Shown piece after piece: positions 1-64,000 of a stretch of DNA of 64,000 nt. This DNA comes from Dongiaceae bacterium (GTDB lineage: Bacteria; Pseudomonadota; Alphaproteobacteria; Dongiales; Dongiaceae), in assembly GCA_050180895.1 (NCBI GenBank), contig JBFXDS010000017.1:3559-67558 (forward strand), given 5' to 3'. A program made the translations under genes and the position numbers. Within the stretch, counting starts at the first letter, position 1. Every line of letters starts with the position of its first letter. The notes beneath the pieces were generated by a model. It saw nothing but the letters and a program-made list of their open reading frames with translations, had not been told where the DNA came from and did no database searches.

Positions 1-265
1 CGCCCTTGGTCTGCAGGGTGAAGACGCCGTCATACTTCAGCGCGCCGGCGAGCGCCGCGGCCAGCGCCACCAGCTCGCCCAGCCGCTCGGCGACGATCCG
101 CGGGTAGCGATGGCGCTCGAGCACCGCGTCGATCAGCGGGCCGAGCCGCACCAGGCGGCCGCGCACCGCCTGGCCCTCGATCTTGAACGGCTGGATCAGG
201 TCGTCGGCGATGGCCGGGCCCGGCCGCGCGGGCCGGCCGTCGCCCGCCGTGAATTGCATCACCAT
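1..265 (-). CDS. hslO: Hsp33 family redox chaperone, N-terminal part (gene runs off the left edge)
   Basis: Not in the ORF track. Reverse translation from ATG at 265 or 259 gives M(VM)[55 protein letters not shown], a typical Hsp33 N-terminus. Starts a few nt after the argF stop. Confidence 0.7.
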
Positions 266-266
266 C

Positions 267-1202
267 TCAGACGAGGCCGAGACACCACGTCAGGATGCCT
301 TTCTGCGCATGCAGGCGGTTCTCGGCTTCGTCCCACACCGCCGATTGCGGCCCGTCGATGACGCCGGTCGTCACCTCCTCGCCGCGGTGCGCCGGCAGGC
401 AATGCATGAAGATCGCCTCCGGCTTTGCCATGGCCATCACCCGATCGTCGACGCGATAGCTGGCCAGCAGGTTGTGGTGCAGGTTGCCGACCGGCTCGTC
501 GCCCATGGAGACCCACACATCCGTGACCACGCAGTCGGCATTGCCGACGGCCGCCGCCACATCGGACGTGACCGTGATCTTGCCGCCCTTGCCGCGCGCC
601 CAGGCCAGCACCGCCGGCGGCGGGCGCAGCGGCTCCGGACAGGCCAGGCGCAGCTCGAAATCGAACTGCACGGCGGCATGGATCCACGAGGCGGCCATGT
701 TGTTGCCGTCGCCGCACCAGGCGACGGTGCGCCCGGCGATCGGCCCCAGATGCTCCTCGAAGGTCATCACATCGGCCATCAGCTGGCAGGGATGGGTGCG
801 GTTGGTCAGACCGTTGATCACCGGCACGGTCGCCGCCTCGGCCATCTCCAGCAGCTTCTCCTCCTTGGTCGTGCGCAGCATGATGACGTCGACATAACGC
901 GACAGCACGCGCGCCGTGTCGGCCACCGTCTCGCCGCGGCCGAGTTGCGAGCCCTGTGCTTCCAGCACCACCACCTCGCCGCCCAGCTGCTTCATGCCCA
1001 GCTCGAACGAAACCCGTGTGCGCGTCGACGGCTTCTCGAAGATCAGCGCCAGCGCCTTGCCGGCCAGCGGCCTGGCCTCGCCGTTGTGCAGGTCGCCCCG
1101 CTTGAACCCGGCGCCGGTCTCCAGCATCCGGCGCAACGCCGGCCGCTCGATGCGGTCGAGGTCGAGGAAATGGCGGATCGGCGCCGCGTCGCCCGCGGGC
1201 AT
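267..1202 (-). CDS. argF: ornithine carbamoyltransferase
   Basis: ORF 267..1274. Motifs [13 protein letters not shown] and [11 protein letters not shown]. Likely start is [16 protein letters not shown] at 1202, 1 nt after the argD stop. Confidence 0.9.
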
Positions 1203-1203
1203 C

Positions 1204-2418
1204 TCACGCCGCTCCGCGCGCCGCCGGCCAGGTGCCGCAGACCTTGTCGAGGATCGCCAGCGCCTCCTCGACATGACTTTCCGCGATGATCAGCGGCGGC
1301 AGCAGGCGGACGACGTTGTCGCCGGCGCCGACCGTGAGCAATCCGGCATCGCGCAGCTTGTTCACCATCTCCGTGTTCGGGACGACGCATTTGAGGCCGA
1401 GCATCAGCCCGGCGCCGCGCACGTCGACGAGCACCCGGGGATGGCGCTTCGCCAGCGCCCCGACCCTCTCGCGCAGCAGGCGGCCCATCCGCTCGACCTC
1501 GGCGAGGAAGCCGTCGGCCAGCAGGACGTCGAGCACGGCGTTGCCGACGGTCATGGCCAGCGGCCCGCCGCCGAAGGTGCTGCCATGGCTGCCGGGAGTC
1601 AGCGCCTTCGCCACCTTCTCCGTGGCCAGGCAGGCGCCCATGGGAAAGCCGCCGCCGATGCCCTTCGCGGTGGCGAGGATATCGGGCGCGACGCCGGCCC
1701 ATTCATGCGCGAACAGCTTGCCGGTGCGGCCCATGCCGCACTGCACTTCGTCGAAATAGAGCAGCAGACCGTATTCGTCGGCGACCTTGCGCAGCGCCTG
1801 CAGATATTCGGCCGGCGCCGGCCGCATGCCGCCTTCACCCTGCACCGGCTCGATGAGGATCGCCGCCGTCTCGCGCGTGATCGCCGAGCGCAGCTCGTTC
1901 ATGTTGCCGAAGGCGACCTTGTCGAAGCCGTCGACAACAGGATCGAAGCCCTTGAGGTGCTTCTCCTGCCCGCCGGCGGCGATGGTAGCGAGCGTGCGGC
2001 CGTGGAACGCGCCCTCGACGGTGATCACGCGGTAGCGCTCGGGCGCGCCGGCTTCGTCGTGATACTTGCGCGTCAGCTTGAGGCCGCATTCGATCGCCTC
2101 GGCGCCGGAGTTGCAGAAGAACACGCTGTCGGCGAAGCTCGCCGCCGTCAGCCGCTCGGCCAGGCGCTGCTGGCCCGGGATGGTGTAGAGGTTCGACAGG
2201 TGCCAGACCTTCTTCGCCTGTTCGGTCAGCGCGGCCACCAGATGCGGATGCGCATGGCCCAGCGCGGTCACGGCGATGCCGCTGGCGAAATCGAGGTAGC
2301 GCCGCCCGTCGACGGCGTAGAGATAGGCGCCTTCGCCGCGCTCGAAGGCAATCTCCGCGCGCTGATAGGTCGGCATGACCGCTGGGAACACGTGCGGCTT
2401 CCTTTTCTCCAACGGCAA
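1204..2418 (-). CDS. argD: acetylornithine/succinyldiaminopimelate aminotransferase (class III PLP)
   Basis: 404 aa with [48 protein letters not shown]. Start may instead be the internal Met at 2376. Confidence 0.9.
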
Positions 2419-2528
2419 TCGTGCCTCGAACCGGCGGCAGGCCTGGGTCGAGGCGCGATCAACCCGTCATTGTCCCGGAAATGCCGAGACTATCGGGAGA
2501 AACCGCGGTCCTGTCAACTTAGGCGGGC

Positions 2529-3428
2529 TCAGTAGATCCGCGTCACGCGGTAGCCCCGATCCGCCAGCAGCTGCAGGATTCCCTGCTCGCCCGGCAGATG
2601 CAGGGCGCCGACGGCGACGAAGGCGTTGCCCTGCTGCAGCAGCTTGCCCATGCGCTCGACCATGCGGCGATTGCGCGCCACGATCAGCCGCTGCTCCAGG
2701 CGGGAGAAAACGCCGCTGCCGTCGTTGCCCTTGGCGGCGTTCAGCAGGTCGTAGACGGCGACCAGGTCGCGCGCCAGGTAGGCATCGCGCAGGGTGGCGA
2801 ACAGGCGCTCGATCTCGCCGGCCTGCTCGAGCGTCGAGGCCAGCAGCAGCACCTGGTCGGCGTCGGTCATGCCGTCGAGAGCCTCGATCTGCTCCTCGAC
2901 GGTCTCCAGCCCGATCACGGTCTTGCCGGCGGCCTCGGCTTGCGCGCGCAGCGCCTCGTCGAGCGGCTTCTGGCCGGCCGCGACCCGCAAATGCTCGGCC
3001 GGCGGCAGGCTGAACAGGATCATCGCGCCCCACGGCTTGAACCGGCTCACCATCGACACGGGCATGCGGTAGTGCGCCGCCGCGTCCCGCAGCCGCGCCG
3101 TCTGGTCCGGCGTCAGCAGCGCGTCCAGCCGCTGGCCGCCCGGCAGCAGCATGGCGCGGGACAGCTTGAGGACCGCCGTGTTGTCGAGCACCGCCTCGAT
3201 CGCCAGCGACTGCGCCTGCGCGAACGCCCGGCCGACCGAATCGGGCAGCGCCGTGACCCGCTCGTCGCTCAAATGCAGCGTGCCGAAGACGTAGCTCGTG
3301 TTCTTCTGGACGCCGTCGATCCGCCACAGCACGCCGTCGGCGTACGGCATCGTTCCGGCGCGGACAGCAGGTGCGGCGAACAGACCGACGACGGCAATCA
3401 GGATGGCAAGCAAACGGTGCAGCGACAT
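2529..3428 (-). CDS. TraB/GumN family protein (secreted)
   Basis: ORF 2529..3620. Signal-like MSLHRLLAILIAVVGLFAAPAVRA then GTLHLSD and VAVGALHLPGEQG motifs. The part upstream of 3428 is translation of a repeat element, so the start is set at Met 3428. Confidence 0.75.
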   Translation of the reverse strand: MSLHRLLAILIAVVGLFAAPAVRAGTMPYADGVLWRIDGVQKNTSYVFGTLHLSDERVTALPDSVGRAFAQAQSLAIEAVLDNTAVLKLSRAMLLPGGQRLDALLTPDQTARLRDAAAHYRMPVSMVSRFKPWGAMILFSLPPAEHLRVAAGQKPLDEALRAQAEAAGKTVIGLETVEEQIEALDGMTDADQVLLLASTLEQAGEIERLFATLRDAYLARDLVAVYDLLNAAKGNDGSGVFSRLEQRLIVARNRRMVERMGKLLQQGNAFVAVGALHLPGEQGILQLLADRGYRVTRIY

Positions 3429-3517
3429 GACGATTCCGCCGGTGACGACGAATGGATAACCGGCAGTTAAACCGCGTGCCGTTAACAAGCGGTGAACGAG
3501 GCCAGGATTCGGCGCTG

Positions 3518-3600
3518 TGCGTCCTTCGACAAGCTGAGGATGAGGGACGTTCTTCGTGCCACCAAGACTTTCCCTCATCCTCAGCTTGTCGAAGGACGCA
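3518..3600 (-). repeat. 83-nt hairpin MITE/REP-like element, copy a (inverted orientation)
   Basis: Arms TGCGTCCTTCGACAAGCTGAGGATGAGGG / CCCTCATCCTCAGCTTGTCGAAGGACGCA. The loop is the reverse complement of the loop in the other copies. Lies between yidC and the GumN gene. Confidence 0.9.
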
Positions 3601-3636
3601 CAGGCGGGCAGGCCACCCACCGGTCCCGACGCCCCT

Positions 3637-5670
3637 CTACATCCGCTTCTTCGGTTTCCGGGCCGGCCGCTTCTCGGCTTTTTCCAGCGCCGGTTCCGCC
3701 GTCGCTTGTGCCGTGCCCTCCCGCTCCTCCGCCGGTTGTTCCGGCTTCGCCTCCGCCTGCTTCTGCTCCAGCTTCCGCGCCGCGGCTTGCGTCTCGGCCC
3801 GCTCGTCGAGGCGCTTCAGCAGCCATTGCTGGGCGATCGACAGCAGGTTGTTCCAGGCCCAGTAGATGACGAGGCCGGCGGCGAAGGGCGCCAGCATGAA
3901 GGTGAAGACGATCGGCAGCAGCATGAAGATCTTCGCCTGCACCGGATCGGGCGGCGGCGGATTCATCTTCTGCTGCAGGAACATCGTCACGCCCATGACC
4001 AGCGGCCACACGCCGATGCTCAGCAGGTGGAGCGGCCCGAGGTCGGGCACGCTGTAGGGCAGCAGGCCGAAGAGATTGAGGATCGACGTCGGGTCCGGCG
4101 CCGAGAGATCCCTGATCCAGCCGAAGAACGGCGCGTGCCGCATCTCGATGGTGACGTACAGTACCTGGTAGAGGGCGATGAAGACCGGGATCTGCACGAC
4201 GATCGGCAGGCAGCCCGCCGCCGGGTTGACCTTCTCGCGCTTGTACAGCGCCATCATCTCCTGGTTGAGGCGGGCCTTGTCCTCGCCGAAGCGCTGGCGC
4301 AGCTCCTGCATCAGCGGCGCCAGCTTCTTCATCTTGTTCATCGCCCGGTAGGATTTGTTGGCCAGCCAGAAGAAGGCGATCTTCACCAGCACCGTCAGCA
4401 GCATGATGGCGATGCCGAAATTGCCGACCGCCGAGTAGATGATGTCCAGCAGGTAGAAGAGCGGCTTGGCGATGAGGGTGAGGAAGTAGCCGAGATAGCC
4501 GGAGAAATCGACCGCGCGGTCGAACAGCGGAATGGGCGCGCCGCCGAACGCTCCGTCGCGATAGTCGTCGAGCAGCCGCACTTCCTTCGCCCCGGCGAAT
4601 AGACGGGCCTGCATTTCGGCGCTGGCGCCCGGCGCGATACTGAGCGTCGCCCCGAGATAATCCGTCTGGTAGATGTCAGTCGCGTCAGCCTGCCACCAGC
4701 GGTAGCAGGCGGTGAGTTGCTGCTTGCTGTCGGGCACAAGCGCAACGAGCCAGTACTTGTCGGTGATGCCGAGCCACCCGCCCACGCTCTCGAATCGGTC
4801 GTTGACATGGCATCCGTCGGGGGCTTTGAGCGTTCCGTTCAGGTAACCCTGCTCCTGATAGTCCTCCGGCACGTCGTGGTACTGCTTCTCGTACAGCCGG
4901 TATTTTGCGTCTTCACCCACGTTGCCGAAGACGCCCATCGGCCCCTCGTGCAGTATCTGCGTGATGCCGACCCCGGGGATGCCGGTGCGCTGGATGCGGC
5001 CGAACGGATAGAGCGTGATCGGCTCGGCACCGTGGTTCTCGACTCGCTGTGTCACGGTGAACATGTAGTCCTTGTCCAGCGTGAACACGCGCGTGAAGCG
5101 CACGCCCTTGCCGTTGTCCCAGGTCAGCGTCAGCGGCTTCTCTGGCGTCAGCTTGTCCCCGTCGGCCTGCCAAATCGTGTCATCACCGGGCAGATCCGTG
5201 TCCTGGCCGGTCCAACCCAGCTCGGCGAAGTAGGCTTTGGCCGCGCCTCGGGGCGACAGCAACACGATGTTCGGGCTACCCGGCTCGACCTTCTCGCGAT
5301 ATTTCGCGAGCACGACGTCGTCGAGGCGGCCGCCCTTCAGCGCGATCGAGCCCTTCAGCTGCGGCGAGTCGATGGCGACGCGCGGCGACTGCGCCAGAGC
5401 CGTGGCGCGGTCGACCAGCGCCGCCGCCGTTGCTGGCGCGGCGGTGCCGGGAAGCGTGCCTGGAGCCGCCGCCCCCGGCGCCGGCTGTTGCTGTTGCTGT
5501 TGCTGCTGCTGTTGTTGTTGCTGCTGGGCCTGCTGCGCCTGCTGGGCTTCCTGCGCCGCCTGCTGCTGCGCCTGCATCTGCTCCAGCCGCGGCTTCTCGT
5601 ACAGGAAGTAGAAGCCGATGTAGATGACGGCGGAGATGGCGATGGCCAGGAAGAGGTTGCGTTGGTCCAT
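3637..5670 (-). CDS. yidC: membrane protein insertase YidC
   Basis: 677 aa. N-terminal TM, large periplasmic domain and a C-terminal 5-TM core (PLFYLLD..NKSYRAMNKMKKLAPLMQELRQRF..MMALYKREKVNP). Contains a poly-Gln tract after TM1 and a Lys-rich tail. Confidence 0.95.
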   Translation of the reverse strand: MDQRNLFLAIAISAVIYIGFYFLYEKPRLEQMQAQQQAAQEAQQAQQAQQQQQQQQQQQQQQPAPGAAAPGTLPGTAAPATAAALVDRATALAQSPRVAIDSPQLKGSIALKGGRLDDVVLAKYREKVEPGSPNIVLLSPRGAAKAYFAELGWTGQDTDLPGDDTIWQADGDKLTPEKPLTLTWDNGKGVRFTRVFTLDKDYMFTVTQRVENHGAEPITLYPFGRIQRTGIPGVGITQILHEGPMGVFGNVGEDAKYRLYEKQYHDVPEDYQEQGYLNGTLKAPDGCHVNDRFESVGGWLGITDKYWLVALVPDSKQQLTACYRWWQADATDIYQTDYLGATLSIAPGASAEMQARLFAGAKEVRLLDDYRDGAFGGAPIPLFDRAVDFSGYLGYFLTLIAKPLFYLLDIIYSAVGNFGIAIMLLTVLVKIAFFWLANKSYRAMNKMKKLAPLMQELRQRFGEDKARLNQEMMALYKREKVNPAAGCLPIVVQIPVFIALYQVLYVTIEMRHAPFFGWIRDLSAPDPTSILNLFGLLPYSVPDLGPLHLLSIGVWPLVMGVTMFLQQKMNPPPPDPVQAKIFMLLPIVFTFMLAPFAAGLVIYWAWNNLLSIAQQWLLKRLDERAETQAAARKLEQKQAEAKPEQPAEEREGTAQATAEPALEKAEKRPARKPKKRM
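5485..5526 (-). repeat. in-frame (CAG/CAA)14 trinucleotide tract encoding poly-Gln in YidC
   Basis: The plus strand reads ctgttgctgttgctgttgctgctgctgttgttgttgctgctg. It translates to a run of 14 Q inside a Q/A-rich linker. Confidence 0.9.
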
Positions 5671-5709
5671 AATTCCGGTTCCGGCGCGCGAGTCGGCGGG
5701 CCTTGTCGA

Positions 5710-5973
5710 TCAGCTCGATGGGTGATGGGGATGCGGGCAGGACGGGCCGACAGGATCGGGCACCGGATCGTAGCCGTGCCCGCCCCAGGGATGGCAGCGC
5801 AGCAGCCGCCGCAGGGCGAGCCAGCCGCCGCGCATCGCGCCGTGCCGCTCGATGGCCTCGCGGGCATAGTCGGAGCAGGTCGGCAGATAGCGGCAGGTGC
5901 GCGGCAGCACCGGCGAAAGGCCGTACTGATAGAGGCGGATCAGGCCGATGCAGAGCGCCCGCTCAGGCCGCAT
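5710..5973 (-). CDS. yidD: membrane protein insertion efficiency factor YidD
   Basis: [52 protein letters not shown]. Start set at Met 5973; overlaps the rnpA 3' end. Confidence 0.85.
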
Positions 5974-6379
5974 GGCTGTTCCCCGCGCGCCCCTCGGCGG
6001 TCCTGGTCTCGGCATCGTCGCGGTACAGTCCCAAACGCTTCAAGCCGGCCTCGAGATCCGCAGTCAGATCGCTGAAGCGCCGCGTCAGTGTCCCGGCGCG
6101 GGCGATCAGAACATAGTCATGGGCCGGCTGCGCATGGCGCGGCAGCACCGCCGCCGCCGCCGCCCGCAGCCGCCGCCGCGCCCGGTTGCGGACCACGGCA
6201 TTGCCGACCTTGGCGCTGGCCGTGAAGCCGACGCGCGCCGGCGCGATATCGTCTGTTCCTGCATCGGCATCATGCTGTCTGAGCGCCTGGAGGATGAGCC
6301 CGGGGGCGACCCACTTGCGGCGCCCGCCGGCCACCCGCAGGAAATCCGGCCGGCGCTTGAGGCGCGCGACCGCGATCAT
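5963..6379 (-). CDS. rnpA: ribonuclease P protein component
   Basis: 138 aa basic protein ([26 protein letters not shown]) in the canonical rpmH-rnpA-yidD-yidC order. Confidence 0.85.
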
Positions 6380-6385
6380 CGCCGG

Positions 6386-6520
6386 TCAGGCCGACAGACG
6401 CTTGCGGCCCTTGGCGCGGCGGCGGGCCAGCACCGTCCGGCCCCCGACGGTGGCCATGCGTGCCCGGAACCCATGGCGACGCTTGCGGACCAGCACACTC
6501 GGCTGATAGGTGCGCTTCAC
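6386..6520 (-). CDS. rpmH: 50S ribosomal protein L34
   Basis: Too short for the ORF track. Reverse strand GTG start gives (M)[43 protein letters not shown], 44 aa, directly upstream of rnpA. Confidence 0.9.
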
Positions 6521-6778
6521 GTTTTGACTCCGTTATTGACGGCTGAGATCGTCTCAGATGCGGGCGGTTGTATAAGGGGTCGGTTCTGGCGAGTCAACGC
6601 ATGAATGCCGGGAGCCTGCCGCAAATCATCGAAATTCCAGTGGCTTAACAAGCCGTCGCTCACGCCCGCGTCACCGCACGGTGAATGGTCCGCCGGCCGC
6701 CACGATGCTACAAGACCGGGCGCGGCCGTCCCCGGGGGACGGCTCCCTGCGCGGGCGGATTCGGAAAAGCGAGGCGGC

Positions 6779-7513
6779 ATGGGCGGCGGCGCGGTTCGGT
6801 CGGGCGGAGCGCGGTCGCTCATGCGGCTGGCGCCGCTGCTCGTCCTGCTCGCCGGCCTCGGGCTGTTTTTCGCCTTCGGCCTGCAGGAGCAGCTGAGCTG
6901 CGCCGCCCTGCGCGCCAACCGCGACGGGCTCCAGAGCTGGGTCGGCGACCATCGCCTGCCGGCCGTCCTGCTGTTCATGGCCGGCTATGCCGCCGCCGTC
7001 GCCCTCTCGGTCCCCGGCGCCGTGGTGATGACCGTCGCCGCCGGCCTCCTGTTCGGCACCGTCGCCGCGACGGCGATGGTGGTGGTTGCCGCCACGCTCG
7101 GCGCCACCCTGCTGTTCCTCGCCGCCCGCACGATGTTCCGCGAGCTGCTGGAGGCGCGCGCCGGTCCCTGGCTGGCGCGGCTGCAGCGCGGCTTCGCCGA
7201 GAACGAGCTGAGCTACCTGCTGGTGCTGCGGCTGGTGCCGCTGGTGCCGTTCTTCGTCGTCAACCTCGTGCCGGCGTTTCTCGGCGTACGGCTGCGCAAC
7301 TTCGTGCTCGCCACCCTGTTCGGCATCATCCCCGGGACCCTGGTGTTCGCCGGCATCGGCGCCGGCCTCGGCAGCATCGTCGATGCGGGCGACGCCTGCG
7401 CGCCGGCCCAGCTGCTGCGGCCGCAGGTCCTTCTCCCGCTCCTCGGCCTCGCCCTCCTCGCCCTCGCCCCGGTGATCTACAAACATGTCGCGGCGCGGCG
7501 CCGGTCCTCGTGA
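6779..7513 (+). CDS. TVP38/TMEM64 (DedA-related) family membrane protein
   Basis: ORF 6605..7513 with multi-TM LLFMAGYAAAVALSVPGAVVMTVAAGLLFG..YLLVLRLVPLVPFFVVNLVPAFLGV. Start uncertain (6779 or 6821). Confidence 0.75.
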   Translation: MGGGAVRSGGARSLMRLAPLLVLLAGLGLFFAFGLQEQLSCAALRANRDGLQSWVGDHRLPAVLLFMAGYAAAVALSVPGAVVMTVAAGLLFGTVAATAMVVVAATLGATLLFLAARTMFRELLEARAGPWLARLQRGFAENELSYLLVLRLVPLVPFFVVNLVPAFLGVRLRNFVLATLFGIIPGTLVFAGIGAGLGSIVDAGDACAPAQLLRPQVLLPLLGLALLALAPVIYKHVAARRRSS

Positions 7514-7556
7514 AGCGCTTTCAAAAGAACGACTCACATCGTTTGCACCACCAGGG

Positions 7557-7657
7557 TGCATCCGTCGACAGGCTCAGGATGAGGAGAATTCTTGGTGGCA
7601 GAAAGAAAGTCCCTCATCCTGAGCCTGGTCCCCGGGTTAAACCCGGGGAAGGACGCA
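7557..7657 (+). repeat. hairpin MITE/REP-like element, copy b, with a 21-nt nested palindromic insertion
   Basis: Left arm TGCATCCGTCGACAGGCTCAGGATGAGG. The right arm CCCTCATCCTGAGCCTG..AAGGACGCA is interrupted at 7628-7648 by GTCCCCGGGTTAAACCCGGGG in place of TCG. Confidence 0.85.
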
Positions 7658-7703
7658 CGATGTTGATCCAAGCCTACATGCAGAAGCGATCCATCCGACC
7701 GGC

Positions 7704-9128
7704 ATGACCTCGCTGCTGACTCCCGACATTTGCGTCATCGGCGCCGGCTCGGCCGGCTTGAGCGTGGCCGCCGGCGCCGCCCAGCTCGGCGCCGAGACCG
7801 TGCTGATCGAGGCGCACAAGATGGGCGGCGACTGCCTGAACTACGGCTGCGTGCCGTCGAAGGCGCTGCTCGCGGCCGCCCACGCCGCGGCCGCGGCGCG
7901 CGGCGCCGACCGCCTCGGCATCCGCGTCGGCGAGCCGGCGGTCGATTTCCGCGCCGTCCACGACCACGTCCGGTCCGTGATCGCCGCCATCGCGCCGCAG
8001 GATTCGGAGGAGCGCTTCGCCGGCCTCGGCGTGCGCGTCCTGCGCGCCCAGGCGCGCTTCACCGGCCCGCGCGAGCTCGCCGCCGGCGACTGGGCCGTCC
8101 GCGCCCGCCGCTTCGTCATCGCCACCGGCTCGCGCCCGCTGCTGCCGCCGATCCCCGGCCTCGAGCGCGTGCCCCTGCTCACCAACGAGACCGTGTTCGA
8201 TCTCACCGAGCGTCCCCGCCATCTGCTGGTCCTCGGCGGCGGCCCGATCGGCTGCGAGCTGGCGCAGGCGTTTCGCCGCCTGGGCGCGACCGCCACCATT
8301 GTGGAGATGGCGACGCTGCTGCCCCAGGACGATCCGGAGCTGGTCGAGGTCGTCCGCCGGCAACTGCGCGCCGACGGCGTCGCCCTGCACGAGCGCACCC
8401 GCGTCGTCGGCGTCGAGCCGGACGGCGACGGCGTCGCGCTGCTGACCGAGGGCGCCGGCGCGCCGGCGCGCCTCGCCGGCAGCCATCTCCTCGTCGCCGC
8501 CGGCCGCCGCGCCAACGTCGCGGACCTCGATCTCGCCGCGGCCGGCATCGCCCACAGCGGCGATGCCATCGCGCTCGACGCCCGGCTGCGCACCAGCAAC
8601 CGCCGCGTCTACGCCATCGGCGACGCCGCCGGCGGGCTGCAATTCACCCATCTCGCCGGCTATCATGCGGGCATCGTGATCCGCAACGCGCTGTTCCGCT
8701 GGCCGGCGCGCGTCGACCAGCGCGCCCTGCCCTGGGTGACCTACACCGCGCCCGAGCTGGCCCAGGTCGGCGTGAGCGAAGCCGCGGCGCGGGCGGCCGG
8801 ACGCGCGGTGCAGGTGCTGCGCTGGCCGTTCGCCGAGAACGACCGCGCGCAGACGGGACGCGCGACCGACGGACTGGTCAAGGCGATCGTCACCCCGCGC
8901 GGCCGCATCCTCGGCGCCGCGATCGTCGGGGCCGAGGCCGGCGAGCTGATCCAGCCCTGGGTTCTGGCCATCGCCAACCGGCTCAAGATCTCCACCCTCG
9001 CCACCATGATCGTCCCCTACCCCACCCGCGGCGAGGCCGGCAAGCGTGCCGCGGGAAGCTTCTACGCCCCCAAGCTGTTCTCCCGCCGGACGCGCGCGCT
9101 GGTCCGCGTCCTGCGCTGGTTCGGTTGA
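7704..9128 (+). CDS. FAD-dependent pyridine nucleotide-disulfide oxidoreductase (dihydrolipoyl dehydrogenase / mercuric-reductase-like)
   Basis: 474 aa. ICVIGAGSAGLS, redox-active GGDCLNYGCVPSK, second Rossmann LLVLGGGPIGCELAQ and a C-terminal dimerisation domain. Follows the TVP38 gene, a recurrent pairing. Confidence 0.85.
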   Translation: MTSLLTPDICVIGAGSAGLSVAAGAAQLGAETVLIEAHKMGGDCLNYGCVPSKALLAAAHAAAAARGADRLGIRVGEPAVDFRAVHDHVRSVIAAIAPQDSEERFAGLGVRVLRAQARFTGPRELAAGDWAVRARRFVIATGSRPLLPPIPGLERVPLLTNETVFDLTERPRHLLVLGGGPIGCELAQAFRRLGATATIVEMATLLPQDDPELVEVVRRQLRADGVALHERTRVVGVEPDGDGVALLTEGAGAPARLAGSHLLVAAGRRANVADLDLAAAGIAHSGDAIALDARLRTSNRRVYAIGDAAGGLQFTHLAGYHAGIVIRNALFRWPARVDQRALPWVTYTAPELAQVGVSEAAARAAGRAVQVLRWPFAENDRAQTGRATDGLVKAIVTPRGRILGAAIVGAEAGELIQPWVLAIANRLKISTLATMIVPYPTRGEAGKRAAGSFYAPKLFSRRTRALVRVLRWFG

Positions 9129-9172
9129 CCAAGTTGACCGCGGAGGCGCAGGAACCAGAGGAGAAATGAAAC

Positions 9173-9250
9173 CGCAGATGAACACAGATGAACGCGAATT
9201 TGGCAGCCGCCCCATCGGCTGTCGTCAGCGCTCATGTGCGCTCATCCGCG
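9173..9250. repeat. imperfect palindromic element (CAGATGAAC-type)
   Basis: Left arm CGCAGATGAACACAGATGAACGCG faces an imperfect complement CGCTCATGTGCGCTCATCCGCG. Off-frame translations resemble the QMNTDE / SSAF peptides typical of a dispersed alphaproteobacterial repeat. Confidence 0.5.
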
Positions 9251-9314
9251 TTCCTCCGCGGCTCCCTTGTACAGCGTCTCCCAAAAGCGCTTCCTATCGC
9301 TTGCATGACTGTCG

Positions 9315-9397
9315 TGCATCCTTCGACAAGCTCAGGATGAGGGGTAGTCTTTGTGGCAGAAAGAAAAACCCTCATCCTGAGCTTGTCGAAGGACGCA
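9315..9397 (+). repeat. 83-nt hairpin MITE/REP-like element, copy c
   Basis: TGCATCCTTCGACAAGCTCAGGATGAGGG..loop..CCCTCATCCTGAGCTTGTCGAAGGACGCA. Confidence 0.9.
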
Positions 9398-9446
9398 CGG
9401 CGCTGATCCCGACTTCGCACGGCAGCCGGTCGGTTTCTAAGATTCG

Positions 9447-10886
9447 GTGTCCCAATCTCTCCCTCATTCCCATCCCGTCGCGGTCGCAGCCATGACCGCC
9501 CGCCCGCGCATGCCGAGCCTGATCCGCAGCCTGTCGGCGCGGCTGCTGGCGCTCACCGCGGTCTTCGTCATGCTGAGCGAGGTGCTGATCTTCGCGCCCT
9601 CGGCCGGGCGCTTCCGCCTCACCTTTCTCGAGGAGCGCATCGCCACCGGCTACGTCGCCATCCTCGCCCTGCTGGCCACGCCCGACAACATGGTGAGCGC
9701 GGAGCTGGAGCGCGAGCTGCTCAACCAGGCCGGCGCCTACATCGTCGCCCTGCGCCGTCCCGACGGCGTCAAGCTCATGCTCGAGGCCGACATGCCGCCG
9801 CGGGTCGACGCCAGCTTCGACCTGCGCGAGCGCGGCTTCTTCATGCTGATCGGCGATGCCTTCGCGACGCTGTTCCAGAGCGAGAACCGCATCCTGCGCG
9901 TCGTCGCCCCGTCGCCGCGCCATCCCCAGGCCATCGTCGAGATCGTCATCGACGAGGCGCCGATGCGCATGGCGCTGATCGACTACTCCAACCGCATCCT
10001 GGCGCTCTCCATCGTCATCTCGCTGGTCACCGCCGCCCTCGTCTATCTCAGCCTGCAATGGCTCCTGGTGCGGCCGATGCGGCGCATGACCGAGAGCATG
10101 ATGGCCTTCCGCGAGAACCCGGAGGACCTGTCGCGCCCGCCGCCGCTCAGCGCCCGCAGCGACGAGCTCGGCGTCGCCCAGAACGAGCTGGCGGACATGC
10201 AGGCCGAGCTGCGCGCCGCCCTGCAGCAGAAGACGCGCCTCGCCGCCCTCGGCACTGCCGTCACCAAGATCAACCACGACCTGCGCAACATCCTGACCAC
10301 GGCGCAGCTGGTCGCCGACCGCCTCGCCGGCAGCGACAACCCGGAGGTCAAGCGGATGACGCCGACCCTGCTCGCCGCCATCGACCGCGCCATCGACCTC
10401 TGCTCGAAGACCCTGACCTTCACGCGCGAGGGTCCGCCGGCGCTGACCCGCCGGCGATTCCCCCTGCGCGCCCTGATCGAGGAGGTCGGCGCCGCCCTGC
10501 CGGCGCAGGTCGACGGCCGGCGGGTGCTGTTCAACGACGTCGCCGGGGAGCTCGAGATCGCCGGCGACCGCGACCAGCTCTTCCGCGTCTTCGCCAACCT
10601 CGGCCAGAACGCGGTCCAGGCCGGCGCCACCCGCATCGACGTCGCCGCGCGCCGCGCCGACGGCCGTATCGTCATCGAGATCGCCGACAACGGCCCCGGC
10701 TTGCCGCCGCGCGCCCGCGACAAGCTGTTCCAGCCCTTCGCCGGCTCCGCCCGTCCCGGCGGCAGCGGCCTCGGCCTCGCCATCGCCCGCGATCTCATGC
10801 ACGCTCATGGCGGCGACATCCGGCTTGCCCGCTCCGATGGCGCCGGCACGGCCTTCGAGCTGGAGCTTCCGGCGGCCGACCGATGA
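9447..10886 (+). CDS. membrane-bound sensor histidine kinase
   Basis: Two N-terminal TM segments, H-box LGTAVTKINHDLRNIL, N/G boxes FANLGQNAVQAG, DNGPGLPP, GSGLGLAIARDLMHAHGG. Start could be Met 9492. Confidence 0.85.
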   Translation: MSQSLPHSHPVAVAAMTARPRMPSLIRSLSARLLALTAVFVMLSEVLIFAPSAGRFRLTFLEERIATGYVAILALLATPDNMVSAELERELLNQAGAYIVALRRPDGVKLMLEADMPPRVDASFDLRERGFFMLIGDAFATLFQSENRILRVVAPSPRHPQAIVEIVIDEAPMRMALIDYSNRILALSIVISLVTAALVYLSLQWLLVRPMRRMTESMMAFRENPEDLSRPPPLSARSDELGVAQNELADMQAELRAALQQKTRLAALGTAVTKINHDLRNILTTAQLVADRLAGSDNPEVKRMTPTLLAAIDRAIDLCSKTLTFTREGPPALTRRRFPLRALIEEVGAALPAQVDGRRVLFNDVAGELEIAGDRDQLFRVFANLGQNAVQAGATRIDVAARRADGRIVIEIADNGPGLPPRARDKLFQPFAGSARPGGSGLGLAIARDLMHAHGGDIRLARSDGAGTAFELELPAADR

Positions 10887-11018
10887 GCCGCCTCGGCGCG
10901 GCCACGACCGAACGGCCGGTTTGCGCGCCGCCGCTCGCGCCGGCAAACTGGGACAGGGGTCCTTCGTCCGGCAGGTGCACATGGCAAGCTTGGCGCCGAC
11001 TGTTCGACTGAGGCAGCC

Positions 11019-12245
11019 ATGACCACGGAAACGCTGTCCACCCGCTGCTGCATCGTCGGCGGCGGCCCCGCGGGCATGATGCTGGGGCTGCTGCTGGCCC
11101 GCGCCGGGATCGACACGGTGGTGCTGGAGAAGCATGCCGACTTCCTGCGCGATTTCCGCGGCGACACCATCCACCCCTCGACGCTCGAGGTCGTCCACGA
11201 GCTCGGCCTGCTCGACGCGTTCCTGAAGCTCCCGCATCAGCAGGCGCGGCGGCTCGTCGCCGGCTTCGGCGACGCCGAGCTGCCGATCGCCGACTTCACG
11301 CATCTGCCGACCCGCTGCAAGTTCCTTGCCTTCATGCCGCAGTGGGATTTCCTCGATTTCCTCGCGGGCGAGGCGGCACGCTATCCGGCCTTCGCCCTGC
11401 GCATGCAGGCCGAGGCGACCGGACTCATCGAGGAGGGCGGCCGCATCGTCGGCGTCGCCGCGCACGCGCCCGGCGGTCCGCTGGCGGTGCGCGCCGGCCT
11501 CGTCGTCGGCGCCGACGGCCGCCAGTCGATCGTGCGCCAGGCCGCCGGCCTGCGCGTCGAGGATCTCGGCGCGCCCATGGACGTGCTGTGGTTCGGCCTG
11601 TCGCACAAGCCCGGCGATCCCGTGGACTCGATGGGACGCTTCGCGGTCGGCAACATCCTCGCGCTCATCTACCGCGGCGACTACTGGCAATGCGGCTACG
11701 TCATCCCCAAGGATTCGAGCGCCCTGATCCGGCGGGACGGGCTGCCCGCCTTCCGCGAAAACCTGGCGCGGCTGGCGCCGTTCTTTCGCGACCGCGTCGA
11801 CGAACTGCAGAGCTGGGACCAGGTGAAGCTGCTGACCGTGCGCGTCGACCGCCTGGCGCGCTGGCACCGGCCGGGGCTGCTGTGCATCGGCGACGCCGCG
11901 CACGCCATGTCGCCGGTCGGCGGCGTCGGCATCAACTTGGCGATCCAGGACGCGGTCGCCGCCGCCAACATCCTGGCCGCGCCGCTGCGCGAGGACCGGC
12001 TGACCGAGGCGGATCTCGATCAGGTCCAGCGCCGGCGCACCTTGCCGACGCGGCTGACCCAGCGCATGCAGATCCTCGTGCAGAACCGCGTCATCAGCCG
12101 CGTCCTTGGCCGCACCGAGCCGCTGTCGCCGCCCTGGCTGGTCCGGCTGATGGCGCGCTGCCCGCGGCTGCGCCGCCTTCCCGCCCGCCTGGTCGGCATC
12201 GGCGTCCGCCCCGAGCATGTGCGCACGCCGGCGGCGCGGCGCTAG
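11019..12245 (+). CDS. FAD-dependent monooxygenase/oxidoreductase (UbiH/PHBH-fold)
   Basis: CCIVGGGPAGMMLGLLLARAGIDTVVLEK dinucleotide fold, GADGRQS, and CIGDAAHAMSPVGGVGINLAIQDA motif. Confidence 0.8.
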   Translation: MTTETLSTRCCIVGGGPAGMMLGLLLARAGIDTVVLEKHADFLRDFRGDTIHPSTLEVVHELGLLDAFLKLPHQQARRLVAGFGDAELPIADFTHLPTRCKFLAFMPQWDFLDFLAGEAARYPAFALRMQAEATGLIEEGGRIVGVAAHAPGGPLAVRAGLVVGADGRQSIVRQAAGLRVEDLGAPMDVLWFGLSHKPGDPVDSMGRFAVGNILALIYRGDYWQCGYVIPKDSSALIRRDGLPAFRENLARLAPFFRDRVDELQSWDQVKLLTVRVDRLARWHRPGLLCIGDAAHAMSPVGGVGINLAIQDAVAAANILAAPLREDRLTEADLDQVQRRRTLPTRLTQRMQILVQNRVISRVLGRTEPLSPPWLVRLMARCPRLRRLPARLVGIGVRPEHVRTPAARR

Positions 12246-12299
12246 ACCCGCGCCCTCTCGGCGCAAGCGCGCCAAGCCTGATGAGCGGCATGTCTGTCC

Positions 12300-12382
12300 T
12301 GCGTCCTTCGACAGGCTCAGGATGAGGAAGAATTTTGGTGGCACAAAGAACGCCCCTCATCCTGAGCCTGTCGAAGGACGCA
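12300..12382 (+). repeat. 83-nt hairpin MITE/REP-like element, copy d
   Basis: TGCGTCCTTCGACAGGCTCAGGATGAGG..loop..CCCTCATCCTGAGCCTGTCGAAGGACGCA. Arm position A/G covaries with T/C. Confidence 0.9.
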
Positions 12383-12514
12383 CGATATCGGTCCGAGCAA
12401 AAGGCGGCGTTTGCTCGGCGCATGTTAACCTTAATGGGGACGGAGTCGGCAGCGCCTCGAAATCTCGACTCGAAATCGGTGCAAAATTGAGATAATTTTA
12501 CGCTTCATTAAACG

Positions 12515-12946
12515 ATGCGCTGTAGTCTCTCGGACGATAAGGCGCAAAGGTTCGCGAGTCCGGCACCGGAGCAGGCGGCGATGATCCCGCAGTTGGTATG
12601 GACCGACTATCTCGGCCGCAAGTACGCCTACTCCCTGTTCGACTTCGACCAGGAGTGGGTCGACTTCCCCGGCAACTACATCTTCGCCCGGCGCACCGTC
12701 CGCGGCTGGGAGCCGCTCTACATCGGCGAGGCGGAGAGCCTGAAGCGCCGCCTCAACCGCAAGCACGAGGCCTGGGCCTACTGCCGCAGCCGCGGCGCCA
12801 CCCACGTGCTCGTGCATTTCAACTTCGCCGGCCGCAAGGCGCGCCAGGACGAGGAGCAGGGCCTGATCATCGCCTACGATCCGCCCGGCAACAATCCGCA
12901 GCCCGCCGGCTACGTCGTCCTCCCCGACTTCAGCAAGTCCGCCTGA
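12515..12946 (+). CDS. stand-alone GIY-YIG nuclease-superfamily domain protein (putative)
   Basis: GNYIFARRTVRGWEPLYIGEA (GxY-x10-YxG), then SLKRRL, H, QDEEQGLI and PPGNN in the usual order for GIY-YIG. Preceded by a low-GC tract. Start may be Met 12581. Confidence 0.5.
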   Translation: MRCSLSDDKAQRFASPAPEQAAMIPQLVWTDYLGRKYAYSLFDFDQEWVDFPGNYIFARRTVRGWEPLYIGEAESLKRRLNRKHEAWAYCRSRGATHVLVHFNFAGRKARQDEEQGLIIAYDPPGNNPQPAGYVVLPDFSKSA

Positions 12947-13091
12947 CCGGCGCGAAACAGTCCCGCTCGCTCGTCACGTGACGCGCAGCCAGGCTGCTCA
13001 TCGCAGCTATGTATTCCGGAAGTCTCGCCCGATAGACTCCACGACAACCCGCCAATACAATCGCTTTCGACAACGCCTTGCGAAAGCGCCG

Positions 13092-13709
13092 CTACAGCGG
13101 CGGGCTGGCAGCGCCGATGGGCTTTATCCAGAAGGGGAAAAGGCCGCTCTGCTGCGTCCAGCCCTCGCCCGGCATCCAATCGCAATAGATCACACGGACC
13201 CACAGAGACGGATCGTCCGGCATCCAGCGGCAGGCCTTGGTCGATGCCTGCGCCGTCTCCCTGACGCGCGTGAGCGTGTTGGGCATGGCGCCGAGAGCGT
13301 CGTCCTGCATGACCATCGTCCCCGACCAGATTTCGACGATGTCGCCCGCCGCCGCCGTTCGCCCCTCCGGCACATAGGCCAGCAGGATGGTCGCCTCCTC
13401 GTTGGGGCCGCCGCAGCATTGCACCCGCGCCACGACCGCGCTGCCGTCGCGGATCTTCTCGTCGGGTATCCCGGCCGCGATCAGGACGTCGTAGCCCCAC
13501 CCTCCGTTCTTGATTTCCTCCCGCGTCGCGGTGTGTATCACCTCGGCGACGCGCAGCGATCCGCTGGGCACATTGTTGGCATGGAACCGCGACGTCCTGC
13601 TGGCCAGCGGCGTGTTCGGCGTGGCGGCGCAGGCCGCGATCCCCAGGAGCAGCGCGGCCGCAAGACTCCCCTGAGCCATGCGGGTCCGCGGCATTGCCGT
13701 CCGATGCAT
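13092..13709 (-). CDS. hypothetical lipoprotein
   Basis: ORF 13092..13946. Lipobox LLLGIAAC after Met 13709 (or 13679). No family recognised. Cys-rich (CCGG, CRW, YCDW). Confidence 0.55.
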   Translation of the reverse strand: MHRTAMPRTRMAQGSLAAALLLGIAACAATPNTPLASRTSRFHANNVPSGSLRVAEVIHTATREEIKNGGWGYDVLIAAGIPDEKIRDGSAVVARVQCCGGPNEEATILLAYVPEGRTAAAGDIVEIWSGTMVMQDDALGAMPNTLTRVRETAQASTKACRWMPDDPSLWVRVIYCDWMPGEGWTQQSGLFPFWIKPIGAASPPL

Positions 13710-13899
13710 GCGATCTCTCCTCAACGCATCTCCCGCAGGTGCGGATTCCGTTTGGGCATCCTGTCCCAGACCGTTGAGACTGAGAAGCCAGCTTACCCCT
13801 ATTCCTATGGTCGCCGCCCCTCCCATTTGGGAGGGACTCGCGGTATCGGAGCGCGGTACGGCCGTGACCGATGAGGCGGCATTTTTTGCGGGTTTTCGC

Positions 13900-13928
13900 T
13901 TGCAATTACCCACAAATGTTCTTATATT
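13900..13928 (+). promoter_or_regulatory. near-consensus sigma70-type promoter TTGCAA-N17-TATATT
   Basis: TTGCAA 13900-13905, exactly 17 nt, then TATATT 13923-13928, preceded by a T-rich tract. Stands out in a locally AT-rich patch of a high-GC genome. Fires rightwards into a ~675-nt non-coding stretch. Confidence 0.5.
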
Positions 13929-14085
13929 GTTCTTTCCTCTGCCCACCCCTGGGCGACCCGGGATGCGGCAGCTTGTTGTTTGACATCGTGGATAGGTTCT
14001 CGAGAAAGACGCCGTAATGGCTCATGCCGCGGCGCGATCCTTCGTCATGGGCAATCAAGCATTGATCTTTACTTTTGGGGCGGCT

Positions 14086-14495
14086 CCCGCTGGGCATGGG
14101 GTCCATCGCTCATTTTTCGCGCGGGGACGATTCACGCGGAGACGCGAAGGCGCGGAGGATATGAGCGTGCACAACCCGGAAGCGGCCCCCCGCCAATTCT
14201 GCTCCGCGCTTCCGCGGCTCCGCGTGGGTCAAATCCGCTGTTCCCCGCTGGGCATGGGGTCCATCGTCGCTTTTTTGGCATGCGTAACTTTGTTTTCACA
14301 TCGGAGGGCCTGCGCGAGGTTCGGGCCGGTGGCGCCATCCAGCGGCTATCTCCGCTTGGCATGGGGTCCATCGCTCGGAAGCCGGAAGTCAGAAGTCGGA
14401 AGGCCGTCGGCACCCCACCAGTCCCCGCCCGGCCGCAGAAGCGCTGCCCTTCTGTCTTCCGGTCTCTCCGCTGGACATGGGGTTCATTCGTCGCT
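14086..14495 (+). repeat. four degenerate direct repeats, core CYCCGCTGGGCATGGGGTCCATCG
   Basis: Cores start at 14086, 14244, 14350 and 14466, with spacing about 158/107/116 nt. Three of four are followed within 2-3 nt by a T-run (CATTTTTCG, GCTTTTTTGG, GCTTTTCGG). No consistent reading frame. Confidence 0.7.
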
Positions 14496-14609
14496 TTTCG
14501 GGTCGACGACTTCGTCCAGCGGTGCACATCGCCGCACCCGGTTGCCTCGCGCGACCGCCCGCCCTACTGTGCGCCCGGCCGCGCCGCGCGGCCGATGATG
14601 GGGTGACGC

Positions 14610-14879
14610 ATGATGACGATCGCGATCGTGGGCATCTTCCTGATCCTGGCCATGGGAGCCGGCCTCTACGTCGCCGGCCGCGTCCCGGGCACGACCAACT
14701 GGGTGCTCGGCGGCCTCAGCGGCATCCTCGGCCTCGGCGGCCTGTTCGTCTCCGCCCGCGCCGGCGCCGGCGATCCGGTCGGCCACTATGGCGGCCTCCT
14801 GCTCTTTGCCATCGGCCTGCTGATCGTCTTCTATTTCGTGAAGCTCGGCCTCGACGAGGCCGAGAAGCACCGGCACTGA
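14610..14879 (+). CDS. small hydrophobic membrane protein (3 predicted TM), hypothetical
   Basis: 89 aa: MMTIAIVGIFLILAMGAGLYVAG..LGGLSGILGLGGLFV..LLLFAIGLLIVFYFVKLGL. High GC3 consistent with real coding. Confidence 0.6.
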   Translation: MMTIAIVGIFLILAMGAGLYVAGRVPGTTNWVLGGLSGILGLGGLFVSARAGAGDPVGHYGGLLLFAIGLLIVFYFVKLGLDEAEKHRH

Positions 14880-14889
14880 GCCGTCGCCC

Positions 14890-16125
14890 TCAATCGACCT
14901 GCAGCAGCAGCGCCTTCAGATAGGCCGTCTCCGGCAGGGAGGGATGCACCGGGTGGTCCGGCCCGGCGCCCGAGGCGCGGAGGATGCGTCCGCCGCGGTC
15001 GGCATCGCCCAGGCCGCGCGCCGCCTGCTCGCCGAAGTTCTCGGCCGTCATGTGGTGCGAGCAGGAGGCGATGAAGAGGAAGCCGCCGGGCCGCACCAGC
15101 CCGGCCGCCAGCCGCGCCAGCTTGCGATAGCCGCGCGCCGCCTGGTTCAGCTCCTTCTTCGACTTGACGAAGGCCGGCGGGTCGGCAACGACGATGTCGA
15201 AAAGCTCGCCCCGCGCCGCCAGCGCCTCCAGCGCGCCGAAGGCGTCGCCGCGCTCGAACCGACAACGGGCCGCGACACCGTTGAGCGCCGCCGCGCGCGC
15301 CGCCAGCGCCAGCGCTGGCTCCGACCGGTCGATGCCCAACACCGCGGCGGCGCCGGCCGCGGCCGCCTGCACCGCGAAGCCGCCGGTGTAGCAGTAGACG
15401 TCGAGGACGCGCGCCCTGGCGGCGAGCCGCGCCACGCTGGCCCGGTTCTCACGCTGATCGAAGAACCAGCCGGTCTTCTGGCCCGCGCCGAGGTCGGCGA
15501 GGAAGCGCGCCCCGTTCTCGACCAGTTCGACCGGCCCGGCGATCTCGCTCTTGGCCCAGCGGCTATAGTTCTCCAGCCCCTCCAGCGCCCGCGCCGGGCT
15601 GTCGTTGCGCAGCATCACCGCCGCGGGCGACACCACCTCATCGAGCGCCGCCAGCAGCTCCAGCAGCAGCCGCTCCATCCCCGCGCTGTTGGCCTGCAGC
15701 ACGAGGCCGTCGCCGAAGCGGTCGATGACGAGGCCGGGGAAGCCGTCCGCCTCGGCATGGACGAGGCGGTAGAACGGCCGCTCGAACAGGCGGTCGCGCA
15801 GCGCCTTGGCCCGCTGCAGCCGCTCCGCCAGGAAGCCGCGGTCGATCACGGCGGCGGGGTCGCGCGAGAGCAGCCGCGCCGCGATCAGCGAATGCGGGTT
15901 GAACAGCGCCGTGCCGAGCGCGCGGCCGTCATGGCTCGCCACCGAGACGACACTGCCCGGCGCGATCGCCTTGGTGGCCGCGTCCATGGCCACCTCGTTG
16001 GAGAACACCCAGGGATGGCCGGCGGCCACCCGCCGATGCTCGCCGCTCCGGAGCGTGATCGCCGGCCGCTCAGTCGCCAAGCGCGATTCCCTCGCGCCGC
16101 CGGTCGGCGCCGCCCAGCAGACCAT
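14890..16125 (-). CDS. class I SAM-dependent rRNA methyltransferase (RlmI/PUA-domain type)
   Basis: N-terminal LRSGEHRRVAAGHPWVFSNEV, SAM fold VLDVYCYTGGFAVQAA and DIVVADPPAF. The start may be a TTG near 16080 rather than 16125, which overlaps the ggt 3' end. Confidence 0.8.
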   Translation of the reverse strand: MVCWAAPTGGARESRLATERPAITLRSGEHRRVAAGHPWVFSNEVAMDAATKAIAPGSVVSVASHDGRALGTALFNPHSLIAARLLSRDPAAVIDRGFLAERLQRAKALRDRLFERPFYRLVHAEADGFPGLVIDRFGDGLVLQANSAGMERLLLELLAALDEVVSPAAVMLRNDSPARALEGLENYSRWAKSEIAGPVELVENGARFLADLGAGQKTGWFFDQRENRASVARLAARARVLDVYCYTGGFAVQAAAAGAAAVLGIDRSEPALALAARAAALNGVAARCRFERGDAFGALEALAARGELFDIVVADPPAFVKSKKELNQAARGYRKLARLAAGLVRPGGFLFIASCSHHMTAENFGEQAARGLGDADRGGRILRASGAGPDHPVHPSLPETAYLKALLLQVD

Positions 16126-17809
16126 CGGGCGTGACCAGGATGGCGGCCAGCCCGCTCGTCATCGTCGTGAGCTTGATCTCGTGGCCCATCGCCTCGAGCG
16201 CCTGCGCGATCCGCACCAGCGGCGTGCCCTCTTCCAGCTCGGTGGCGCCGTTGCGGTTGCCGAGGTTGGGCAGGTCGACCGCCGCCTGCGGATCCAGGCT
16301 CCAGTCGAGGACGGCGATCACCGTTTTCGCGACATAGGGGATGATCGACGCGCCGCCGGGCGAGCCGACGACGAGCACCAGCCGGTCCTCCGCATCGAAG
16401 ACCATGGTCGGGGCCATGGAGCTGCGCGGGCGCTTGCCCGGCTCGATCCGGTTGGCGACCGGACGGCCGCCGCGCTCGGGCTGGAAGGCGAAATCGGTGA
16501 GCTGATTGTTGAGCAGAAAGCCGTCGACGAAGAGCCGCGAGCCGAACGCGCCTTCGATGCTCGTGGTGAAGCTGACGGCGTTGCCGTCGGCGTCGAGGAT
16601 GCTGATCTGGCTGGTCGAGACCGGCTCGGGCTGCGGCGGCGGTGTCGCCCACTCCGCCTGCTGCGCGAAGCTGCCGGGCGCGGCCTTGCCGAGATCGCGG
16701 TCGCTCGGGATCAGTCGCGAGCGCTCCTCCAGGTAGGGGTCGTCCAGCAGCTGCGCGACCGGCACGGCCACCTTGTCCGGATCGGCGAGATAGCGGTCGC
16801 GGTCGGCAAAGGCCAGGCGCCCGGCCTGGGCGAAGAGATGCGCGGCCTCGACGCTGTCCGGTCCCGCCGCCACCAGGTCGAAGCGCTCCAGCAGCCGCAG
16901 CATCTGCAGCACCGCGACGCCGCCCGAGGACGGCGGCCCCATGCCGCAGACGCGCCACAGGCGATAGGGCGCGCAGACCGGCGCGCGCTCCTTGGCCGCG
17001 TAGTCCGCAAGATCGGCCAGGCTCATGCGGCCCGGCTGCAGCGGCGAGCGGGTGACGGCGGCGGCGATGTCGCCGGCGATGCGCCCCTCGTAGAAGGCGT
17101 CCGCGCCGCCCGCGGCGATGCGGCGCAACGTGTCGGCCAGCGCCGGGTTGCGCAGCGTCGTTCCCACGGGATGCGGGCTCCCGTCGCCGCCGTAGAAGTA
17201 GGCCGCGGCGGCCGGCAGCCGCCTGAGGTGCTCGTCGTCGGCGAGCAGCGCATGCAGACGCGGCGAGACGGGGAAGCCCTCCTCGGCCAGTTCGATCGCT
17301 GGCGCGAACAAATCCGCCCAGGGCAGACGCCCATGCGCGCGGTGCGCGAGTTCCAACAACCGCAGCGCGCCGGGCACGCCGACGGAGAGTCCGCCGACAA
17401 CGGCCTCGTCGAAGTCCATCGCGGTGCCGTCGGGCCGCAGGAACATGTCGGCGCTCGCCGCCGCCGGCGCCGTCTCGCGGCCGTCATAGCTCGTCAGGTC
17501 CCGACTCCCGGCGTCGTAGTGGAGCAGGAAGCCGCCGCCGCCGAGGCCGGAGGATTGCGGCTCGACCAGGGTCAGCACCATCTGCACCGCGACCGCCGCA
17601 TCGATGGCGCCGCCGCCCCGGCGCAGTATGTCCAGCCCGGCCGCGGCGGCCAGCGGATTGGCGGCAACCACCATCTGCCGCGCGGCCCGGACGGAGGCGC
17701 CCGCCGACGGAACCTGCGGCGGGGCCTCCATCGCCGCACAGCCCGCGGTCAGGCAGATCGCCGCCAGGGCGGCGCCGTACCACCAATTCGTTAACGTCAT
17801 CCTGCGCAT
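16070..17809 (-). CDS. ggt: gamma-glutamyltransferase
   Basis: Signal/lipobox [20 protein letters not shown], autoprocessing site [30 protein letters not shown]. Start set at Met 17809. Confidence 0.9.
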
Positions 17810-17925
17810 CGCGGCACCATACGGCAGGGCCTGACCGGCGTCGATCATCTGCCCTTGAATCCTTGTTGTGCGCTGCACAATTCAGTCGTAAGTTCTGTCA
17901 TCGAGCCGGCGGCGAGAGGTGCGAT

Positions 17926-18768
17926 ATGAGCACGGAGCGACGGACTCAGCGGATCACCGTTCCCGCGCTGCAGGCGCGCAAGGGCGGCGAGCCCATCGTC
18001 TGCCTCACTGCCTACACGACGCCGATGGCGCAACGGCTCGATCCTCACGTGGACCTTCTGCTGGTGGGCGATTCGCTGGGCATGGTGCTCTACGGATTCG
18101 AGAGCACGCTGCCCGTCACCGTCGACATGATGATCGCCCACGGCGCCGCCGTCCGCCGCGGCAGCCAGCGCGCCTGCCTCGTCGTCGACATGCCCTTCGG
18201 CAGCTACCAGGAGTCGCCGGTCGCGGCCTTTCGCGTTGCAGCACGGATCATGGCGGAGACCGGCTGCTCGGCGGTCAAGGCCGAGGGCGGGCGCGAGATG
18301 GCCGAGACCATCGCCTATCTCACCAGCCGCGGCATTCCCGTCATGGCCCATGTCGGGCTGATGCCGCAATCCGTGCACAGCCTGGGCGGCTATCGCGCCC
18401 GCGGCCGCGACCAAGCGCAGGCGCAGGACATCATCGACGACGCCGAGGCGGTGGTCGCCGCCGGCGCCTTCTCGCTGGTCATCGAGGGCACGGTCGAGTC
18501 TGTCGCCCGCACCATCACCCAGCGCGTGCCCGTGCCGACCATCGGCATCGGCGCCTCGCCCGCCTGCGACGGACAGGTGCTCGTGATCGACGACGTGATC
18601 GGCACCTTCAGCGACTTCACGCCCAAGTTCGTGCGCCGCTACGCCGAGGTCGGCGACCGCATCACCGAGGCGGTGGCCGCCTATGCCGCCGACGTGCGGG
18701 CGCGGCGCTTCCCCGGCCCCGAGAACTGCTTCGGCGCGGGACCGACCGCGCTGGCGCGTGCGAAGTAG
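17926..18768 (+). CDS. panB: 3-methyl-2-oxobutanoate hydroxymethyltransferase
   Basis: [54 protein letters not shown]. Start at ATG 17926. Confidence 0.9.
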
Positions 18769-18811
18769 CGCCGCCGCCCTCCGGCGGCCCGCGACGGATT
18801 TGCAGCGGCCC

Positions 18812-19699
18812 ATGGCCGACCCTGCCTCTATCCCCATCTGCCGCGCGATCGGCGATCTGCGGTCGCAGGTTTCCCCGTGGCGCAAGGCGGGGGAGACCGT
18901 CGGCCTCGTGCCGACCATGGGGTCGCTGCATGACGGCCACCTCCAGCTCGTGCGCCGTGCCAGGGCCGAGTGTCGTCGCGTCGTCGTCACGCTGTTCGTC
19001 AACCCGACGCAGTTCGGCGCGAATGAGGACCTCGCCGCCTATCCGCGCGACGAGGCGGGCGACCGCGAGAAGCTGGCGCTGGTCGGCGTCGACCTGCTGT
19101 TCGCGCCCGATGCCGCGGAGATGTATCCGCCGGGCTTCGCCACCACGGTCAGCGTCGGCGGCGGCCTCACGGACCACTTGTGCGGCCCGCACCGACCCGG
19201 CCATTTCGCGGGTGTCGCCACGATCGTCGCCAAGCTGCTGCTGCAGGCGCTGCCCGATGCCGCCTATTTCGGCGAGAAGGACTTCCAGCAGCTGCAGGTC
19301 GTCCGCCGCCTGGCGCGCGACCTGGACATCCCGACGCGCATCGTCGGCGTGCCGACCGTGCGGGATGCCAACGGCCTCGCCCTCTCTTCGCGCAACCGCT
19401 ATCTCGCCTCGTCCGAGCGGATGACCGCGATCGCCCTGCCGCGCACGATCGAGACGATCGCCCGGCGGCTCGCCCGCGCGCCCGCCGAAATCGCCGACGC
19501 CGTGGCCTGGGGCCGCGCCCAGCTCGAGGAGGCCGGCTTCACGCGGATCGACTATGTCGCGGTCTGCGACGCCGAGACGCTGCAGCCGGTGACGGAAGTG
19601 AAAGGTGCCTGCCGCGTCTTCGCCGCCGCCTGGATGGGCCGCACGCGCCTGATCGACAACATGCCGATCAACGGCACGCCGAAGATCACGGCTGGGTGA
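18812..19699 (+). CDS. panC: pantoate--beta-alanine ligase
   Basis: [42 protein letters not shown]. Start ATG 18812. The 3' end overlaps the convergent gpt by 14 nt. Confidence 0.9.
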
Positions 19700-20168
19700 G
19701 GCGGGCGATCGGCTGGATGAACTGGGGCTCGATGTCCCAGGGGAACAGGATCCAGGTGTCCTGGCTGACCTCGGTGATGAAGGTGTCGACGAGCGGCCGG
19801 CCGGCCGGCTTGGCGTAGACGGTCGCGAAATGCGCCTTCGGCAGCATGTCCCGCACCGCCTTGGCGGTCTTCCCGGTATCTACGAGATCGTCGATGATGA
19901 GCCAGCCGGCCCCATCCCCGGCGACGCCCTTCAGGATGCTGAGCTGCCCCTGGTTGCGCTCGTCGTAGCTGGCGATGCAGATGGTGTCGATCAGCCGCAC
20001 CTCCAGCTCGCGGGCGACGATCGCCGCCGGCACCAGCCCGCCGCGGGTGATGGCGACGATGCCCTTCCACGGCCCCTTCTCGATCAGGCGCCAGGCGAGC
20101 GCCTTGGCGTTGCGGTGCAATTCTTCCCAGGTGACCGGGAAATTCTTCTGGAATGGGCCGGCACTCAC
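19686..20168 (-). CDS. gpt: xanthine-guanine phosphoribosyltransferase
   Basis: 160 aa, collinear with E. coli Gpt: [70 protein letters not shown]. Confidence 0.9.
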
Positions 20169-20234
20169 GACATTCCCCTCTCGAACGGGCGGACCCGTCG
20201 TCTAGCACGGGGCGGCGTCGACGCAAATACCGTC

Positions 20235-20666
20235 TCAGACGCTCTGATCCGGTGCCCGCATGAGCCAGCAGCCGTTGATGCGCCAGCTGCCGTCGGGCTG
20301 GCGCTGCATCTCGTAGACCGCCAGCGCCGGATTGCCGTCCGGCCCGATGACGAAAACGTCCTGCAGCAGCCGGCCGTTCTCGGTCCGCAGCGCGCGGAAC
20401 TCCACCGTGCGCGGGCGGTAGACGGCGGCATAGCCGGTGCGCACCATCTCCATGAAGATGTCGGCGTTGCCGAACTTCTGCTGGATGGTGGGCGAGGCGA
20501 AGGCATAGGCGCCCGGCCCGTCGTCGCGGCGAAAGGCGGCCATCTGCGCTTCGATGATCTGGCGGATGGCCGGCGCATCGGCTTCGTCGGCCGGCGCCGC
20601 GGCGGGGTGCCCGGCAACGGCGGCAAGCAGGGCCAGCAGTCCCATCAGTCTCGTCAACACGCGCAT
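20235..20666 (-). CDS. DUF4864 domain-containing secreted protein
   Basis: Signal peptide, then AIRQIIEAQMAAFRRDDGPGAYAFASPTIQQKFGNADIFMEMVRTGYAAVYRPR, as I recall for DUF4864. Confidence 0.6.
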   Translation of the reverse strand: MRVLTRLMGLLALLAAVAGHPAAAPADEADAPAIRQIIEAQMAAFRRDDGPGAYAFASPTIQQKFGNADIFMEMVRTGYAAVYRPRTVEFRALRTENGRLLQDVFVIGPDGNPALAVYEMQRQPDGSWRINGCWLMRAPDQSV

Positions 20667-20793
20667 CGTCCGACCTCCGCGACAGGATCACGTTCCCCAT
20701 CATACGCGCAAACGCGGCCTTTGGTTTCGCCGGAACAGGCGACGGGCCGGCGCTCCGTGGAGCGTCGGCCCGTGCCATAGGCGTTGCGGTTGA

Positions 20794-21657
20794 TCAGCGG
20801 ATGTAGAGGCGTATCTCGTGGACGTCGGACGGCGGACCGTCCCAGGACTGCAGGCTAACACGATCCGGTCCAATTCCCAACGCCGCCAGCGAGCGCATGA
20901 CCGCCGCCGCCTGGCTCTGCGCCAGGGCGGCGCGGGACTCCGCCTCCTCGGCGCTGGCGGCCTGCGGCGTCACCGCGACGAGATCGAAGGCGACGTTCGG
21001 CCGGCGGGCGACGGCCCGCCGCACGGCCGCGGCCAAGGCCGGCTCGTAGCCGACGTTGCTCCGGTTGAAGCGGATGGTGACGTAGGGACGGCCGGAGGCG
21101 ACGCCCGATCCGGGTGGCAGCGCGGGCAGGCGATCGACGGCGGCGGTCTCCGCGGCGGCCGATTGCGGCGCCGGCGCAGCTTCCGGCGCGGCGGGCGGCA
21201 GGTCGGCCTCGGTCCCCTCGCCGGCGGCGAGATCCTCCGGCGCGGAGTCGTTGCCGTCGCCGGCCGGCGCGGGGAGCGGCTCCGCCGGGGGCGGGGGTTC
21301 CGGCGCGGCGGCCGGTTGATCCACCTCGGCATCGCTGTCGGCACCAGACTCTGCCGCGGCGTCGCTTGCCTCGGCGGCCGGCGCGGCCTGCTCCTCGACG
21401 GCGGACGCGTCGGCATCCGTCGCCGCTTCCGCCGGATCAACCGGCACGGCGGCGGTTTCCGCCGTCGCTGCTGCCGTTGACCGTTGTGCGGGTCCACCGG
21501 CCGGGTCGCTCGGCGCCGTCGCCGCCTCGCTGGCGTCGGCGGCCGCGCTCGGGGCATCGGGCGACGAGCCGGCGCAGGCGGCAAGCCCGGTCGCGAGCAA
21601 CGCGGCGAATAGACCCCGCCGCAGCCCCAAACCGCTGCAAACCCGCGCCCGCACCAT
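20794..21657 (-). CDS. lipoprotein with Ala/Pro/Glu-rich low-complexity linker
   Basis: Lipobox LLATGLAACAGS, about 150 aa of A/P/E/D-rich sequence, and a folded C-terminal ~90 aa that is faintly OmpA_C-like (AAVMRSLAALGIGPDRV). Confidence 0.55.
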   Translation of the reverse strand: MVRARVCSGLGLRRGLFAALLATGLAACAGSSPDAPSAAADASEAATAPSDPAGGPAQRSTAAATAETAAVPVDPAEAATDADASAVEEQAAPAAEASDAAAESGADSDAEVDQPAAAPEPPPPAEPLPAPAGDGNDSAPEDLAAGEGTEADLPPAAPEAAPAPQSAAAETAAVDRLPALPPGSGVASGRPYVTIRFNRSNVGYEPALAAAVRRAVARRPNVAFDLVAVTPQAASAEEAESRAALAQSQAAAVMRSLAALGIGPDRVSLQSWDGPPSDVHEIRLYIR

Positions 21658-21889
21658 GCCGTCCTCGGCTGACCGCATTCATCCTCCCGCTACGCACCGC
21701 CGCCTCGGCCGTGGGCGCCGGCGGCGGGCATCCTAGACAAGGGGCGCGCCGGCTCACAAGGCCGCAACGAGCGACCGGCGGTGCCCGTAGCGGGGCGGCA
21801 GCGCGACGGTGCCAGCCTTGCCATCACCCGCGGCATTGTGTAGCGTCCGCCGCCGGTTTGCCGCCGCCGTCACGCGGGGGCCCGTGCAT

Positions 21890-21966
21890 GCGCCCGTAGC
21901 TCAACTGGATAGAGCACCAGACTACGGATCTGGGGGTTAGGGGTTCGAATCCTCTCGGGCGCGCCA
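21890..21966 (+). tRNA. tRNA-Arg (anticodon ACG)
   Basis: GCGCCCGTAGCTCAACTGGATAGAGCACCAGACTACGGATCTGGGGGTTAGGGGTTCGAATCCTCTCGGGCGCGCCA. 7-bp acceptor stem, anticodon loop CT-ACG-GA, T-loop GGTTCGAATCC, encoded CCA. Confidence 0.95.
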
Positions 21967-21968
21967 AC

Positions 21969-22212
21969 TCACGCCTTCGCTGCTTGATGTTCGTCCCGGG
22001 CAACAGACCAGACTTCGCGCGCCGCGTCGGCATTGAGCGCGGCGATGCCGAGGCCGACGGATCAGGTCCGGCCATGCAGACCTCCACGCAAACGCCGTCA
22101 GCAATCCCGCAACGACGATGGCGATGTTGGCGAGCGCGTCGTTGCGGGCCGAGAGAAACGCCTTGCGCGTCAGGCTTCTGCTATGCGTGCGTTTCAATAG
22201 ATCAATCACCAT
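21969..22212 (-). pseudogene. truncated and frameshifted cation-diffusion-facilitator (CDF) relic
   Basis: The track ORF 21937..22212 runs into the tRNA. A 1-nt frame change after WPDLI restores VGLGIAALNADAAREVWSVARDEHQAAKA*, ending at 21969. Only about 80 aa of a C-terminal TM region (ARNDALANIAIVVAGLL..WPDLIVGLGIAAL) remain. Confidence 0.5.
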
Positions 22213-22586
22213 GCGATGTGTCTGACCAGCATCAGCCCCACGAACAGCGCGCCGACCGAGGCGAGGACGGAGAGGAGTACGTAGACAACCGCAATCGACG
22301 TCGTGCCGCGCTCAAACAGCAGCGCCGCGTCGAGCGAGAACGCCGAGAAGGTCGTGAAGCCCCCGAGGATTCCCGTCGTCAGGAACAGACGCCAGTGCTG
22401 GCCGGGATCGAACTTGAGCGCGAACCACTCGGCCAGAAAGCCCATGACGAGCGAGCCCGCGATGTTCACGCAGAGCGTGCCGAACGGAAATCCGGGAGCG
22501 AACAGAGCCGCCGCGGCGACGTTCACGCCGTGGCGCATCGCGCCCCCGAGACCGGCCCCGAGGAAGACAATCAGATACGCATACAT
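22206..22586 (-). CDS. crcB: fluoride ion channel CrcB/FluC
   Basis: 126 aa, 4 TM, GAGLGGAMRH..FPFGTLCVNIAGSLVMGF..GILGGFTTFSAFS. Preceded by a fluoride riboswitch. Confidence 0.9.
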   Translation of the reverse strand: MYAYLIVFLGAGLGGAMRHGVNVAAAALFAPGFPFGTLCVNIAGSLVMGFLAEWFALKFDPGQHWRLFLTTGILGGFTTFSAFSLDAALLFERGTTSIAVVYVLLSVLASVGALFVGLMLVRHIAW

Positions 22587-22637
22587 GGATCACCCCGCTT
22601 GTTGTCGCGACAGCAGGGCGCGTTCGGATGCGTCGGG

Positions 22638-22720
22638 AAAAAAATGACCCTACCGCGCTCGAAAGCGCCCGGCAGGAGTCATCAGCCTTGCGGCGGTTAT
22701 CGGGGAACCCCATCCCCATC
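22638..22720 (-). promoter_or_regulatory. fluoride riboswitch (crcB motif) with terminator-type expression platform
   Basis: The minus-strand RNA GGGGAUGGGGUUCCCCGAUAACCGCCGCAAGGCUGAUGACUCCUGCC (22717-22671) fits the crcB motif (GAUGG..UUC..AUAAC..CCGC..GCUGAUGA..CCU). It is followed by an imperfect hairpin overlapping the aptamer 3' end and a U7 run (22644-22638). Confidence 0.85.
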
Positions 22721-22876
22721 CTCTTCAGGATAGCATAGAGCTTCCCGCGGCGGCAGAGGACAAATGCGGCGGGCCAGTGCCTCTACAATGACATGGCGGT
22801 TTCCAGTTCATCCTCTCCGCTGCGCCAAATCCATGCCAGAGTGCGATGTCGTCGTTCCCGCCTCTCGGGAGGTTTG

Positions 22877-23140
22877 ATGGTGGCGTGGTCGCCCGACCCG
22901 GATGCGCTGCGCGGACGCGTGGCTGTCGTCGCGGGAGCGACCCGCGGCGCGGGCCGGGGTATCGCCGCGGCCTTGGGCGAGGCCGGCGCCACGGTCGTTT
23001 GCACGGGACGGAGCACGCGCCAGGCGAGGTCCGAATATGATCGCCCGGAAACGATCGAGGAGACGGCCGAGTTCGTTTCGGCTCTGGGCGGCAAGGGAAT
23101 CGCTGTCGCCATCGATCATCTCGATCCCGACCGCGTGAAG
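22877..23140 (+). pseudogene. N-terminal fragment of an SDR family oxidoreductase
   Basis: RBS GGGAGG then MVAWSPDPDALRGRVAVVAGATRGAGRGIAAALGEAGATVVCTGRS..GGKGIAVAIDHLDPDRVK. Homology stops near 23140, after about 88 aa of an expected ~250. Confidence 0.65.
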
Positions 23141-23144
23141 GATC

Positions 23145-23342
23145 ATGGGCACCGTGTTCGGCGCGGCGACGATGCTGTCGAGCCTGGGCATGGCCTTCGG
23201 ACCCTTGGCCGGCGGCTGGATGTTCGACAGCTTCAATGCCTATGGCTGGCTCTTCATCGGCTCGTTCGCCGTCGGGCTCGGCGCGGTGGCCGTGGCGCTC
23301 GCCTTCCCGCCGCTGCCGCGCGAGCGACTCCAGCCTGAGTGA
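23145..23342 (+). pseudogene. C-terminal fragment of an MFS transporter
   Basis: 65 aa: GTVFGAATMLSSLGMAFGPLAGGWMFDSFNAYGWLFIGSFAVGLGAVAVAL, i.e. the last two TM helices only. Abuts the SDR fragment in another frame. Confidence 0.6.
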
Positions 23343-23391
23343 GCGCCTTCTGCACGCGGAGCCGCGGAATATCTGCGAGGCTGCCGCCGTC

Positions 23392-24210
23392 CTAGCGCCG
23401 CCCGGCGACGGTGACGAACTCTCCGGGGATGCGATAGCGGCCGTCGGAGGTGCGGTGCTCCCGGACCGAGGCGAGGAACTCGCCTTTCACCTCCGCCATC
23501 ACCGCCGCAGTGAACCGCTTGACCGCCAGCGCGACGGGCCCGCCACGAAGCATCGCCGTCAGCAGCGCCCGCTCGTCGGGGAATGCCAGCACCTCCTGCT
23601 GGCGGCGCTCCCGGATGTCGCCGAGGTCCGCCGCCTCGAAATCGCTGCGGAGAGCGTCGGGTGCGCCGGCGGCGAAGAACAGCGGGCAGACCTCGGAGGC
23701 GACGCGTGCATCGACGATGGGGAAGATCTCGGCCCAACCGCAATTCCGGCGCTCGCCCCAGACGGTGGCCGCGACGCGCCCGCCCGGTCGCACGGCGCGC
23801 CGCATCGACATGACGGCGAGGCGTGGATCCGGGACATACATGAGGCCCAGGGCGCAGAGCGCCGCGTCGAACCGCCCCTCCTCGACGGCGAGGTCGTCGG
23901 CGTTCATCCGGGCGGTCTTCACCCAGCCGAGACCTTCGTCGGCGCAGCGGCGCGCCGTCAGGTCCACCATGTTCTGCGACAGGTCGGTCGCGACGACCTC
24001 GCCGTCCGGGCCGACCGCTTCGGCGATCATCCTCGTTACGAGGCCGCTGCCGCAGGCGGCTTCGATCACGCGTTCGCCGCGCGAAAGGGCGGCCGTTTCG
24101 AGAAGCGTCCGTTGGGCGGGCCGCAGCGGCTCCCGCCAGCCGTCCTCGTAGAAGGCCGAGGCGGCATCCCAGCCGTAGCGCTGCACGCGGTTCTGCAGTT
24201 TCGGGTCCAC
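23392..24210 (-). CDS. class I SAM-dependent methyltransferase
   Basis: VIEAACGSGLVTRMIAEAVGPDGEVVATDLSQNMV (motif I/II), FDAALCALGLMYVPDP. Confidence 0.8.
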   Translation of the reverse strand: MDPKLQNRVQRYGWDAASAFYEDGWREPLRPAQRTLLETAALSRGERVIEAACGSGLVTRMIAEAVGPDGEVVATDLSQNMVDLTARRCADEGLGWVKTARMNADDLAVEEGRFDAALCALGLMYVPDPRLAVMSMRRAVRPGGRVAATVWGERRNCGWAEIFPIVDARVASEVCPLFFAAGAPDALRSDFEAADLGDIRERRQQEVLAFPDERALLTAMLRGGPVALAVKRFTAAVMAEVKGEFLASVREHRTSDGRYRIPGEFVTVAGRR

Positions 24211-24214
24211 GGCG

Positions 24215-24727
24215 TCACCCGCTTCCCGCCACGACCCGGGTCTTGACGTTCTGCGCGTCTCTCAGCGCGATGAAGAAAGGATCGATGGCGAGGGCGCGGT
24301 CGACCATCGCCGTGACCTGTTCCCAGGGCGCGGCGCTCGTCACCGCGATCGTGAACCGGGTTTCCAGCGGCGCGGCCGAATTGCCGCCGACGCCGAGCAT
24401 GGCGCCGTCGTCGAAATCCATCTCGACATCGACATCGATCGCGTCGATCGCGATGCCCTCGCGGGTCGCCGCGAGCTTGATGCCGATCGCGACGCAGCCC
24501 ACGAGACCGGCGCGGATGAAGAAGCCGGGCGTCGGGGCCGTGCCGTCCCCGCCGATGCCCTTGCCCATGTCCATGACGGCCTCATGACCGCCCTGACGGA
24601 CCCTGCATGTGAGGCCGTCGCCAAGATGCCCGTTCGCCCGGACCGAGCTGAAGGCCGCGTTCGGCTTCTTATGGAAAACAGCGATGATTCGTTCCTGCGC
24701 GGCCCGAATCTGGGCATTGCGGTCCAT
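24215..24727 (-). CDS. OsmC family peroxiredoxin-like protein
   Basis: Start set at Met 24727 inside ORF 24215..25045. GGDGTAPTPGFFIRAGLVGCVAIGI and the C-terminal half are OsmC-like. 4 nt upstream of the methyltransferase. Confidence 0.6.
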   Translation of the reverse strand: MDRNAQIRAAQERIIAVFHKKPNAAFSSVRANGHLGDGLTCRVRQGGHEAVMDMGKGIGGDGTAPTPGFFIRAGLVGCVAIGIKLAATREGIAIDAIDVDVEMDFDDGAMLGVGGNSAAPLETRFTIAVTSAAPWEQVTAMVDRALAIDPFFIALRDAQNVKTRVVAGSG

Positions 24728-24869
24728 GGCGCCAATCCTCCGCCGAGCGGGGCTTCGCCCCCATATGAGCCCAGTACGACCGTGGCGAACAAGGGAGCCG
24801 ATGTGGCGGACCACATCGGCGCCTCCTGGCGCCGCCGGAAGCGATACCACGATCGCCTGCGCCTCCGCG

Positions 24870-25292
24870 TCAGTCCTTGGGAACGATATCCGGATTGAAG
24901 GCGATCTCCCACAGATGTTCGTCCGGATCCTGGAAGTAGCCGGCGTAGCCGCCCCAGAATGTCCTCTGCGCCGGCTTGACGATCCTGGCCCCAGCTTTCG
25001 CGGCCTGCGCCATGACGGCATCCACCTCGGCCTCGCTGCCGACATTGTGGGCGAGGCTGAACTCCGTGGGGCTGCGGGCGGACCGGGGGATACCGACGTC
25101 GTGGGCGAGATCGTCGCGCGCCCAGATCGCGAGCTTCAAGCCGCCCTGCAACTCGAGGAAGGCGACGGCGCCGTGCTCGAACTCCCTGCCGACGATCCCC
25201 TGGGTCGGAAACCCGAGTCCGTCCCGATAGAAGGCAAGCGACCGTTCGAGGTCGTCGACGCCTAGGGTGATCAGCGTGATCCGCGGCTTCAT
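24870..25292 (-). CDS. VOC (glyoxalase/bleomycin-resistance) family protein
   Basis: MKPRITLITLGVDDLERSLAFYRDGLGF..FWGGYAGYFQDPDEHLWEIAFNP. Confidence 0.8.
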   Translation of the reverse strand: MKPRITLITLGVDDLERSLAFYRDGLGFPTQGIVGREFEHGAVAFLELQGGLKLAIWARDDLAHDVGIPRSARSPTEFSLAHNVGSEAEVDAVMAQAAKAGARIVKPAQRTFWGGYAGYFQDPDEHLWEIAFNPDIVPKD

Positions 25293-25587
25293 GGAACGCC
25301 TCCGTGAGTGCGATTGGGCTTTTTGCGACGTTCCAGCTTACCTCGACCCGCGGCATGGGCACGCTGGACGTCTTGAAGCGAAACGGCCAAGCAGCGGACG
25401 AGTTGCACGCCCGGGTCGGGCAAAGGGCAGGATTCGCCCGCCGGATCGCCGGACCGCCGGCCGCTGCGCCAAATGTCGGTGGTTCGCCGAGCCGGGTTCG
25501 CATAACCTGGGGGCGAAGGCACAATCCATCCATTCGCCCGAGCCGGCGGACATCTGCGCCGGCCGAAACTCTTCAGGAGGAACGCTC

Positions 25588-26121
25588 ATGACGGGGAAAC
25601 TCATTTCGGGTCTTGTCGCCGTGTATCTGGCTGTCGCCCTGACTCCCGACAGCGCCGCCGGCTGGGATCCCGCCAACGAGAAGCTGGCGCACAACGCGAT
25701 CGCGGAATTCAAGAAGGCGGATCCGGGCATCGAGACCTTCTTCAACGAATCCCATGGCTATGCCGTCTTTCCCGAGATCACCAAGGGCGCCATCGGCATC
25801 GGCGGCGCCCAAGGCGACGGCACGGTCTTCGAGGGCGGCAGCAGCATCGGGTCCAGCACGATGACGCAGGTGACCATCGGCCTGCAGCTCGGCGGCCAGA
25901 CCTACCGGGAGATCATCTTCTTCAAGGACAAGACCGCGCTCGACAGTTTCAAGGCCGGAAACTACGAGGTCGCGGCGGGCGCATCGGCCATCGCCCTCAA
26001 AGATGGGGCTTCGAAGACCGCGGCCTACGACAACGGCGTCGCCGTCTTCACCATGGGTACGGGCGGCCTCATGTTCGAAGCCAGCATCGGCGGCCAGAAG
26101 TTCAGCTACGAACCCAAGTAG
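25588..26121 (+). CDS. lipid-binding SYLF (YSC84/DUF500) domain protein, secreted
   Basis: RBS AGGAGG then MTGKLISGLVAVYLAVAL; GYAVFPEITKGAIGIGGAQGDG..QVTIGLQLGGQTYREIIFF..GGLMFEASIGGQKFSY. Confidence 0.7.
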   Translation: MTGKLISGLVAVYLAVALTPDSAAGWDPANEKLAHNAIAEFKKADPGIETFFNESHGYAVFPEITKGAIGIGGAQGDGTVFEGGSSIGSSTMTQVTIGLQLGGQTYREIIFFKDKTALDSFKAGNYEVAAGASAIALKDGASKTAAYDNGVAVFTMGTGGLMFEASIGGQKFSYEPK

Positions 26122-26176
26122 GGGATCGTCCGACCGCGCCGACGGGCCTTCCGCCGGCACGATCGGACATCCGCTT

Positions 26177-26395
26177 CAACCGCGGATGAACGCCAGCGGA
26201 TCGGCGTTGAACTCGTCCTGGTGCGTCTGCGGCAGGCCGTGGCCGCCGCCCGGATAGACCCTTCGGCTTGGCGTCGGCGACGATCTTCACAGACGGCAGC
26301 GCCGAGGCGCCGATCGGCATGATCTGATCGTCGTCGCCATGGAGGATGAGGGTCGGCACGTCGATCCTCGCAACTTTCGCAAGACGTCCCGGACG
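26177..26395 (-). pseudogene. C-terminal relic of an alpha/beta hydrolase, frameshifted
   Basis: VPTLILHGDDDQIMPIGASA..KIVADAKPK in one frame and VYPGGGHGLPQTHQDEFNADPLAFIRG* in another. There is no N-terminal catalytic half. Confidence 0.6.
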
Positions 26396-26439
26396 TGGCG
26401 GTCTTTCGCCCGCCATGGCCGCCGCGCGGCGGCCATGAT

Positions 26440-26997
26440 CTACAGGCCGAATGTCCGCTTTATCCGGTCGGCACACTCCTGCGGCGTGGCGCGGCTCGTG
26501 TCGACTTCGAGATCGTAGGTCATGTCGGTGTGGACGCGGTCGTATTGCCAGCGCGCCAAGCCGATCATGCGGTCCCCGCGTTGACGCTCCCGGGCTTCGA
26601 GAACCTCCAACGGGGCGAAGACGCCGACCCGGACGACATCGAAGGGGGACAGGAGGTCCGCATACTCCGCCTTGGCGCTGCCGAGCAGGACATCGTCCAC
26701 GATCAGGTTGTTTCCCTGCCCGGCCATGGCGGCGATCGCGTGCCGCATGCCGCGGAAGGCCCGCGCGGCGACCGATCCCTCCTTGATGACGACCAGCACC
26801 TTGCCGCCCTCCTGCGCCGTCTCGAAGACGAGTCCGTCGGGATGACCGAAACAGGCCTCAGGCAGCATATCGAGGAATGCATCCATCTCGACATGGAGGA
26901 AGGGCTCGGCCGCCATTGCCTGCAACGCCTTGGCGATCGAGCTCTTGCCGGCGCTGCCGACGCCGTTGAGCAGGACTATCCGAGCCGTCGTGTTCAA
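26440..26997 (-). CDS. chloramphenicol phosphotransferase-like (CPT family) P-loop kinase
   Basis: RIVLLNGVGSAGKSSIAKAL..FLHVEMDAFLDMLP..LIVDDVL..WQYDRVHTDMTYDLEVDTS. Probable TTG start at 26997. Confidence 0.7.
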   Translation of the reverse strand: MNTTARIVLLNGVGSAGKSSIAKALQAMAAEPFLHVEMDAFLDMLPEACFGHPDGLVFETAQEGGKVLVVIKEGSVAARAFRGMRHAIAAMAGQGNNLIVDDVLLGSAKAEYADLLSPFDVVRVGVFAPLEVLEARERQRGDRMIGLARWQYDRVHTDMTYDLEVDTSRATPQECADRIKRTFGL

Positions 26998-27316
26998 GGC
27001 GCACCTGTCGGGTCCGATAAGAGAAAGCGCATTCCGATGCGCTTCACGATCATCGTCAAGGCCAACGATGCGGGCTTGGCAGCGAGTGTGCTTGGGCGAG
27101 CAGCGTCTCGACCGAACGGCACGCAAGACTGCTGACAGCGGTGTGTCAGGAGCAGACGGATGAACTGCTGACAGGCGCTGATTCTTGACTATAGTCGCGC
27201 GCGTCAGACCACAGCTCGCCCTCTGCCAAAGACCCCAACCGTGACGGTGCCCGCCGGGTGGGGGATAGCGCGATTTCAAGCACTTGGCGGCGCCGCTGAA
27301 AAAAGCCGGCCGCTGC

Positions 27317-27343
27317 TGTCGATCTCGGCGCGCTCCGTTCGAC
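27317..27343 (+). promoter_or_regulatory. candidate ECF-type promoter P2: TGTCGAT-N16-CGACT
   Basis: TGTCGA 27317-27322, 17 nt, CGAC 27340-27343, about 73 nt upstream of the PhnB-like/DGPF/MFS/DUF1772 operon. Same architecture as the site at 33276. Confidence 0.55.
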
Positions 27344-27415
27344 TGTAGGAGGAAATCCAGTTCCGCCGGTCCAATTCCGGTCCGACGGCCTAACCCGAAC
27401 CATAAGGATGAGGTC

Positions 27416-27829
27416 ATGAAAGTCCAATCGTACCTGAACTTCGACGGCCGCTGCGAGGAGGCGCTCGATTTCTACCGGAAAGGGCTCGACGCCGAGGTGA
27501 CGATGCTGTTGCGGTTCAAGGACAACCCCGAAGCCGGCTCATCCGGCGGCGTCGCGCCCGGCACCGAGAACAAGGTCATGCATTCGAGCTTCCGCATCGG
27601 CGATACGGAGGTGATGGCCTCCGACGGCTACTGCCAGGGCAAAGGGACGTTCCAGGGTGTTTCGCTGGCGCTCTCGGTGGCGAGCGATGCCGAGGCCAAG
27701 CGGCGCTTCGATGCTCTAGGCGACGGCGGCAAGGTGCAGCAGCCTCTGATCAAGACCTTCTTCTCGTCGAGCTTCGGCGTGGTCGCCGACCGCTTCGGCG
27801 TGTCGTGGATGGTGGTCGTGGAGTCGTGA
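27416..27829 (+). CDS. VOC family protein, PhnB-like
   Basis: MKVQSYLNFDGRCEEALDFYRKGLDAEV..VMHSSFRIGDTEVMASD..FFSSSFGVVADRFGVSWMV. Confidence 0.8.
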   Translation: MKVQSYLNFDGRCEEALDFYRKGLDAEVTMLLRFKDNPEAGSSGGVAPGTENKVMHSSFRIGDTEVMASDGYCQGKGTFQGVSLALSVASDAEAKRRFDALGDGGKVQQPLIKTFFSSSFGVVADRFGVSWMVVVES

Positions 27830-27867
27830 CGACGTCGATCGACCTCAAACTCCAAGGAGACGCAGGC

Positions 27868-28296
27868 ATGCGATACATGATGCTGATGATTCCCAAAGGC
27901 TACGAGACGGCGGCGCCGGGCACCGTGCCGGACGCCAAGGGCGTCGAGGCGATGATGAAATACAACGAGGCCCTGCATAAGGCCGGCGTGCTGCTCGCGC
28001 TCGACGGCCTGCACCCGCCCTCGATGGGCGCGCGCGTCTCGTTCTCGGGCGGGAAGCCCCGGGTGACCGACGGGCCCTTCGCCGAGACGAAGGAGGTGCT
28101 CGGCGGCTACTGGATGATCCAGGTGAAATCCAAGGAAGAGGCGATCGAATGGGCCAAGCGCTGCCCGGCCTCGGACAACGAGGTGATCGAAATCCGTCAG
28201 GTGCAGGAGATGGAGGATTTCCCGGCCGACGTGCAGGAGGCCGCCGCCGGGTTTTCCGAGATGCAGACGGCGGCCGGGCAGCGCAGGGGATCGTGA
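27868..28296 (+). CDS. YCII-related (DGPF) domain protein, paralog 5
   Basis: MRYMMLMIPKGYE..RVTDGPFAETKEVLGGYWMIQVKSKEEAIEWAKRCP. Confidence 0.8.
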   Translation: MRYMMLMIPKGYETAAPGTVPDAKGVEAMMKYNEALHKAGVLLALDGLHPPSMGARVSFSGGKPRVTDGPFAETKEVLGGYWMIQVKSKEEAIEWAKRCPASDNEVIEIRQVQEMEDFPADVQEAAAGFSEMQTAAGQRRGS

Positions 28297-28321
28297 GACG
28301 GGCCCGTCGGCCGCCGCGGGC

Positions 28322-29779
28322 GTGTGGGAGAATTTTGTGGCAACGCACATCGACGGCAGGAAGCGCTGGCTGGCGCTGATCGTTCTTTGCCTCGGCGACC
28401 TGATGATCGTCCTCGACACGACGGTCGTGAACGTCGCCCTGCCGTCGATCCGGACGGACCTCGGCTTCTCGCAGACTGGGCTCGTCTGGGTGGTGAATGC
28501 CTACATGCTGACGTTCGGCGGCTTCCTCCTGCTCGGCGGCCGCCTGGGCGATCTCTTCGGGCACCGCCGGTTGTTCCTGCTGGGGCTGACGCTCTTCACC
28601 CTCGCCTCGCTCGCCTGCGGGCTGGCGGACACGCAGGCGACGCTCGTCGCCGCGCGCGCCGTGCAGGGGCTGGGCGGCGCCGTCGTCTCGGCCGTCGCTC
28701 TGTCGCTGATCATGAGCCTGTTCACCGAGCCGGCGGAGCGGGCAAAGGCCATGGGCATCTTCGGCTTCGTCATGGCCGGCGGTGGATCGATCGGCGTGCT
28801 GCTCGGCGGCCTGCTGACGGACGCGTTCGACTGGCACTGGATCTTCCTGGTGAATCTACCGATCGGCGCCGCGGTCTTTGCGCTCTGCGTCGTTCTGTTG
28901 CCGGGCGACCGCCGCCCGACGGCAGCGGCGCGTCTCGACATCGCCGGGGCAGTCACCGTGACGGCCTCGCTGCTGCTGGCGGTCTATGCGGTCGTGAACG
29001 GCAACGAGGTCGGCTGGCTGTCGACCCGGACGCTCGGCCTGCTCGCCGCCGCGGGAGCGCTCATGGCCATCTTCCTCGGCATCGAGGCCCGGGTCGGCGC
29101 GCCGCTCATGCCGCTCGGCCTGTTCCGGCTGCGCAATGTGTGGACCGCAAATCTTGTCGGCATCCTGTGGGCGGCGGCCATGTTTGCCTGGTTCTTCATC
29201 TCCGCGCTCTACCTCCAGCTGGTGCTCGCCTACACCCCCATGGAGGTCGGGCTCGCCTTCCTGCCCGCCAACCTGATCATGGGCGTGTTCTCGCTCGGCC
29301 TGTCGGCCAAGATGGTCATGCGCTTCGGCATCAGGTTGCCGCTGGCGACGGGGTTGCTCCTGGCCGCCGCCGGCCTCCTGCTCTTCGCCTTCGCGCCGGT
29401 CGACGGGCGCTTCGCCGCCCACGTACTCCCGGGCATGACGCTCCTCGGCCTCGGCGCCGGCATGGCGTTCAATCCGGTCCTGCTCGCCGCGATGAGCGAC
29501 GTCGCCCCGAGCGAGTCCGGCCTCGCCTCCGGAGTGGTGAATACCTCGTTCATGATGGGCGGGGCGCTTGGGCTCGCCGTCCTCGCCAGCCTTGCCGCCG
29601 CCCGCACCGACAGCCTGCTGGCGTCCGGAGCGGACTCGCTCGTCGCCCTCAACGGCGGTTACCATGTCGCGTTCGCGGTCGGCGCCGCCGTTGCGGCCGG
29701 GGCCGCCCTGCTCAGCGCCGTGCTGCTGCGCGCACGGGTGCCGGCGCCGCTGCAGGAGAGCGTGTCCACCGCATCGTAG
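28322..29779 (+). CDS. MFS transporter, DHA2 (EmrB/QacA, 14-TM) type
   Basis: LALIVLCLGDLMIVLDTTVVNVALPSI..GRLGDLFGHRR..14 hydrophobic segments. GTG start at 28322 or 28337. Confidence 0.85.
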   Translation: MWENFVATHIDGRKRWLALIVLCLGDLMIVLDTTVVNVALPSIRTDLGFSQTGLVWVVNAYMLTFGGFLLLGGRLGDLFGHRRLFLLGLTLFTLASLACGLADTQATLVAARAVQGLGGAVVSAVALSLIMSLFTEPAERAKAMGIFGFVMAGGGSIGVLLGGLLTDAFDWHWIFLVNLPIGAAVFALCVVLLPGDRRPTAAARLDIAGAVTVTASLLLAVYAVVNGNEVGWLSTRTLGLLAAAGALMAIFLGIEARVGAPLMPLGLFRLRNVWTANLVGILWAAAMFAWFFISALYLQLVLAYTPMEVGLAFLPANLIMGVFSLGLSAKMVMRFGIRLPLATGLLLAAAGLLLFAFAPVDGRFAAHVLPGMTLLGLGAGMAFNPVLLAAMSDVAPSESGLASGVVNTSFMMGGALGLAVLASLAAARTDSLLASGADSLVALNGGYHVAFAVGAAVAAGAALLSAVLLRARVPAPLQESVSTAS

Positions 29780-29820
29780 GTGCCGCCCGGCGGAATCCGG
29801 ATCGTCGACGGGAGTCCCGC

Positions 29821-30321
29821 ATGACCCTGCTTCTCGCGTTGGAGTTCGCCGCCGCCCTCGGTTGCGGGCTGGTCGCCGGCGTCTTCTTTGCCTTCTCGAC
29901 CTTCGTGATGAACGCCCTCGCCCGCCTGCCGGCCCAACAGGGCATTGCCGGCATGCAGTCCATCAATATCGCCGCGATCAATCCTTGGTTCATGACGGCG
30001 CTGTTCGGAACCGCAGCGGCTTGCGTGGTCCTCGTCGTCGCGTCGTTGCTGGCGTGGCGCGAGCCCGGCGCCGCCTGTCTCCTTGCCGGCGGTACGCTCT
30101 ATCTCGTCGGCGCTGTTCTGGTGACGATGCTGTTCAACGTGCCGCTCAATCGGGCATTGGCGAGGGTGGAGGAGTCGCGTGCCGACAATGCCGGCCGCTG
30201 GGCCGGCTACGTCGCCAGATGGACGGCCTGGAACCATGTCCGGACGGCCACATCCCTTGCGGCGACGGCATTGATCACCCTCGCGCTCTATCTGCAGGCG
30301 CGCGGCCCGACCGGAGTCTGA
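29821..30321 (+). CDS. DUF1772 (anthrone-oxygenase-like) membrane protein
   Basis: Internal Met of track ORF 28324..30321: MTLLLALEFAAALGCGLVAGVFFAFSTFVMNAL..FNVPLNRAL..WTAWNHVRT. Confidence 0.7.
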   Translation: MTLLLALEFAAALGCGLVAGVFFAFSTFVMNALARLPAQQGIAGMQSINIAAINPWFMTALFGTAAACVVLVVASLLAWREPGAACLLAGGTLYLVGAVLVTMLFNVPLNRALARVEESRADNAGRWAGYVARWTAWNHVRTATSLAATALITLALYLQARGPTGV

Positions 30322-30375
30322 CATCGCGCTCCGGGCTGCGATATCTGGAGCACACACCGGCCCGGCGACGATCCG

Positions 30376-31917
30376 TCACTTTGTGAGACGCTCCATGGGG
30401 AGCGAGAGCTGCGCGACCAAGCCCTCGGGCCGCCAGTCGCGCGAGATGTGGCCGCCGAATTGAGCCGTCATCGTCGTGCGGGCAAGCAGGCTGCCGAACC
30501 CTTCGCTTTCAGGGCGTCCCGCGAGCATCGGGCCGCCCTGCTCGGTCCAGGTCAGCCGCAGCTCGCCGTCGGCCACGGACCAGCGGACGTCGACGCGCCC
30601 TTCCGGCGACGACAGGGCGCCATACTTGGTCGCGTTCGTGGCGAACTCGTGCAGCAGGAGGGCAAGGCTCGTCACCGCACTCCCGCCGACCGGCACGCCG
30701 GGTCCGTCGATCAGGACACGCTCGCCATGGCCGCTTTCAGCATCGCTGTAGGGCGCGACGATCGTGCGGACCAGGGCCTCCAAGGTCGTCGCCCGCGCCG
30801 CCGCGTCTCGTTCATCGCCGAGATCGAGCAGGGTCAATTCATGGGCGCGCGAGAGGGCAGCCAGCCTTTGCCGAACGGTCTCGGCGATGCCCTCCGGTGC
30901 GCGGGCGGTGCGCGCGCTCAGGGTCACCACCCCGCCCACGAGGGTGAACAGGTTCTTGACGCGATGATTCATCTCCCGGAGAAGAAGAGTCTGCCGTTCC
31001 TGCAACCGCTTGCGCTCGGTGATGTCGCGCGCGATCTTCGACGCGCCGACGATTCCACCGTGGACGTTGCGGATCGGCGATACCGTCAGCGAGACCTCGA
31101 CCAGACCGCCGTCCTTGCGCCGGCGCACGGTTTCGTAGTGCTCGATCCGCTCGCCCTGACGAATGCGCTCGAGGATGCGAAGCTCCTCGTCGCGGCGATC
31201 GCCCGGGATCATGATCGCGATCGACTTGCCGATCATCTCGTCGGCGGTATAGCCGAAGAGGCGTTCCGCTCCCCGGTTCCAACTGGTGACGATGCCGCGC
31301 GAATCCGTGCTGACGATCGAGTCGTCGGAGGATTCGACGATCGAGGCCAACCGCTGTCCGATCTCGTCGGCCTGCCACCGTTCGCTGATATCGACGAGCA
31401 TGTTGACCGCCCCGACGACGACGCCCGATTTGTCGTAGAGCGGCGTCGGATAGGGAAGAAAATGAACCCGGCTGCCATCAGGCCGCTCGGCGATCGCATC
31501 CATGCCTCGGATCGATCGACCTTCCCTCAGCGCCATGGCCATCGGACATTGGTCATGCGGCATGGGTGTCCCATCCGGCCAGTACAGCCGCCAGGAACCG
31601 CACCATTCGCTCTTGCCCAGCTGCGGGCGACAGCCCCAGAGATCCGCGGCCGCGTCGTTATAGAACGTGATGCGGCCGGCCGCGTCCGTGGTGTAGACGG
31701 CAGCCGGCAGGGCTTCGAGCAGATCGCGGAAAGGAGGCTCCGTCCCCATCTGTTGCTCTGCGGACGCTGCGCCGCCCACCGCAGACTCGGCCTGCCGATG
31801 CGCCAGCCGCGCCAACTCGCGAACCAGAGCGGTCTGCGAGCCGACAAACTGTAATTTTTCAGATGGCATCGACTTTCGGTTTCGGACCGCGTCCAGCACG
31901 ACAACCGGCGCTGACAA
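30376..31917 (-). CDS. cytoplasmic PAS-PAS sensor histidine kinase, HWE/HisKA_2 type
   Basis: Two PAS modules, H-box [25 protein letters not shown]-terminal [20 protein letters not shown]. Confidence 0.85.
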
Positions 31918-32149
31918 GCTCGGGCGATCACAGCGACTCTAGAGGCCTACAAGTCGGGGAGCGAGTCAAGACTCAACGGTGTGCTTCTTCCGCCCGCAAC
32001 GGCACTCCTGGCCGGCGACTGCTGCCGATGACGGTCCCCCGGTTGCGGTCGAGTTGCATCCAACGCCTGGGACTTTCAGCTCAAGCGCAAGTGTGCCAAT
32101 CAGCACCGATCCCGACACCGCACGTTCCGCCCTTCACCGAGGGGCGGGC

Positions 32150-32437
32150 TCACTCGATGCGGACATCGTCCCAGAAGCCGATCCAGTGATCGACCTGCTT
32201 CATCGAGGCGCGCGGCGCCTCGTAGGACCAGGCGGCGCGCTCGCTGCGCGCGGCGCCATCGGCGACGTCGTAGAACTGCACGCCGTGTGGGCATTCGAGA
32301 TCGCTGTCCGTCTTCGGCGTCAGATGCAGCAGGTCCATCCGGACGGTCTCCCGGGGGAAATAGCGGTAGCCACCCGCCTCGATGGTGCGGTCGCTCTCCG
32401 CGATCACCTGATCGTGCCATATCGCCTTCATGATCAC
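32150..32437 (-). CDS. DUF427 domain protein
   Basis: MKAIWHDQVIAESDRTIEAGGYRYFP..CPHGVQFYDV..AAWSYEAP..IGFW. Confidence 0.7.
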   Translation of the reverse strand: MIMKAIWHDQVIAESDRTIEAGGYRYFPRETVRMDLLHLTPKTDSDLECPHGVQFYDVADGAARSERAAWSYEAPRASMKQVDHWIGFWDDVRIE

Positions 32438-32585
32438 CTTCCTCTGCCTGGGTTCTCCAGGTTGACGACGTCGGCCCCCATGCCGCTTCCCGGCACGGCG
32501 TTCGAACCTCCTCCTGCCGGCGCCAAGACGTCAAGAGGGAGTCCGACCTTCTCGTCAAAGATGCCTTGCTCATGCAGACCACCCT

Positions 32586-33011
32586 CTATATCTCCTGCGG
32601 CGGGAACTCCGGATACCGCGGCAGGTGGTCGGCGAACCGCACCCAGGGCAGGCGCCGGCTGTCCCAATAGTGGAACTGGGGCGGCATGGCATCCGGCCGA
32701 TCCAGGCTTCCGATCGTGATGTCGATGAGGCCGGGAATGAACGAGGCGGTGAAGCTGATCTGGGTGCCGCAGGTCGGGCAAAAGCCGCGCCTGGCCTCGG
32801 GCGACGAGGCATGGAGCGTCGGCTGCGCCCTGGTGAACAGGACCTGCCCGGCCTCGAACATGGCCCATGCCACGGCGGGCGCGGCACTTGCCTTGCGGCA
32901 CATGGAGCAGTGGCACAGCGCGGTCATCAGGGGCGGCCCCGTGATCTCGTAGCAGACCGCAGTACACTGGCATCCGCCGGTCGTCTTCTGCTCTTGCATC
33001 ATGGCCTCCAT
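32586..33011 (-). CDS. GFA (glutathione-dependent formaldehyde-activating / CENP-V) family protein
   Basis: GGCQCTAVCYEI..ALCHCSMCRKASAAP..FCPTCGTQISF zinc-Cys pattern. Start among Met 33011/33002/32999. Confidence 0.8.
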   Translation of the reverse strand: MEAMMQEQKTTGGCQCTAVCYEITGPPLMTALCHCSMCRKASAAPAVAWAMFEAGQVLFTRAQPTLHASSPEARRGFCPTCGTQISFTASFIPGLIDITIGSLDRPDAMPPQFHYWDSRRLPWVRFADHLPRYPEFPPQEI

Positions 33012-33200
33012 TCGTTGCCGCGGCCGACCAACTCCGTCCACCGGAGTGTTGTTCGCCAGCAAGCCACCCTAGCAGGATGCTCCTGACAGGCTGGTGTCAG
33101 GAGCCGACCTGCTTCCGCACGGCAAGCCGTTCATCGCGCAAGCAAACGCCGAGCGAGTCTCGATGCACGCCGGACACATGGGCACTCCTTTCGCGGTATA

Positions 33201-33227
33201 ATCGAACCGGCGGACCGGTACTCGACA
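33201..33227 (-). promoter_or_regulatory. candidate ECF-type promoter P3: TGTCGAG-N16-CGATT (minus strand)
   Basis: Minus strand TGTCGA (33227-33222), 17 nt, CGAT (33204-33201). Points at the GFA-DUF427 genes, divergent from P1, which lies 49 nt away. Confidence 0.4.
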
Positions 33228-33275
33228 GGTCCCGATAAACCTGCCGACCCAGGACATGAGGGCCAGCCGACGGAT

Positions 33276-33302
33276 TGTCGATTCGGGGTCTCTCCGGACG
33301 AC
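33276..33302 (+). promoter_or_regulatory. candidate ECF-type promoter P1: TGTCGAT-N16-CGACT
   Basis: TGTCGA 33276-33281, 17 nt, CGAC 33299-33302, 41 nt upstream of the first of four DGPF genes and the ECF sigma gene. This is an autoregulatory layout. Confidence 0.6.
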
Positions 33303-33342
33303 TAGGGGTGCCCTCCCCTTTCCCGCTGCACAGGAACCGGCC

Positions 33343-33699
33343 ATGAAGTATCTCTGTCTGATCTACAACGACGACAAGCGGCTCGACGCCATGTCCGAAC
33401 GCGAATCGCAGGCCTTCATCGACGAGCATCTCGACTATGACGAGGCGCTCAAGCGGAGCGGGCATTTCATCGCCTCCGAGGCGCTCGAGCCGGGCGAGGC
33501 GGCCACCATCGTCCGCGTCCGCAACGGCCGGCTGTCGACCACCGACGGCCCCTTCGCCGAAACCAAGGAGCAGCTCGGCGGTTTCTACCTGGTCGAGGCC
33601 CGCGATCTCAACGAGGCCATCCAGATCGCCGGCAAGATTCCCTCGGCGCGCACCGGCAGCATCGAGGTGCGGCCGGTCTGCGAGCTCACGCATTCCTGA
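33343..33699 (+). CDS. YCII-related (DGPF) domain protein, tandem paralog 1
   Basis: MKYLCLIYNDDKRLDAMSERE..VRVRNGRLSTTDGPFAETKEQLGGFYLVEARDLNEAIQIAGKIP..GSIEVRPV. Confidence 0.85.
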   Translation: MKYLCLIYNDDKRLDAMSERESQAFIDEHLDYDEALKRSGHFIASEALEPGEAATIVRVRNGRLSTTDGPFAETKEQLGGFYLVEARDLNEAIQIAGKIPSARTGSIEVRPVCELTHS

Positions 33700-33724
33700 C
33701 CTTGCCGCCGCCTAAGGAGCCCAC

Positions 33725-34099
33725 ATGAAATTTCTCTGCCTGGTCTACAACGACGAGCAGGCCCTCGACGCCATGCCGCGCGACGAGTTCGAGGCCTTCT
33801 CCCACGAGCATGTCGTGCTGGCCGACGAGCTGCAGAAAGACGGTCGTTCCGTCACCGCGGAGGGTCTGCAGCCGGTCAGCACGGCGAAGACCGTGCGCGT
33901 CCGCAACGGTCGGCTGTCGACCACCGACGGCCCCTTCGCCGAAACCAAGGAGCAGCTCGGCGGCATCTACCTCTTCGAGGCGGCGGATATCGACGAGGCA
34001 GTCCAGATCGCGGCGCGCATTCCGATGGCCCGCCTCGGCTGCATCGAGGTGCGGCCGGTCTGGGACCTGCGCCGCCACGAGCCGCGGGTCGGCCGCTGA
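33725..34099 (+). CDS. YCII-related (DGPF) domain protein, tandem paralog 2
   Basis: MKFLCLVYNDEQALDAMPRDE..VRVRNGRLSTTDGPFAETKEQLGGIYLFEAADIDEAVQIAARIP..GCIEVRPV. Confidence 0.85.
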   Translation: MKFLCLVYNDEQALDAMPRDEFEAFSHEHVVLADELQKDGRSVTAEGLQPVSTAKTVRVRNGRLSTTDGPFAETKEQLGGIYLFEAADIDEAVQIAARIPMARLGCIEVRPVWDLRRHEPRVGR

Positions 34100-34156
34100 C
34101 TCCGGCTTTCTGCGACAACCTGCATCGACACCAACGTCGAAGACGAGGAGCGAACC

Positions 34157-34504
34157 ATGAAATATCTCTGCCTTGTCTACTTCGATGAACGGACGTTCGG
34201 CAGCAATCCCGAAAGTCCGTCCGACAAGGAGTGCTTCGCCTATGGCGAGGAGCTGCGCGGCAGCGCGCGCTATATTGTCGGTCAGGCGCTGCAGCGATCC
34301 GAGACCGCCACGACCGTCCGTGTACGCAACGGCAAGGTGACGACCACCGACGGCCCCTTCGCCGAAACCAAGGAACAGCTCGGCGGCTTCTATATGATCG
34401 AGGCACGCGATCTCGACGAAGCCATCCGGATCGCCGCGAAGATACCGCCGGCGCGCGTCGGCAGCATCGAGGTGCGGCCGGCCCGCGAACTCGATCTCTC
34501 ATAG
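34157..34504 (+). CDS. YCII-related (DGPF) domain protein, tandem paralog 3
   Basis: MKYLCLVYFDERTF..VRVRNGKVTTTDGPFAETKEQLGGFYMIEARDLDEAIRIAAKIP..GSIEVRPA. Confidence 0.85.
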   Translation: MKYLCLVYFDERTFGSNPESPSDKECFAYGEELRGSARYIVGQALQRSETATTVRVRNGKVTTTDGPFAETKEQLGGFYMIEARDLDEAIRIAAKIPPARVGSIEVRPARELDLS

Positions 34505-34518
34505 CGCGCATCCGGCTG

Positions 34519-34875
34519 ATGAAGTATCTGTGCCTGATCTACGCCGACGAGAAGCGGCTCGACGCCATGTCCGGGAGCGAATGGGACGCCTTCTGGCGCG
34601 AGTGCACCGCCTGCGATCAGGCGCTTCGGCAGAGCGGCAGCCGCATCGCGGCCGCGGCCCTCCAGTCCGTCCGCACGGCGACGACGGTGCGGGTCCGCCA
34701 GGGCAGACTGTCGACCACCGACGGCCCCTTCGCCGAGACCAAGGAGCAGTTGGGCGGGTTCGTCCTGATCGAGGCCCACGATCTCGACGACGCGCTCCGC
34801 GTCGCCGCCCTGCTTCCGCCGGCGCGCATCGGCAGCGTCGAGGTGCGCCCGGTGCGCGAGCTCGATCTCTCCTAG
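34519..34875 (+). CDS. YCII-related (DGPF) domain protein, tandem paralog 4
   Basis: Internal Met of ORF 34231..34875: MKYLCLIYADEKRLDAMSGSE..VRVRQGRLSTTDGPFAETKEQLGGFVLIEAHDLDDALRVAALLP..GSVEVRPV. Confidence 0.85.
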   Translation: MKYLCLIYADEKRLDAMSGSEWDAFWRECTACDQALRQSGSRIAAAALQSVRTATTVRVRQGRLSTTDGPFAETKEQLGGFVLIEAHDLDDALRVAALLPPARIGSVEVRPVRELDLS

Positions 34876-34890
34876 CCGCGGACGGCGTCG

Positions 34891-36138
34891 GTGGGCGAGG
34901 AGGCAACACGACAGGCGCGCGCAACCGTGGACGCGGTCTACCGCGCAGACTCGCGCCGCGTCCTCGCCACCCTCATCCGCCTGCTCGGCGATTTCAACCT
35001 CGCGGAGGAGGCGCTGCACGAAGCCTTCGCCGCCGCCGCGGAGCGCTGGCCGCGCGACGGCGTGCCGGCGAATCCGCGGGCTTGGCTGGTCTCGGCCGGC
35101 CGCTTCAAGGCGATCGACGTCATCCGCCGGCGCGCCCGCTTCGATGCCTCGCTGGCCGAGATCGCCGCGCAGATCGACGATGCCGCACCGGCGCCCAGGG
35201 CGGATGACGAGGAGTTGGAGGACGACCGGCTGCGGCTGATCTTCACCTGCTGCCATCCGAGCCTGTCGCCCGACGCGCAGGTGGCGATGACGCTGCGCGA
35301 GGTGTGCGGCCTGACCACCGAGGAAATCGGTCACGCCTTCCTCACGGCCGCGCCGACCGTTGCCCAGCGCATCGTGCGCGCCAAGGCGAAGATCCGCGAC
35401 GCGAAAATTCCGTATCAGGTGCCGGCGCGCGACGAGCTGGCGGAGCGGCTCGACAGCGTGCTCCACACCGTCTACCTGGTGTTCAACGAGGGATACTTCG
35501 CCTCGTCGGGCGCGTCGCTGACGCGGCACGACCTGTCGGGCGAGGCGATCCGCCTGGGGCGGCTGCTCGTCGAGCTGTTGCCGGAGCCCGAGGCGATCGG
35601 GCTCCTGGCGCTGATGCTGCTGCACGAATCGCGCCGCGCCGCGCGGACGACCGCGGACGGCGAGCTGGCGCTGCTGGACGAACAGGAGCGCGCGCTCTGG
35701 AACCGGGACCAGATCGCGGAAGGATCGGCGCTGGTGCAGCGCGCGCTGTCGTCCCGCCGCTTCGGCCCATACACGCTGCAGGCGGCCATCGCGGCGGTCC
35801 ACGCCGAGGCGCCCGATGCCGGTGCGACGGACTGGGCGCAGATCGTCGGTCTCTATGACGTGCTGGCGCGGGTGGATCCCTCGCCGGTGATCGCCTTGAA
35901 CCGCGCCGCGGCGGTGGCGATGCGCGACGGTCCGGCGGCGGGTCTCGCCCTCATCGACGCCATCCTGGCGGGCGGCGACCTCGCGGACTACCGCCTGGCG
36001 CACGCGGCGCGGGCCGACCTGTGCCGTCGGCTGGGGCGGACGGCGGAGGCCCGGGCCGCCTACGAGCGCGCCCTCGCCCTTACGCGGCAGGAACCGGAGC
36101 GGCGCTTCCTCGCGCGGCGGCTGCGCGAACTGGAGTGA
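34891..36138 (+). CDS. ECF sigma factor with ~200-aa C-terminal TPR-like extension (ECF42-type)
   Basis: 415 aa, GTG start. Sigma2 (AEEALHEAFAAAAERWP..NPRAWL), sigma4 (MTLREVCGLTTEEIGHAF..TVAQRIVRAK), then YLVFNEGY and a helical repeat extension. No anti-sigma gene is adjacent. Confidence 0.85.
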   Translation: MGEEATRQARATVDAVYRADSRRVLATLIRLLGDFNLAEEALHEAFAAAAERWPRDGVPANPRAWLVSAGRFKAIDVIRRRARFDASLAEIAAQIDDAAPAPRADDEELEDDRLRLIFTCCHPSLSPDAQVAMTLREVCGLTTEEIGHAFLTAAPTVAQRIVRAKAKIRDAKIPYQVPARDELAERLDSVLHTVYLVFNEGYFASSGASLTRHDLSGEAIRLGRLLVELLPEPEAIGLLALMLLHESRRAARTTADGELALLDEQERALWNRDQIAEGSALVQRALSSRRFGPYTLQAAIAAVHAEAPDAGATDWAQIVGLYDVLARVDPSPVIALNRAAAVAMRDGPAAGLALIDAILAGGDLADYRLAHAARADLCRRLGRTAEARAAYERALALTRQEPERRFLARRLRELE

Positions 36139-36180
36139 CCGGCCGACCGGCCGCGATCCGGCAGGGGCGGAGGTGCCGCC

Positions 36181-37035
36181 TCAGCGCGGGCGGCTGGCAG
36201 AGCGCTTGGCGGGGTCGGTCGCGGCGTAGGCGTCGTCGCCGTCCTGCGGGCGGGCCGGAAGCTCCGAGCCCTGCGCCGTCACCAACTCGGCGAGCTTCGC
36301 GTTCCAACGCTCGTCCAGGCCGACGTCGCGGCCGCCCTCGACGACACGCAGGCGGGTGGCCATGCCGGCCAGCTCCTGCTGGTGCCGGCGCACCATCTGC
36401 GCCTCGCGATAGGCCCAGCGCTGCAGCTCCTGCGCCTGCCAGCGGGCCATGGCGCGGGCGAAGCGCGCCGCCGCGCCGGCGTCGCCGCCATGATCCGCCG
36501 CGCGGGTCAGGGCGCGGCTCGCCTCACGCACGTCCTGCGGCAGCTCGTCCTCGGAATCGACCAGCGGCAGGTAGCGGTCGGCGCGCGAGCGGTCGACCAC
36601 GACCGGACGGCCGGCGATCGCCGGAAACATGGTCCGCCCTTGACCCGGGGCGGCGTCGGCACGGCGCGGCATCGAGGTCGAGACTTCCCCGTCGGGGGCG
36701 ATGTGAATGTCGAAGCGGGCGATGGTCGAGGCGAAGCTGTCCCGTTCGGGATCGAGCGACACGACGCGGACATTGAGGACGATGGCCTGGGCGCCGTCGC
36801 CCGGGGCGATGATGTCGAGATGGTTGAACTCCGTCGCCGGCACCAGCCAGCTGCGATCGGCGTTGCCGTATCCGGCCGACAGATGCGACCCGGCCGGCAT
36901 GTTGCCGATGACGATGAAGGCATCGTCGCCGACGCCCAGAGTCCTGAGCGACGGCTGCAGCTCCAGCCTGACGCGCCGCGCCGCGGCGCCCGTCCCATCG
37001 ATCGTCATCCCGTGCTCCCAGCTCTCGATCGCCAC
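36181..37035 (-). CDS. hypothetical protein (N-terminal beta-rich module, C-terminal coiled-coil-like region)
   Basis: 284 aa, high GC3. GNMPAGSHLSAGYGNADRSWLVPATEFNHLDIIAPGDG resembles the PAGxxLSAG repeat module of large secreted adhesins. No signal peptide. GTG 37035 or ATG 37008 start. Confidence 0.6.
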   Translation of the reverse strand: MAIESWEHGMTIDGTGAAARRVRLELQPSLRTLGVGDDAFIVIGNMPAGSHLSAGYGNADRSWLVPATEFNHLDIIAPGDGAQAIVLNVRVVSLDPERDSFASTIARFDIHIAPDGEVSTSMPRRADAAPGQGRTMFPAIAGRPVVVDRSRADRYLPLVDSEDELPQDVREASRALTRAADHGGDAGAAARFARAMARWQAQELQRWAYREAQMVRRHQQELAGMATRLRVVEGGRDVGLDERWNAKLAELVTAQGSELPARPQDGDDAYAATDPAKRSASRPR

Positions 37036-37073
37036 GCGCCGTAATGCGGCCTGATCCGGACAATGATCGATGC

Positions 37074-37089
37074 TTAAATACTTTTTAAC
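37074..37089 (+). promoter_or_regulatory. perfect CtrA box TTAA-N7-TTAAC
   Basis: TTAAATACTTTTTAAC, 39 nt upstream of the GTG of the 36181..37035 gene, inside a ~170-nt AT-rich island. Confidence 0.55.
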
Positions 37090-37126
37090 TGCAGCGTTAT
37101 TGTCTCGAATTCTATCAAAGTATCTA

Positions 37127-37141
37127 TTAAACGCCGCTTAA
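37127..37141 (+). promoter_or_regulatory. second CtrA-like box TTAA-N7-TTAA(G)
   Basis: TTAAACGCCGCTTAAG. A further lone TTAAC half-site lies at 37190-37194. Confidence 0.4.
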
Positions 37142-37245
37142 GGTCACGGGAGAAAGACGTCGCCCTTCGCGGCAACGTGAGCGTTTACCTTAACGTTGTC
37201 TTTATGATGTCTTGCGGTGTGCCGCGCTCGGCCCCTGCGGGCCGC

Positions 37246-37611
37246 TCACGCCAGCGCGGCGCGGAGATCGGCGAGGCGGACCGGCTTGGTCAGCGTGTCG
37301 ACCATTTGCACGCCGCCCTCCGTCCCGAACAGCCCGGCCATGCGGGCATATTTCGGATTGTAGCCGGTGGTGAGGATGACCTTGGCCGTGGCTCCCTGGG
37401 CCGCCAGCCACTGCATGATCTCGATGCCGTCGACATCGGGCATGACGACATCGAGCACGATGTGGGTCGGGCCGAACTCCGCATAGACGCGGCGGAAATC
37501 GACCGAGCGCGTGCACACGCGCGCGACGAAGCCGAGGTCGGTCGCCGCCTTGCCGACGAAATCGGCGAAATCGGGCTCGTCGTCAACCACCAGCAGCCGT
37601 CGCTCGCTCAT
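37246..37611 (-). CDS. single-domain response regulator (CheY-like receiver)
   Basis: LLVVDDEPD, phospho-acceptor LDVVMPDVDG, ILTTG, LTKP. Its start overlaps the 3' end of the upstream kinase by 29 nt. Confidence 0.85.
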   Translation of the reverse strand: MSERRLLVVDDEPDFADFVGKAATDLGFVARVCTRSVDFRRVYAEFGPTHIVLDVVMPDVDGIEIMQWLAAQGATAKVILTTGYNPKYARMAGLFGTEGGVQMVDTLTKPVRLADLRAALA

Positions 37612-40600
37612 CTGTCGCTCCTTTCATTCCGGCGCTCCCCATGGCGCGCGTGCGGTCGGCGTCGGCCAGCGCCGCGACGGACGACAGCGTCGCGCTTCGC
37701 GCCCGCGGCAGGAAGATGCGGACCGTCGTCCCGCGCCCGATCGCGCTGTCGATCTCGATATGGCCGCCGGACTGCTTGACGAAGCCATAGACCATGCTCA
37801 GCCCGAGCCCCGTGCCCTGGCCGACTCCCTTGGTGGTGAAGAACGGGTCGAAGGCGCGGGCCTTCACCGCCTCGCTCATGCCGACGCCGCTGTCCGACAC
37901 GGCGATGCGGACATAGTCGCCCGACGTCAGACTCGCGGCATCCCGCCCGTCGTCCGGGCCGACGGTGAGATTGGCAGCTTCGATCACGAGCCGGCCCCCG
38001 ACGGACATGGCGTCGCGTGCGTTGATGACGAGGTTCAGCAGTGAGGTCTCCAGCTGCGCCTGATCGATCTCTGCCGGCCACAGCCCGTCGTCCAGCGCGA
38101 ACGTCGCCGCGATCGTCGGGCCGAGCGGCCGCAGCAGGAGATCGCGCATGTTGCGGATCAGGTCGTCGACCCGCGTCGTCTTCGGCGCCAGCGGCTGCCG
38201 GCGCGCATAGGCGAGCAGCCGATGCGTCAGGTCGGACCCGCGCAACGTCGAACGGAGCGCGGCCTCGATCTTCTGCCGGGCGCCGGCATGGCCGGGCAGC
38301 TCTTCCGCCAGGAGCTCGAGGTTGCCCAGGATCACGGCCAGCAGATTGTTGAAATCATGGGCGATGCCGCCCGTGAGGTGGCCGATCGCCTCCATCTTCT
38401 GCGATTGCACGAGCTGCTCCTCGAGCGCGCGCTGGCCGGTGATGTCCTGCAGCGTCCCTTCCACCGCCACCCGCCGGCCGTCGCCGTCGCGCACGACCTC
38501 GCCGATCTCGCGGACCCAGGCGATTGCGCCGTCAGGACGGGTCACGCGGTATTCGACGACGTACTGGTCGAGGTCGGCGCGCACGTCGTCATAGAGGCGC
38601 CGGACGCGTCCGACATCGTCCGCATACATCACCTCCCGGGCCTCGGCATCGTTCTTCGGCATGTCGCCGTCGGCGACGCCGAGGAGCGGGCCGGAGCCGG
38701 GCGACCATCGATATTCCTCAGGCGTCCCATCGGAGGCGAATTGCCAGCTCCAGTAGGCGAGGCGCGCCTGCTGTTGCGCCCGCCGCAGCCGCGCCTCGCC
38801 CTCGCGCAGCGCGCGCTCGGCCTGCTTCCGCTCGGTGATGTCCTGCGTGATGCCGGCGACCGATACGCGGCGTCCCGCGGCATCGCGCTCGACCGCGCCC
38901 GTTTCCTCGACCCAGATGATCTCTCCGTCCGGACGGACGATCCGGTATTCCGCCGTATAGCTGTCTCGTCCGGCCTGGACCGACTCGTAGACGCCATGCA
39001 TGCGCTTGCGGTCGTCGGGATGGAGCCGCTCGTAGAAGGCAGCTTCGGTACCGGGCAATTCGGCATCCGGCATGCCCAGGATGAGCCCGGACCCGGGCGC
39101 CCACTGATACCTCTCCGCGTCCAGCTGCCAGTGCCAATAGGCCAGCTTCGCCTGCTGCTGCGCGCGGCGCAGGCGCGCCTCGCTGTCGCGCAGCGCCAAT
39201 TCCGCGCGCTTGCGGTCGGCGATGTCTATGGCGATGCCGCCGATCGCGGTGATCGCGCCGGCGCCGTCGCGGATCGGGAACCTGACCTCGTAGGTCCATG
39301 GCAGGCGCTCCCGCTCCGGAAAATGGACCTCGCGGGTGACCGTCCCGCCGGTGGCCATGACTTCGGATTCCATGGCGTCCAGGGCACGGGTCCCCTCCGA
39401 GGGGAAGATGTCCACGGCGCGGCGGCCGATCAGCTCCCGCGCCGGCCTCCCGTAGGCCGATTCGACCCAGCCGTTGAGCATGAGGAACCGCCGGTCCGTA
39501 TCCTTCATGGCCATCGCCGCCGGCGCGTTGCGCATGAACGTCCGCAAGCGTTCCTCGCTCTCGCGCAGCGCCGTCTCGACGAACTTCTGCTTGGTGATGT
39601 CCTGGATCGTGCCGATGAGGCGATAGGGCTTGCCGAACGAATCCTGCTGCACCTTGGCGATGCCGCGGATCCACGCCGTCGTTCCGTCCGGCCGGACGAT
39701 CCGGTACTCGGTCTCGTAGAGACCCGGGCGCTCCACCGCCTTGTGGAGCAGCCGGGCTATGCGTTCGCGATCATCCGGATGGACGAGGGCGAGAACATCG
39801 GCGTTGCTGCCGAGGCGGTCCGGCGGGAGTCCGAAGACGTCGATCACATTCTCCGACCACGCGAGCCCGTCATGCGTTCCCAGCCTCTGATGCCAGGAGG
39901 CCAGACGCGCCAAGCGCTCGGCCTCGACGAGAAAGGCACGATAGTCGGCGAGTCCGCGGTTGGCCGTCGCCAGCTGCGGCACCTCCACCGTCGTGCGCAG
40001 AACGTACTGAACTGCGCCGCTCTCGTCCTTGATCGGCACCACGCTGGTGATCCAGGATTCCTCGCCCTGCTCGCCGGCATAGTGATCCTCGCGACCGACG
40101 ATCGGGGTGCCGGTTTCGATGACGCGGCGGTGATCCTCGGCGGCGCTGTCGCGGTTGTACCGGCTCGGCCTCACCTCGGCGAGGCTGCGGCCGGCGACAT
40201 CCGCTAGCCTGACGCCGTAGAGCGCTTCCAGGCGCTTGTTCATGAGCACGATGCGGCGGTCGCGGTCGGTGATGCCGACGGTCACCGGGATGTGGTCGAG
40301 GATGCTCTGCAGGATCGCCTGGTTCTCGCGCAGCCGTTGCTCGCGCTGCTTCAGCTCGTCGATCGGCGTGAAGATCGTCACCGTGCCGCCGTCCGAGGTC
40401 GGGCGATCGCTGAAGCGGTACCAATGTCCGCAGATGTTGCGCTCGAAGAGGCCGTGCGGATCGCGATGCTGCGCCAGCCGCTCGGCGACCCACGCCTCTT
40501 CATGTCCGACGGCGCTCGGCACACGGCCGGCCATGACGTGGTTGCGCAGCATGTCCTCGAACCGCGTGCCCGGCGCCGGCGCGTGGGACTCCGAGGCGTA

Positions 40601-41131
40601 AAGCTGGCGATAGCGACGGTTGCAGATCACGAGCCGATCGTCGGAATCGTAGAGCGCGAACCCGTCTGCCAACCCCTCGATGCCGTCCACGAGCTGCTGA
40701 CGGGCGCGCTTCAGCTCGTCCTTCGTGAGGCGCAGCGCGCTGTTGCTGGTGGCGAGCGAGGCCTGCGCCCCCCGCAGATCCGCGTTGGCCGCCGTCAGCG
40801 CTGCGCGCGTGCGCCGCAGAACCATGAGCTGGCGGACCGCCCATGTTCCGAGGATAAGCACAGCGCCCAGCTGCGTGGCATAGGCAAGCAGCAGCCCGGC
40901 GGAACGGATTTCCGCCAGGACGACGACGGACGCGGCGAGATAGACCGCGAGCGCGCCGCAACCGGCCACGGACAGGAAGCGCCGTCGCCAGCCAGACATC
41001 ATCTCCATGGCGCGGTCCCGGCCTCCGCCACCGCGGGATGCCGGTCCTTCGTCGGACGTGTGGCCACTGCCGTTCACTGCCGATGCGCCGGCAGTTCCAT
41101 AGCGACGGCAAACCAACCCGGCCGAACGCAT
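37583..41131 (-). CDS. large membrane-anchored multi-PAS sensor histidine kinase
   Basis: 1182 aa. 2 TM, a coiled coil, about 6-7 PAS/PAC modules, H-box HLTGGIAHDFNNLL, HATPase NLVINARDAM..DSGVGM..GTGLGLSMVYG. The start may be Met 41008. Confidence 0.85.
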   Translation of the reverse strand: MRSAGLVCRRYGTAGASAVNGSGHTSDEGPASRGGGGRDRAMEMMSGWRRRFLSVAGCGALAVYLAASVVVLAEIRSAGLLLAYATQLGAVLILGTWAVRQLMVLRRTRAALTAANADLRGAQASLATSNSALRLTKDELKRARQQLVDGIEGLADGFALYDSDDRLVICNRRYRQLYASESHAPAPGTRFEDMLRNHVMAGRVPSAVGHEEAWVAERLAQHRDPHGLFERNICGHWYRFSDRPTSDGGTVTIFTPIDELKQREQRLRENQAILQSILDHIPVTVGITDRDRRIVLMNKRLEALYGVRLADVAGRSLAEVRPSRYNRDSAAEDHRRVIETGTPIVGREDHYAGEQGEESWITSVVPIKDESGAVQYVLRTTVEVPQLATANRGLADYRAFLVEAERLARLASWHQRLGTHDGLAWSENVIDVFGLPPDRLGSNADVLALVHPDDRERIARLLHKAVERPGLYETEYRIVRPDGTTAWIRGIAKVQQDSFGKPYRLIGTIQDITKQKFVETALRESEERLRTFMRNAPAAMAMKDTDRRFLMLNGWVESAYGRPARELIGRRAVDIFPSEGTRALDAMESEVMATGGTVTREVHFPERERLPWTYEVRFPIRDGAGAITAIGGIAIDIADRKRAELALRDSEARLRRAQQQAKLAYWHWQLDAERYQWAPGSGLILGMPDAELPGTEAAFYERLHPDDRKRMHGVYESVQAGRDSYTAEYRIVRPDGEIIWVEETGAVERDAAGRRVSVAGITQDITERKQAERALREGEARLRRAQQQARLAYWSWQFASDGTPEEYRWSPGSGPLLGVADGDMPKNDAEAREVMYADDVGRVRRLYDDVRADLDQYVVEYRVTRPDGAIAWVREIGEVVRDGDGRRVAVEGTLQDITGQRALEEQLVQSQKMEAIGHLTGGIAHDFNNLLAVILGNLELLAEELPGHAGARQKIEAALRSTLRGSDLTHRLLAYARRQPLAPKTTRVDDLIRNMRDLLLRPLGPTIAATFALDDGLWPAEIDQAQLETSLLNLVINARDAMSVGGRLVIEAANLTVGPDDGRDAASLTSGDYVRIAVSDSGVGMSEAVKARAFDPFFTTKGVGQGTGLGLSMVYGFVKQSGGHIEIDSAIGRGTTVRIFLPRARSATLSSVAALADADRTRAMGSAGMKGATDERATAAGG

Positions 41132-41204
41132 TCAGCCCGGGCCGCCGTCGGATTGCGTGCGGACAGTGATTAGCGCTGATCGCCGTTACGGAATGGTTAA
41201 CGGC

Positions 41205-42140
41205 TCAAAAAGCCACTTGGTCGCCGCCCTTGAGGTCGAGCATTTCGCGCGCCTCCTTCGGCGTCGCCACCTCCAAAGACAACGCCTCCAGGATGGTGCG
41301 GATGCGCGTCACCTGCTCGGCGTTGCTCTTGGCCAGCTGGCCCTTGCCGACATAGATCGAGTCCTCGAGCCCGACGCGGACGTTGCCGCCCATGATGGCG
41401 GCCATGCTGACGAAGGACAGCTGGTGGCGGCCGGCGGCCAGCACCGACCAGTGATACTGGTCGCCGAACAGCTTGTCGGCGATGCGCTTCATGTGCGCGA
41501 CATTCTCGGGATCGGCGCCGATGCCACCGAGGATGCCGAAGATGGTCTGCACGAACAGCGGCGGCTTCACGATTCCGCGGTCGAGGAAGTGGGCGAGGGT
41601 ATAGAGATGGCCGACATCGTAGCACTCGAACTCGAAGCGGGTGCCGCAGCCCTCGCCCAGTTCCTTCATCAGGAATTCGATATCCTTGAAGGTGTTGCGG
41701 AAGATGAAGTCGCGCGAGCCCTCGAGATGCTTCGGCTCCCACGCGTACTTCCACTCCTTGTAGCGGTCGAGCATGGGGAAGAGGCCGAAATTCATCGAGC
41801 CCATGTTGCAGGTCGCCATCTCCGGCTTCGCCGCGACGGCGCCGGCCATGCGCTCCTGCAGGGTCATGCCGTGGCCGCCGCCGGTGGTGATGTTGAGCAC
41901 GGCGTCGCTGCTCTGCTTGATGCGCGGCAGGAACTGCATGAAGACCTGAGGATCGGGCGTCGGCTTTCCGTCCTTGGGATCGCGCGCATGCAGATGGATG
42001 ATGGCGGCGCCGGCCTCCGCCGCGTCGATCGCGGCGCGCGCGATCTCCTCCGGCGTCACCGGCAGGTAGGGCGTCATCGTCGGCGTGTGGATCGAGCCGG
42101 TGACGGCGCAGGTGATGATGACTTTGCGGGCGGCGGCCAT
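41205..42140 (-). CDS. 3-keto-5-aminohexanoate cleavage enzyme family (BKACE/DUF849) protein
   Basis: KVIITCAVTGSIHTPTMTPYLPVTPEEIA..IIHLHARDPKDGKPT..NITTGGG..VRVGLEDS. Start at Met 42140. Confidence 0.8.
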   Translation of the reverse strand: MAAARKVIITCAVTGSIHTPTMTPYLPVTPEEIARAAIDAAEAGAAIIHLHARDPKDGKPTPDPQVFMQFLPRIKQSSDAVLNITTGGGHGMTLQERMAGAVAAKPEMATCNMGSMNFGLFPMLDRYKEWKYAWEPKHLEGSRDFIFRNTFKDIEFLMKELGEGCGTRFEFECYDVGHLYTLAHFLDRGIVKPPLFVQTIFGILGGIGADPENVAHMKRIADKLFGDQYHWSVLAAGRHQLSFVSMAAIMGGNVRVGLEDSIYVGKGQLAKSNAEQVTRIRTILEALSLEVATPKEAREMLDLKGGDQVAF

Positions 42141-42212
42141 CGCATTCTCCCCGGAAAACGTGGACGATGGCGCAGTTTGCATCGCCGGACAAGCGGCCGG
42201 CGGCGGCAAAGG

Positions 42213-43076
42213 CTAGCGGTTCTTGTTGCGGGCCGTTGCCGGCGGGGGCGATGCCGCATCGGCCGACGCGGCGACCTCCCGCGTCGGCGTGAATCCCGAG
42301 CGGTTCGTCGATCCGGCCGCCGGCTCGACCGACACCGCGGCCTGCTCGACCGCGGTCAGCGCCGTCGTCTTCTTCGGCTGCCGCATGGCGCGCGACTTGG
42401 CCAGCAGTTCGTCGGTGGCCGCCATGCGCTCGGCCACGTCCGCCGCCAGGATGCGTCGCTCCTCCTTGGTCAAGGGCACGATCGGGCCGACGCTGCTGAT
42501 CACCTTGCCGAAGGCGTTGACGGTCAGGCGCCCTGCATAGGCGCGGCCGAGAGACGGCGTGCGCGAATGGTAGTAGCGCGCGGAAGTTGCCCAGTCCTTC
42601 GTTTCGTCGTGCAGCCAGGTCAGGAACTTCGCGGCATAGGCGACGTTGGTGGCGGGATCGAAGGCCGCGTCGAGCGAGGCGAAGGCCTGCGGATGATAGT
42701 AAAGGTTCACCTGCATGCAACCGACGTCGATGACGCTCACGCCCTGTGCCTGCAGCTCCTGCACGAAGGCGACGGCCTCTTCCTTCGAGTCGAAATAGTG
42801 TCCCTCTCCCTGCGCGTTGACGGTCCACGGCCAGGCGCCGCGGCGGCCGTCGACGGTCCGGCCCGATTCGGCGAAGCCGATGGATTTCAGCAACCCCTCG
42901 GGGATCTTGTGCGTCTTCTCCGCGCCGTCGATATGGGCGAGGCAGGCGCCGACATCGTCCGCCGCCTCCGCTGTCCCTGCGGCCGCCAAGCCGGCGGACA
43001 TCGCTACGGCCAGCATGACCGCCGCCGTCCTGCCCGCGCCTGTCCGACGGGCGCCTCTCGTCTCGGTCCGAATCAT
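42213..43076 (-). CDS. lytic transglycosylase (SLT) domain protein, secreted
   Basis: Signal peptide; GLLKSIGFAESGR..WPWTVNAQGEGHYF..VIDVGCMQVNLYYH..NVAYAAKFL. Confidence 0.8.
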   Translation of the reverse strand: MIRTETRGARRTGAGRTAAVMLAVAMSAGLAAAGTAEAADDVGACLAHIDGAEKTHKIPEGLLKSIGFAESGRTVDGRRGAWPWTVNAQGEGHYFDSKEEAVAFVQELQAQGVSVIDVGCMQVNLYYHPQAFASLDAAFDPATNVAYAAKFLTWLHDETKDWATSARYYHSRTPSLGRAYAGRLTVNAFGKVISSVGPIVPLTKEERRILAADVAERMAATDELLAKSRAMRQPKKTTALTAVEQAAVSVEPAAGSTNRSGFTPTREVAASADAASPPPATARNKNR

Positions 43077-43320
43077 GCTTTACTGGGCTCCGACGCTGTT
43101 GTGCTTGTTGCGCTCAAGGAGCAGGCGACGGATGCCGCCACTTCCACCCGCAAGGGACCATACACGAATCCGCCGGTGGCGTCGAGGGAACAGCACGGGA
43201 CAAACAAGGATTCGCGCGCGTGGTTAACGCAGGCACCCCCCTTCCGCCGCGCCTTGCGCGGGGTTCGGACGTTACTTCGGGCATAGCGACTAACCCGATC
43301 GCGCCGCGCGGGTTCCCGGC

Positions 43321-43893
43321 TTGACCGTCACCCGACTCCCGCCGCGGGTCGTCGCGCTGCTCGGCCTCGGGATCGTCGCCGCGACCGCCGCCATCCTGTA
43401 CGCGATGGGCCAGCCGCCGATCTGCCGCTGCGGCAGCGTGGAACTCTGGCACGGCGACGTGCTGAGCGCCGAGAACTCGCAGCATCTCGCCGACTGGTAT
43501 TCGCCCTCGCACCTCATCCACGGGTTGCTGTTCTACGCGCTGATGTGGCTGACGGCGCGGCGCTGGACCTTGGGCCCGCGTGCCGTCGCCGCCCTGCTGA
43601 TCGAGAGTGCGTGGGAGATTCTCGAGAACTCGCCGATGGTCATCGACCGCTACCGTGCGGCCACCATCTCGCTCGGCTACAGCGGCGACAGCGTCGTGAA
43701 CTCGGTCAGCGACCTCGGCTTCATGTTGCTCGGCTTTTGGCTGGCGGCGCGCCTGCCGGTCGCCGTCTCCGTGATCCTCGCGATCCTGCTGGAGCTCGCC
43801 GTGGGCTACGCCATCCGCGACAACCTCACCCTCAACATCATCATGCTGCTCTACCCGATCGACGCGATCAGGACCTGGCAGTCCGGCGGGTGA
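43321..43893 (+). CDS. DUF2585 / UPF0314 family membrane protein
   Basis: CRCGSVELWHGDVLSAENSQHLADWYSPSHLIHGLLFY..WEILENSP. TTG start as in the track. Confidence 0.7.
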   Translation: MTVTRLPPRVVALLGLGIVAATAAILYAMGQPPICRCGSVELWHGDVLSAENSQHLADWYSPSHLIHGLLFYALMWLTARRWTLGPRAVAALLIESAWEILENSPMVIDRYRAATISLGYSGDSVVNSVSDLGFMLLGFWLAARLPVAVSVILAILLELAVGYAIRDNLTLNIIMLLYPIDAIRTWQSGG

Positions 43894-43972
43894 CCTCGCG
43901 CGGGTCTTCGCGCCACATGACAGCCGTCGATTTATCGGTCATCGTCGCGGCAGCAACGTCGGGAACCACGCC

Positions 43973-45322
43973 ATGCAACAGCTTCGCCACCGCCCCAACG
44001 CCGATCTCGCCGCCGCCGCCGCGGAAGCCGAGGCGCGCTATGTCGCCGCCAACCCGAAGAGCGCGGCGCGCCACCGCAAGGCGGCCGCGTCCATGCCCGG
44101 CGGCAACACCCGTACGATCCTGCACTATTCGCCTTTCCCGCTCACCATCGCCGGCGGCGAGCGCTGCAACCTCCGCGACCTCGACGGCCACGTCTATGCC
44201 GACTTCCTCGGCGAGTACACGGCCGGCCTCTACGGCCACTCCAACCCGGTGATCCAGGCCGCTATCCGCAAGGCGGTGGAGGACGGCATCGCCCTCGGCG
44301 GCCCCAATTCCTATGAGGCGGACCTTGCCGCCGAGTTGTGCAAGCGATTCCCGTCGGTGGAGCGCGTGCGTTTCTGCAACTCCGGCACCGAGGCCAACCT
44401 CTTCGCCATCTCCACCGCGCGGCTGTTCACCGGCCGCGCGGCGATCATGGTGTTCCACGGCGCCTATCACGGCGGCGTCTTCTATTTCGGCCAGCACAAG
44501 GCCGGCATCAATGCGCCCTTCCCCTGGATCTACGCGACCTACAACGACGTCGAGGGCACGCGCGCGCTGATCGAGAGGCACGCCGCGGAGTTGGCCGCGG
44601 TGCTGATCGAGCCGATGCAAGGCAGTGGCGGTGGCATCGCCGCCACCCCCGAGTTTCTCGATGCGCTGCGCGACGCCTGCACGCGGCACGGCATCGTCCT
44701 GATCTTCGACGAGGTGATGACCTCGCGCCTGTCGCCCGGCGGCCTGCAGAAGCTGCGGGGCGTGACGCCGGACATGACTAGCTTCGGCAAGTATCTCGGC
44801 GGCGGCGCCAGCTTCGGCGCCTTCGGCGGCCGCGCCGATATCATGGCGCGCTATGATCCCAACCGCGCCGACGCGGTCTCCCATGCCGGCACCTTCAACA
44901 ACAACGTCATTTCCATGGCGGCCGGCCTCGCCGGGCTGCGCGACCTCTACACGCCGGCGGCGGCCGATCGCCTCAACGGCGCCGGCGACCGGCTGCGCGA
45001 GCGGCTGAACGCGCTCGCCGCCGCGCAGGGCGTGCCGCTGCAAGCGCTCGGCGTCGGCTCGATCATGGCTTTGCATTTTCACCGCGGCCCCGTGAGCAAG
45101 CCGCAGGACCTGTGGCCTGCGGATGCAGCCGCCGCGGCGGCCATCGCCGACCTGCAGAAGCTGTTGCATCTCGATCTCCTCGACCAGGGCCAGTACATGG
45201 CGCGGCGCGGCTTCATCAGCCTGTCGCTGCCCATGACCGAGGCGGAGCTGGGCGGCTTCGCCGCGGCGGTGGAGGAGTTCCTTGCGGTGCGCGGGCCGGT
45301 GGTGCGGGCGGCGATCGGTTGA
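43973..45322 (+). CDS. class III PLP aminotransferase (glutamate-1-semialdehyde aminomutase-like)
   Basis: MPGGNTR..DLDGHVYADFLGEYTAGLYGH..NSGTEANL..IFDEVMTSR..DMTSFGKYLGGG. Confidence 0.8.
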   Translation: MQQLRHRPNADLAAAAAEAEARYVAANPKSAARHRKAAASMPGGNTRTILHYSPFPLTIAGGERCNLRDLDGHVYADFLGEYTAGLYGHSNPVIQAAIRKAVEDGIALGGPNSYEADLAAELCKRFPSVERVRFCNSGTEANLFAISTARLFTGRAAIMVFHGAYHGGVFYFGQHKAGINAPFPWIYATYNDVEGTRALIERHAAELAAVLIEPMQGSGGGIAATPEFLDALRDACTRHGIVLIFDEVMTSRLSPGGLQKLRGVTPDMTSFGKYLGGGASFGAFGGRADIMARYDPNRADAVSHAGTFNNNVISMAAGLAGLRDLYTPAAADRLNGAGDRLRERLNALAAAQGVPLQALGVGSIMALHFHRGPVSKPQDLWPADAAAAAAIADLQKLLHLDLLDQGQYMARRGFISLSLPMTEAELGGFAAAVEEFLAVRGPVVRAAIG

Positions 45323-45344
45323 GGGCGAGGCAATCGGCAACCGC

Positions 45345-46664
45345 TCAGTGCGCCGGCGCGATCGACTCGATCATGCGGGACAAAGGATCGGCCGCGGCGT
45401 CCGGCTCGCTGCCCATGCTCACCGCGACGGCGAGGCCAAGGGCGGAGGTGGCCAGGGTGTGATCGGCGCCGCCGCCGGCGCGCAGGTCCATCACCAGGGT
45501 CGGGCAGCAGAACAGCGCGCAGCGGACGATCCGCCGCCAGTCGGCCGGCAGCCAGCCGCGCGCCGCGAGCGCGGCCAGCAGCGGCCGCCAGACCAGTTCG
45601 GCCTTGCTCTCCAGGAACGCCGCCCGCAGCGGCGAGAGTCGCCAGTCAGTCTCCACCTCCAGGATATCCCCGGCGGCGACCGCCCGCACCTGGAAGCGGG
45701 CATCGGCGAGGGGCGCGTCGTAGAGCCAGAGCGGATGGGCGAAGATGTTGTGGAAGGTCGCCTTGGTCTCCGCCAGCAGCGCCGGGACATGGCTGCCGGC
45801 GAAGGCCGGATCGAAGAAGACGAGCCCCGGCGCTCCCCCGCTCCGCTCCGCCCAGACATTGGCGTTGTGCGCGTCGCCATGGGCGACGACCGCGCCGTGA
45901 CCCGCCAGGCGATCCGGCCGCAGCCGCGTGCGGCTCTCCTCGAACAGCTCCCGCAGCGTGCGGCGATAGGCGACGCCGTTGAGGCGCCAGCGCCGGTCGG
46001 CGAGGTCACGCCAATCCAGGGTGGCGCCGGGGAAGCGGAACGTCCGGTCGAGATAGAAGCGGCGCGCGCGGCCGCCGAGCGCGTCGTCGCGCCCGGCATC
46101 GACGAGGCGCGCATGGAACAGGCGGTGGATGGATTCGGCGGCCACCGCGGCCGCCGTCGTCGCGTGCAGGGTCGCCAGGTAGCGCTCGCCGATCAGACGG
46201 TCGAGCGCCGTCTGGACCGCGACCAGCGGCGCCGGATCTGCGCCGGCCTCGCCTAGCTCGACGGCGCGGCAGAGGTCGGCCAGGCGCGGGTCGCCGCGGC
46301 GGCGATAGAGCAGGATCTGCCGCCCCACTTCGCCCGAGACATGCAAGGGCATGTCGACGGGAAAGCCGGCCTCGCGCAACACCTCGGCGCGATAATACTC
46401 GCCGACCGTGTCCGTCTCGCCCTCCTCCTGGTGGAACTTGAAGAAGAAGTCGCGGCCGTCCTGCGTCGCGACGAAGCCGTTGAGCGAGTTGAGGCTGTAG
46501 CGGTCGCGGTTGATCTCGACCGCGGCCACCGGCAGGCCGAAGGCGGCGGCGATCAGCCGGGCGACGACGGCCTCCGCCGCGCGCCAGTCTCCGGCCCGCG
46601 CCAGGCGGCGCGCCTCGGCGGTGGGATTGTCGTCGCTGCGGCTCTCGGTCATTGTGGCGGACAT
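45345..46664 (-). CDS. putative kinase-fold (APH/ChoK-like) phosphotransferase, function unknown
   Basis: 439 aa. HGDAHNANVW resembles the HGDxHxxN catalytic loop. No other family signature recognised. Confidence 0.4.
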   Translation of the reverse strand: MSATMTESRSDDNPTAEARRLARAGDWRAAEAVVARLIAAAFGLPVAAVEINRDRYSLNSLNGFVATQDGRDFFFKFHQEEGETDTVGEYYRAEVLREAGFPVDMPLHVSGEVGRQILLYRRRGDPRLADLCRAVELGEAGADPAPLVAVQTALDRLIGERYLATLHATTAAAVAAESIHRLFHARLVDAGRDDALGGRARRFYLDRTFRFPGATLDWRDLADRRWRLNGVAYRRTLRELFEESRTRLRPDRLAGHGAVVAHGDAHNANVWAERSGGAPGLVFFDPAFAGSHVPALLAETKATFHNIFAHPLWLYDAPLADARFQVRAVAAGDILEVETDWRLSPLRAAFLESKAELVWRPLLAALAARGWLPADWRRIVRCALFCCPTLVMDLRAGGGADHTLATSALGLAVAVSMGSEPDAAADPLSRMIESIAPAH

Positions 46665-46732
46665 GGCTGATGGCAGCGGCTTCTATACAAGGCATACGCG
46701 CCGATCGAAACATCTCGATTGCACGACCATCC

Positions 46733-46816
46733 TGCGTCCTTCGACAAGCCCAGGACGAGGAAGAAATCTTGGTGGCACAAGGAATGCTCCTCATCCTGAG
46801 CCTGTCGAAGGACGCA
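46733..46816 (+). repeat. hairpin MITE/REP-like element, copy e (most diverged)
   Basis: TGCGTCCTTCGACAAGCCCAGGACGAGG..loop..CTCCTCATCCTGAGCCTGTCGAAGGACGCA. Lies between divergent genes. Confidence 0.85.
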
Positions 46817-46853
46817 ACGCCGTCGACCCGAGTCTCCTGCTGACGAAGGCCGG

Positions 46854-47627
46854 ATGACGACCGACAACCCCTCCTTCTCGCTCGCCGGACGCAAGGCGCT
46901 GGTGACCGGCGCCAGCCGCGGCATCGGCCAGGCCCTGGCGGTCGGGTTGGCGCGCGCCGGGGCGGACGTCGCAGTCGCCGCGCGCGGCAGCGAGTCGCTG
47001 GCGGCCACCCTGGAGGCTGTCCGCGCCGCCGGCCGCCGCGCGCACGGCCTCGCCCTCGACGTCCGCGACGCGGCGGCGATGGGGCGCGGCGTCGCGGCGG
47101 CCGGCGACGCCCTGGGCGGGCTCGACATCCTCGTCAACAATGCCGGCGTCGAGGAGGTGCGCGACTCGCTCGCCGTCGACGAGGCGTTGTGGGACCGCAT
47201 CCTCGACACCAACCTGAAGGGCGCCTTCTTCTGCGCCCAGGCCGCCGCGCGGCTGATGGCGGACGGCAGCGGCGGCGCCATCCTCAACGTCTGCTCGCTC
47301 ACCTCCGAGGTGGGCGTGCCCACGGCCGTGCCCTACGGCTCCTCGAAGAGCGGGCTGCTGGGCATGACGCGGGCGCTGGCGGCCGAATGGGCGGGCCGGG
47401 CGATCCGCGTCAACGCCATCGGCCCCGGCTATTTCCGCACCGATCTCACGGAGGTCTTCTACCGAGATCCGGCCTGGCAGGATGCGATGCTGGCCAAGAT
47501 CCCGCTGCGCCGCTTCGGCCGGCTGGAGGATCTCGTCGGCGCCGCCGTGTTCCTCTGCTCCGACGCCGCCGCCTACGTCACCGGCCAGTGCCTCTACATC
47601 GACGGCGGCTACATGGCCTCGATCTGA
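46854..47627 (+). CDS. SDR family oxidoreductase (gluconate-5-dehydrogenase-like)
   Basis: LVTGASRGIGQALAVGLA, NNAG, S..YGSSK catalytic triad region, GQCLYIDGG. Confidence 0.85.
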   Translation: MTTDNPSFSLAGRKALVTGASRGIGQALAVGLARAGADVAVAARGSESLAATLEAVRAAGRRAHGLALDVRDAAAMGRGVAAAGDALGGLDILVNNAGVEEVRDSLAVDEALWDRILDTNLKGAFFCAQAAARLMADGSGGAILNVCSLTSEVGVPTAVPYGSSKSGLLGMTRALAAEWAGRAIRVNAIGPGYFRTDLTEVFYRDPAWQDAMLAKIPLRRFGRLEDLVGAAVFLCSDAAAYVTGQCLYIDGGYMASI

Positions 47628-47672
47628 GTCGCTACCCGAATGTGACCCCAGCATATCGAGCAGGTTTACAGG

Positions 47673-48104
47673 ATGTCACCGCGCCACACCGTCGTTCCGG
47701 AAACACATCTGCTGCTGTTTAGAGACGAGCGCACGCTGCTCTCGCTGCGCCAGAACACCGGCTATGAGGACGGGAGCTACAGTGTGGTCGCCGGCCACAT
47801 CGAACGTGGCGAGAGCGCGCGACAGGCCATGGTGCGCGAAGCCAGGGAGGAATCCGGGGTGCTCATACATCCTGCCGACCTCTTCCTGTGTCACGTGATG
47901 CACCGCAGGGCTGCCGATGAACGCGTCTCGTTCTTTTTCTCGGCCGGGACGTGGACCGGAGAGCCGATGAACATGGAGCCGCACAAGTGCGGTGATCTAT
48001 CCTGGTTCAGGCTCGACCGGCTGCCGGACAATATGATCCCGTATGTGAAGGCGGCGATCCGGATGGCACGCGAGCGCGAGATCTATTCCGAGTTCGGCTG
48101 GTGA
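47673..48104 (+). CDS. NUDIX hydrolase
   Basis: Nudix box [23 protein letters not shown]. Confidence 0.8.
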
Positions 48105-48174
48105 CTCGCGGCCGCTCGCTGGCGGCGGGGCGAACTCCTGCCGGCTCTGCATATCCGAGGGGGACAAACTGACC

Positions 48175-49281
48175 ATGAAGATCATCGCCATCCGCGCCTA
48201 TCAGGTCGACCTGCCGCTGAAGGAGGGACGCTACGCCTGGTCCAATGAGAACGCCGTCGAGCTGTTCGACTCCACGGTCGTCGCGGTCGAGACCGACGCC
48301 GGGATCACCGGCCATGGCGAGTGCTGCCCGCTGGGGCCGGCTTATCTGCCGGCCTATGCGGCGGGCGTGCGCGCCGGCCTGGCCGAGCTGGCGCCGCAGC
48401 TCATCGGCCTCGACCCCACCCATCTCGGCCTGCTCAACCGGCGCATGGACGAGGCGATGCGCGGCCATCCCTACGTCAAGTCGGCGGTCGACGTGGCCTG
48501 CTGGGACATCCTGGGACAGGCGGTGGGGCTGCCGGTCTATGTCCTGCTCGGCGGCGCGCAGCAGCCGGACGTGCGGCTCTATCGCGCGATCTCGCAGGAC
48601 ACGCCGGCGAGGATGGCGGCGCGGGTCAAGGCCTACCGCGCCGAGGGCTACCGCAAGTTCCAGCTCAAGGTCGGCGGTGACGCCGACGTCGACATCGCCC
48701 GCATCCGCGCCTGCCGCAAGGCGCTGAAGCCCGGCGACGTGCTGATCGCCGACAGCAACACCGGCTGGACCATGCACGAGGCGGCCCGGGTCGTCATGGC
48801 GGTGGACGACCTCGACGTCTACATCGAGCAGCCCTGCCGCACCTACGAGGAGTGCCTGGCCGTGCGCGAGCGCACGCCGCTGCCCTTCATCCTCGACGAG
48901 ACCATCGACGGCATCGGCATCCTGCTGCGCGCCATCGCCGACCGCGCCATGGACGTCATCAATCTCAAGATCTCCAAGGTCGGCGGCCTCACCCGCGCCC
49001 GGGAGATGCGCGACCTCTGCGTCGCCGCCGGCGTGGCCATGACCATCGAGGATACCTGGGGCGGCGACATCGTCACCTCGGCCATCGCCCATCTCGCGCA
49101 GTCGACGCCGGCGGAGTTCCTGTTCTCCGCCACCGACTTCAACAGCTACGTCACCCGCAGCATCGCGACGGGCGCGCCGCAGCGTCGCGGCGGCCGCATG
49201 ACCGCACCCGACCGCCCCGGCCTCGGCATCGCGCCGCGCTCCGCCGTCCTCGGCAACCCCGTGCTGACGGTCGGCCGATAG
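48175..49281 (+). CDS. enolase-superfamily enzyme, mandelate racemase/muconate lactonizing family
   Basis: [55 protein letters not shown]. Confidence 0.8.
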
Positions 49282-49342
49282 GACGAGCCGCCGGCGGCTG
49301 CGCCCAGGTAGAGCCACGTGACAGGAGACGCCGGAGCATCCC

Positions 49343-50020
49343 ATGCCTGCCGAGCCTCACTTCACCTCCCGCCTCTTCAAGTTCCTGCGCGACCTCGAAC
49401 GCAACAACGAGCGGGCCTGGTTCCAGGACAACAAAGCCCGCTACGTCGCGGACGTGCAGCAGCCGATGCTGCGCTTCATCGCCGATTTCGCCACGCCGCT
49501 GCGCAAGCTGGCCCCCGCCTTCGACGCCGACCCGCGTCCCTCCGGCGGCTCCATGTTCCGCATCTACCGCGACACCCGCTTCTCGAGGGACAAGTCGCCG
49601 TACAAGACTCATGTGGCCGCCCACTTCCGCCACAAGCAGACCAGCACCGACGTGCACGCGCCCGGCTTTTATTTCCACCTCGATCCCGGCGAGTGCTTCA
49701 TCGGCGGCGGCCTCTGGCTGCCGGAGCCGCCGCTGCTCAAGAAGGTGCGCGACGCGATCGCCTATGATGCCGACGGCTGGCGCAAGGTCCGCCGCGCCGT
49801 CAAGACGATCGAGGGCGACGGCCTGACGCGGCCGCCGCAGGGCTACGATCCTGCCCATCCCTTCGTCGACGACCTCAAGCGCAAGAGTTTCTTCGCCTCG
49901 GTCGCCTTCGCTGACGCCGAGGTGACGAGCGCCGATTTCATCGACCGCTGTGCCGACGCCTGCCGCTCGGTCCGCCCGCTGATGAGGTTCCTCACCGAAG
50001 CCGTCGACCTCGATTGGTAG
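49343..50020 (+). CDS. DUF2461 (TIGR02453) family protein
   Basis: FKFLRDLERNNERAWFQDNKARY..FRIYRDTRFSRDKSPYKTH..PGFYFHL. Confidence 0.75.
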   Translation: MPAEPHFTSRLFKFLRDLERNNERAWFQDNKARYVADVQQPMLRFIADFATPLRKLAPAFDADPRPSGGSMFRIYRDTRFSRDKSPYKTHVAAHFRHKQTSTDVHAPGFYFHLDPGECFIGGGLWLPEPPLLKKVRDAIAYDADGWRKVRRAVKTIEGDGLTRPPQGYDPAHPFVDDLKRKSFFASVAFADAEVTSADFIDRCADACRSVRPLMRFLTEAVDLDW

Positions 50021-50093
50021 GAAATTGGTTGGATGGGCGCTTTGACCGCCTCCCGTGCGGGGTCCTAATCTCGCGGCGGGGCTGGAGGGGCGC

Positions 50094-52193
50094 ATGCCGC
50101 GCGATCCGCGTTACGACATCCTGTTCGAGTCGGTGAAGATCGGGCCGAAGACGGCGAAGAACCGATTCTACCAGGTGCCGCACTGCTCCGGCATGGGCTG
50201 GGCCTGGCCGCAGACCCTGGCCGCCATGCGCGGCATGAAGGCCGCCGGCGGCTGGGCCGTGGTCAACACCGAATACTGCTCGATCCATCCCTCTTCCGAG
50301 GATGCGCCCTACCCCTATTGCCGGCTGTGGAGCGACGACGACGTGCGCGACCAGCGGCTGATGACCGAGGCCGTACATGAGCACGGCGCGCTCGCGGGCG
50401 TCGAGCTGTGGCATGGCGGCTATCACACGCACAATCGCTACAGCCGCGAGGGCTTGATCGCGCCCGGCCATCAGCCCGGCTACTCCTACGATCCCGTGCA
50501 GGCGCGGCCGATGGACAAGGACGACATCCGCAACCTCCGCCGGTGGCAGGCGGAGGCGGCGAAGCGGGCGGTGTGCGCCGGCTTCGACATCGTCTATGTC
50601 TATGCCGGTCACGGCTACCTGCCGGTGCAGTTCCTGTCGCGCCGCTTCAACCAGCGCGGCGACGAGTACGGCGGCAGCCTGGAGAACCGTGCCCGCCTGC
50701 TGAAGGAGATGATCCTCGACACGCGCGAGGCCATTGGTCCTGACACCGCGCTCGCCGTGCGGCTGATGGTCGACGAGTTCCATGGACCCGACGGCATCAC
50801 CAGCGAGCGCGAGGGTCGCGAGGTCCTCGCCCTGCTCGGCGAGCTGCCCGACTTGTGGGACGTGCAGCTCGGCCACTACGTCGTCGATTCGCGCTCCTCC
50901 CGCTTCGTCAAGGAAGGCGCGCAGGAGCCTTATGTCGCCTTCGTCAAGCAGGTCACGAGCAAGCCGGTCGTCGGCGTCGGCCGCTTCACCTCGCCCGACG
51001 CCATGGTGTCGCAGATCAGGCGGGGCATCCTCGATTTCATCGGCGCCGCGCGACCCTCCATCGCCGATCCGTTCCTGCCGGCGAAGATCGAGGAGGGCCG
51101 CCTCGACGACATTCGCGAATGCATCGGCTGCAACATCTGCGTCGCCTCCAACGGCAACGGCGTGCCCTTGCGCTGCACCCAGAACCCGACCATGGGCGAG
51201 GAATGGCGGCGCGGCTGGCATCCGGAGGTCATCGCGCCAAAGGACTCGGAGGACTCCGTGCTCATCGTCGGCGCCGGCCCCGCCGGCCTCGAATGCGCCC
51301 GGGCTCTCGGCCAGCGCGGCTATGCGGTGCATCTCGCCGAGGCGACGACGGAGCTCGGCGGCCGCGTCGTCCAGGAGGCAAAGCTGCCCGGCCTCGGCGA
51401 ATGGATCCGCGTGCGCGACTACCGCATCGGCCAGATCCAGCGTCTCGCCAACGTCAACGTCTATCGCGACAGCCGTCTGACCGCGGCGGACGTGCGCGAG
51501 TTCGGCGCCGCCCACGTCGTCATCGCCACCGGCGCCGCCTGGCGCCGGGACGGCGTCGGCCGCACCCATCCGCGCGCGATTCCCGGCAGCGACCGCGCCG
51601 ATGTCTTCACGCCGGAGGACGTGTTCGCCGGCGCGGCGATCGCCGGCCCCGTGGTCGTCTTCGACGACGACCACTACTACATGGGCGGCGTCATTGCCGA
51701 AGAGCTGCGCCGCCGCGGATTGGAGGTCACCCTCCTGACTCCCGCCGGGACGGTGTCCACCTGGACCGAGGCCAGCCTCGAGCAGCCCTACATCCAGGCG
51801 CAGCTGATCGAGGCCGGGATCGCGGTCGTCGTCGGCCACAGCGTCGCCGCCGTCGGCGACGGCGAGATCGAGATCACCTGCGCCTACACGGACCACCGGC
51901 GCCGCCTGCCCGCGCGATCGGCCGTCATGGTCACCTCGCGCCTGCCGAACACGGAGGTCTACGACGCGCTGGTCGCCGACCGGGCCGCGCTCGCGGCCGC
52001 CGGCATCCGCTCGGTCACGCGCATCGGCGACTGCCTCAATCCCGGCATCATCGCCGCCGCCGTCCACAGCGGCCACCGCTACGCCCGCGAACTGGACGCG
52101 CCGCCGGCCGGCGACCTGCCGTTCCGCGTCGAGCATATCCGGCACGAGGAGTCTGGCAGGCCGATCGTGCGTCCTTCGACAAGCTCAGGATGA
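50094..52193 (+). CDS. trimethylamine/dimethylamine/histamine dehydrogenase-family flavoprotein, paralog 1
   Basis: RBS GGAGGGG; NRFYQVPHCSGMG (Cys for covalent FMN in this family), CIGCNIC..CTQNP 4Fe-4S motif, VLIVGAGPAGLE ADP-binding fold. The last 8 codons and the stop come from MITE copy f. Confidence 0.8.
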   Translation: MPRDPRYDILFESVKIGPKTAKNRFYQVPHCSGMGWAWPQTLAAMRGMKAAGGWAVVNTEYCSIHPSSEDAPYPYCRLWSDDDVRDQRLMTEAVHEHGALAGVELWHGGYHTHNRYSREGLIAPGHQPGYSYDPVQARPMDKDDIRNLRRWQAEAAKRAVCAGFDIVYVYAGHGYLPVQFLSRRFNQRGDEYGGSLENRARLLKEMILDTREAIGPDTALAVRLMVDEFHGPDGITSEREGREVLALLGELPDLWDVQLGHYVVDSRSSRFVKEGAQEPYVAFVKQVTSKPVVGVGRFTSPDAMVSQIRRGILDFIGAARPSIADPFLPAKIEEGRLDDIRECIGCNICVASNGNGVPLRCTQNPTMGEEWRRGWHPEVIAPKDSEDSVLIVGAGPAGLECARALGQRGYAVHLAEATTELGGRVVQEAKLPGLGEWIRVRDYRIGQIQRLANVNVYRDSRLTAADVREFGAAHVVIATGAAWRRDGVGRTHPRAIPGSDRADVFTPEDVFAGAAIAGPVVVFDDDHYYMGGVIAEELRRRGLEVTLLTPAGTVSTWTEASLEQPYIQAQLIEAGIAVVVGHSVAAVGDGEIEITCAYTDHRRRLPARSAVMVTSRLPNTEVYDALVADRAALAAAGIRSVTRIGDCLNPGIIAAAVHSGHRYARELDAPPAGDLPFRVEHIRHEESGRPIVRPSTSSG

Positions 52194-52250
52194 GGGCCGA
52201 TTTTCATGGCAGAAAGAAAACCCCTCATCCTGAGCTTGTCGAAGGACGCA
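52168..52250 (+). repeat. 83-nt hairpin MITE/REP-like element, copy f
   Basis: TGCGTCCTTCGACAAGCTCAGGATGAGGG..loop..CCCTCATCCTGAGCTTGTCGAAGGACGCA. Overlaps the 3' end of the upstream CDS. Confidence 0.9.
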
Positions 52251-52293
52251 CGGCGTCGGTCCGAGTCTCCCAGCGATTGCCGGTGAGGCTGCG

Positions 52294-54357
52294 ATGCCGC
52301 GCGATCCCCGCTACGACATCCTCTTCGAGCCGGTGAAGATCGGCCCGAAGACCGCCAAGAACCGCTTCTACCAGGTGCCGCACTGCACCGGCATGGGCTC
52401 CGGCTACCCCCACACCCTGGCCGCGATGCGCGGCATGAAGGCGGCGGGCGGCTGGGCGGTGGTGAACACCGAATACTGCTCGATCCACCCGACCTCCGAC
52501 GACACGCCCTTCGCCCATTGCCGGCTGTGGAACGACGACGACGTGCGCGACCTGGCGCTGATGACGGAGGCGGTGCATGCGCATGGCGCGCTCGCCGGCT
52601 GTGAGCTGTGGCATGGCGGCCGCGTCACCATGAACCGCTACAGCCGGCAAGGCCTGCTGGCGCCGGGCGAGATCGCCTCCGCCTTCCTCGAGCCGGCGCA
52701 GGCGCGGCGCATGGACCGGCAGGACATCCGCGACCTGCTGCGCTGGCAGGGCGACGCGGCCCGGCGCGCAATAGCCGCCGGCTTCGACATCGTCTATGTC
52801 TATTGCGGCCACGCCTATCTGCCGATGCAGTTCCTCTCGCCGCTCACCAACGACCGCGGCGACGAATATGGCGGCAGCCTAGAGAACCGGGCGCGGCTGC
52901 TGCGCGAGATGATCGAGGTGACGCGCGAGGCCGTCGACGGCAAGGCGGCGCTGGCCGTGCGGCTCAATGTCGGCGAATTGGCGGGCTTCACCGATCTCGG
53001 CGCCGAGCGCGAGGTGCGCCAAGTCGTGGCCATGCTCGCGGAACTGCCGGACCTCTGGGACGTGCAGTACGGCGACTACTATATCGACGCCCGCTCCTCC
53101 CGCTTCGCCCAGGAGGCGGCACAGGAGCCGTTCGTCACCTTCGTGAAGAAGGTCAGCAGCAAGCCGGTGGTCGGCGTCGGCCGCTTCACCTCGCCCGACA
53201 CCATGGTGTCGCAGATCCGCCGCGGCATCCTCGACTTCATCGGCGCCGCCCGCCCCTCCATCGCCGATCCGTTCCTGCCGAAGAAGATCGAGGAGGGCCG
53301 CATCGACGACATCCGCGAATGCATCGGCTGCAACATCTGCATCGCCTCCGACTACTTCGGCGTGCCCTTGCGCTGCACGCAGAACCCGACCATGGGCGAG
53401 GAGTGGCGGCGCGGCTGGCACCCGGAGATCATCGCGCCGAAATCCTCCGGCGACAGCGTGCTGGTGGTCGGCGCCGGGCCGGCCGGGCTCGAATGCGCGC
53501 GGGCATTAGGCCAGCGCGGCTACGAGGTGCACCTGGCTGAGGCGACGGCGGAGCTCGGCGGCCGCGTCACGCGCGAAGCGCGCCTGCCGGGCCTGAGCGA
53601 ATGGGCGCGCGTGCGCGACTGGCGCACCGGCCAGCTCGCCAAAATGGCCAACGTCTCCGCCTACCGCGGGAGCCGCATGACGGCCGCCGACATCCGCGAG
53701 TCCGGCTTCGCCCATGTCGTGCTCGCCACCGGCGCGTCCTGGCGCCGCGACGGCGCCGGCCGCAGCAGCTTCGCCGCGATCCCCGGCGCCGACGGGCCGC
53801 AGGTCTTCACGCCCGACGACCTGTTGGCGGGCCGCGAAATTCCCGGCCCGGTGCTCGTCCTCGACGACGATCCCTATTACATGGGTGGGGTCGCCGCCGA
53901 AGAGCTGCGCCGGCGGGGGCAGTCCGTGATCCTGGTCACGCCCAACGGGCTGGTCTCCGAATGGACCGTGGGCAGCCAGGAGCAGCCCTACATCCAGGCG
54001 CGGCTCATCGAGGCCGGGGTCGAGATCATCGTCTCGCACCGGCTCGCGGCCATCGGCGATGGCGAGATGGAACTGGCCTGCGCCTTCACCGGCCGCCCGC
54101 GGACCATTGCCGCGCGCTCCGTCCTTCTCGTCACCATCCGCCGGCCGGACGACGGGCTCTACCGCGAGCTGATGGCGGATCCCCAGGGCCTCGCCGCCGC
54201 CGGCATCAAATCGGTCGCGCGCATCGGCGACTGCCTCGTGCCCGGCACCATCGCCGCCGCCGTGCATGACGGCCACCGCCACGCGCGCGAGTTCGACGCG
54301 CCGTCGCCCGCCGCGGTCCCGTTCCGCCGCGAGCGAATCGAGCTGACGTCGCTCTAG
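52294..54357 (+). CDS. trimethylamine/dimethylamine/histamine dehydrogenase-family flavoprotein, paralog 2
   Basis: 687 aa, about 70% identical by eye to paralog 1. Same NRFYQVPHCTGMG, CIGCNIC..CTQNP and VLVVGAGPAGLE motifs. Confidence 0.8.
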   Translation: MPRDPRYDILFEPVKIGPKTAKNRFYQVPHCTGMGSGYPHTLAAMRGMKAAGGWAVVNTEYCSIHPTSDDTPFAHCRLWNDDDVRDLALMTEAVHAHGALAGCELWHGGRVTMNRYSRQGLLAPGEIASAFLEPAQARRMDRQDIRDLLRWQGDAARRAIAAGFDIVYVYCGHAYLPMQFLSPLTNDRGDEYGGSLENRARLLREMIEVTREAVDGKAALAVRLNVGELAGFTDLGAEREVRQVVAMLAELPDLWDVQYGDYYIDARSSRFAQEAAQEPFVTFVKKVSSKPVVGVGRFTSPDTMVSQIRRGILDFIGAARPSIADPFLPKKIEEGRIDDIRECIGCNICIASDYFGVPLRCTQNPTMGEEWRRGWHPEIIAPKSSGDSVLVVGAGPAGLECARALGQRGYEVHLAEATAELGGRVTREARLPGLSEWARVRDWRTGQLAKMANVSAYRGSRMTAADIRESGFAHVVLATGASWRRDGAGRSSFAAIPGADGPQVFTPDDLLAGREIPGPVLVLDDDPYYMGGVAAEELRRRGQSVILVTPNGLVSEWTVGSQEQPYIQARLIEAGVEIIVSHRLAAIGDGEMELACAFTGRPRTIAARSVLLVTIRRPDDGLYRELMADPQGLAAAGIKSVARIGDCLVPGTIAAAVHDGHRHAREFDAPSPAAVPFRRERIELTSL

Positions 54358-54400
54358 AGCAACCTCCCGAAAACAGCTTGCATCGCCTGCACGAGGATGG

Positions 54401-54483
54401 TGCGTCCTTCGACAGGCTCAGGATGAGGGAGAGTCTTTGTGGCACAAAGAAAAACCCTCATCCTGAGCCTGTCGAAGGACGTA
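54401..54483 (+). repeat. 83-nt hairpin MITE/REP-like element, copy g
   Basis: TGCGTCCTTCGACAGGCTCAGGATGAGGG..loop..CCCTCATCCTGAGCCTGTCGAAGGACGTA. Lies between convergent genes. Confidence 0.9.
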
Positions 54484-54584
54484 CGACGCCGATCCCGCTC
54501 TCCTGGGCGACGTACGGTCTCGGTGAATCGCCGCGCCGGCCTGGCAAGCGGCGAGACGCCGGAAGCCGCTCCCGCCCGCTGCCC

Positions 54585-55949
54585 TCAGTAGGCGAATTCG
54601 TTGAACACCGGATCGACGCTGCCGTTCCAGCTGCTCTCGTAGAGCGCCAGCTTCTGCTCGGCCGGGCAGCGGCCGCTGTCGGCGATCTGGTCGAGGATGT
54701 CGAGGAAGCGGCTCTCGTCGCGTCCCTTCTTGTCGAGCACGGCGCGGCGCCGCAGGCCGTCGCGCGCGATCGCCAGCGCGTCCTTGGCCAGCGCCTGCAC
54801 CGGCCGGCCGCGGAACGTCGCCTTGAGCGCGGCGCGCGGCACGTCGGCGCGGAGCTGCTCGCGCTCGGCCATGCTCCAGCCCTTGCACAGCTCCCAGGCG
54901 TCGTCGAGCGACTGCTGATCATAGAGCAGCCCGACCCACAGCGCGGGCAGCGCGCACAGCCGCTGCCACGGCCCGCTGTCGGCGCCGCGCATCTCCAGGA
55001 AGCGCTTCAGCCGCACCTCCGGGAACGCGGTCGTCAGGTGGTCGGCCCAGTCGCCGATGCCCGGCCTCTCGCCCGGCAGCGCCGGCAGCTTGCCCTGCAG
55101 GAAGTCGCGGAAGGACTGGCCGCTGGCGTCGACGTACTTGCCGTCGCGGTAGACGAAGTACATGGGCACGTCGAGCATCCAGTCGACATAGCGCTCGAAG
55201 CCGTAGCCCGCCTCGAAGACGAAGGGCAGCATGCCGCAGCGGTCGGGATCGGTGTCGGTCCAGATGTTGCTGCGGTAGCTCATGAAGCCGTTGGGTTTGC
55301 CTTCCGTGAACGGCGAATCGGCGAAGAGCGCGGTCGCCACCGGCTGCAGCGCCAGTCCGACGCGCATCTTCTTCACCATGTCCGCCTCGTCGGCGAAGTC
55401 GAGATTCACCTGCACCGTGCAGGTGCGGATCATCATGTCGATGCCGAGCTTGCCCTTCTTCGGCATGTACTCGCGCATGATCTTGTAGCGGCCCTTCGGC
55501 ATCCACGGCGTGTCCGCGCGCGACCATTTGGGGTTGAAGCCCATGCCGAGCATGCCGATGCCGAGCTCGGCGCCCACCTGCTTCACCTGGTCGAGATGCG
55601 CGTTCACCTCGCTGCAGGTGTCGTGCAGGGTTTCGAGCGGACTACCCGACAGCTCGAACTGCCCGCCGGGCTCCAGCGTGATGCTGCAGGCGTCCTTGCC
55701 GAGCGCGATCGGGTTGCCGTTCTCCAGCACCGGCGTCCAGCCGAACCGCGTCATGCCCTCGAGCACGGCGCGGATGCCGGCCGCCCCGTCGTAGGGCAGC
55801 GTGCGCAGATCCTTCAGGTTGAAGGCGAACTTCTCGTGCTCGGTGCCGATGCGCCAATCGGCGCGCGGCTTGCAGCCGGCGGCCAGATAGTCGACAAGCT
55901 GACGCTTGTCCGTGATGGGCTCGCCGCGCGACTTCGGAGGCGCTGACAT
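54585..55949 (-). CDS. gshA: glutamate--cysteine ligase (plant/alphaproteobacterial GCS2 type)
   Basis: 454 aa; [49 protein letters not shown]. Confidence 0.9.
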
Positions 55950-55975
55950 CGGTAGATCGACCCAGACTGATGCTG

Positions 55976-56761
55976 CTATTCGGATGCGCGATGCGGCGGA
56001 CGCTGCCGGCCATCCCCGAGGATCGCCTGCCAGCAGGCGAGCGCCGCCAGTGCCGCCGTGTCGGCCCGCAAGATGCGAGGCCCCAGGCCGACGGGCATAA
56101 CAAACGGAAGTTTCCTCAGGGCGTCAAGCTCGGAACGCGCAAAGCCCCCCTCCGGCCCGGTCATGACGGCCCAGGGGACGCCGGCATCTCGGCTCGGCTC
56201 GAGCAGCACCTCGGCGATCGGCCGGGCGTCGCCGGCTTCGGCGCACAGCAGCAGGCGGCGCTGCGGCGGCCACGCCTCCAGCAGTTTCTTCAAGGAAACC
56301 GTCGGCCGGATCTCCGGCACCGTCAGCCGCTCGCACTGCTCGGCCGCCTCGATCGCGATCGCGCGCAGCCGCTCGGCGTTCACGCGGTCGACCGCGGTAT
56401 GCTGCGTGGTCACCGGCTGCAGCGCCGCGACGCCGAGCTCGGTCGCCTTCTCGGCCAACCTGTCGCTCGCGCTGCGCTTGATCGGCGCGGCGACGAGCCA
56501 GAGATCCGGCGCCGACTCCTGCGGCCGCAGCATGTCCTCGACGATCAGCCCGGCGCGGCTCTTCGCCGACCGGAGAATCCGCGCCGACCATTCGCCGTCG
56601 CGCCCGTTGAACAGGCGCAGGGCGGCATCGGGCCCGAGCCGCAGCACGTTGCGCAGATAGTGGGCGCGGCCGTCGTCGATCTCGAACTGCGCGGCCGGCG
56701 CCAGGTCCTGCGCGACGAACAGCCGCGGCGCGGCCGCGGCGGAACCGGCGCAGCCGCTCAT
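55976..56761 (-). CDS. rsmE: 16S rRNA (uracil1498-N3)-methyltransferase
   Basis: [34 protein letters not shown]. Typical RsmE layout. Confidence 0.8.
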
Positions 56762-56800
56762 CGTTTTTCAGCAGGACGAGTGCAAATGCAGGAGCGAGCC

Positions 56801-57307
56801 ATGGCAACGACGAAGCAGAGGACGGCCGCCAAGCGCAACGTCCGGAAAGCCCAGGCGGCGTGGCAATCCATGTCCCGCACGGCCCGGTCGCGGGCGCAGC
56901 CGGAAGGCCGCAGCCGGCGCAAGCCCGGGTCGACGGGCGGCGGACAGTACTATCACATCGAGGTGCGGCCGAAAGATCAGTTCGTCGCCTTCCGCACCCA
57001 CGACATCGGCGAGGCGGGTCACCTGCAGCGCGTCGCCGGCAAGCGCGAGAGCGGCTCGTGGGACGATCAGAAATGGCTGGTCAGCAAGGCGGACGCGCAT
57101 GTGGAGGACGGCCGCCTGGTCGCCGACACGCCCGACGTCGCGAAGGTGCTGGAGACGATCGGACCGGCGCGTCAACTGGAGGCGGACCGCTTTCAGGGCC
57201 ATCCCCGACCCAACGTCCCCGAACGCGAGAAGCCGACGCCGGCGCAGAAGCGGGCGCGCGCGGCGAACATCCGCAAGGCCCAGGCCAAGCGCCGCCCTGC
57301 CGACTGA
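56801..57307 (+). CDS. hypothetical basic protein
   Basis: 168 aa from ATG 56801 inside ORF 55970..57307. Lys/Arg-rich termini (KRNVRKAQAAW.., ..KRARAANIRKAQAKRR) flank a conserved-looking core YYHIEVRPKDQFVAFRTHDIG. No family recognised. Confidence 0.55.
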   Translation: MATTKQRTAAKRNVRKAQAAWQSMSRTARSRAQPEGRSRRKPGSTGGGQYYHIEVRPKDQFVAFRTHDIGEAGHLQRVAGKRESGSWDDQKWLVSKADAHVEDGRLVADTPDVAKVLETIGPARQLEADRFQGHPRPNVPEREKPTPAQKRARAANIRKAQAKRRPAD

Positions 57308-57321
57308 CGTGCGGTGATTTT

Positions 57322-57408
57322 GTAGGGGCGAGCGGCGCTCGCCCTTGTTCATGCAGGACTCCGACGGTCGCGGCAGCGGAATGACGGGCGAGCGCCGCTC
57401 GCCCCTAC
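57322..57408. repeat. 87-nt GC-rich palindromic element (second repeat family)
   Basis: GTAGGGGCGAGCGGCGCTCGCCC (57322-57344) and GGGCGAGCGCCGCTCGCCCCTAC (57386-57408). Each arm is itself a hairpin. Intergenic, upstream of ubiA. Confidence 0.7.
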
Positions 57409-57467
57409 GATGCGCCCTCGTCGTCCCCGGGTGCAATCGCCGCCAGGACTTGGCAGAATTGGCGCCG

Positions 57468-58442
57468 ATGACGCACTCCAGCGAGACCGGCATCGGCGAA
57501 CGGGCGGCGGCGGCCTCCGACATCCGGACCTGGCTCGACCGCTATCTGCCGGCCGCCGCGCGGCCCTATGCGCGGCTGATGCGCCTCGACCGGCCGATCG
57601 GCACCTGGCTGCTGCTGTTCCCGTGCTGGTGGGGCCTGTTCCTGGCCCTCGATCCGGCTGGCGTCGCTGTCGCGGTCCGGGAGCCGGCAGCGGCTTGGCC
57701 GATCCTGGCGTTCGTGCTCCTCTTCGCCGTCGGCGCCGTGGTCATGCGCGGCGCCGGCTGCACCTACAACGACATCGTCGACCGCGATGTCGACGCCCGC
57801 GTGGCGCGCACGGCGCTGCGGCCGATCCCGAGCGGCCAGGTGAGTCTCCGCCAGGCCATCCTGTTCCTGATCGCTCAGCTGCTCCTCGGCCTCCTCATCC
57901 TGCTCGCCTTCAACCGCTTCATGATTCTGCTGGGTATGCTCTCGCTGGTACTTGTCTTCACCTATCCGCTGATGAAGCGCGTGACCTATTGGCCGCAGGC
58001 CTTCCTCGGCCTCACCTTCAACTGGGGCGCGCTGATGGGCTGGGCTGCGGCGACGGGCGGCATCGGCGCGCCGGCCCTGGCGCTCTATGCCGCCGGCATC
58101 GCCTGGACGCTGCATTACGACACGATCTACGCGCATCAGGACAAGGAGGACGATGCCCTCGTCGGGGTCAAGTCGACGGCGCTGCGGCTCGGCGACCGGA
58201 CCAAGCCCTGGCTCGTCGGCTTCAGCATCGCCGCGGTGGGGCTGTTCGAGCTGGCCGTGGCGCTCGCCGGCCTCGGCTGGCCGGCCATGCTGGCCGTCGC
58301 CTGCGTCGCCCTGCATCTGACCTGGCAGATCATCGCCGTCGATCTCGACGATCCCGCCGACTGCCTCGCCAAGTTCCGCGCCAACCGTTGGATCGGCTGG
58401 CTCCTGCTGGCCGGCATCCTCGGCGGTCAGATCGTGCCGTGA
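57468..58442 (+). CDS. ubiA: 4-hydroxybenzoate polyprenyltransferase
   Basis: YARLMRLDRPIGTWLLL..GAGCTYNDIVDRDVD..RTALRPIPSG..YAHQDKEDD. Start at ATG 57468. Confidence 0.9.
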   Translation: MTHSSETGIGERAAAASDIRTWLDRYLPAAARPYARLMRLDRPIGTWLLLFPCWWGLFLALDPAGVAVAVREPAAAWPILAFVLLFAVGAVVMRGAGCTYNDIVDRDVDARVARTALRPIPSGQVSLRQAILFLIAQLLLGLLILLAFNRFMILLGMLSLVLVFTYPLMKRVTYWPQAFLGLTFNWGALMGWAAATGGIGAPALALYAAGIAWTLHYDTIYAHQDKEDDALVGVKSTALRLGDRTKPWLVGFSIAAVGLFELAVALAGLGWPAMLAVACVALHLTWQIIAVDLDDPADCLAKFRANRWIGWLLLAGILGGQIVP

Positions 58443-59089
58443 GCGATCCCCGCGCCGCGTTCGTCCGCGGGCAGACCGTGCTCGCGACCGCCGCGCTGGT
58501 TCCTGAGATCCGCCTCCATCTGGCGACCGAGGTGACGCCGCTGTGGCGCGCGACCGAGGCGGTGCTGGCCGCGCGCGACGTGCCGCCGCCCTACTGGGCC
58601 TTCGCCTGGCCGGGCGGGCAGGCGCTGGCGCGCTATGTCCTCGATCATCCCGAGGTCGTGCGCGGCAAGCGCGTCCTCGATTTCGCTGCCGGCAGCGGCC
58701 TCGCCGCCATTGCGGCGGCGCGGGCCCGGGCCGCCGACGTCACCGCCGCCGACACCGATGCCCATGCCGCCGCCGCCATCGCCCTCAACGCCGCGGCCAA
58801 CGCGGCGGCGATCGGCATCCTGACCGCCGACCCGATCGGCCGTCCCTCGGCCTGGGACGTGGTCCTGGCCGGCGATGTCTGCTACGAACAACCGATGGCC
58901 GACCGCACGCTGGCCTGGCTGCGGATGCTGGCGGCGGAGGGCACGGATGTGCTGCTCGGCGACCCCGGCCGCACCTACCGCCCGCAGGACGGGCTCGCGG
59001 AACTGGCGCGCTATCAGGTGCCGACCAGCCTCGAGCTGGAGACCCGCACATTGTGCGACACCACGGTCTGGCGGTTGCTGCCGCAATGA
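58439..59089 (+). CDS. class I SAM-dependent methyltransferase (PrmA-like small MTase)
   Basis: GTG 58439 overlaps the ubiA stop (GTGA). WAFAWPGGQALARYVLDHPEVVRGKRVLDFAAGSGLAAIAAA..ADTD..VLAGDVCYE. Confidence 0.65.
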   Translation: MSDPRAAFVRGQTVLATAALVPEIRLHLATEVTPLWRATEAVLAARDVPPPYWAFAWPGGQALARYVLDHPEVVRGKRVLDFAAGSGLAAIAAARARAADVTAADTDAHAAAAIALNAAANAAAIGILTADPIGRPSAWDVVLAGDVCYEQPMADRTLAWLRMLAAEGTDVLLGDPGRTYRPQDGLAELARYQVPTSLELETRTLCDTTVWRLLPQ

Positions 59090-59859
59090 ATGTGAGGGAG
59101 CGAATCATGGCGAATGCGTCGCGGCTTGTCGGCCGGATCGCGGAGATCTGGCGCTATCCCGTGCAGTCGATGCAAGGCGAACGACTCGACACGGCTGAGA
59201 TCGCGGCGAACGGCGTCGTCGGCGACCGCGCCTACGGCATCGTCGATCCCGATGTCGGCATGGTCGTGTCGTCCGCCCAGGGCCGGCGCAAGTGGCGCGG
59301 CATCGTCACCCTCGCCGCCCGCTACGCCGCCGCGCCGGGGAGGAACGGAACCGCCGCCCCGATCGAGATCCTGCTGCCCGACGGCACGGCGCTCACGAAC
59401 GATCGCGCGGACATCGACTCTCGTCTGACCGACGCGCTCGGCGCGCCCGTGCATCTGGCCGACAAGGCCGCGGAGCATGCGCGCTCCGAGTATGGCCATG
59501 CGCCGCTGCACCTGTTGACCACGGCGAGTTTACAGCAATTCGCCGAGCACCACCCGGAGGGACGGTTCGCCCCGGCGCGCTTTCGCCCCAATCTGCTCAT
59601 CGACATGGGCGAGGAGAAGGGATTTGCCGAGCAGGGCTGGATGGAGCGCCGCTTCCGCCTCGGCGGCGGCGTCGAGATCGCGGTCACCGAGCATTGCAAG
59701 CGCTGCGTCATGACCACCCTGCCGCAGGGCGACCTGCCGATGGACCCGGTGATCCTGCACACGACCAGCATGCACAACCAGACCCGCGCCGGAATCTACG
59801 CCGCGGTGCTGACGCCGGGCGAGGTGCGCGTCGGCGATCCCGTGCATGCGATCGGATGA
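59086..59859 (+). CDS. MOSC domain-containing protein
   Basis: ATGA overlap with the previous stop. VGRIAEIWRYPVQSMQGERL..GVVGDRAYGI..RFRPNLLI..CKRCVMTT..GIYAAVL. Confidence 0.8.
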   Translation: MNVRERIMANASRLVGRIAEIWRYPVQSMQGERLDTAEIAANGVVGDRAYGIVDPDVGMVVSSAQGRRKWRGIVTLAARYAAAPGRNGTAAPIEILLPDGTALTNDRADIDSRLTDALGAPVHLADKAAEHARSEYGHAPLHLLTTASLQQFAEHHPEGRFAPARFRPNLLIDMGEEKGFAEQGWMERRFRLGGGVEIAVTEHCKRCVMTTLPQGDLPMDPVILHTTSMHNQTRAGIYAAVLTPGEVRVGDPVHAIG

Positions 59860-59898
59860 GGTCGGTGACGCGCGCATCTCCAATGCGCATGACCACCC

Positions 59899-59981
59899 TG
59901 CGTCCTTCGACAAGCTCAGGATGAGGGCGAATCTTGGTGGCACGAGAACTATCCCTCATCCTGAGCCTGTCGAAGGACGCA
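59899..59981 (+). repeat. 83-nt hairpin MITE/REP-like element, copy h
   Basis: TGCGTCCTTCGACAAGCTCAGGATGAGGG..loop..CCCTCATCCTGAGCCTGTCGAAGGACGCA. Confidence 0.9.
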
Positions 59982-60045
59982 GGATGCAGATCCCAGCCTC
60001 CCGAGGAATCGTGCAGGAATATCTTCTTTGCCGACCGATTCGCCA

Positions 60046-61086
60046 ATGACTCCCCCGCATGATGCCGCCGCGCCGGAACCGCCACCCGAACTGGCGGCGG
60101 CGCTGTCGCGGCTGAACCTCGTCTCGGCGGGCGAGCGGCCGCGCTTCACGCCACTGCCGGGCGGCGTGTCGTCGGACATCTGGCGGGTCGATCTGGCGAG
60201 CGGCCCGCTCTGCGTCAAGCGCGCCCTGCCCAAGCTGAAGGTCGCCGCCGAGTGGCGCGCGCCTGTCGAGCGCAACGCCTATGAGGTCGCCTGGATGGAG
60301 ACCGCCGGCCGCATCCTGCCGGGCAGCGCGCCGCGCATCCGCGGCCACGACTCCGCCGCCGGCCTGTTCGCCATGGAGTTCCTCGATCCCGCGCTATACC
60401 GGCTGTGGAAGACCGAGCTCCGCGACGGCCGTGCCGACCCCGGCTTCGCCGCCGCGGTCGGCCGCAGCCTCGCCGCCATCCACGCCGGGACCGCCGACGA
60501 CCCGGCCGTGGCCAGCCGCTTCGCCACCGACGCGATCTTCCACGCCATCCGCCTCGAGCCCTACCTGGAGGCGACAGCGCGCGCCCACCCGGACCATGCC
60601 GCCGCGCTGGCCGCCCTGGTCGCCGTCACCGCGCAGACCAAGCGGACATTGGTCCATGGCGACGTCAGCCCGAAGAACATCCTGGTCGGGCCGGGCGGCC
60701 CGGTCTTCCTCGATGCCGAGTGCGCCTGGTACGGCGATCCCGCCTTCGATTTTGCATTCTGTCTTAATCACTTGCTGCTTAAATGCCTGTGGCGTCCGCA
60801 AGCCGCTGCCCGCTTCCTCGATTGCTTCGGCGCGCTGGTCGCGTCCTACTGCGCCGGCGTCGCCTGGGAGGCGCCGGCCGCCCTTGAGCGCCGGGCGGCC
60901 CGCCTGCTGCCGGGCCTGCTGCTGGCGCGCATCGACGGAAAGTCGCCGGTCGAGTACATAGCGGCCGAAGCGGACAAGACGATGGTGCGCAAGACGGCAG
61001 GATGGTTGCTGGCCAAACCCGTCGAGCGGCTCGCGGCCGTTGCCGATTCGTGGCGCAAGGCCCTGGCGGGAACGAAACTGGGTTAA
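60046..61086 (+). CDS. APH-fold phosphotransferase, methylthioribose-kinase-like
   Basis: PLPGGVSSDIWRV, CVKRALPKLKV, catalytic loop HGDVSPKNILVG, LDAECAWYGDPAFDFAF. Confidence 0.7.
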   Translation: MTPPHDAAAPEPPPELAAALSRLNLVSAGERPRFTPLPGGVSSDIWRVDLASGPLCVKRALPKLKVAAEWRAPVERNAYEVAWMETAGRILPGSAPRIRGHDSAAGLFAMEFLDPALYRLWKTELRDGRADPGFAAAVGRSLAAIHAGTADDPAVASRFATDAIFHAIRLEPYLEATARAHPDHAAALAALVAVTAQTKRTLVHGDVSPKNILVGPGGPVFLDAECAWYGDPAFDFAFCLNHLLLKCLWRPQAAARFLDCFGALVASYCAGVAWEAPAALERRAARLLPGLLLARIDGKSPVEYIAAEADKTMVRKTAGWLLAKPVERLAAVADSWRKALAGTKLG

Positions 61087-61112
61087 CGCGCAAGAACAAC
61101 GAGCAAGACCAG

Positions 61113-62411
61113 GTGGGCGACGACCATATCGTGAAGGTGCAGGGCCGCCGGGTCTGGGATTCGCGCGGCCGGCCGACCATCGAGGTGGAGGTGCGCCTGG
61201 CAGCCGGCGCCGTCGGCCGCGCCATCGCGCCGGCCGGCGCCTCGATCGGCAGCGGCGAGGCCCGCGACCTGCGCGACGGCGGCACCGCCTTCGGCGGCCT
61301 CGACGTCACGCGCGCGGTGAACGTCGCCAACACCGAGATCGACAACGCCCTGCACGGCCGCAATCCGCACAACCAGCTGCAGATCGACAGCATCCTCACC
61401 GAACTGGACGGCACCCGCGACCATGGCCGCCTCGGCGGCAACACCCTCGTCGCCACCTCCATGGCCGTCGCCCATGCCGCGGCGGCGGTCCGCGGCCTCT
61501 CGCTCTGGCAGTCGCTGCGCGCCGCGCCGGGTGCGCAAATGCCGCTGCCGGAGATCCAGATCTTCGGCGGCGGCGCCCATGCCGGCCGCCGCGTCGACAT
61601 CCAGGACTTCATGGTCATCGCCGTCGGCGCCAAGGAGTTTGCCGAGGCGCTCGACTGGACCGCGGAGGTCTATCGTGCCGCCGGCGCGCTCATGAGCGAG
61701 TCGAACCGGCTCAGCGGCGTTGCCGACGAGGGCGGCTACTGGCCGGCCTTCGACAGCAACGAGCAGGGGCTGGAGATGCTCCTGCGCGCCATCGAGCGCG
61801 CCGGCTTCGTGCCCGGCCGCGACCTCGCCATCTCCCTCGACATCGCCGCCTCGCAGTTCGGACGCGGCGGCCGCTACCGCCTGGCCCGCGACGGGCGCGA
61901 GCTCGACAGCGATGGCTTGTGCGAGCTGCTGCTCGGCTGGCTCGCGCGCTACCCCATCGTCTCCATCGAGGATCCGCTGGCCGAGGACGACGGCGCGTCG
62001 CTCGCCGGCTTCACCCACGCCGTCGGCGCCACCGTGCAGGTCGTCGGCGACGATTTTCTGGTCACCAATGCCCGGCGCGTCGACGCCGCCGTCCGCGACG
62101 GCGCCTGCAACACCGCGTTGATCAAGCCCAACCAGGCCGGCACCCTGAGCGAGGCCGAGGCGGCGCTGACCGCGGCGCGCGGTGCCGGCTGGGGCGCCAT
62201 CGTCTCGGCGCGCTCGGGCGAGAGCGAGGACACGACCATCGTCCATCTCGCCGTCGGCTGGGGCGTGCCGCAGCTGAAGGTCGGCGCCTTCAGCCGCTCC
62301 GAGCGCATGGCCAAATGGAACGAGGGCCTGCGCATCGCCGAGACGATCGGCGGCCGCCTGCCGCCGCGCACCTGCTTCCCATGGGGACGGCGGTCGCCTG
62401 CCGCGCGCTGA
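61113..62411 (+). CDS. divergent enolase-family protein (second, non-canonical enolase)
   Basis: VWDSRGRPTIEVEV, PAGASIGSGEARDLRD, GGGAHAG, DEGGY, SLDIAAS, SIEDPLAEDD, VVGDDFLVTN, IKPNQAGTL, SARSGESED, LKVG..SRSERMAKWN. GTG start at 61113 or 61131. Confidence 0.75.
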   Translation: MGDDHIVKVQGRRVWDSRGRPTIEVEVRLAAGAVGRAIAPAGASIGSGEARDLRDGGTAFGGLDVTRAVNVANTEIDNALHGRNPHNQLQIDSILTELDGTRDHGRLGGNTLVATSMAVAHAAAAVRGLSLWQSLRAAPGAQMPLPEIQIFGGGAHAGRRVDIQDFMVIAVGAKEFAEALDWTAEVYRAAGALMSESNRLSGVADEGGYWPAFDSNEQGLEMLLRAIERAGFVPGRDLAISLDIAASQFGRGGRYRLARDGRELDSDGLCELLLGWLARYPIVSIEDPLAEDDGASLAGFTHAVGATVQVVGDDFLVTNARRVDAAVRDGACNTALIKPNQAGTLSEAEAALTAARGAGWGAIVSARSGESEDTTIVHLAVGWGVPQLKVGAFSRSERMAKWNEGLRIAETIGGRLPPRTCFPWGRRSPAAR

Positions 62412-62519
62412 CGCCGCCTTGACTCCCTGCCGCCTCCTGCTCATATCGCGCTGGGCGGGGACGACCTCGCTCTTCCCCGCATCGGTAGGGACGGCCCTGC
62501 CACGGACCGGAGGTCTGTG

Positions 62520-62789
62520 ATGGCTGAACATGCGACGATCGTCGGCTCCGTCGGCGTAGGATTCCTGTTGCTGGCGTTCTTCTTGAATCTGTTCCGCTAC
62601 CTGCGTGCCGACGGCCTCCTCTATCTCGGTCTCAACCTCGTCGGCGCGGCCCTCGCCTGCTGGTCGTCCTGGCTGATCGACTTCATGCCGTTCGTGCTCC
62701 TGGAAGGCACCTGGGCGATCGTTGCCGCCGTCGCCCTCGGCCGCAGGCTGCTCGGCTTCGGCGACGCGCAACAGACCGCCGCCAATTGA
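62520..62789 (+). CDS. small membrane protein (3 TM), hypothetical
   Basis: RBS GGAGG 6 nt upstream. MAEHATIVGSVGVGFLLLAFFLNLF..LGLNLVGAALACWSSWLI..FVLLEGTWAIVAAVAL. Confidence 0.6.
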   Translation: MAEHATIVGSVGVGFLLLAFFLNLFRYLRADGLLYLGLNLVGAALACWSSWLIDFMPFVLLEGTWAIVAAVALGRRLLGFGDAQQTAAN

Positions 62790-62801
62790 CGGCCTGCACG
62801 A

Positions 62802-62827
62802 CAATCCTGAGCCTGTCGAAGGACGCA
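62802..62827 (+). repeat. half copy (right arm plus tail) of the hairpin MITE/REP-like element
   Basis: CAATCCTGAGCCTGTCGAAGGACGCA followed by the family tail CGGCGCCGGTCC. There is no left arm. Confidence 0.8.
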
Positions 62828-62856
62828 CGGCGCCGGTCCTAACCACCCTGCAATCG

Positions 62857-63261
62857 TCATCCCGACCCGCGCGGGTCGCCGACCCGCTTCTCGATCCGAT
62901 AACGGGCGTGGGCGTCGTCGACCGTAGACCAGGCGCGGCGGCCCCATTCGGCCTTCGCCTCCTCATAGCTGTCGAACGGGCCCGACCACTGCTCGGCCCC
63001 GCCGGCGGGCTCGACGAATCGCGTGTCGGTGTAGATGCCGCCGACGACCCAGAATTTCGCCGCCTGCCGCGCTTCGTCCTCTTCCTCGATGCGGTAGCGG
63101 GCATGCGCGTCGTCGACCGTGCCCCAGGCGCGGCGCTGCCATTCCGCCTTGGCTTCGCCGTGACTCGCGAACGGGCCGATGCGCTCCTCCGCGCCGCCGC
63201 CCGCCAGACGCTCGAACCGCGTGTCGGCGTAGATGCCGCCGATGACCCAGAACCGTGCCAT
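62857..63261 (-). CDS. protein made of two tandem DUF4170-like domains
   Basis: Start at Met 63261. FWVIGGIYADTRF..GPFASHGEAKAEWQRRAWGTVDDAHARYRIE is repeated as FWVVGGIYTDTRF..GPFDSYEEAKAEWGRRAWSTVDDAHARYRIE. Confidence 0.6.
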   Translation of the reverse strand: MARFWVIGGIYADTRFERLAGGGAEERIGPFASHGEAKAEWQRRAWGTVDDAHARYRIEEEDEARQAAKFWVVGGIYTDTRFVEPAGGAEQWSGPFDSYEEAKAEWGRRAWSTVDDAHARYRIEKRVGDPRGSG

Positions 63262-63406
63262 GCTCAGCCTCTCGCGCCGCGCGCCGTCGTCTCTCTGCAA
63301 TCCGAGAAGGATAGCCGGCGCGTCTGCGCGCGCAAGCAGCGCTTGACGGATCACACGCATGCGTCTATTGCGCGGTTCGCGTCAGGGGCAACGGCGAACA
63401 TCGGTC

Positions 63407-64000
63407 ATGGCGGCGAAACCCGAGGACTTCGCGCGCGTCTACGAGCGCTTCCAGGCGCCGATCGCGCGCTTCGACTGCGGCCGCCAGTGCGCGCCGCTCA
63501 ACGGCGGCGAGCCCGTCTGCTGCTCGGCCAAGAACGCCGTGCCGCTGGTGCAGAAGGCCGAATGGCGCCTGCTGAAGTCGCGCAGCGACCTGTGGCACCG
63601 CTTCAAGCCCTATGACCGTGCCAGCCGCCTGATCGTCGAGGATCTGCATCACAGCTGCACCGCCATCGAGTGCAAGGGCGTCGCCTTCTGCGAGCGCGAT
63701 AATCGCTCGATGGCCTGCCGCGCCTTCCCCTTCTATCCCTACATCACGCGCGCGGGCGAATTCGTCGGCCTCGCCTACTACTGGGACTTCGAGCATAGCT
63801 GCTGGGTGATCTCCAACATGCAGATCGTCGATCGCGCGTTCGTGCGCGAGTTCGTCGAGGCCCACGAGATGCTGTTCGCCGTCGACAAGGACGAGTTCGA
63901 CACCTTCAAGGAGCAGTCGGCCAGCATGCGCCGCGTGTTCTCGCGGCGGAAGAGCATCATCCCGCTCATCGGCCGCGACGGCGGCTTCTTCAAGGTGCTG
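63407..64000 (+). CDS. Cys-rich protein, possibly YkgJ/CxxCxxCC-type cluster family (runs off the right edge)
   Basis: Not in the ORF track (no stop in window). ATG 63407, then an open frame with high GC3: MAAKPEDFARVYERFQAPIARFDCGRQCAPLNGGEPVCCSAKN..CKGVAFCERDNRSMACRAFPFYPY. Confidence 0.6.
   Translation, partial: MAAKPEDFARVYERFQAPIARFDCGRQCAPLNGGEPVCCSAKNAVPLVQKAEWRLLKSRSDLWHRFKPYDRASRLIVEDLHHSCTAIECKGVAFCERDNRSMACRAFPFYPYITRAGEFVGLAYYWDFEHSCWVISNMQIVDRAFVREFVEAHEMLFAVDKDEFDTFKEQSASMRRVFSRRKSIIPLIGRDGGFFKVL

Follow-up and report, generated by a model that had tools for sequence, protein, structure and literature searches.

The ECF42 sigma factors of S. venezuelae reportedly include SVEN_0747, SVEN_4377, and SVEN_7131, which occur with DGPF genes, according to accounts attributed to Liu, Pinto and Mascher in 2018 and to Wu et al. 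in 2019. The adjacent DGPF/YCII gene is said to be the main target in S. venezuelae, and several DGPF copies per genome are said to be present. ECF42 sigma factors possess a TPR extension and have no anti-sigma factor (PMC6180224). The C-terminal extension is essential for the activity of the S. venezuelae members, and the YCII partner has been suspected to take part in ECF42 regulation (PMC8999054). Across clades, ECF42 has been characterized as a local regulator (PMC7776599). In S. meliloti, RpoE10 induces operons encoding glyoxalase-like and SRPBCC proteins from TGTCGG-N17-CGTC, and RpoE10-dependent starts were mapped 9 nt downstream of this motif (PMC6180224). The knockout of ECF-10 in Pseudomonas putida alters oxidative-stress and antibiotic tolerance (PMC8999054).

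The window analyzed here is a 64-kb stretch of a Dongiaceae MAG (Alphaproteobacteria). It carries four DGPF/YCII genes in tandem, followed by the gene of a 415-aa ECF sigma factor as the last gene of the string, and 5 kb upstream a second string encoding a PhnB-like VOC protein, a DGPF protein, a DHA2-MFS permease, and an Anthrone_oxy (DUF1772) protein. Judged by its sequence, the locus is a typical ECF42-type alternative sigma module, with an unusually large DGPF set and three matching predicted promoters. We consider it likely that this sigma factor drives a local regulon from three sites, comprising the DGPFx4-sigma operon, the VOC operon, and, less surely, the GFA-DUF427 genes. The features are as follows.

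27317 to 27343, plus strand: ECF42-type promoter P-voc, TGTCGAT-N16-CGAC then TG (matrix score 24.8 bits, second in the window)
27416 to 27829, plus strand: PhnB-like VOC protein, 137 aa (PF06983, E 1e-13; Glyoxalase)
27868 to 28296, plus strand: DGPF/YCII protein 5, 142 aa, divergent subfamily (PF03795, E 9e-24)
28322 to 29779, plus strand: DHA2-family MFS efflux permease, 485 aa (MFS_1, E 5e-51; TIGR00711)
29821 to 30321, plus strand: Anthrone_oxy (formerly DUF1772) membrane protein, 166 aa (PF08592, E 6e-18)
32150 to 32437, minus strand: DUF427 (NTP_transf_9) protein (PF04248, E 1e-13)
32586 to 33011, minus strand: GFA-family (Cys-rich, Zn-type) protein (PF04828, E 3e-23)
33069 to 33179, minus strand: small ORF, 36 aa, MCPACIETRS..., 6 Cys (Shine-Dalgarno AAAGGAG; directly behind the third promoter)
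33201 to 33227, minus strand: probable third ECF42-type promoter, TGTCGAG-N16-CGAT then TA (17.3 bits, third in the window)
33276 to 33302, plus strand: ECF42-type promoter P-dgpf, TGTCGAT-N16-CGAC then TA (29.6 bits, best in the window)
33343 to 33699, plus strand: DGPF/YCII protein 1, 118 aa (PF03795, E 5e-28)
33725 to 34099, plus strand: DGPF/YCII protein 2, 124 aa (PF03795, E 9e-25)
34157 to 34504, plus strand: DGPF/YCII protein 3, 115 aa (PF03795, E 5e-22)
34519 to 34875, plus strand: DGPF/YCII protein 4, 118 aa (PF03795)
34891 to 36138, plus strand: ECF42-type sigma factor, 415 aa (Pfam, AlphaFold2 model, Foldseek)

The sigma factor contains Sigma70_r2 (residues 17-83) and Sigma70_r4_2 (residues 117-168) and lacks region 3 (Pfam); it exceeds the cutoff of TIGR02937 (NCBIfam), and a protein of a Dongiaceae MAG is 100% identical to it over 403 aa. 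Its C-terminal extension of ~230 aa consists of DUF6596 (residues 186-285, E 5e-36, Pfam) and a TPR-like helical part, with a TPR_2 match at residues 370-398 that lies just under the Pfam gathering score. In the AlphaFold2 model (mean pLDDT 81.5), the C-terminal region is all helical, with helix pairs from residue 180 to 413 and 10-residue pLDDT averages mostly of 87-96, and the best structural matches of the model found with Foldseek are TPR superhelices. These results agree with the original prediction of a long helical C-terminal extension. The absence of an adjacent anti-sigma gene was also borne out: no anti-sigma candidate was found among the flanking genes. DGPF4 lies upstream, and on the other side is a convergent gene for a protein of 284 aa that lacks Pfam matches and strongly hydrophobic segments and is without homologues in the 80 related loci. 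This convergent gene recurs in one near-identical contig only. The assignment to ECF42 is based on domain architecture, gene neighbourhood, and promoter motif, and every defining feature that could be tested was found, namely, the domains, the extension, the lack of an anti-sigma gene, the DGPF neighbour, and the promoter.

The module resembles the S. venezuelae ECF42 systems in its sigma2-sigma4 core, ~200-aa TPR extension, adjacent DGPF/YCII gene, and lack of an anti-sigma factor, but here four diverged DGPF genes lie in the sigma operon and a fifth in the VOC/MFS operon. RpoE10 of S. meliloti (SMc01150) is likewise encoded in an alphaproteobacterial YCII-sigma operon, and its glyoxalase-like targets parallel the VOC operon; however, only one YCII gene instead of four is present at the S. 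meliloti locus, no efflux pump or GFA is among the targets, and the hexamers are TGTCGG/CGTC rather than TGTCGA/CGAC. Sigma factors from Pseudomonas share 68-73% identity with that of the window, and the same promoter stands before their DGPF gene. In Pseudomonas, only one DGPF gene is present; it follows the motif at a position downstream of the sigma gene, and the sigma gene is outside the motif-driven operon. The ECF41 sigma factors (M. tuberculosis SigJ and those of R. sphaeroides and B. licheniformis) also combine the lack of an anti-sigma factor with a fused C-terminal control domain and a tiny local regulon (PMC6180224, PMC7776599), but their extension is SnoaL/NTF2-like instead of TPR, and their partner genes and promoter motif are different. 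The NCBIfam SigJ model scores the window sigma factor at 26 bits, far below the cutoff of 271.

All five DGPF proteins match PF03795 with scores of 62-98 bits and bear the DGPF signature, and DGPF1 matches PA1349 of P. aeruginosa (PDB 1S7I) with an E value of 5e-40. The original prediction of five paralogs with an invariant core holds for the four tandem copies, whose pairwise identities are 53-62% and which alone share TDGPFAETKEQLGG. The fifth copy was found 5 kb upstream, where it had been placed, but its core is TDGPFAETKEVLGG and its identity to copies 1-4 is only 26-31%; from its sequence, it belongs to a different DGPF subfamily. It is 83% identical to a DGPF protein of Aromatoleum evansii whose gene also adjoins a VOC gene. 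The start of the fourth DGPF gene had to be corrected to 34519. In the closest large relative (L081), the orthologs of DGPF1, DGPF2, and DGPF3 are 84%, 87%, and 80% identical, and beyond it the nearest relatives of DGPF3 are Pseudomonas-type DGPF proteins; DGPF4 has no counterpart there and is 94% identical to an ortholog in L082. Each of the four diverged paralogs has its own orthologs elsewhere. Among 108 DGPF homologues, D68, G69, P70, E73, and E76 are 98-100% conserved, T74 94%, and F71 and K75 86%. The putative enzymes of the YciI/TftG type have a conserved N-terminal His that forms a His/Asp pair. In the 108 sequences, every His column is conserved at less than 70%, and the N-terminal helix contains no His in copies 3, 4, and 5. 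For this reason, the proteins of the window are filed as DGPF-type and not as YciI-type enzymes.

To describe the promoters, a position weight matrix was built from 60 DGPF-upstream sites, all from other genomes, with the consensus -35 TGTCGA(T/A) and, 17 bases on, -10 CGAC followed by (T/C)A. The three proposed sites, at 33276, 27317, and 33227-33201, stood this independent test as ranks 1-3 of the window (29.6, 24.8, and 17.3 bits), and the fourth-ranked match has 7.2 bits. The chance expectation per window is ~0.06 (0.063) at 17.3 bits or more and 0 at 29.6 bits in 300 simulated windows. As predicted, exactly two copies of TGTCGA-N17-CGAC are intergenic, those at 27317 and 33276; the third copy of the window (868, minus strand) is inside a gene. 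The looser TGTCGA-N16-18-CGAY has 8 matches against 1.5 expected, of which the other five lie in coding DNA; an OsmC-like gene contains one of them, and a MOSC-like gene contains another in antisense orientation. The predicted distances of 41 nt from P-dgpf to the DGPFx4-sigma operon and 73 nt from P-voc to the VOC gene are correct.

In a sample of 1.43 Mb (80 related loci and the window), 56 of the 93 sites of at least 14 bits have a DGPF gene as their immediate downstream neighbour, with a typical distance of 35-48 nt to its start. P-dgpf has the same placement as these 56 sites of other loci and aligns with its counterpart in L081, where the gene order is DGPFx3-sigma and the sigma factor is 87% identical. 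Further sites precede PhnB/VOC, SRPBCC, MFS, RND-adaptor, DUF899, SnoaL, and BNR-like genes. The proposed association of DGPF genes with the sigma gene also recurs, with at least one DGPF/YCII gene within ~3 kb in 66 of 81 related loci, and the TGTCGA/CGAC motif is found in many phyla upstream of DGPF genes that adjoin related sigma factors; in many loci, e.g., those of Pseudomonas and Variovorax, it sits after the sigma gene. DUF6596 sigma factors adjoin YciI-family genes on annotated plasmids of Streptomyces, Ralstonia, Nostoc, Chondrinema, and Mesorhizobium, often accompanied by VOC or MFS genes. The actinobacterial relative sampled, on a Streptomyces plasmid and with a sigma factor of ~50% identity, does not match the TGTCGA-N17-CGAC matrix, and therefore promoter details, as read from these sequences, differ between ECF42 subclades. 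Conservation strongly backs the sites at 33276 and 27317 as candidate promoters.

The third site, the weakest of the three and with CGAT as its -10, is probably a promoter, divergent from P-dgpf with 48 nt between the two -35 elements. Its proposed direction toward GFA-DUF427 stands in that it ranks third and can be aligned in L081, but its score is weak and the link to GFA-DUF427 is less certain. That it is non-functional and GFA-DUF427 lies outside the regulon seems to us somewhat unlikely. Such a reading could appeal to the score, the lowest of the three and one with a 6% probability of arising by chance somewhere in the window, to the CGAT, and to the related loci, of which the first 80 contain no GFA homologue and one weak DUF427 homologue (L017) behind no strong motif. 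L081 is the exception, with a GFA gene at the end of its divergent motif-driven operon (small ORF, MFS, DUF1428, ThiS-like, BNR-like, and GFA) that is only 28% identical to that of the window; its DUF427 gene is in the same neighbourhood but not behind a motif. Against this, the divergent promoter pair is kept in L081, where a 23-bit site aligns base for base with the third site around CCGGTTCGAYTAT; L001, L005, and L009 have divergent pairs as well; and CGAT is the -10 of four sites directly upstream of DGPF genes (L016, L037, L066, and L078). A Shine-Dalgarno sequence and an ATG are also conserved downstream of the third site, where the small ORF begins with MCPAC[I/V] in L081 and L052 as well. 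The versions in these two loci are 65-66-aa peptides with a hydrophobic segment; the ORF of the window has no family match and may be a degenerate copy of a gene for a small membrane protein.

For the VOC operon, the PhnB-like protein scores 52.2 bits with PF06983 (cutoff 24) but 89.5 bits with the NCBIfam YjdN equivalog, below its cutoff of 122, and these scores therefore place it in the PhnB-like family but outside the YjdN orthologs. The DHA2 permease exceeds the cutoff of TIGR00711 (244.4 versus 230.2 bits), and all drug-specific models are far below cutoff for it; DHA2 MFS homologues follow two DGPF genes in the Variovorax loci L041 and L049. A sigma-70-like promoter (10/12) at 27168-27195, 120 nt upstream of P-voc, could also serve this operon, and beside it lies the palindrome CTGACA-N6-TGTCAG, which has only two copies in the window and none expected. 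These elements would favor the alternative that the sigma factor controls DGPFx4-sigma only, with a fortuitous site at 27317 and with VOC-DGPF5-MFS transcribed from 27168-27195, perhaps under a repressor on the palindrome. We regard this as very unlikely, given that a match of at least 24.8 bits is expected 0.003 times per window and that the two promoters are compatible with each other. Moreover, the same motif immediately precedes VOC homologues in L003, L014, L017, and L065, and in five further loci (L040, L042, L043, L053, and L078) VOC homologues are part of DGPF operons; PhnB-like VOC homologues in either position occur in 12 related loci in total.

That the motif is the operator of a dimeric transcription factor co-regulating these genes, and not a promoter, is highly improbable: it does form a GTCGA...TCGAC inverted repeat with half-sites about two helical turns apart, and both strands give a match at the same site in L003, L011, and L062 and likewise at each Nostoc site, but its orientation is polar (TGTCGA always distal, CGAC 35-48 nt from the start codon), its flanks are asymmetric ((T/A)T after TGTCGA versus (T/C)A after CGAC), it accompanies the sigma gene across phyla, no conserved transcription-factor gene exists at the loci, and the S. 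meliloti starts 9 nt downstream of a related motif respond to an ECF42 sigma factor (PMC6180224).

For the ECF42 regulon, we infer the link between sigma factor and promoters in the window from association and analogy. RNA polymerase bearing the sigma factor would start transcription ~9 nt downstream of CGAC, which predicts a start near 33311 for P-dgpf. From 33276 it would transcribe DGPF1-4 and the sigma gene, a layout that suggests positive autoregulation; from 27317, the genes of the PhnB-like VOC protein, DGPF5, DHA2-MFS, and Anthrone_oxy; and, with less certainty, from 33227-33201 on the minus strand, the small ORF, GFA, and DUF427. Autoregulation is not universal, as overexpressed RpoE10 of S. 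meliloti left its own YCII-sigma operon unraised (PMC6180224). By analogy with the literature, the activity of the sigma factor would depend on its own C-terminal extension, and it would probably be modulated by a protein partner, with the DGPF proteins as the obvious candidates. The resulting regulon would be small and local, with an efflux pump and proteins that handle small molecules.

As far as can be read from the sequences, the published ECF42 traits (local regulon, DGPF partner, TGTCGA/CGNC promoter, and the glyoxalase-like and SRPBCC targets of RpoE10) are all matched, and the support for the ECF42-regulon interpretation is comparative rather than experimental. The published system gains one well-resolved example and no new system type. 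Judged by gene types only, the regulon would suit a response to stress from xenobiotics, electrophiles, or antibiotics, and the tolerance phenotype of Pseudomonas ECF-10 fits a regulon for detoxification and efflux. Since this promoter also precedes genes of the regulon type in distant phyla, the hypothesis is narrowed to small-molecule, electrophile, or antibiotic stress. A bolder reading, which we consider quite unlikely, is that ECF42/DGPF would be a horizontally mobile cross-phylum xenobiotic/electrophile cassette, in which DGPF proteins would act as ligand-binding co-sensors docked on the TPR extension and the four paralogs would widen the signals for a shared regulon for detoxification and efflux, made up of PhnB/VOC, GFA, DUF899, SRPBCC, and MFS/RND genes; if it were true, the locus would lend itself naturally to finding out which ligands belong to which DGPF subfamilies. 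ECF42 is among the most widespread ECF groups, and the picture of its signal and of the role of DGPF is unchanged by this locus. The locus is a compact case with clean predictions, with three predicted promoters and five DGPF proteins of at least two subfamilies, and it suggests the binding of DGPF proteins to the TPR domain of the sigma factor and the ligands of DGPF proteins as targets for study.

The 415-aa sigma factor is encoded by the last gene of a string that opens with four tandem DGPF/YCII genes (DGPF1 to DGPF4), and a divergent fifth copy (DGPF5) lies in a second operon headed by a PhnB-like VOC gene. The G+C content of the window is about 69%, and over 403 aa the sigma factor shows 100% identity to a protein from a MAG of the Dongiaceae, a family placed in the Rhodospirillales of the Alphaproteobacteria. 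A megablast comparison of the 9.2-kb region with plasmids yielded nothing beyond short gene-level matches, so the region is not a known plasmid, and an Rfam scan of 26400-36400 returned no RNA family. The genes are arranged as follows.

Genes of the locus and of the run of stress/detoxification-type genes upstream of it
23392-24210, minus strand, methyltransferase (stress/detoxification run)
about 24215-24727, minus strand, OsmC-like protein (same run)
24870-25292, minus strand, glyoxalase (same run)
25591-26121, plus strand, Ysc84-like protein (same run)
26440-26997, minus strand, chloramphenicol-phosphotransferase-like kinase (same run)
27416-27829, plus strand, PhnB-like VOC protein (PF06983)
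27868-28296, plus strand, DGPF5
28322-29779, plus strand, DHA2 MFS permease (TIGR00711, above cutoff)
29821-30321, plus strand, Anthrone_oxy/DUF1772 protein
30376-31917, minus strand, PAS/HWE histidine kinase
32150-32437, minus strand, DUF427 protein
32586-33011, minus strand, GFA protein
33343-33699, plus strand, DGPF1
33725-34099, plus strand, DGPF2
34157-34504, plus strand, DGPF3
34519-34875, plus strand, DGPF4
34891-36138, plus strand, sigma factor

Because the gaps within DGPF1 to DGPF4 and the sigma gene are only 14-57 nt, we read these genes as one operon. The stress/detoxification run (23392-26997), which lies just upstream of the VOC operon, carries no ECF42-type site. The histidine kinase gene is on the same strand as the DUF427 gene and 232 nt downstream of it, and the two could be co-transcribed. 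Past the sigma gene, 36181-41131 on the minus strand encodes a 284-aa orphan, a receiver-domain protein and a putative multi-PAS sensor kinase of 1182 aa. No link was found between the ECF42 module and either these genes or the PAS/HWE kinase.

In the sigma factor, Pfam recognized Sigma70_r2, Sigma70_r4_2 and DUF6596, with a TPR match just under the gathering score. The AlphaFold2 model is all-helical (mean pLDDT 81.5), residues about 215-415 form confidently modelled helix pairs, and among PDB structures it resembles TPR superhelices most closely, in agreement with the long helical C-terminal extension that had been predicted; no solved structure covers this extension. The absence of an adjacent anti-sigma gene was also borne out: the convergent neighbour, a 284-aa protein, matches no family and occurs elsewhere only in one near-identical contig, and no anti-sigma candidate was found at the locus. 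Sigma4 opens with FTCCHP (residues 118-123). Relatives from five phyla, at 33-52% identity, retain the pattern F-x-x-C-H-P; C121 and P123 are invariant, and the one exception at H122 is an N in a Bacteroidota member. Of the cysteines considered as a possible redox-sensing cluster, C121 alone is conserved across phyla, and C120, C139 and C378 are not.

The original prediction placed ECF42-type promoters at 33276 (+), 27317 (+) and 33227-33201 (−), and held that TGTCGA-N17-CGAC occurs exactly twice in intergenic DNA. The two intergenic copies (27317 and 33276) stand, and the window holds a third, at 868, inside a gene. A looser pattern gave eight matches against 1.5 expected, the five extra ones all in coding DNA. 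As a motif test independent of the window, 80 loci with sigma relatives of 64-82% identity (L001-L080) were fetched from Gemmatimonadota, Acidobacteriota, Rokubacteria/Methylomirabilota, Verrucomicrobiota, Planctomycetota, Pseudomonas, Variovorax and others, and their DGPF genes were located by profile. For each DGPF gene, the best match in the 160 nt upstream was taken with one mismatch allowed, and the resulting 60 sites gave a position weight matrix. The consensus is TGTCGA(T/A)(T/A)T, a spacer and C(C/G)G-N-(A/T)-CGAC(T/C)A, and the −10 element is usually 35-48 nt away from the start of the DGPF gene. Scored on both strands of the 64-kb window, the matrix ranked the three predicted sites first, second and third (29.6, 24.8 and 17.3 bits), the fourth-best match reaching 7.2 bits, which supports the three sites of the proposed mini-regulon. 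In 300 windows simulated by a second-order Markov model, 0.063 matches per window are expected at ≥17.3 bits and 0.003 at ≥24.8 bits, and none reached 29.6 bits.

The main rival explanation is that the motif, which is near-palindromic, is an operator. This is disfavoured, since the polarity of the motif is strict and its flanks are asymmetric, and since in Sinorhizobium meliloti the transcription starts that depend on the ECF42 sigma factor RpoE10 lie 9 nt past the −10 element (PMC6180224). The RpoE10 motif is TGTCGG-N17-CGTC (PMC6180224), whereas that of the window is TGTCGA-N17-CGAC. Near-perfect inverted-repeat sites of the ECF42 type (TGTCGA-N15-TCGACA), matching on both strands, were seen between divergent genes (L003, 8224-8251; L011, 119-146; L062, 8199-8226; and a further comparison locus, L085, 2598-2707), and may act as bidirectional promoters. 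A different palindrome, CTGACA-N6-TGTCAG, has exactly two copies in the 64 kb against none expected (27132-27149 and 33083-33100, the latter with arms extended to 33079-33104). They are found in the two intergenic regions bearing ECF42-type promoters, and a third CTGACA, a half-site at 27168-27173, is the −35 element of a sigma-70-like promoter (10/12; 27168-27195) facing the VOC operon. The palindrome looks like a putative operator of some regulator; it is absent from L001-L080.

The genes that follow the motif elsewhere were surveyed in 1.43 Mb (the 80 related loci and the window), with downstream ORFs selected by a GC3-based choice. Of 93 sites scoring at least 14 bits, 56 were directly upstream of a DGPF gene. 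Others preceded PhnB-like and other VOC genes (L003, L009, L014, L017, L055 and L065), BNR-like genes (L001, L003 and L019), genes for an SRPBCC protein (L002), an MFS permease (L005), an RND adaptor (L078) and a DUF899 protein (L046), a SnoaL gene followed by a VOC and a DGPF5-type gene (L053), and the sigma gene itself (L048). PhnB-like VOC homologues were present in 12 loci, often adjoining a DGPF gene, and two Variovorax loci carry two DGPF genes followed by a DHA2 MFS gene; on the strength of these arrangements, the 27317 operon matches a recurrent gene pattern. DGPF and PhnB-like VOC genes are adjacent, in either order, in several unrelated genomes (L053, 12301-13096; L043, 12231-13100; L078, 11995-12421; L042, 11755-12600), the DGPF gene being of the DGPF5 type in L043, L053 and L078, and this recurrence suggests a functional pair.

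The minus-strand site at 33227-33201 could be compared with L081, the closest relative with a long contig (sigma factor 87% identical). There, three DGPF genes and the sigma gene lie downstream of a 34-bit site, and 53 nt away a divergent 23-bit site faces a small ORF followed by MFS, DUF1428, ThiS-like, BNR-like and GFA genes on the opposite strand. A third matrix site of L081 precedes a DUF899 gene, and a DUF427 gene lies nearby. In an alignment of the intergenic regions, the window and L081 share 80% identity and both promoters are conserved; CGAT is found at the −10 position before DGPF genes in four loci. On these grounds we consider the third site probably functional. Among the first 80 related loci, no GFA homologue was found and only L017 has a DUF427 homologue, with no strong motif ahead of it; the GFA proteins of the window and L081 are only 28% identical. 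A riboswitch or attenuator in the 196-nt GFA leader was rejected, the leader being no more structured than shuffled sequence (z −0.42), with one local 10-bp hairpin remaining. Directly behind the divergent promoter is a small minus-strand ORF with a strong Shine-Dalgarno sequence that begins MCPAC(I/V) (window, 33069-33179; L081, near 8519; L052, near 8682). Its product in L081 and L052, where MFS or DUF899 genes follow, is a peptide of 65-66 aa that carries an N-terminal CPxC and a single hydrophobic segment; the window ORF shares only its first six codons with these and has a Cys-rich 36-aa product. The ORF matches no family, and there is no NCBIfam model for it.

DGPF1 to DGPF4 are 53-62% identical to each other. 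The core described as invariant, TDGPFAETKEQLGG, is indeed identical in these four copies, but DGPF5, with 26-31% identity to them, has TDGPFAETKEVLGG. The array is not a recent duplication: DGPF1, DGPF2 and DGPF3 each have a separate ortholog in L081 (80-87% identity) and DGPF4 has one in the locus L082 (94%). DGPF1 matches P. aeruginosa PA1349 (PDB 1S7I, a structural-genomics entry) with an E value of 5e-40. Across 108 homologues, D68, G69, P70, E73, E76 and R110 are near-invariant, T74, E108, F71 and K75 are conserved at 86-96%, and no His is conserved, which assigns the window copies, judged by their sequences, to the DGPF type rather than to the YciI-type putative enzymes. NCBIfam holds no model for these DGPF proteins. 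Counted to a distance of about 3 kb from the sigma gene, 81 related loci carry no DGPF gene (15 loci), one (40), two (20), three (5) or five (1). Four tandem copies and one distal copy are thus at the high end and not unique; L043 has five DGPF genes with a PhnB-like VOC gene among them.

A TPR extension and the lack of an anti-sigma factor characterize ECF42 sigma factors (PMC7826278; PMC6180224); their activity requires the extension, which has been proposed to respond to a protein partner, suspected to be the conserved YCII neighbour (PMC8999054). They are local regulators with synteny conserved across clades (PMC7776599). The operons induced by RpoE10 are two small ones that encode glyoxalase-like and SRPBCC proteins, and its own operon is not detectably induced (PMC6180224). 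The domain architecture, gene order and three high-scoring sites described here, with the conservation of such sites across genomes, all fit this description, which supports the locus as a further case of the published ECF42 system. The sigma factor would read the three sites, giving a regulon of three transcription units with positive autoregulation through its own operon, and, by analogy with the literature, would be controlled through its C-terminal extension. A xenobiotic or electrophile as the inducing signal is speculative, as are roles of the DGPF proteins as co-sensors or as enzymes.

More distant sigma factors (33-69% identity), on annotated plasmids and chromids, also adjoin a YciI-family gene and often VOC or MFS genes, as in Streptomyces, Ralstonia, Nostoc, Chondrinema and Mesorhizobium. 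The matrix found strong sites in Nostoc (39.5 and 28.1 bits) and none in the other four loci tested, so the hexamers in their exact form are subclade-specific. Within L001-L080, the sigma factor shares 64-82% identity with proteins of at least eight phyla, a very high level among ECF sigma factors, and DGPF5 is 83% identical to a DGPF protein of the betaproteobacterium Aromatoleum evansii. Such values speak for strong constraint on the module, for its frequent horizontal transfer, or for both.
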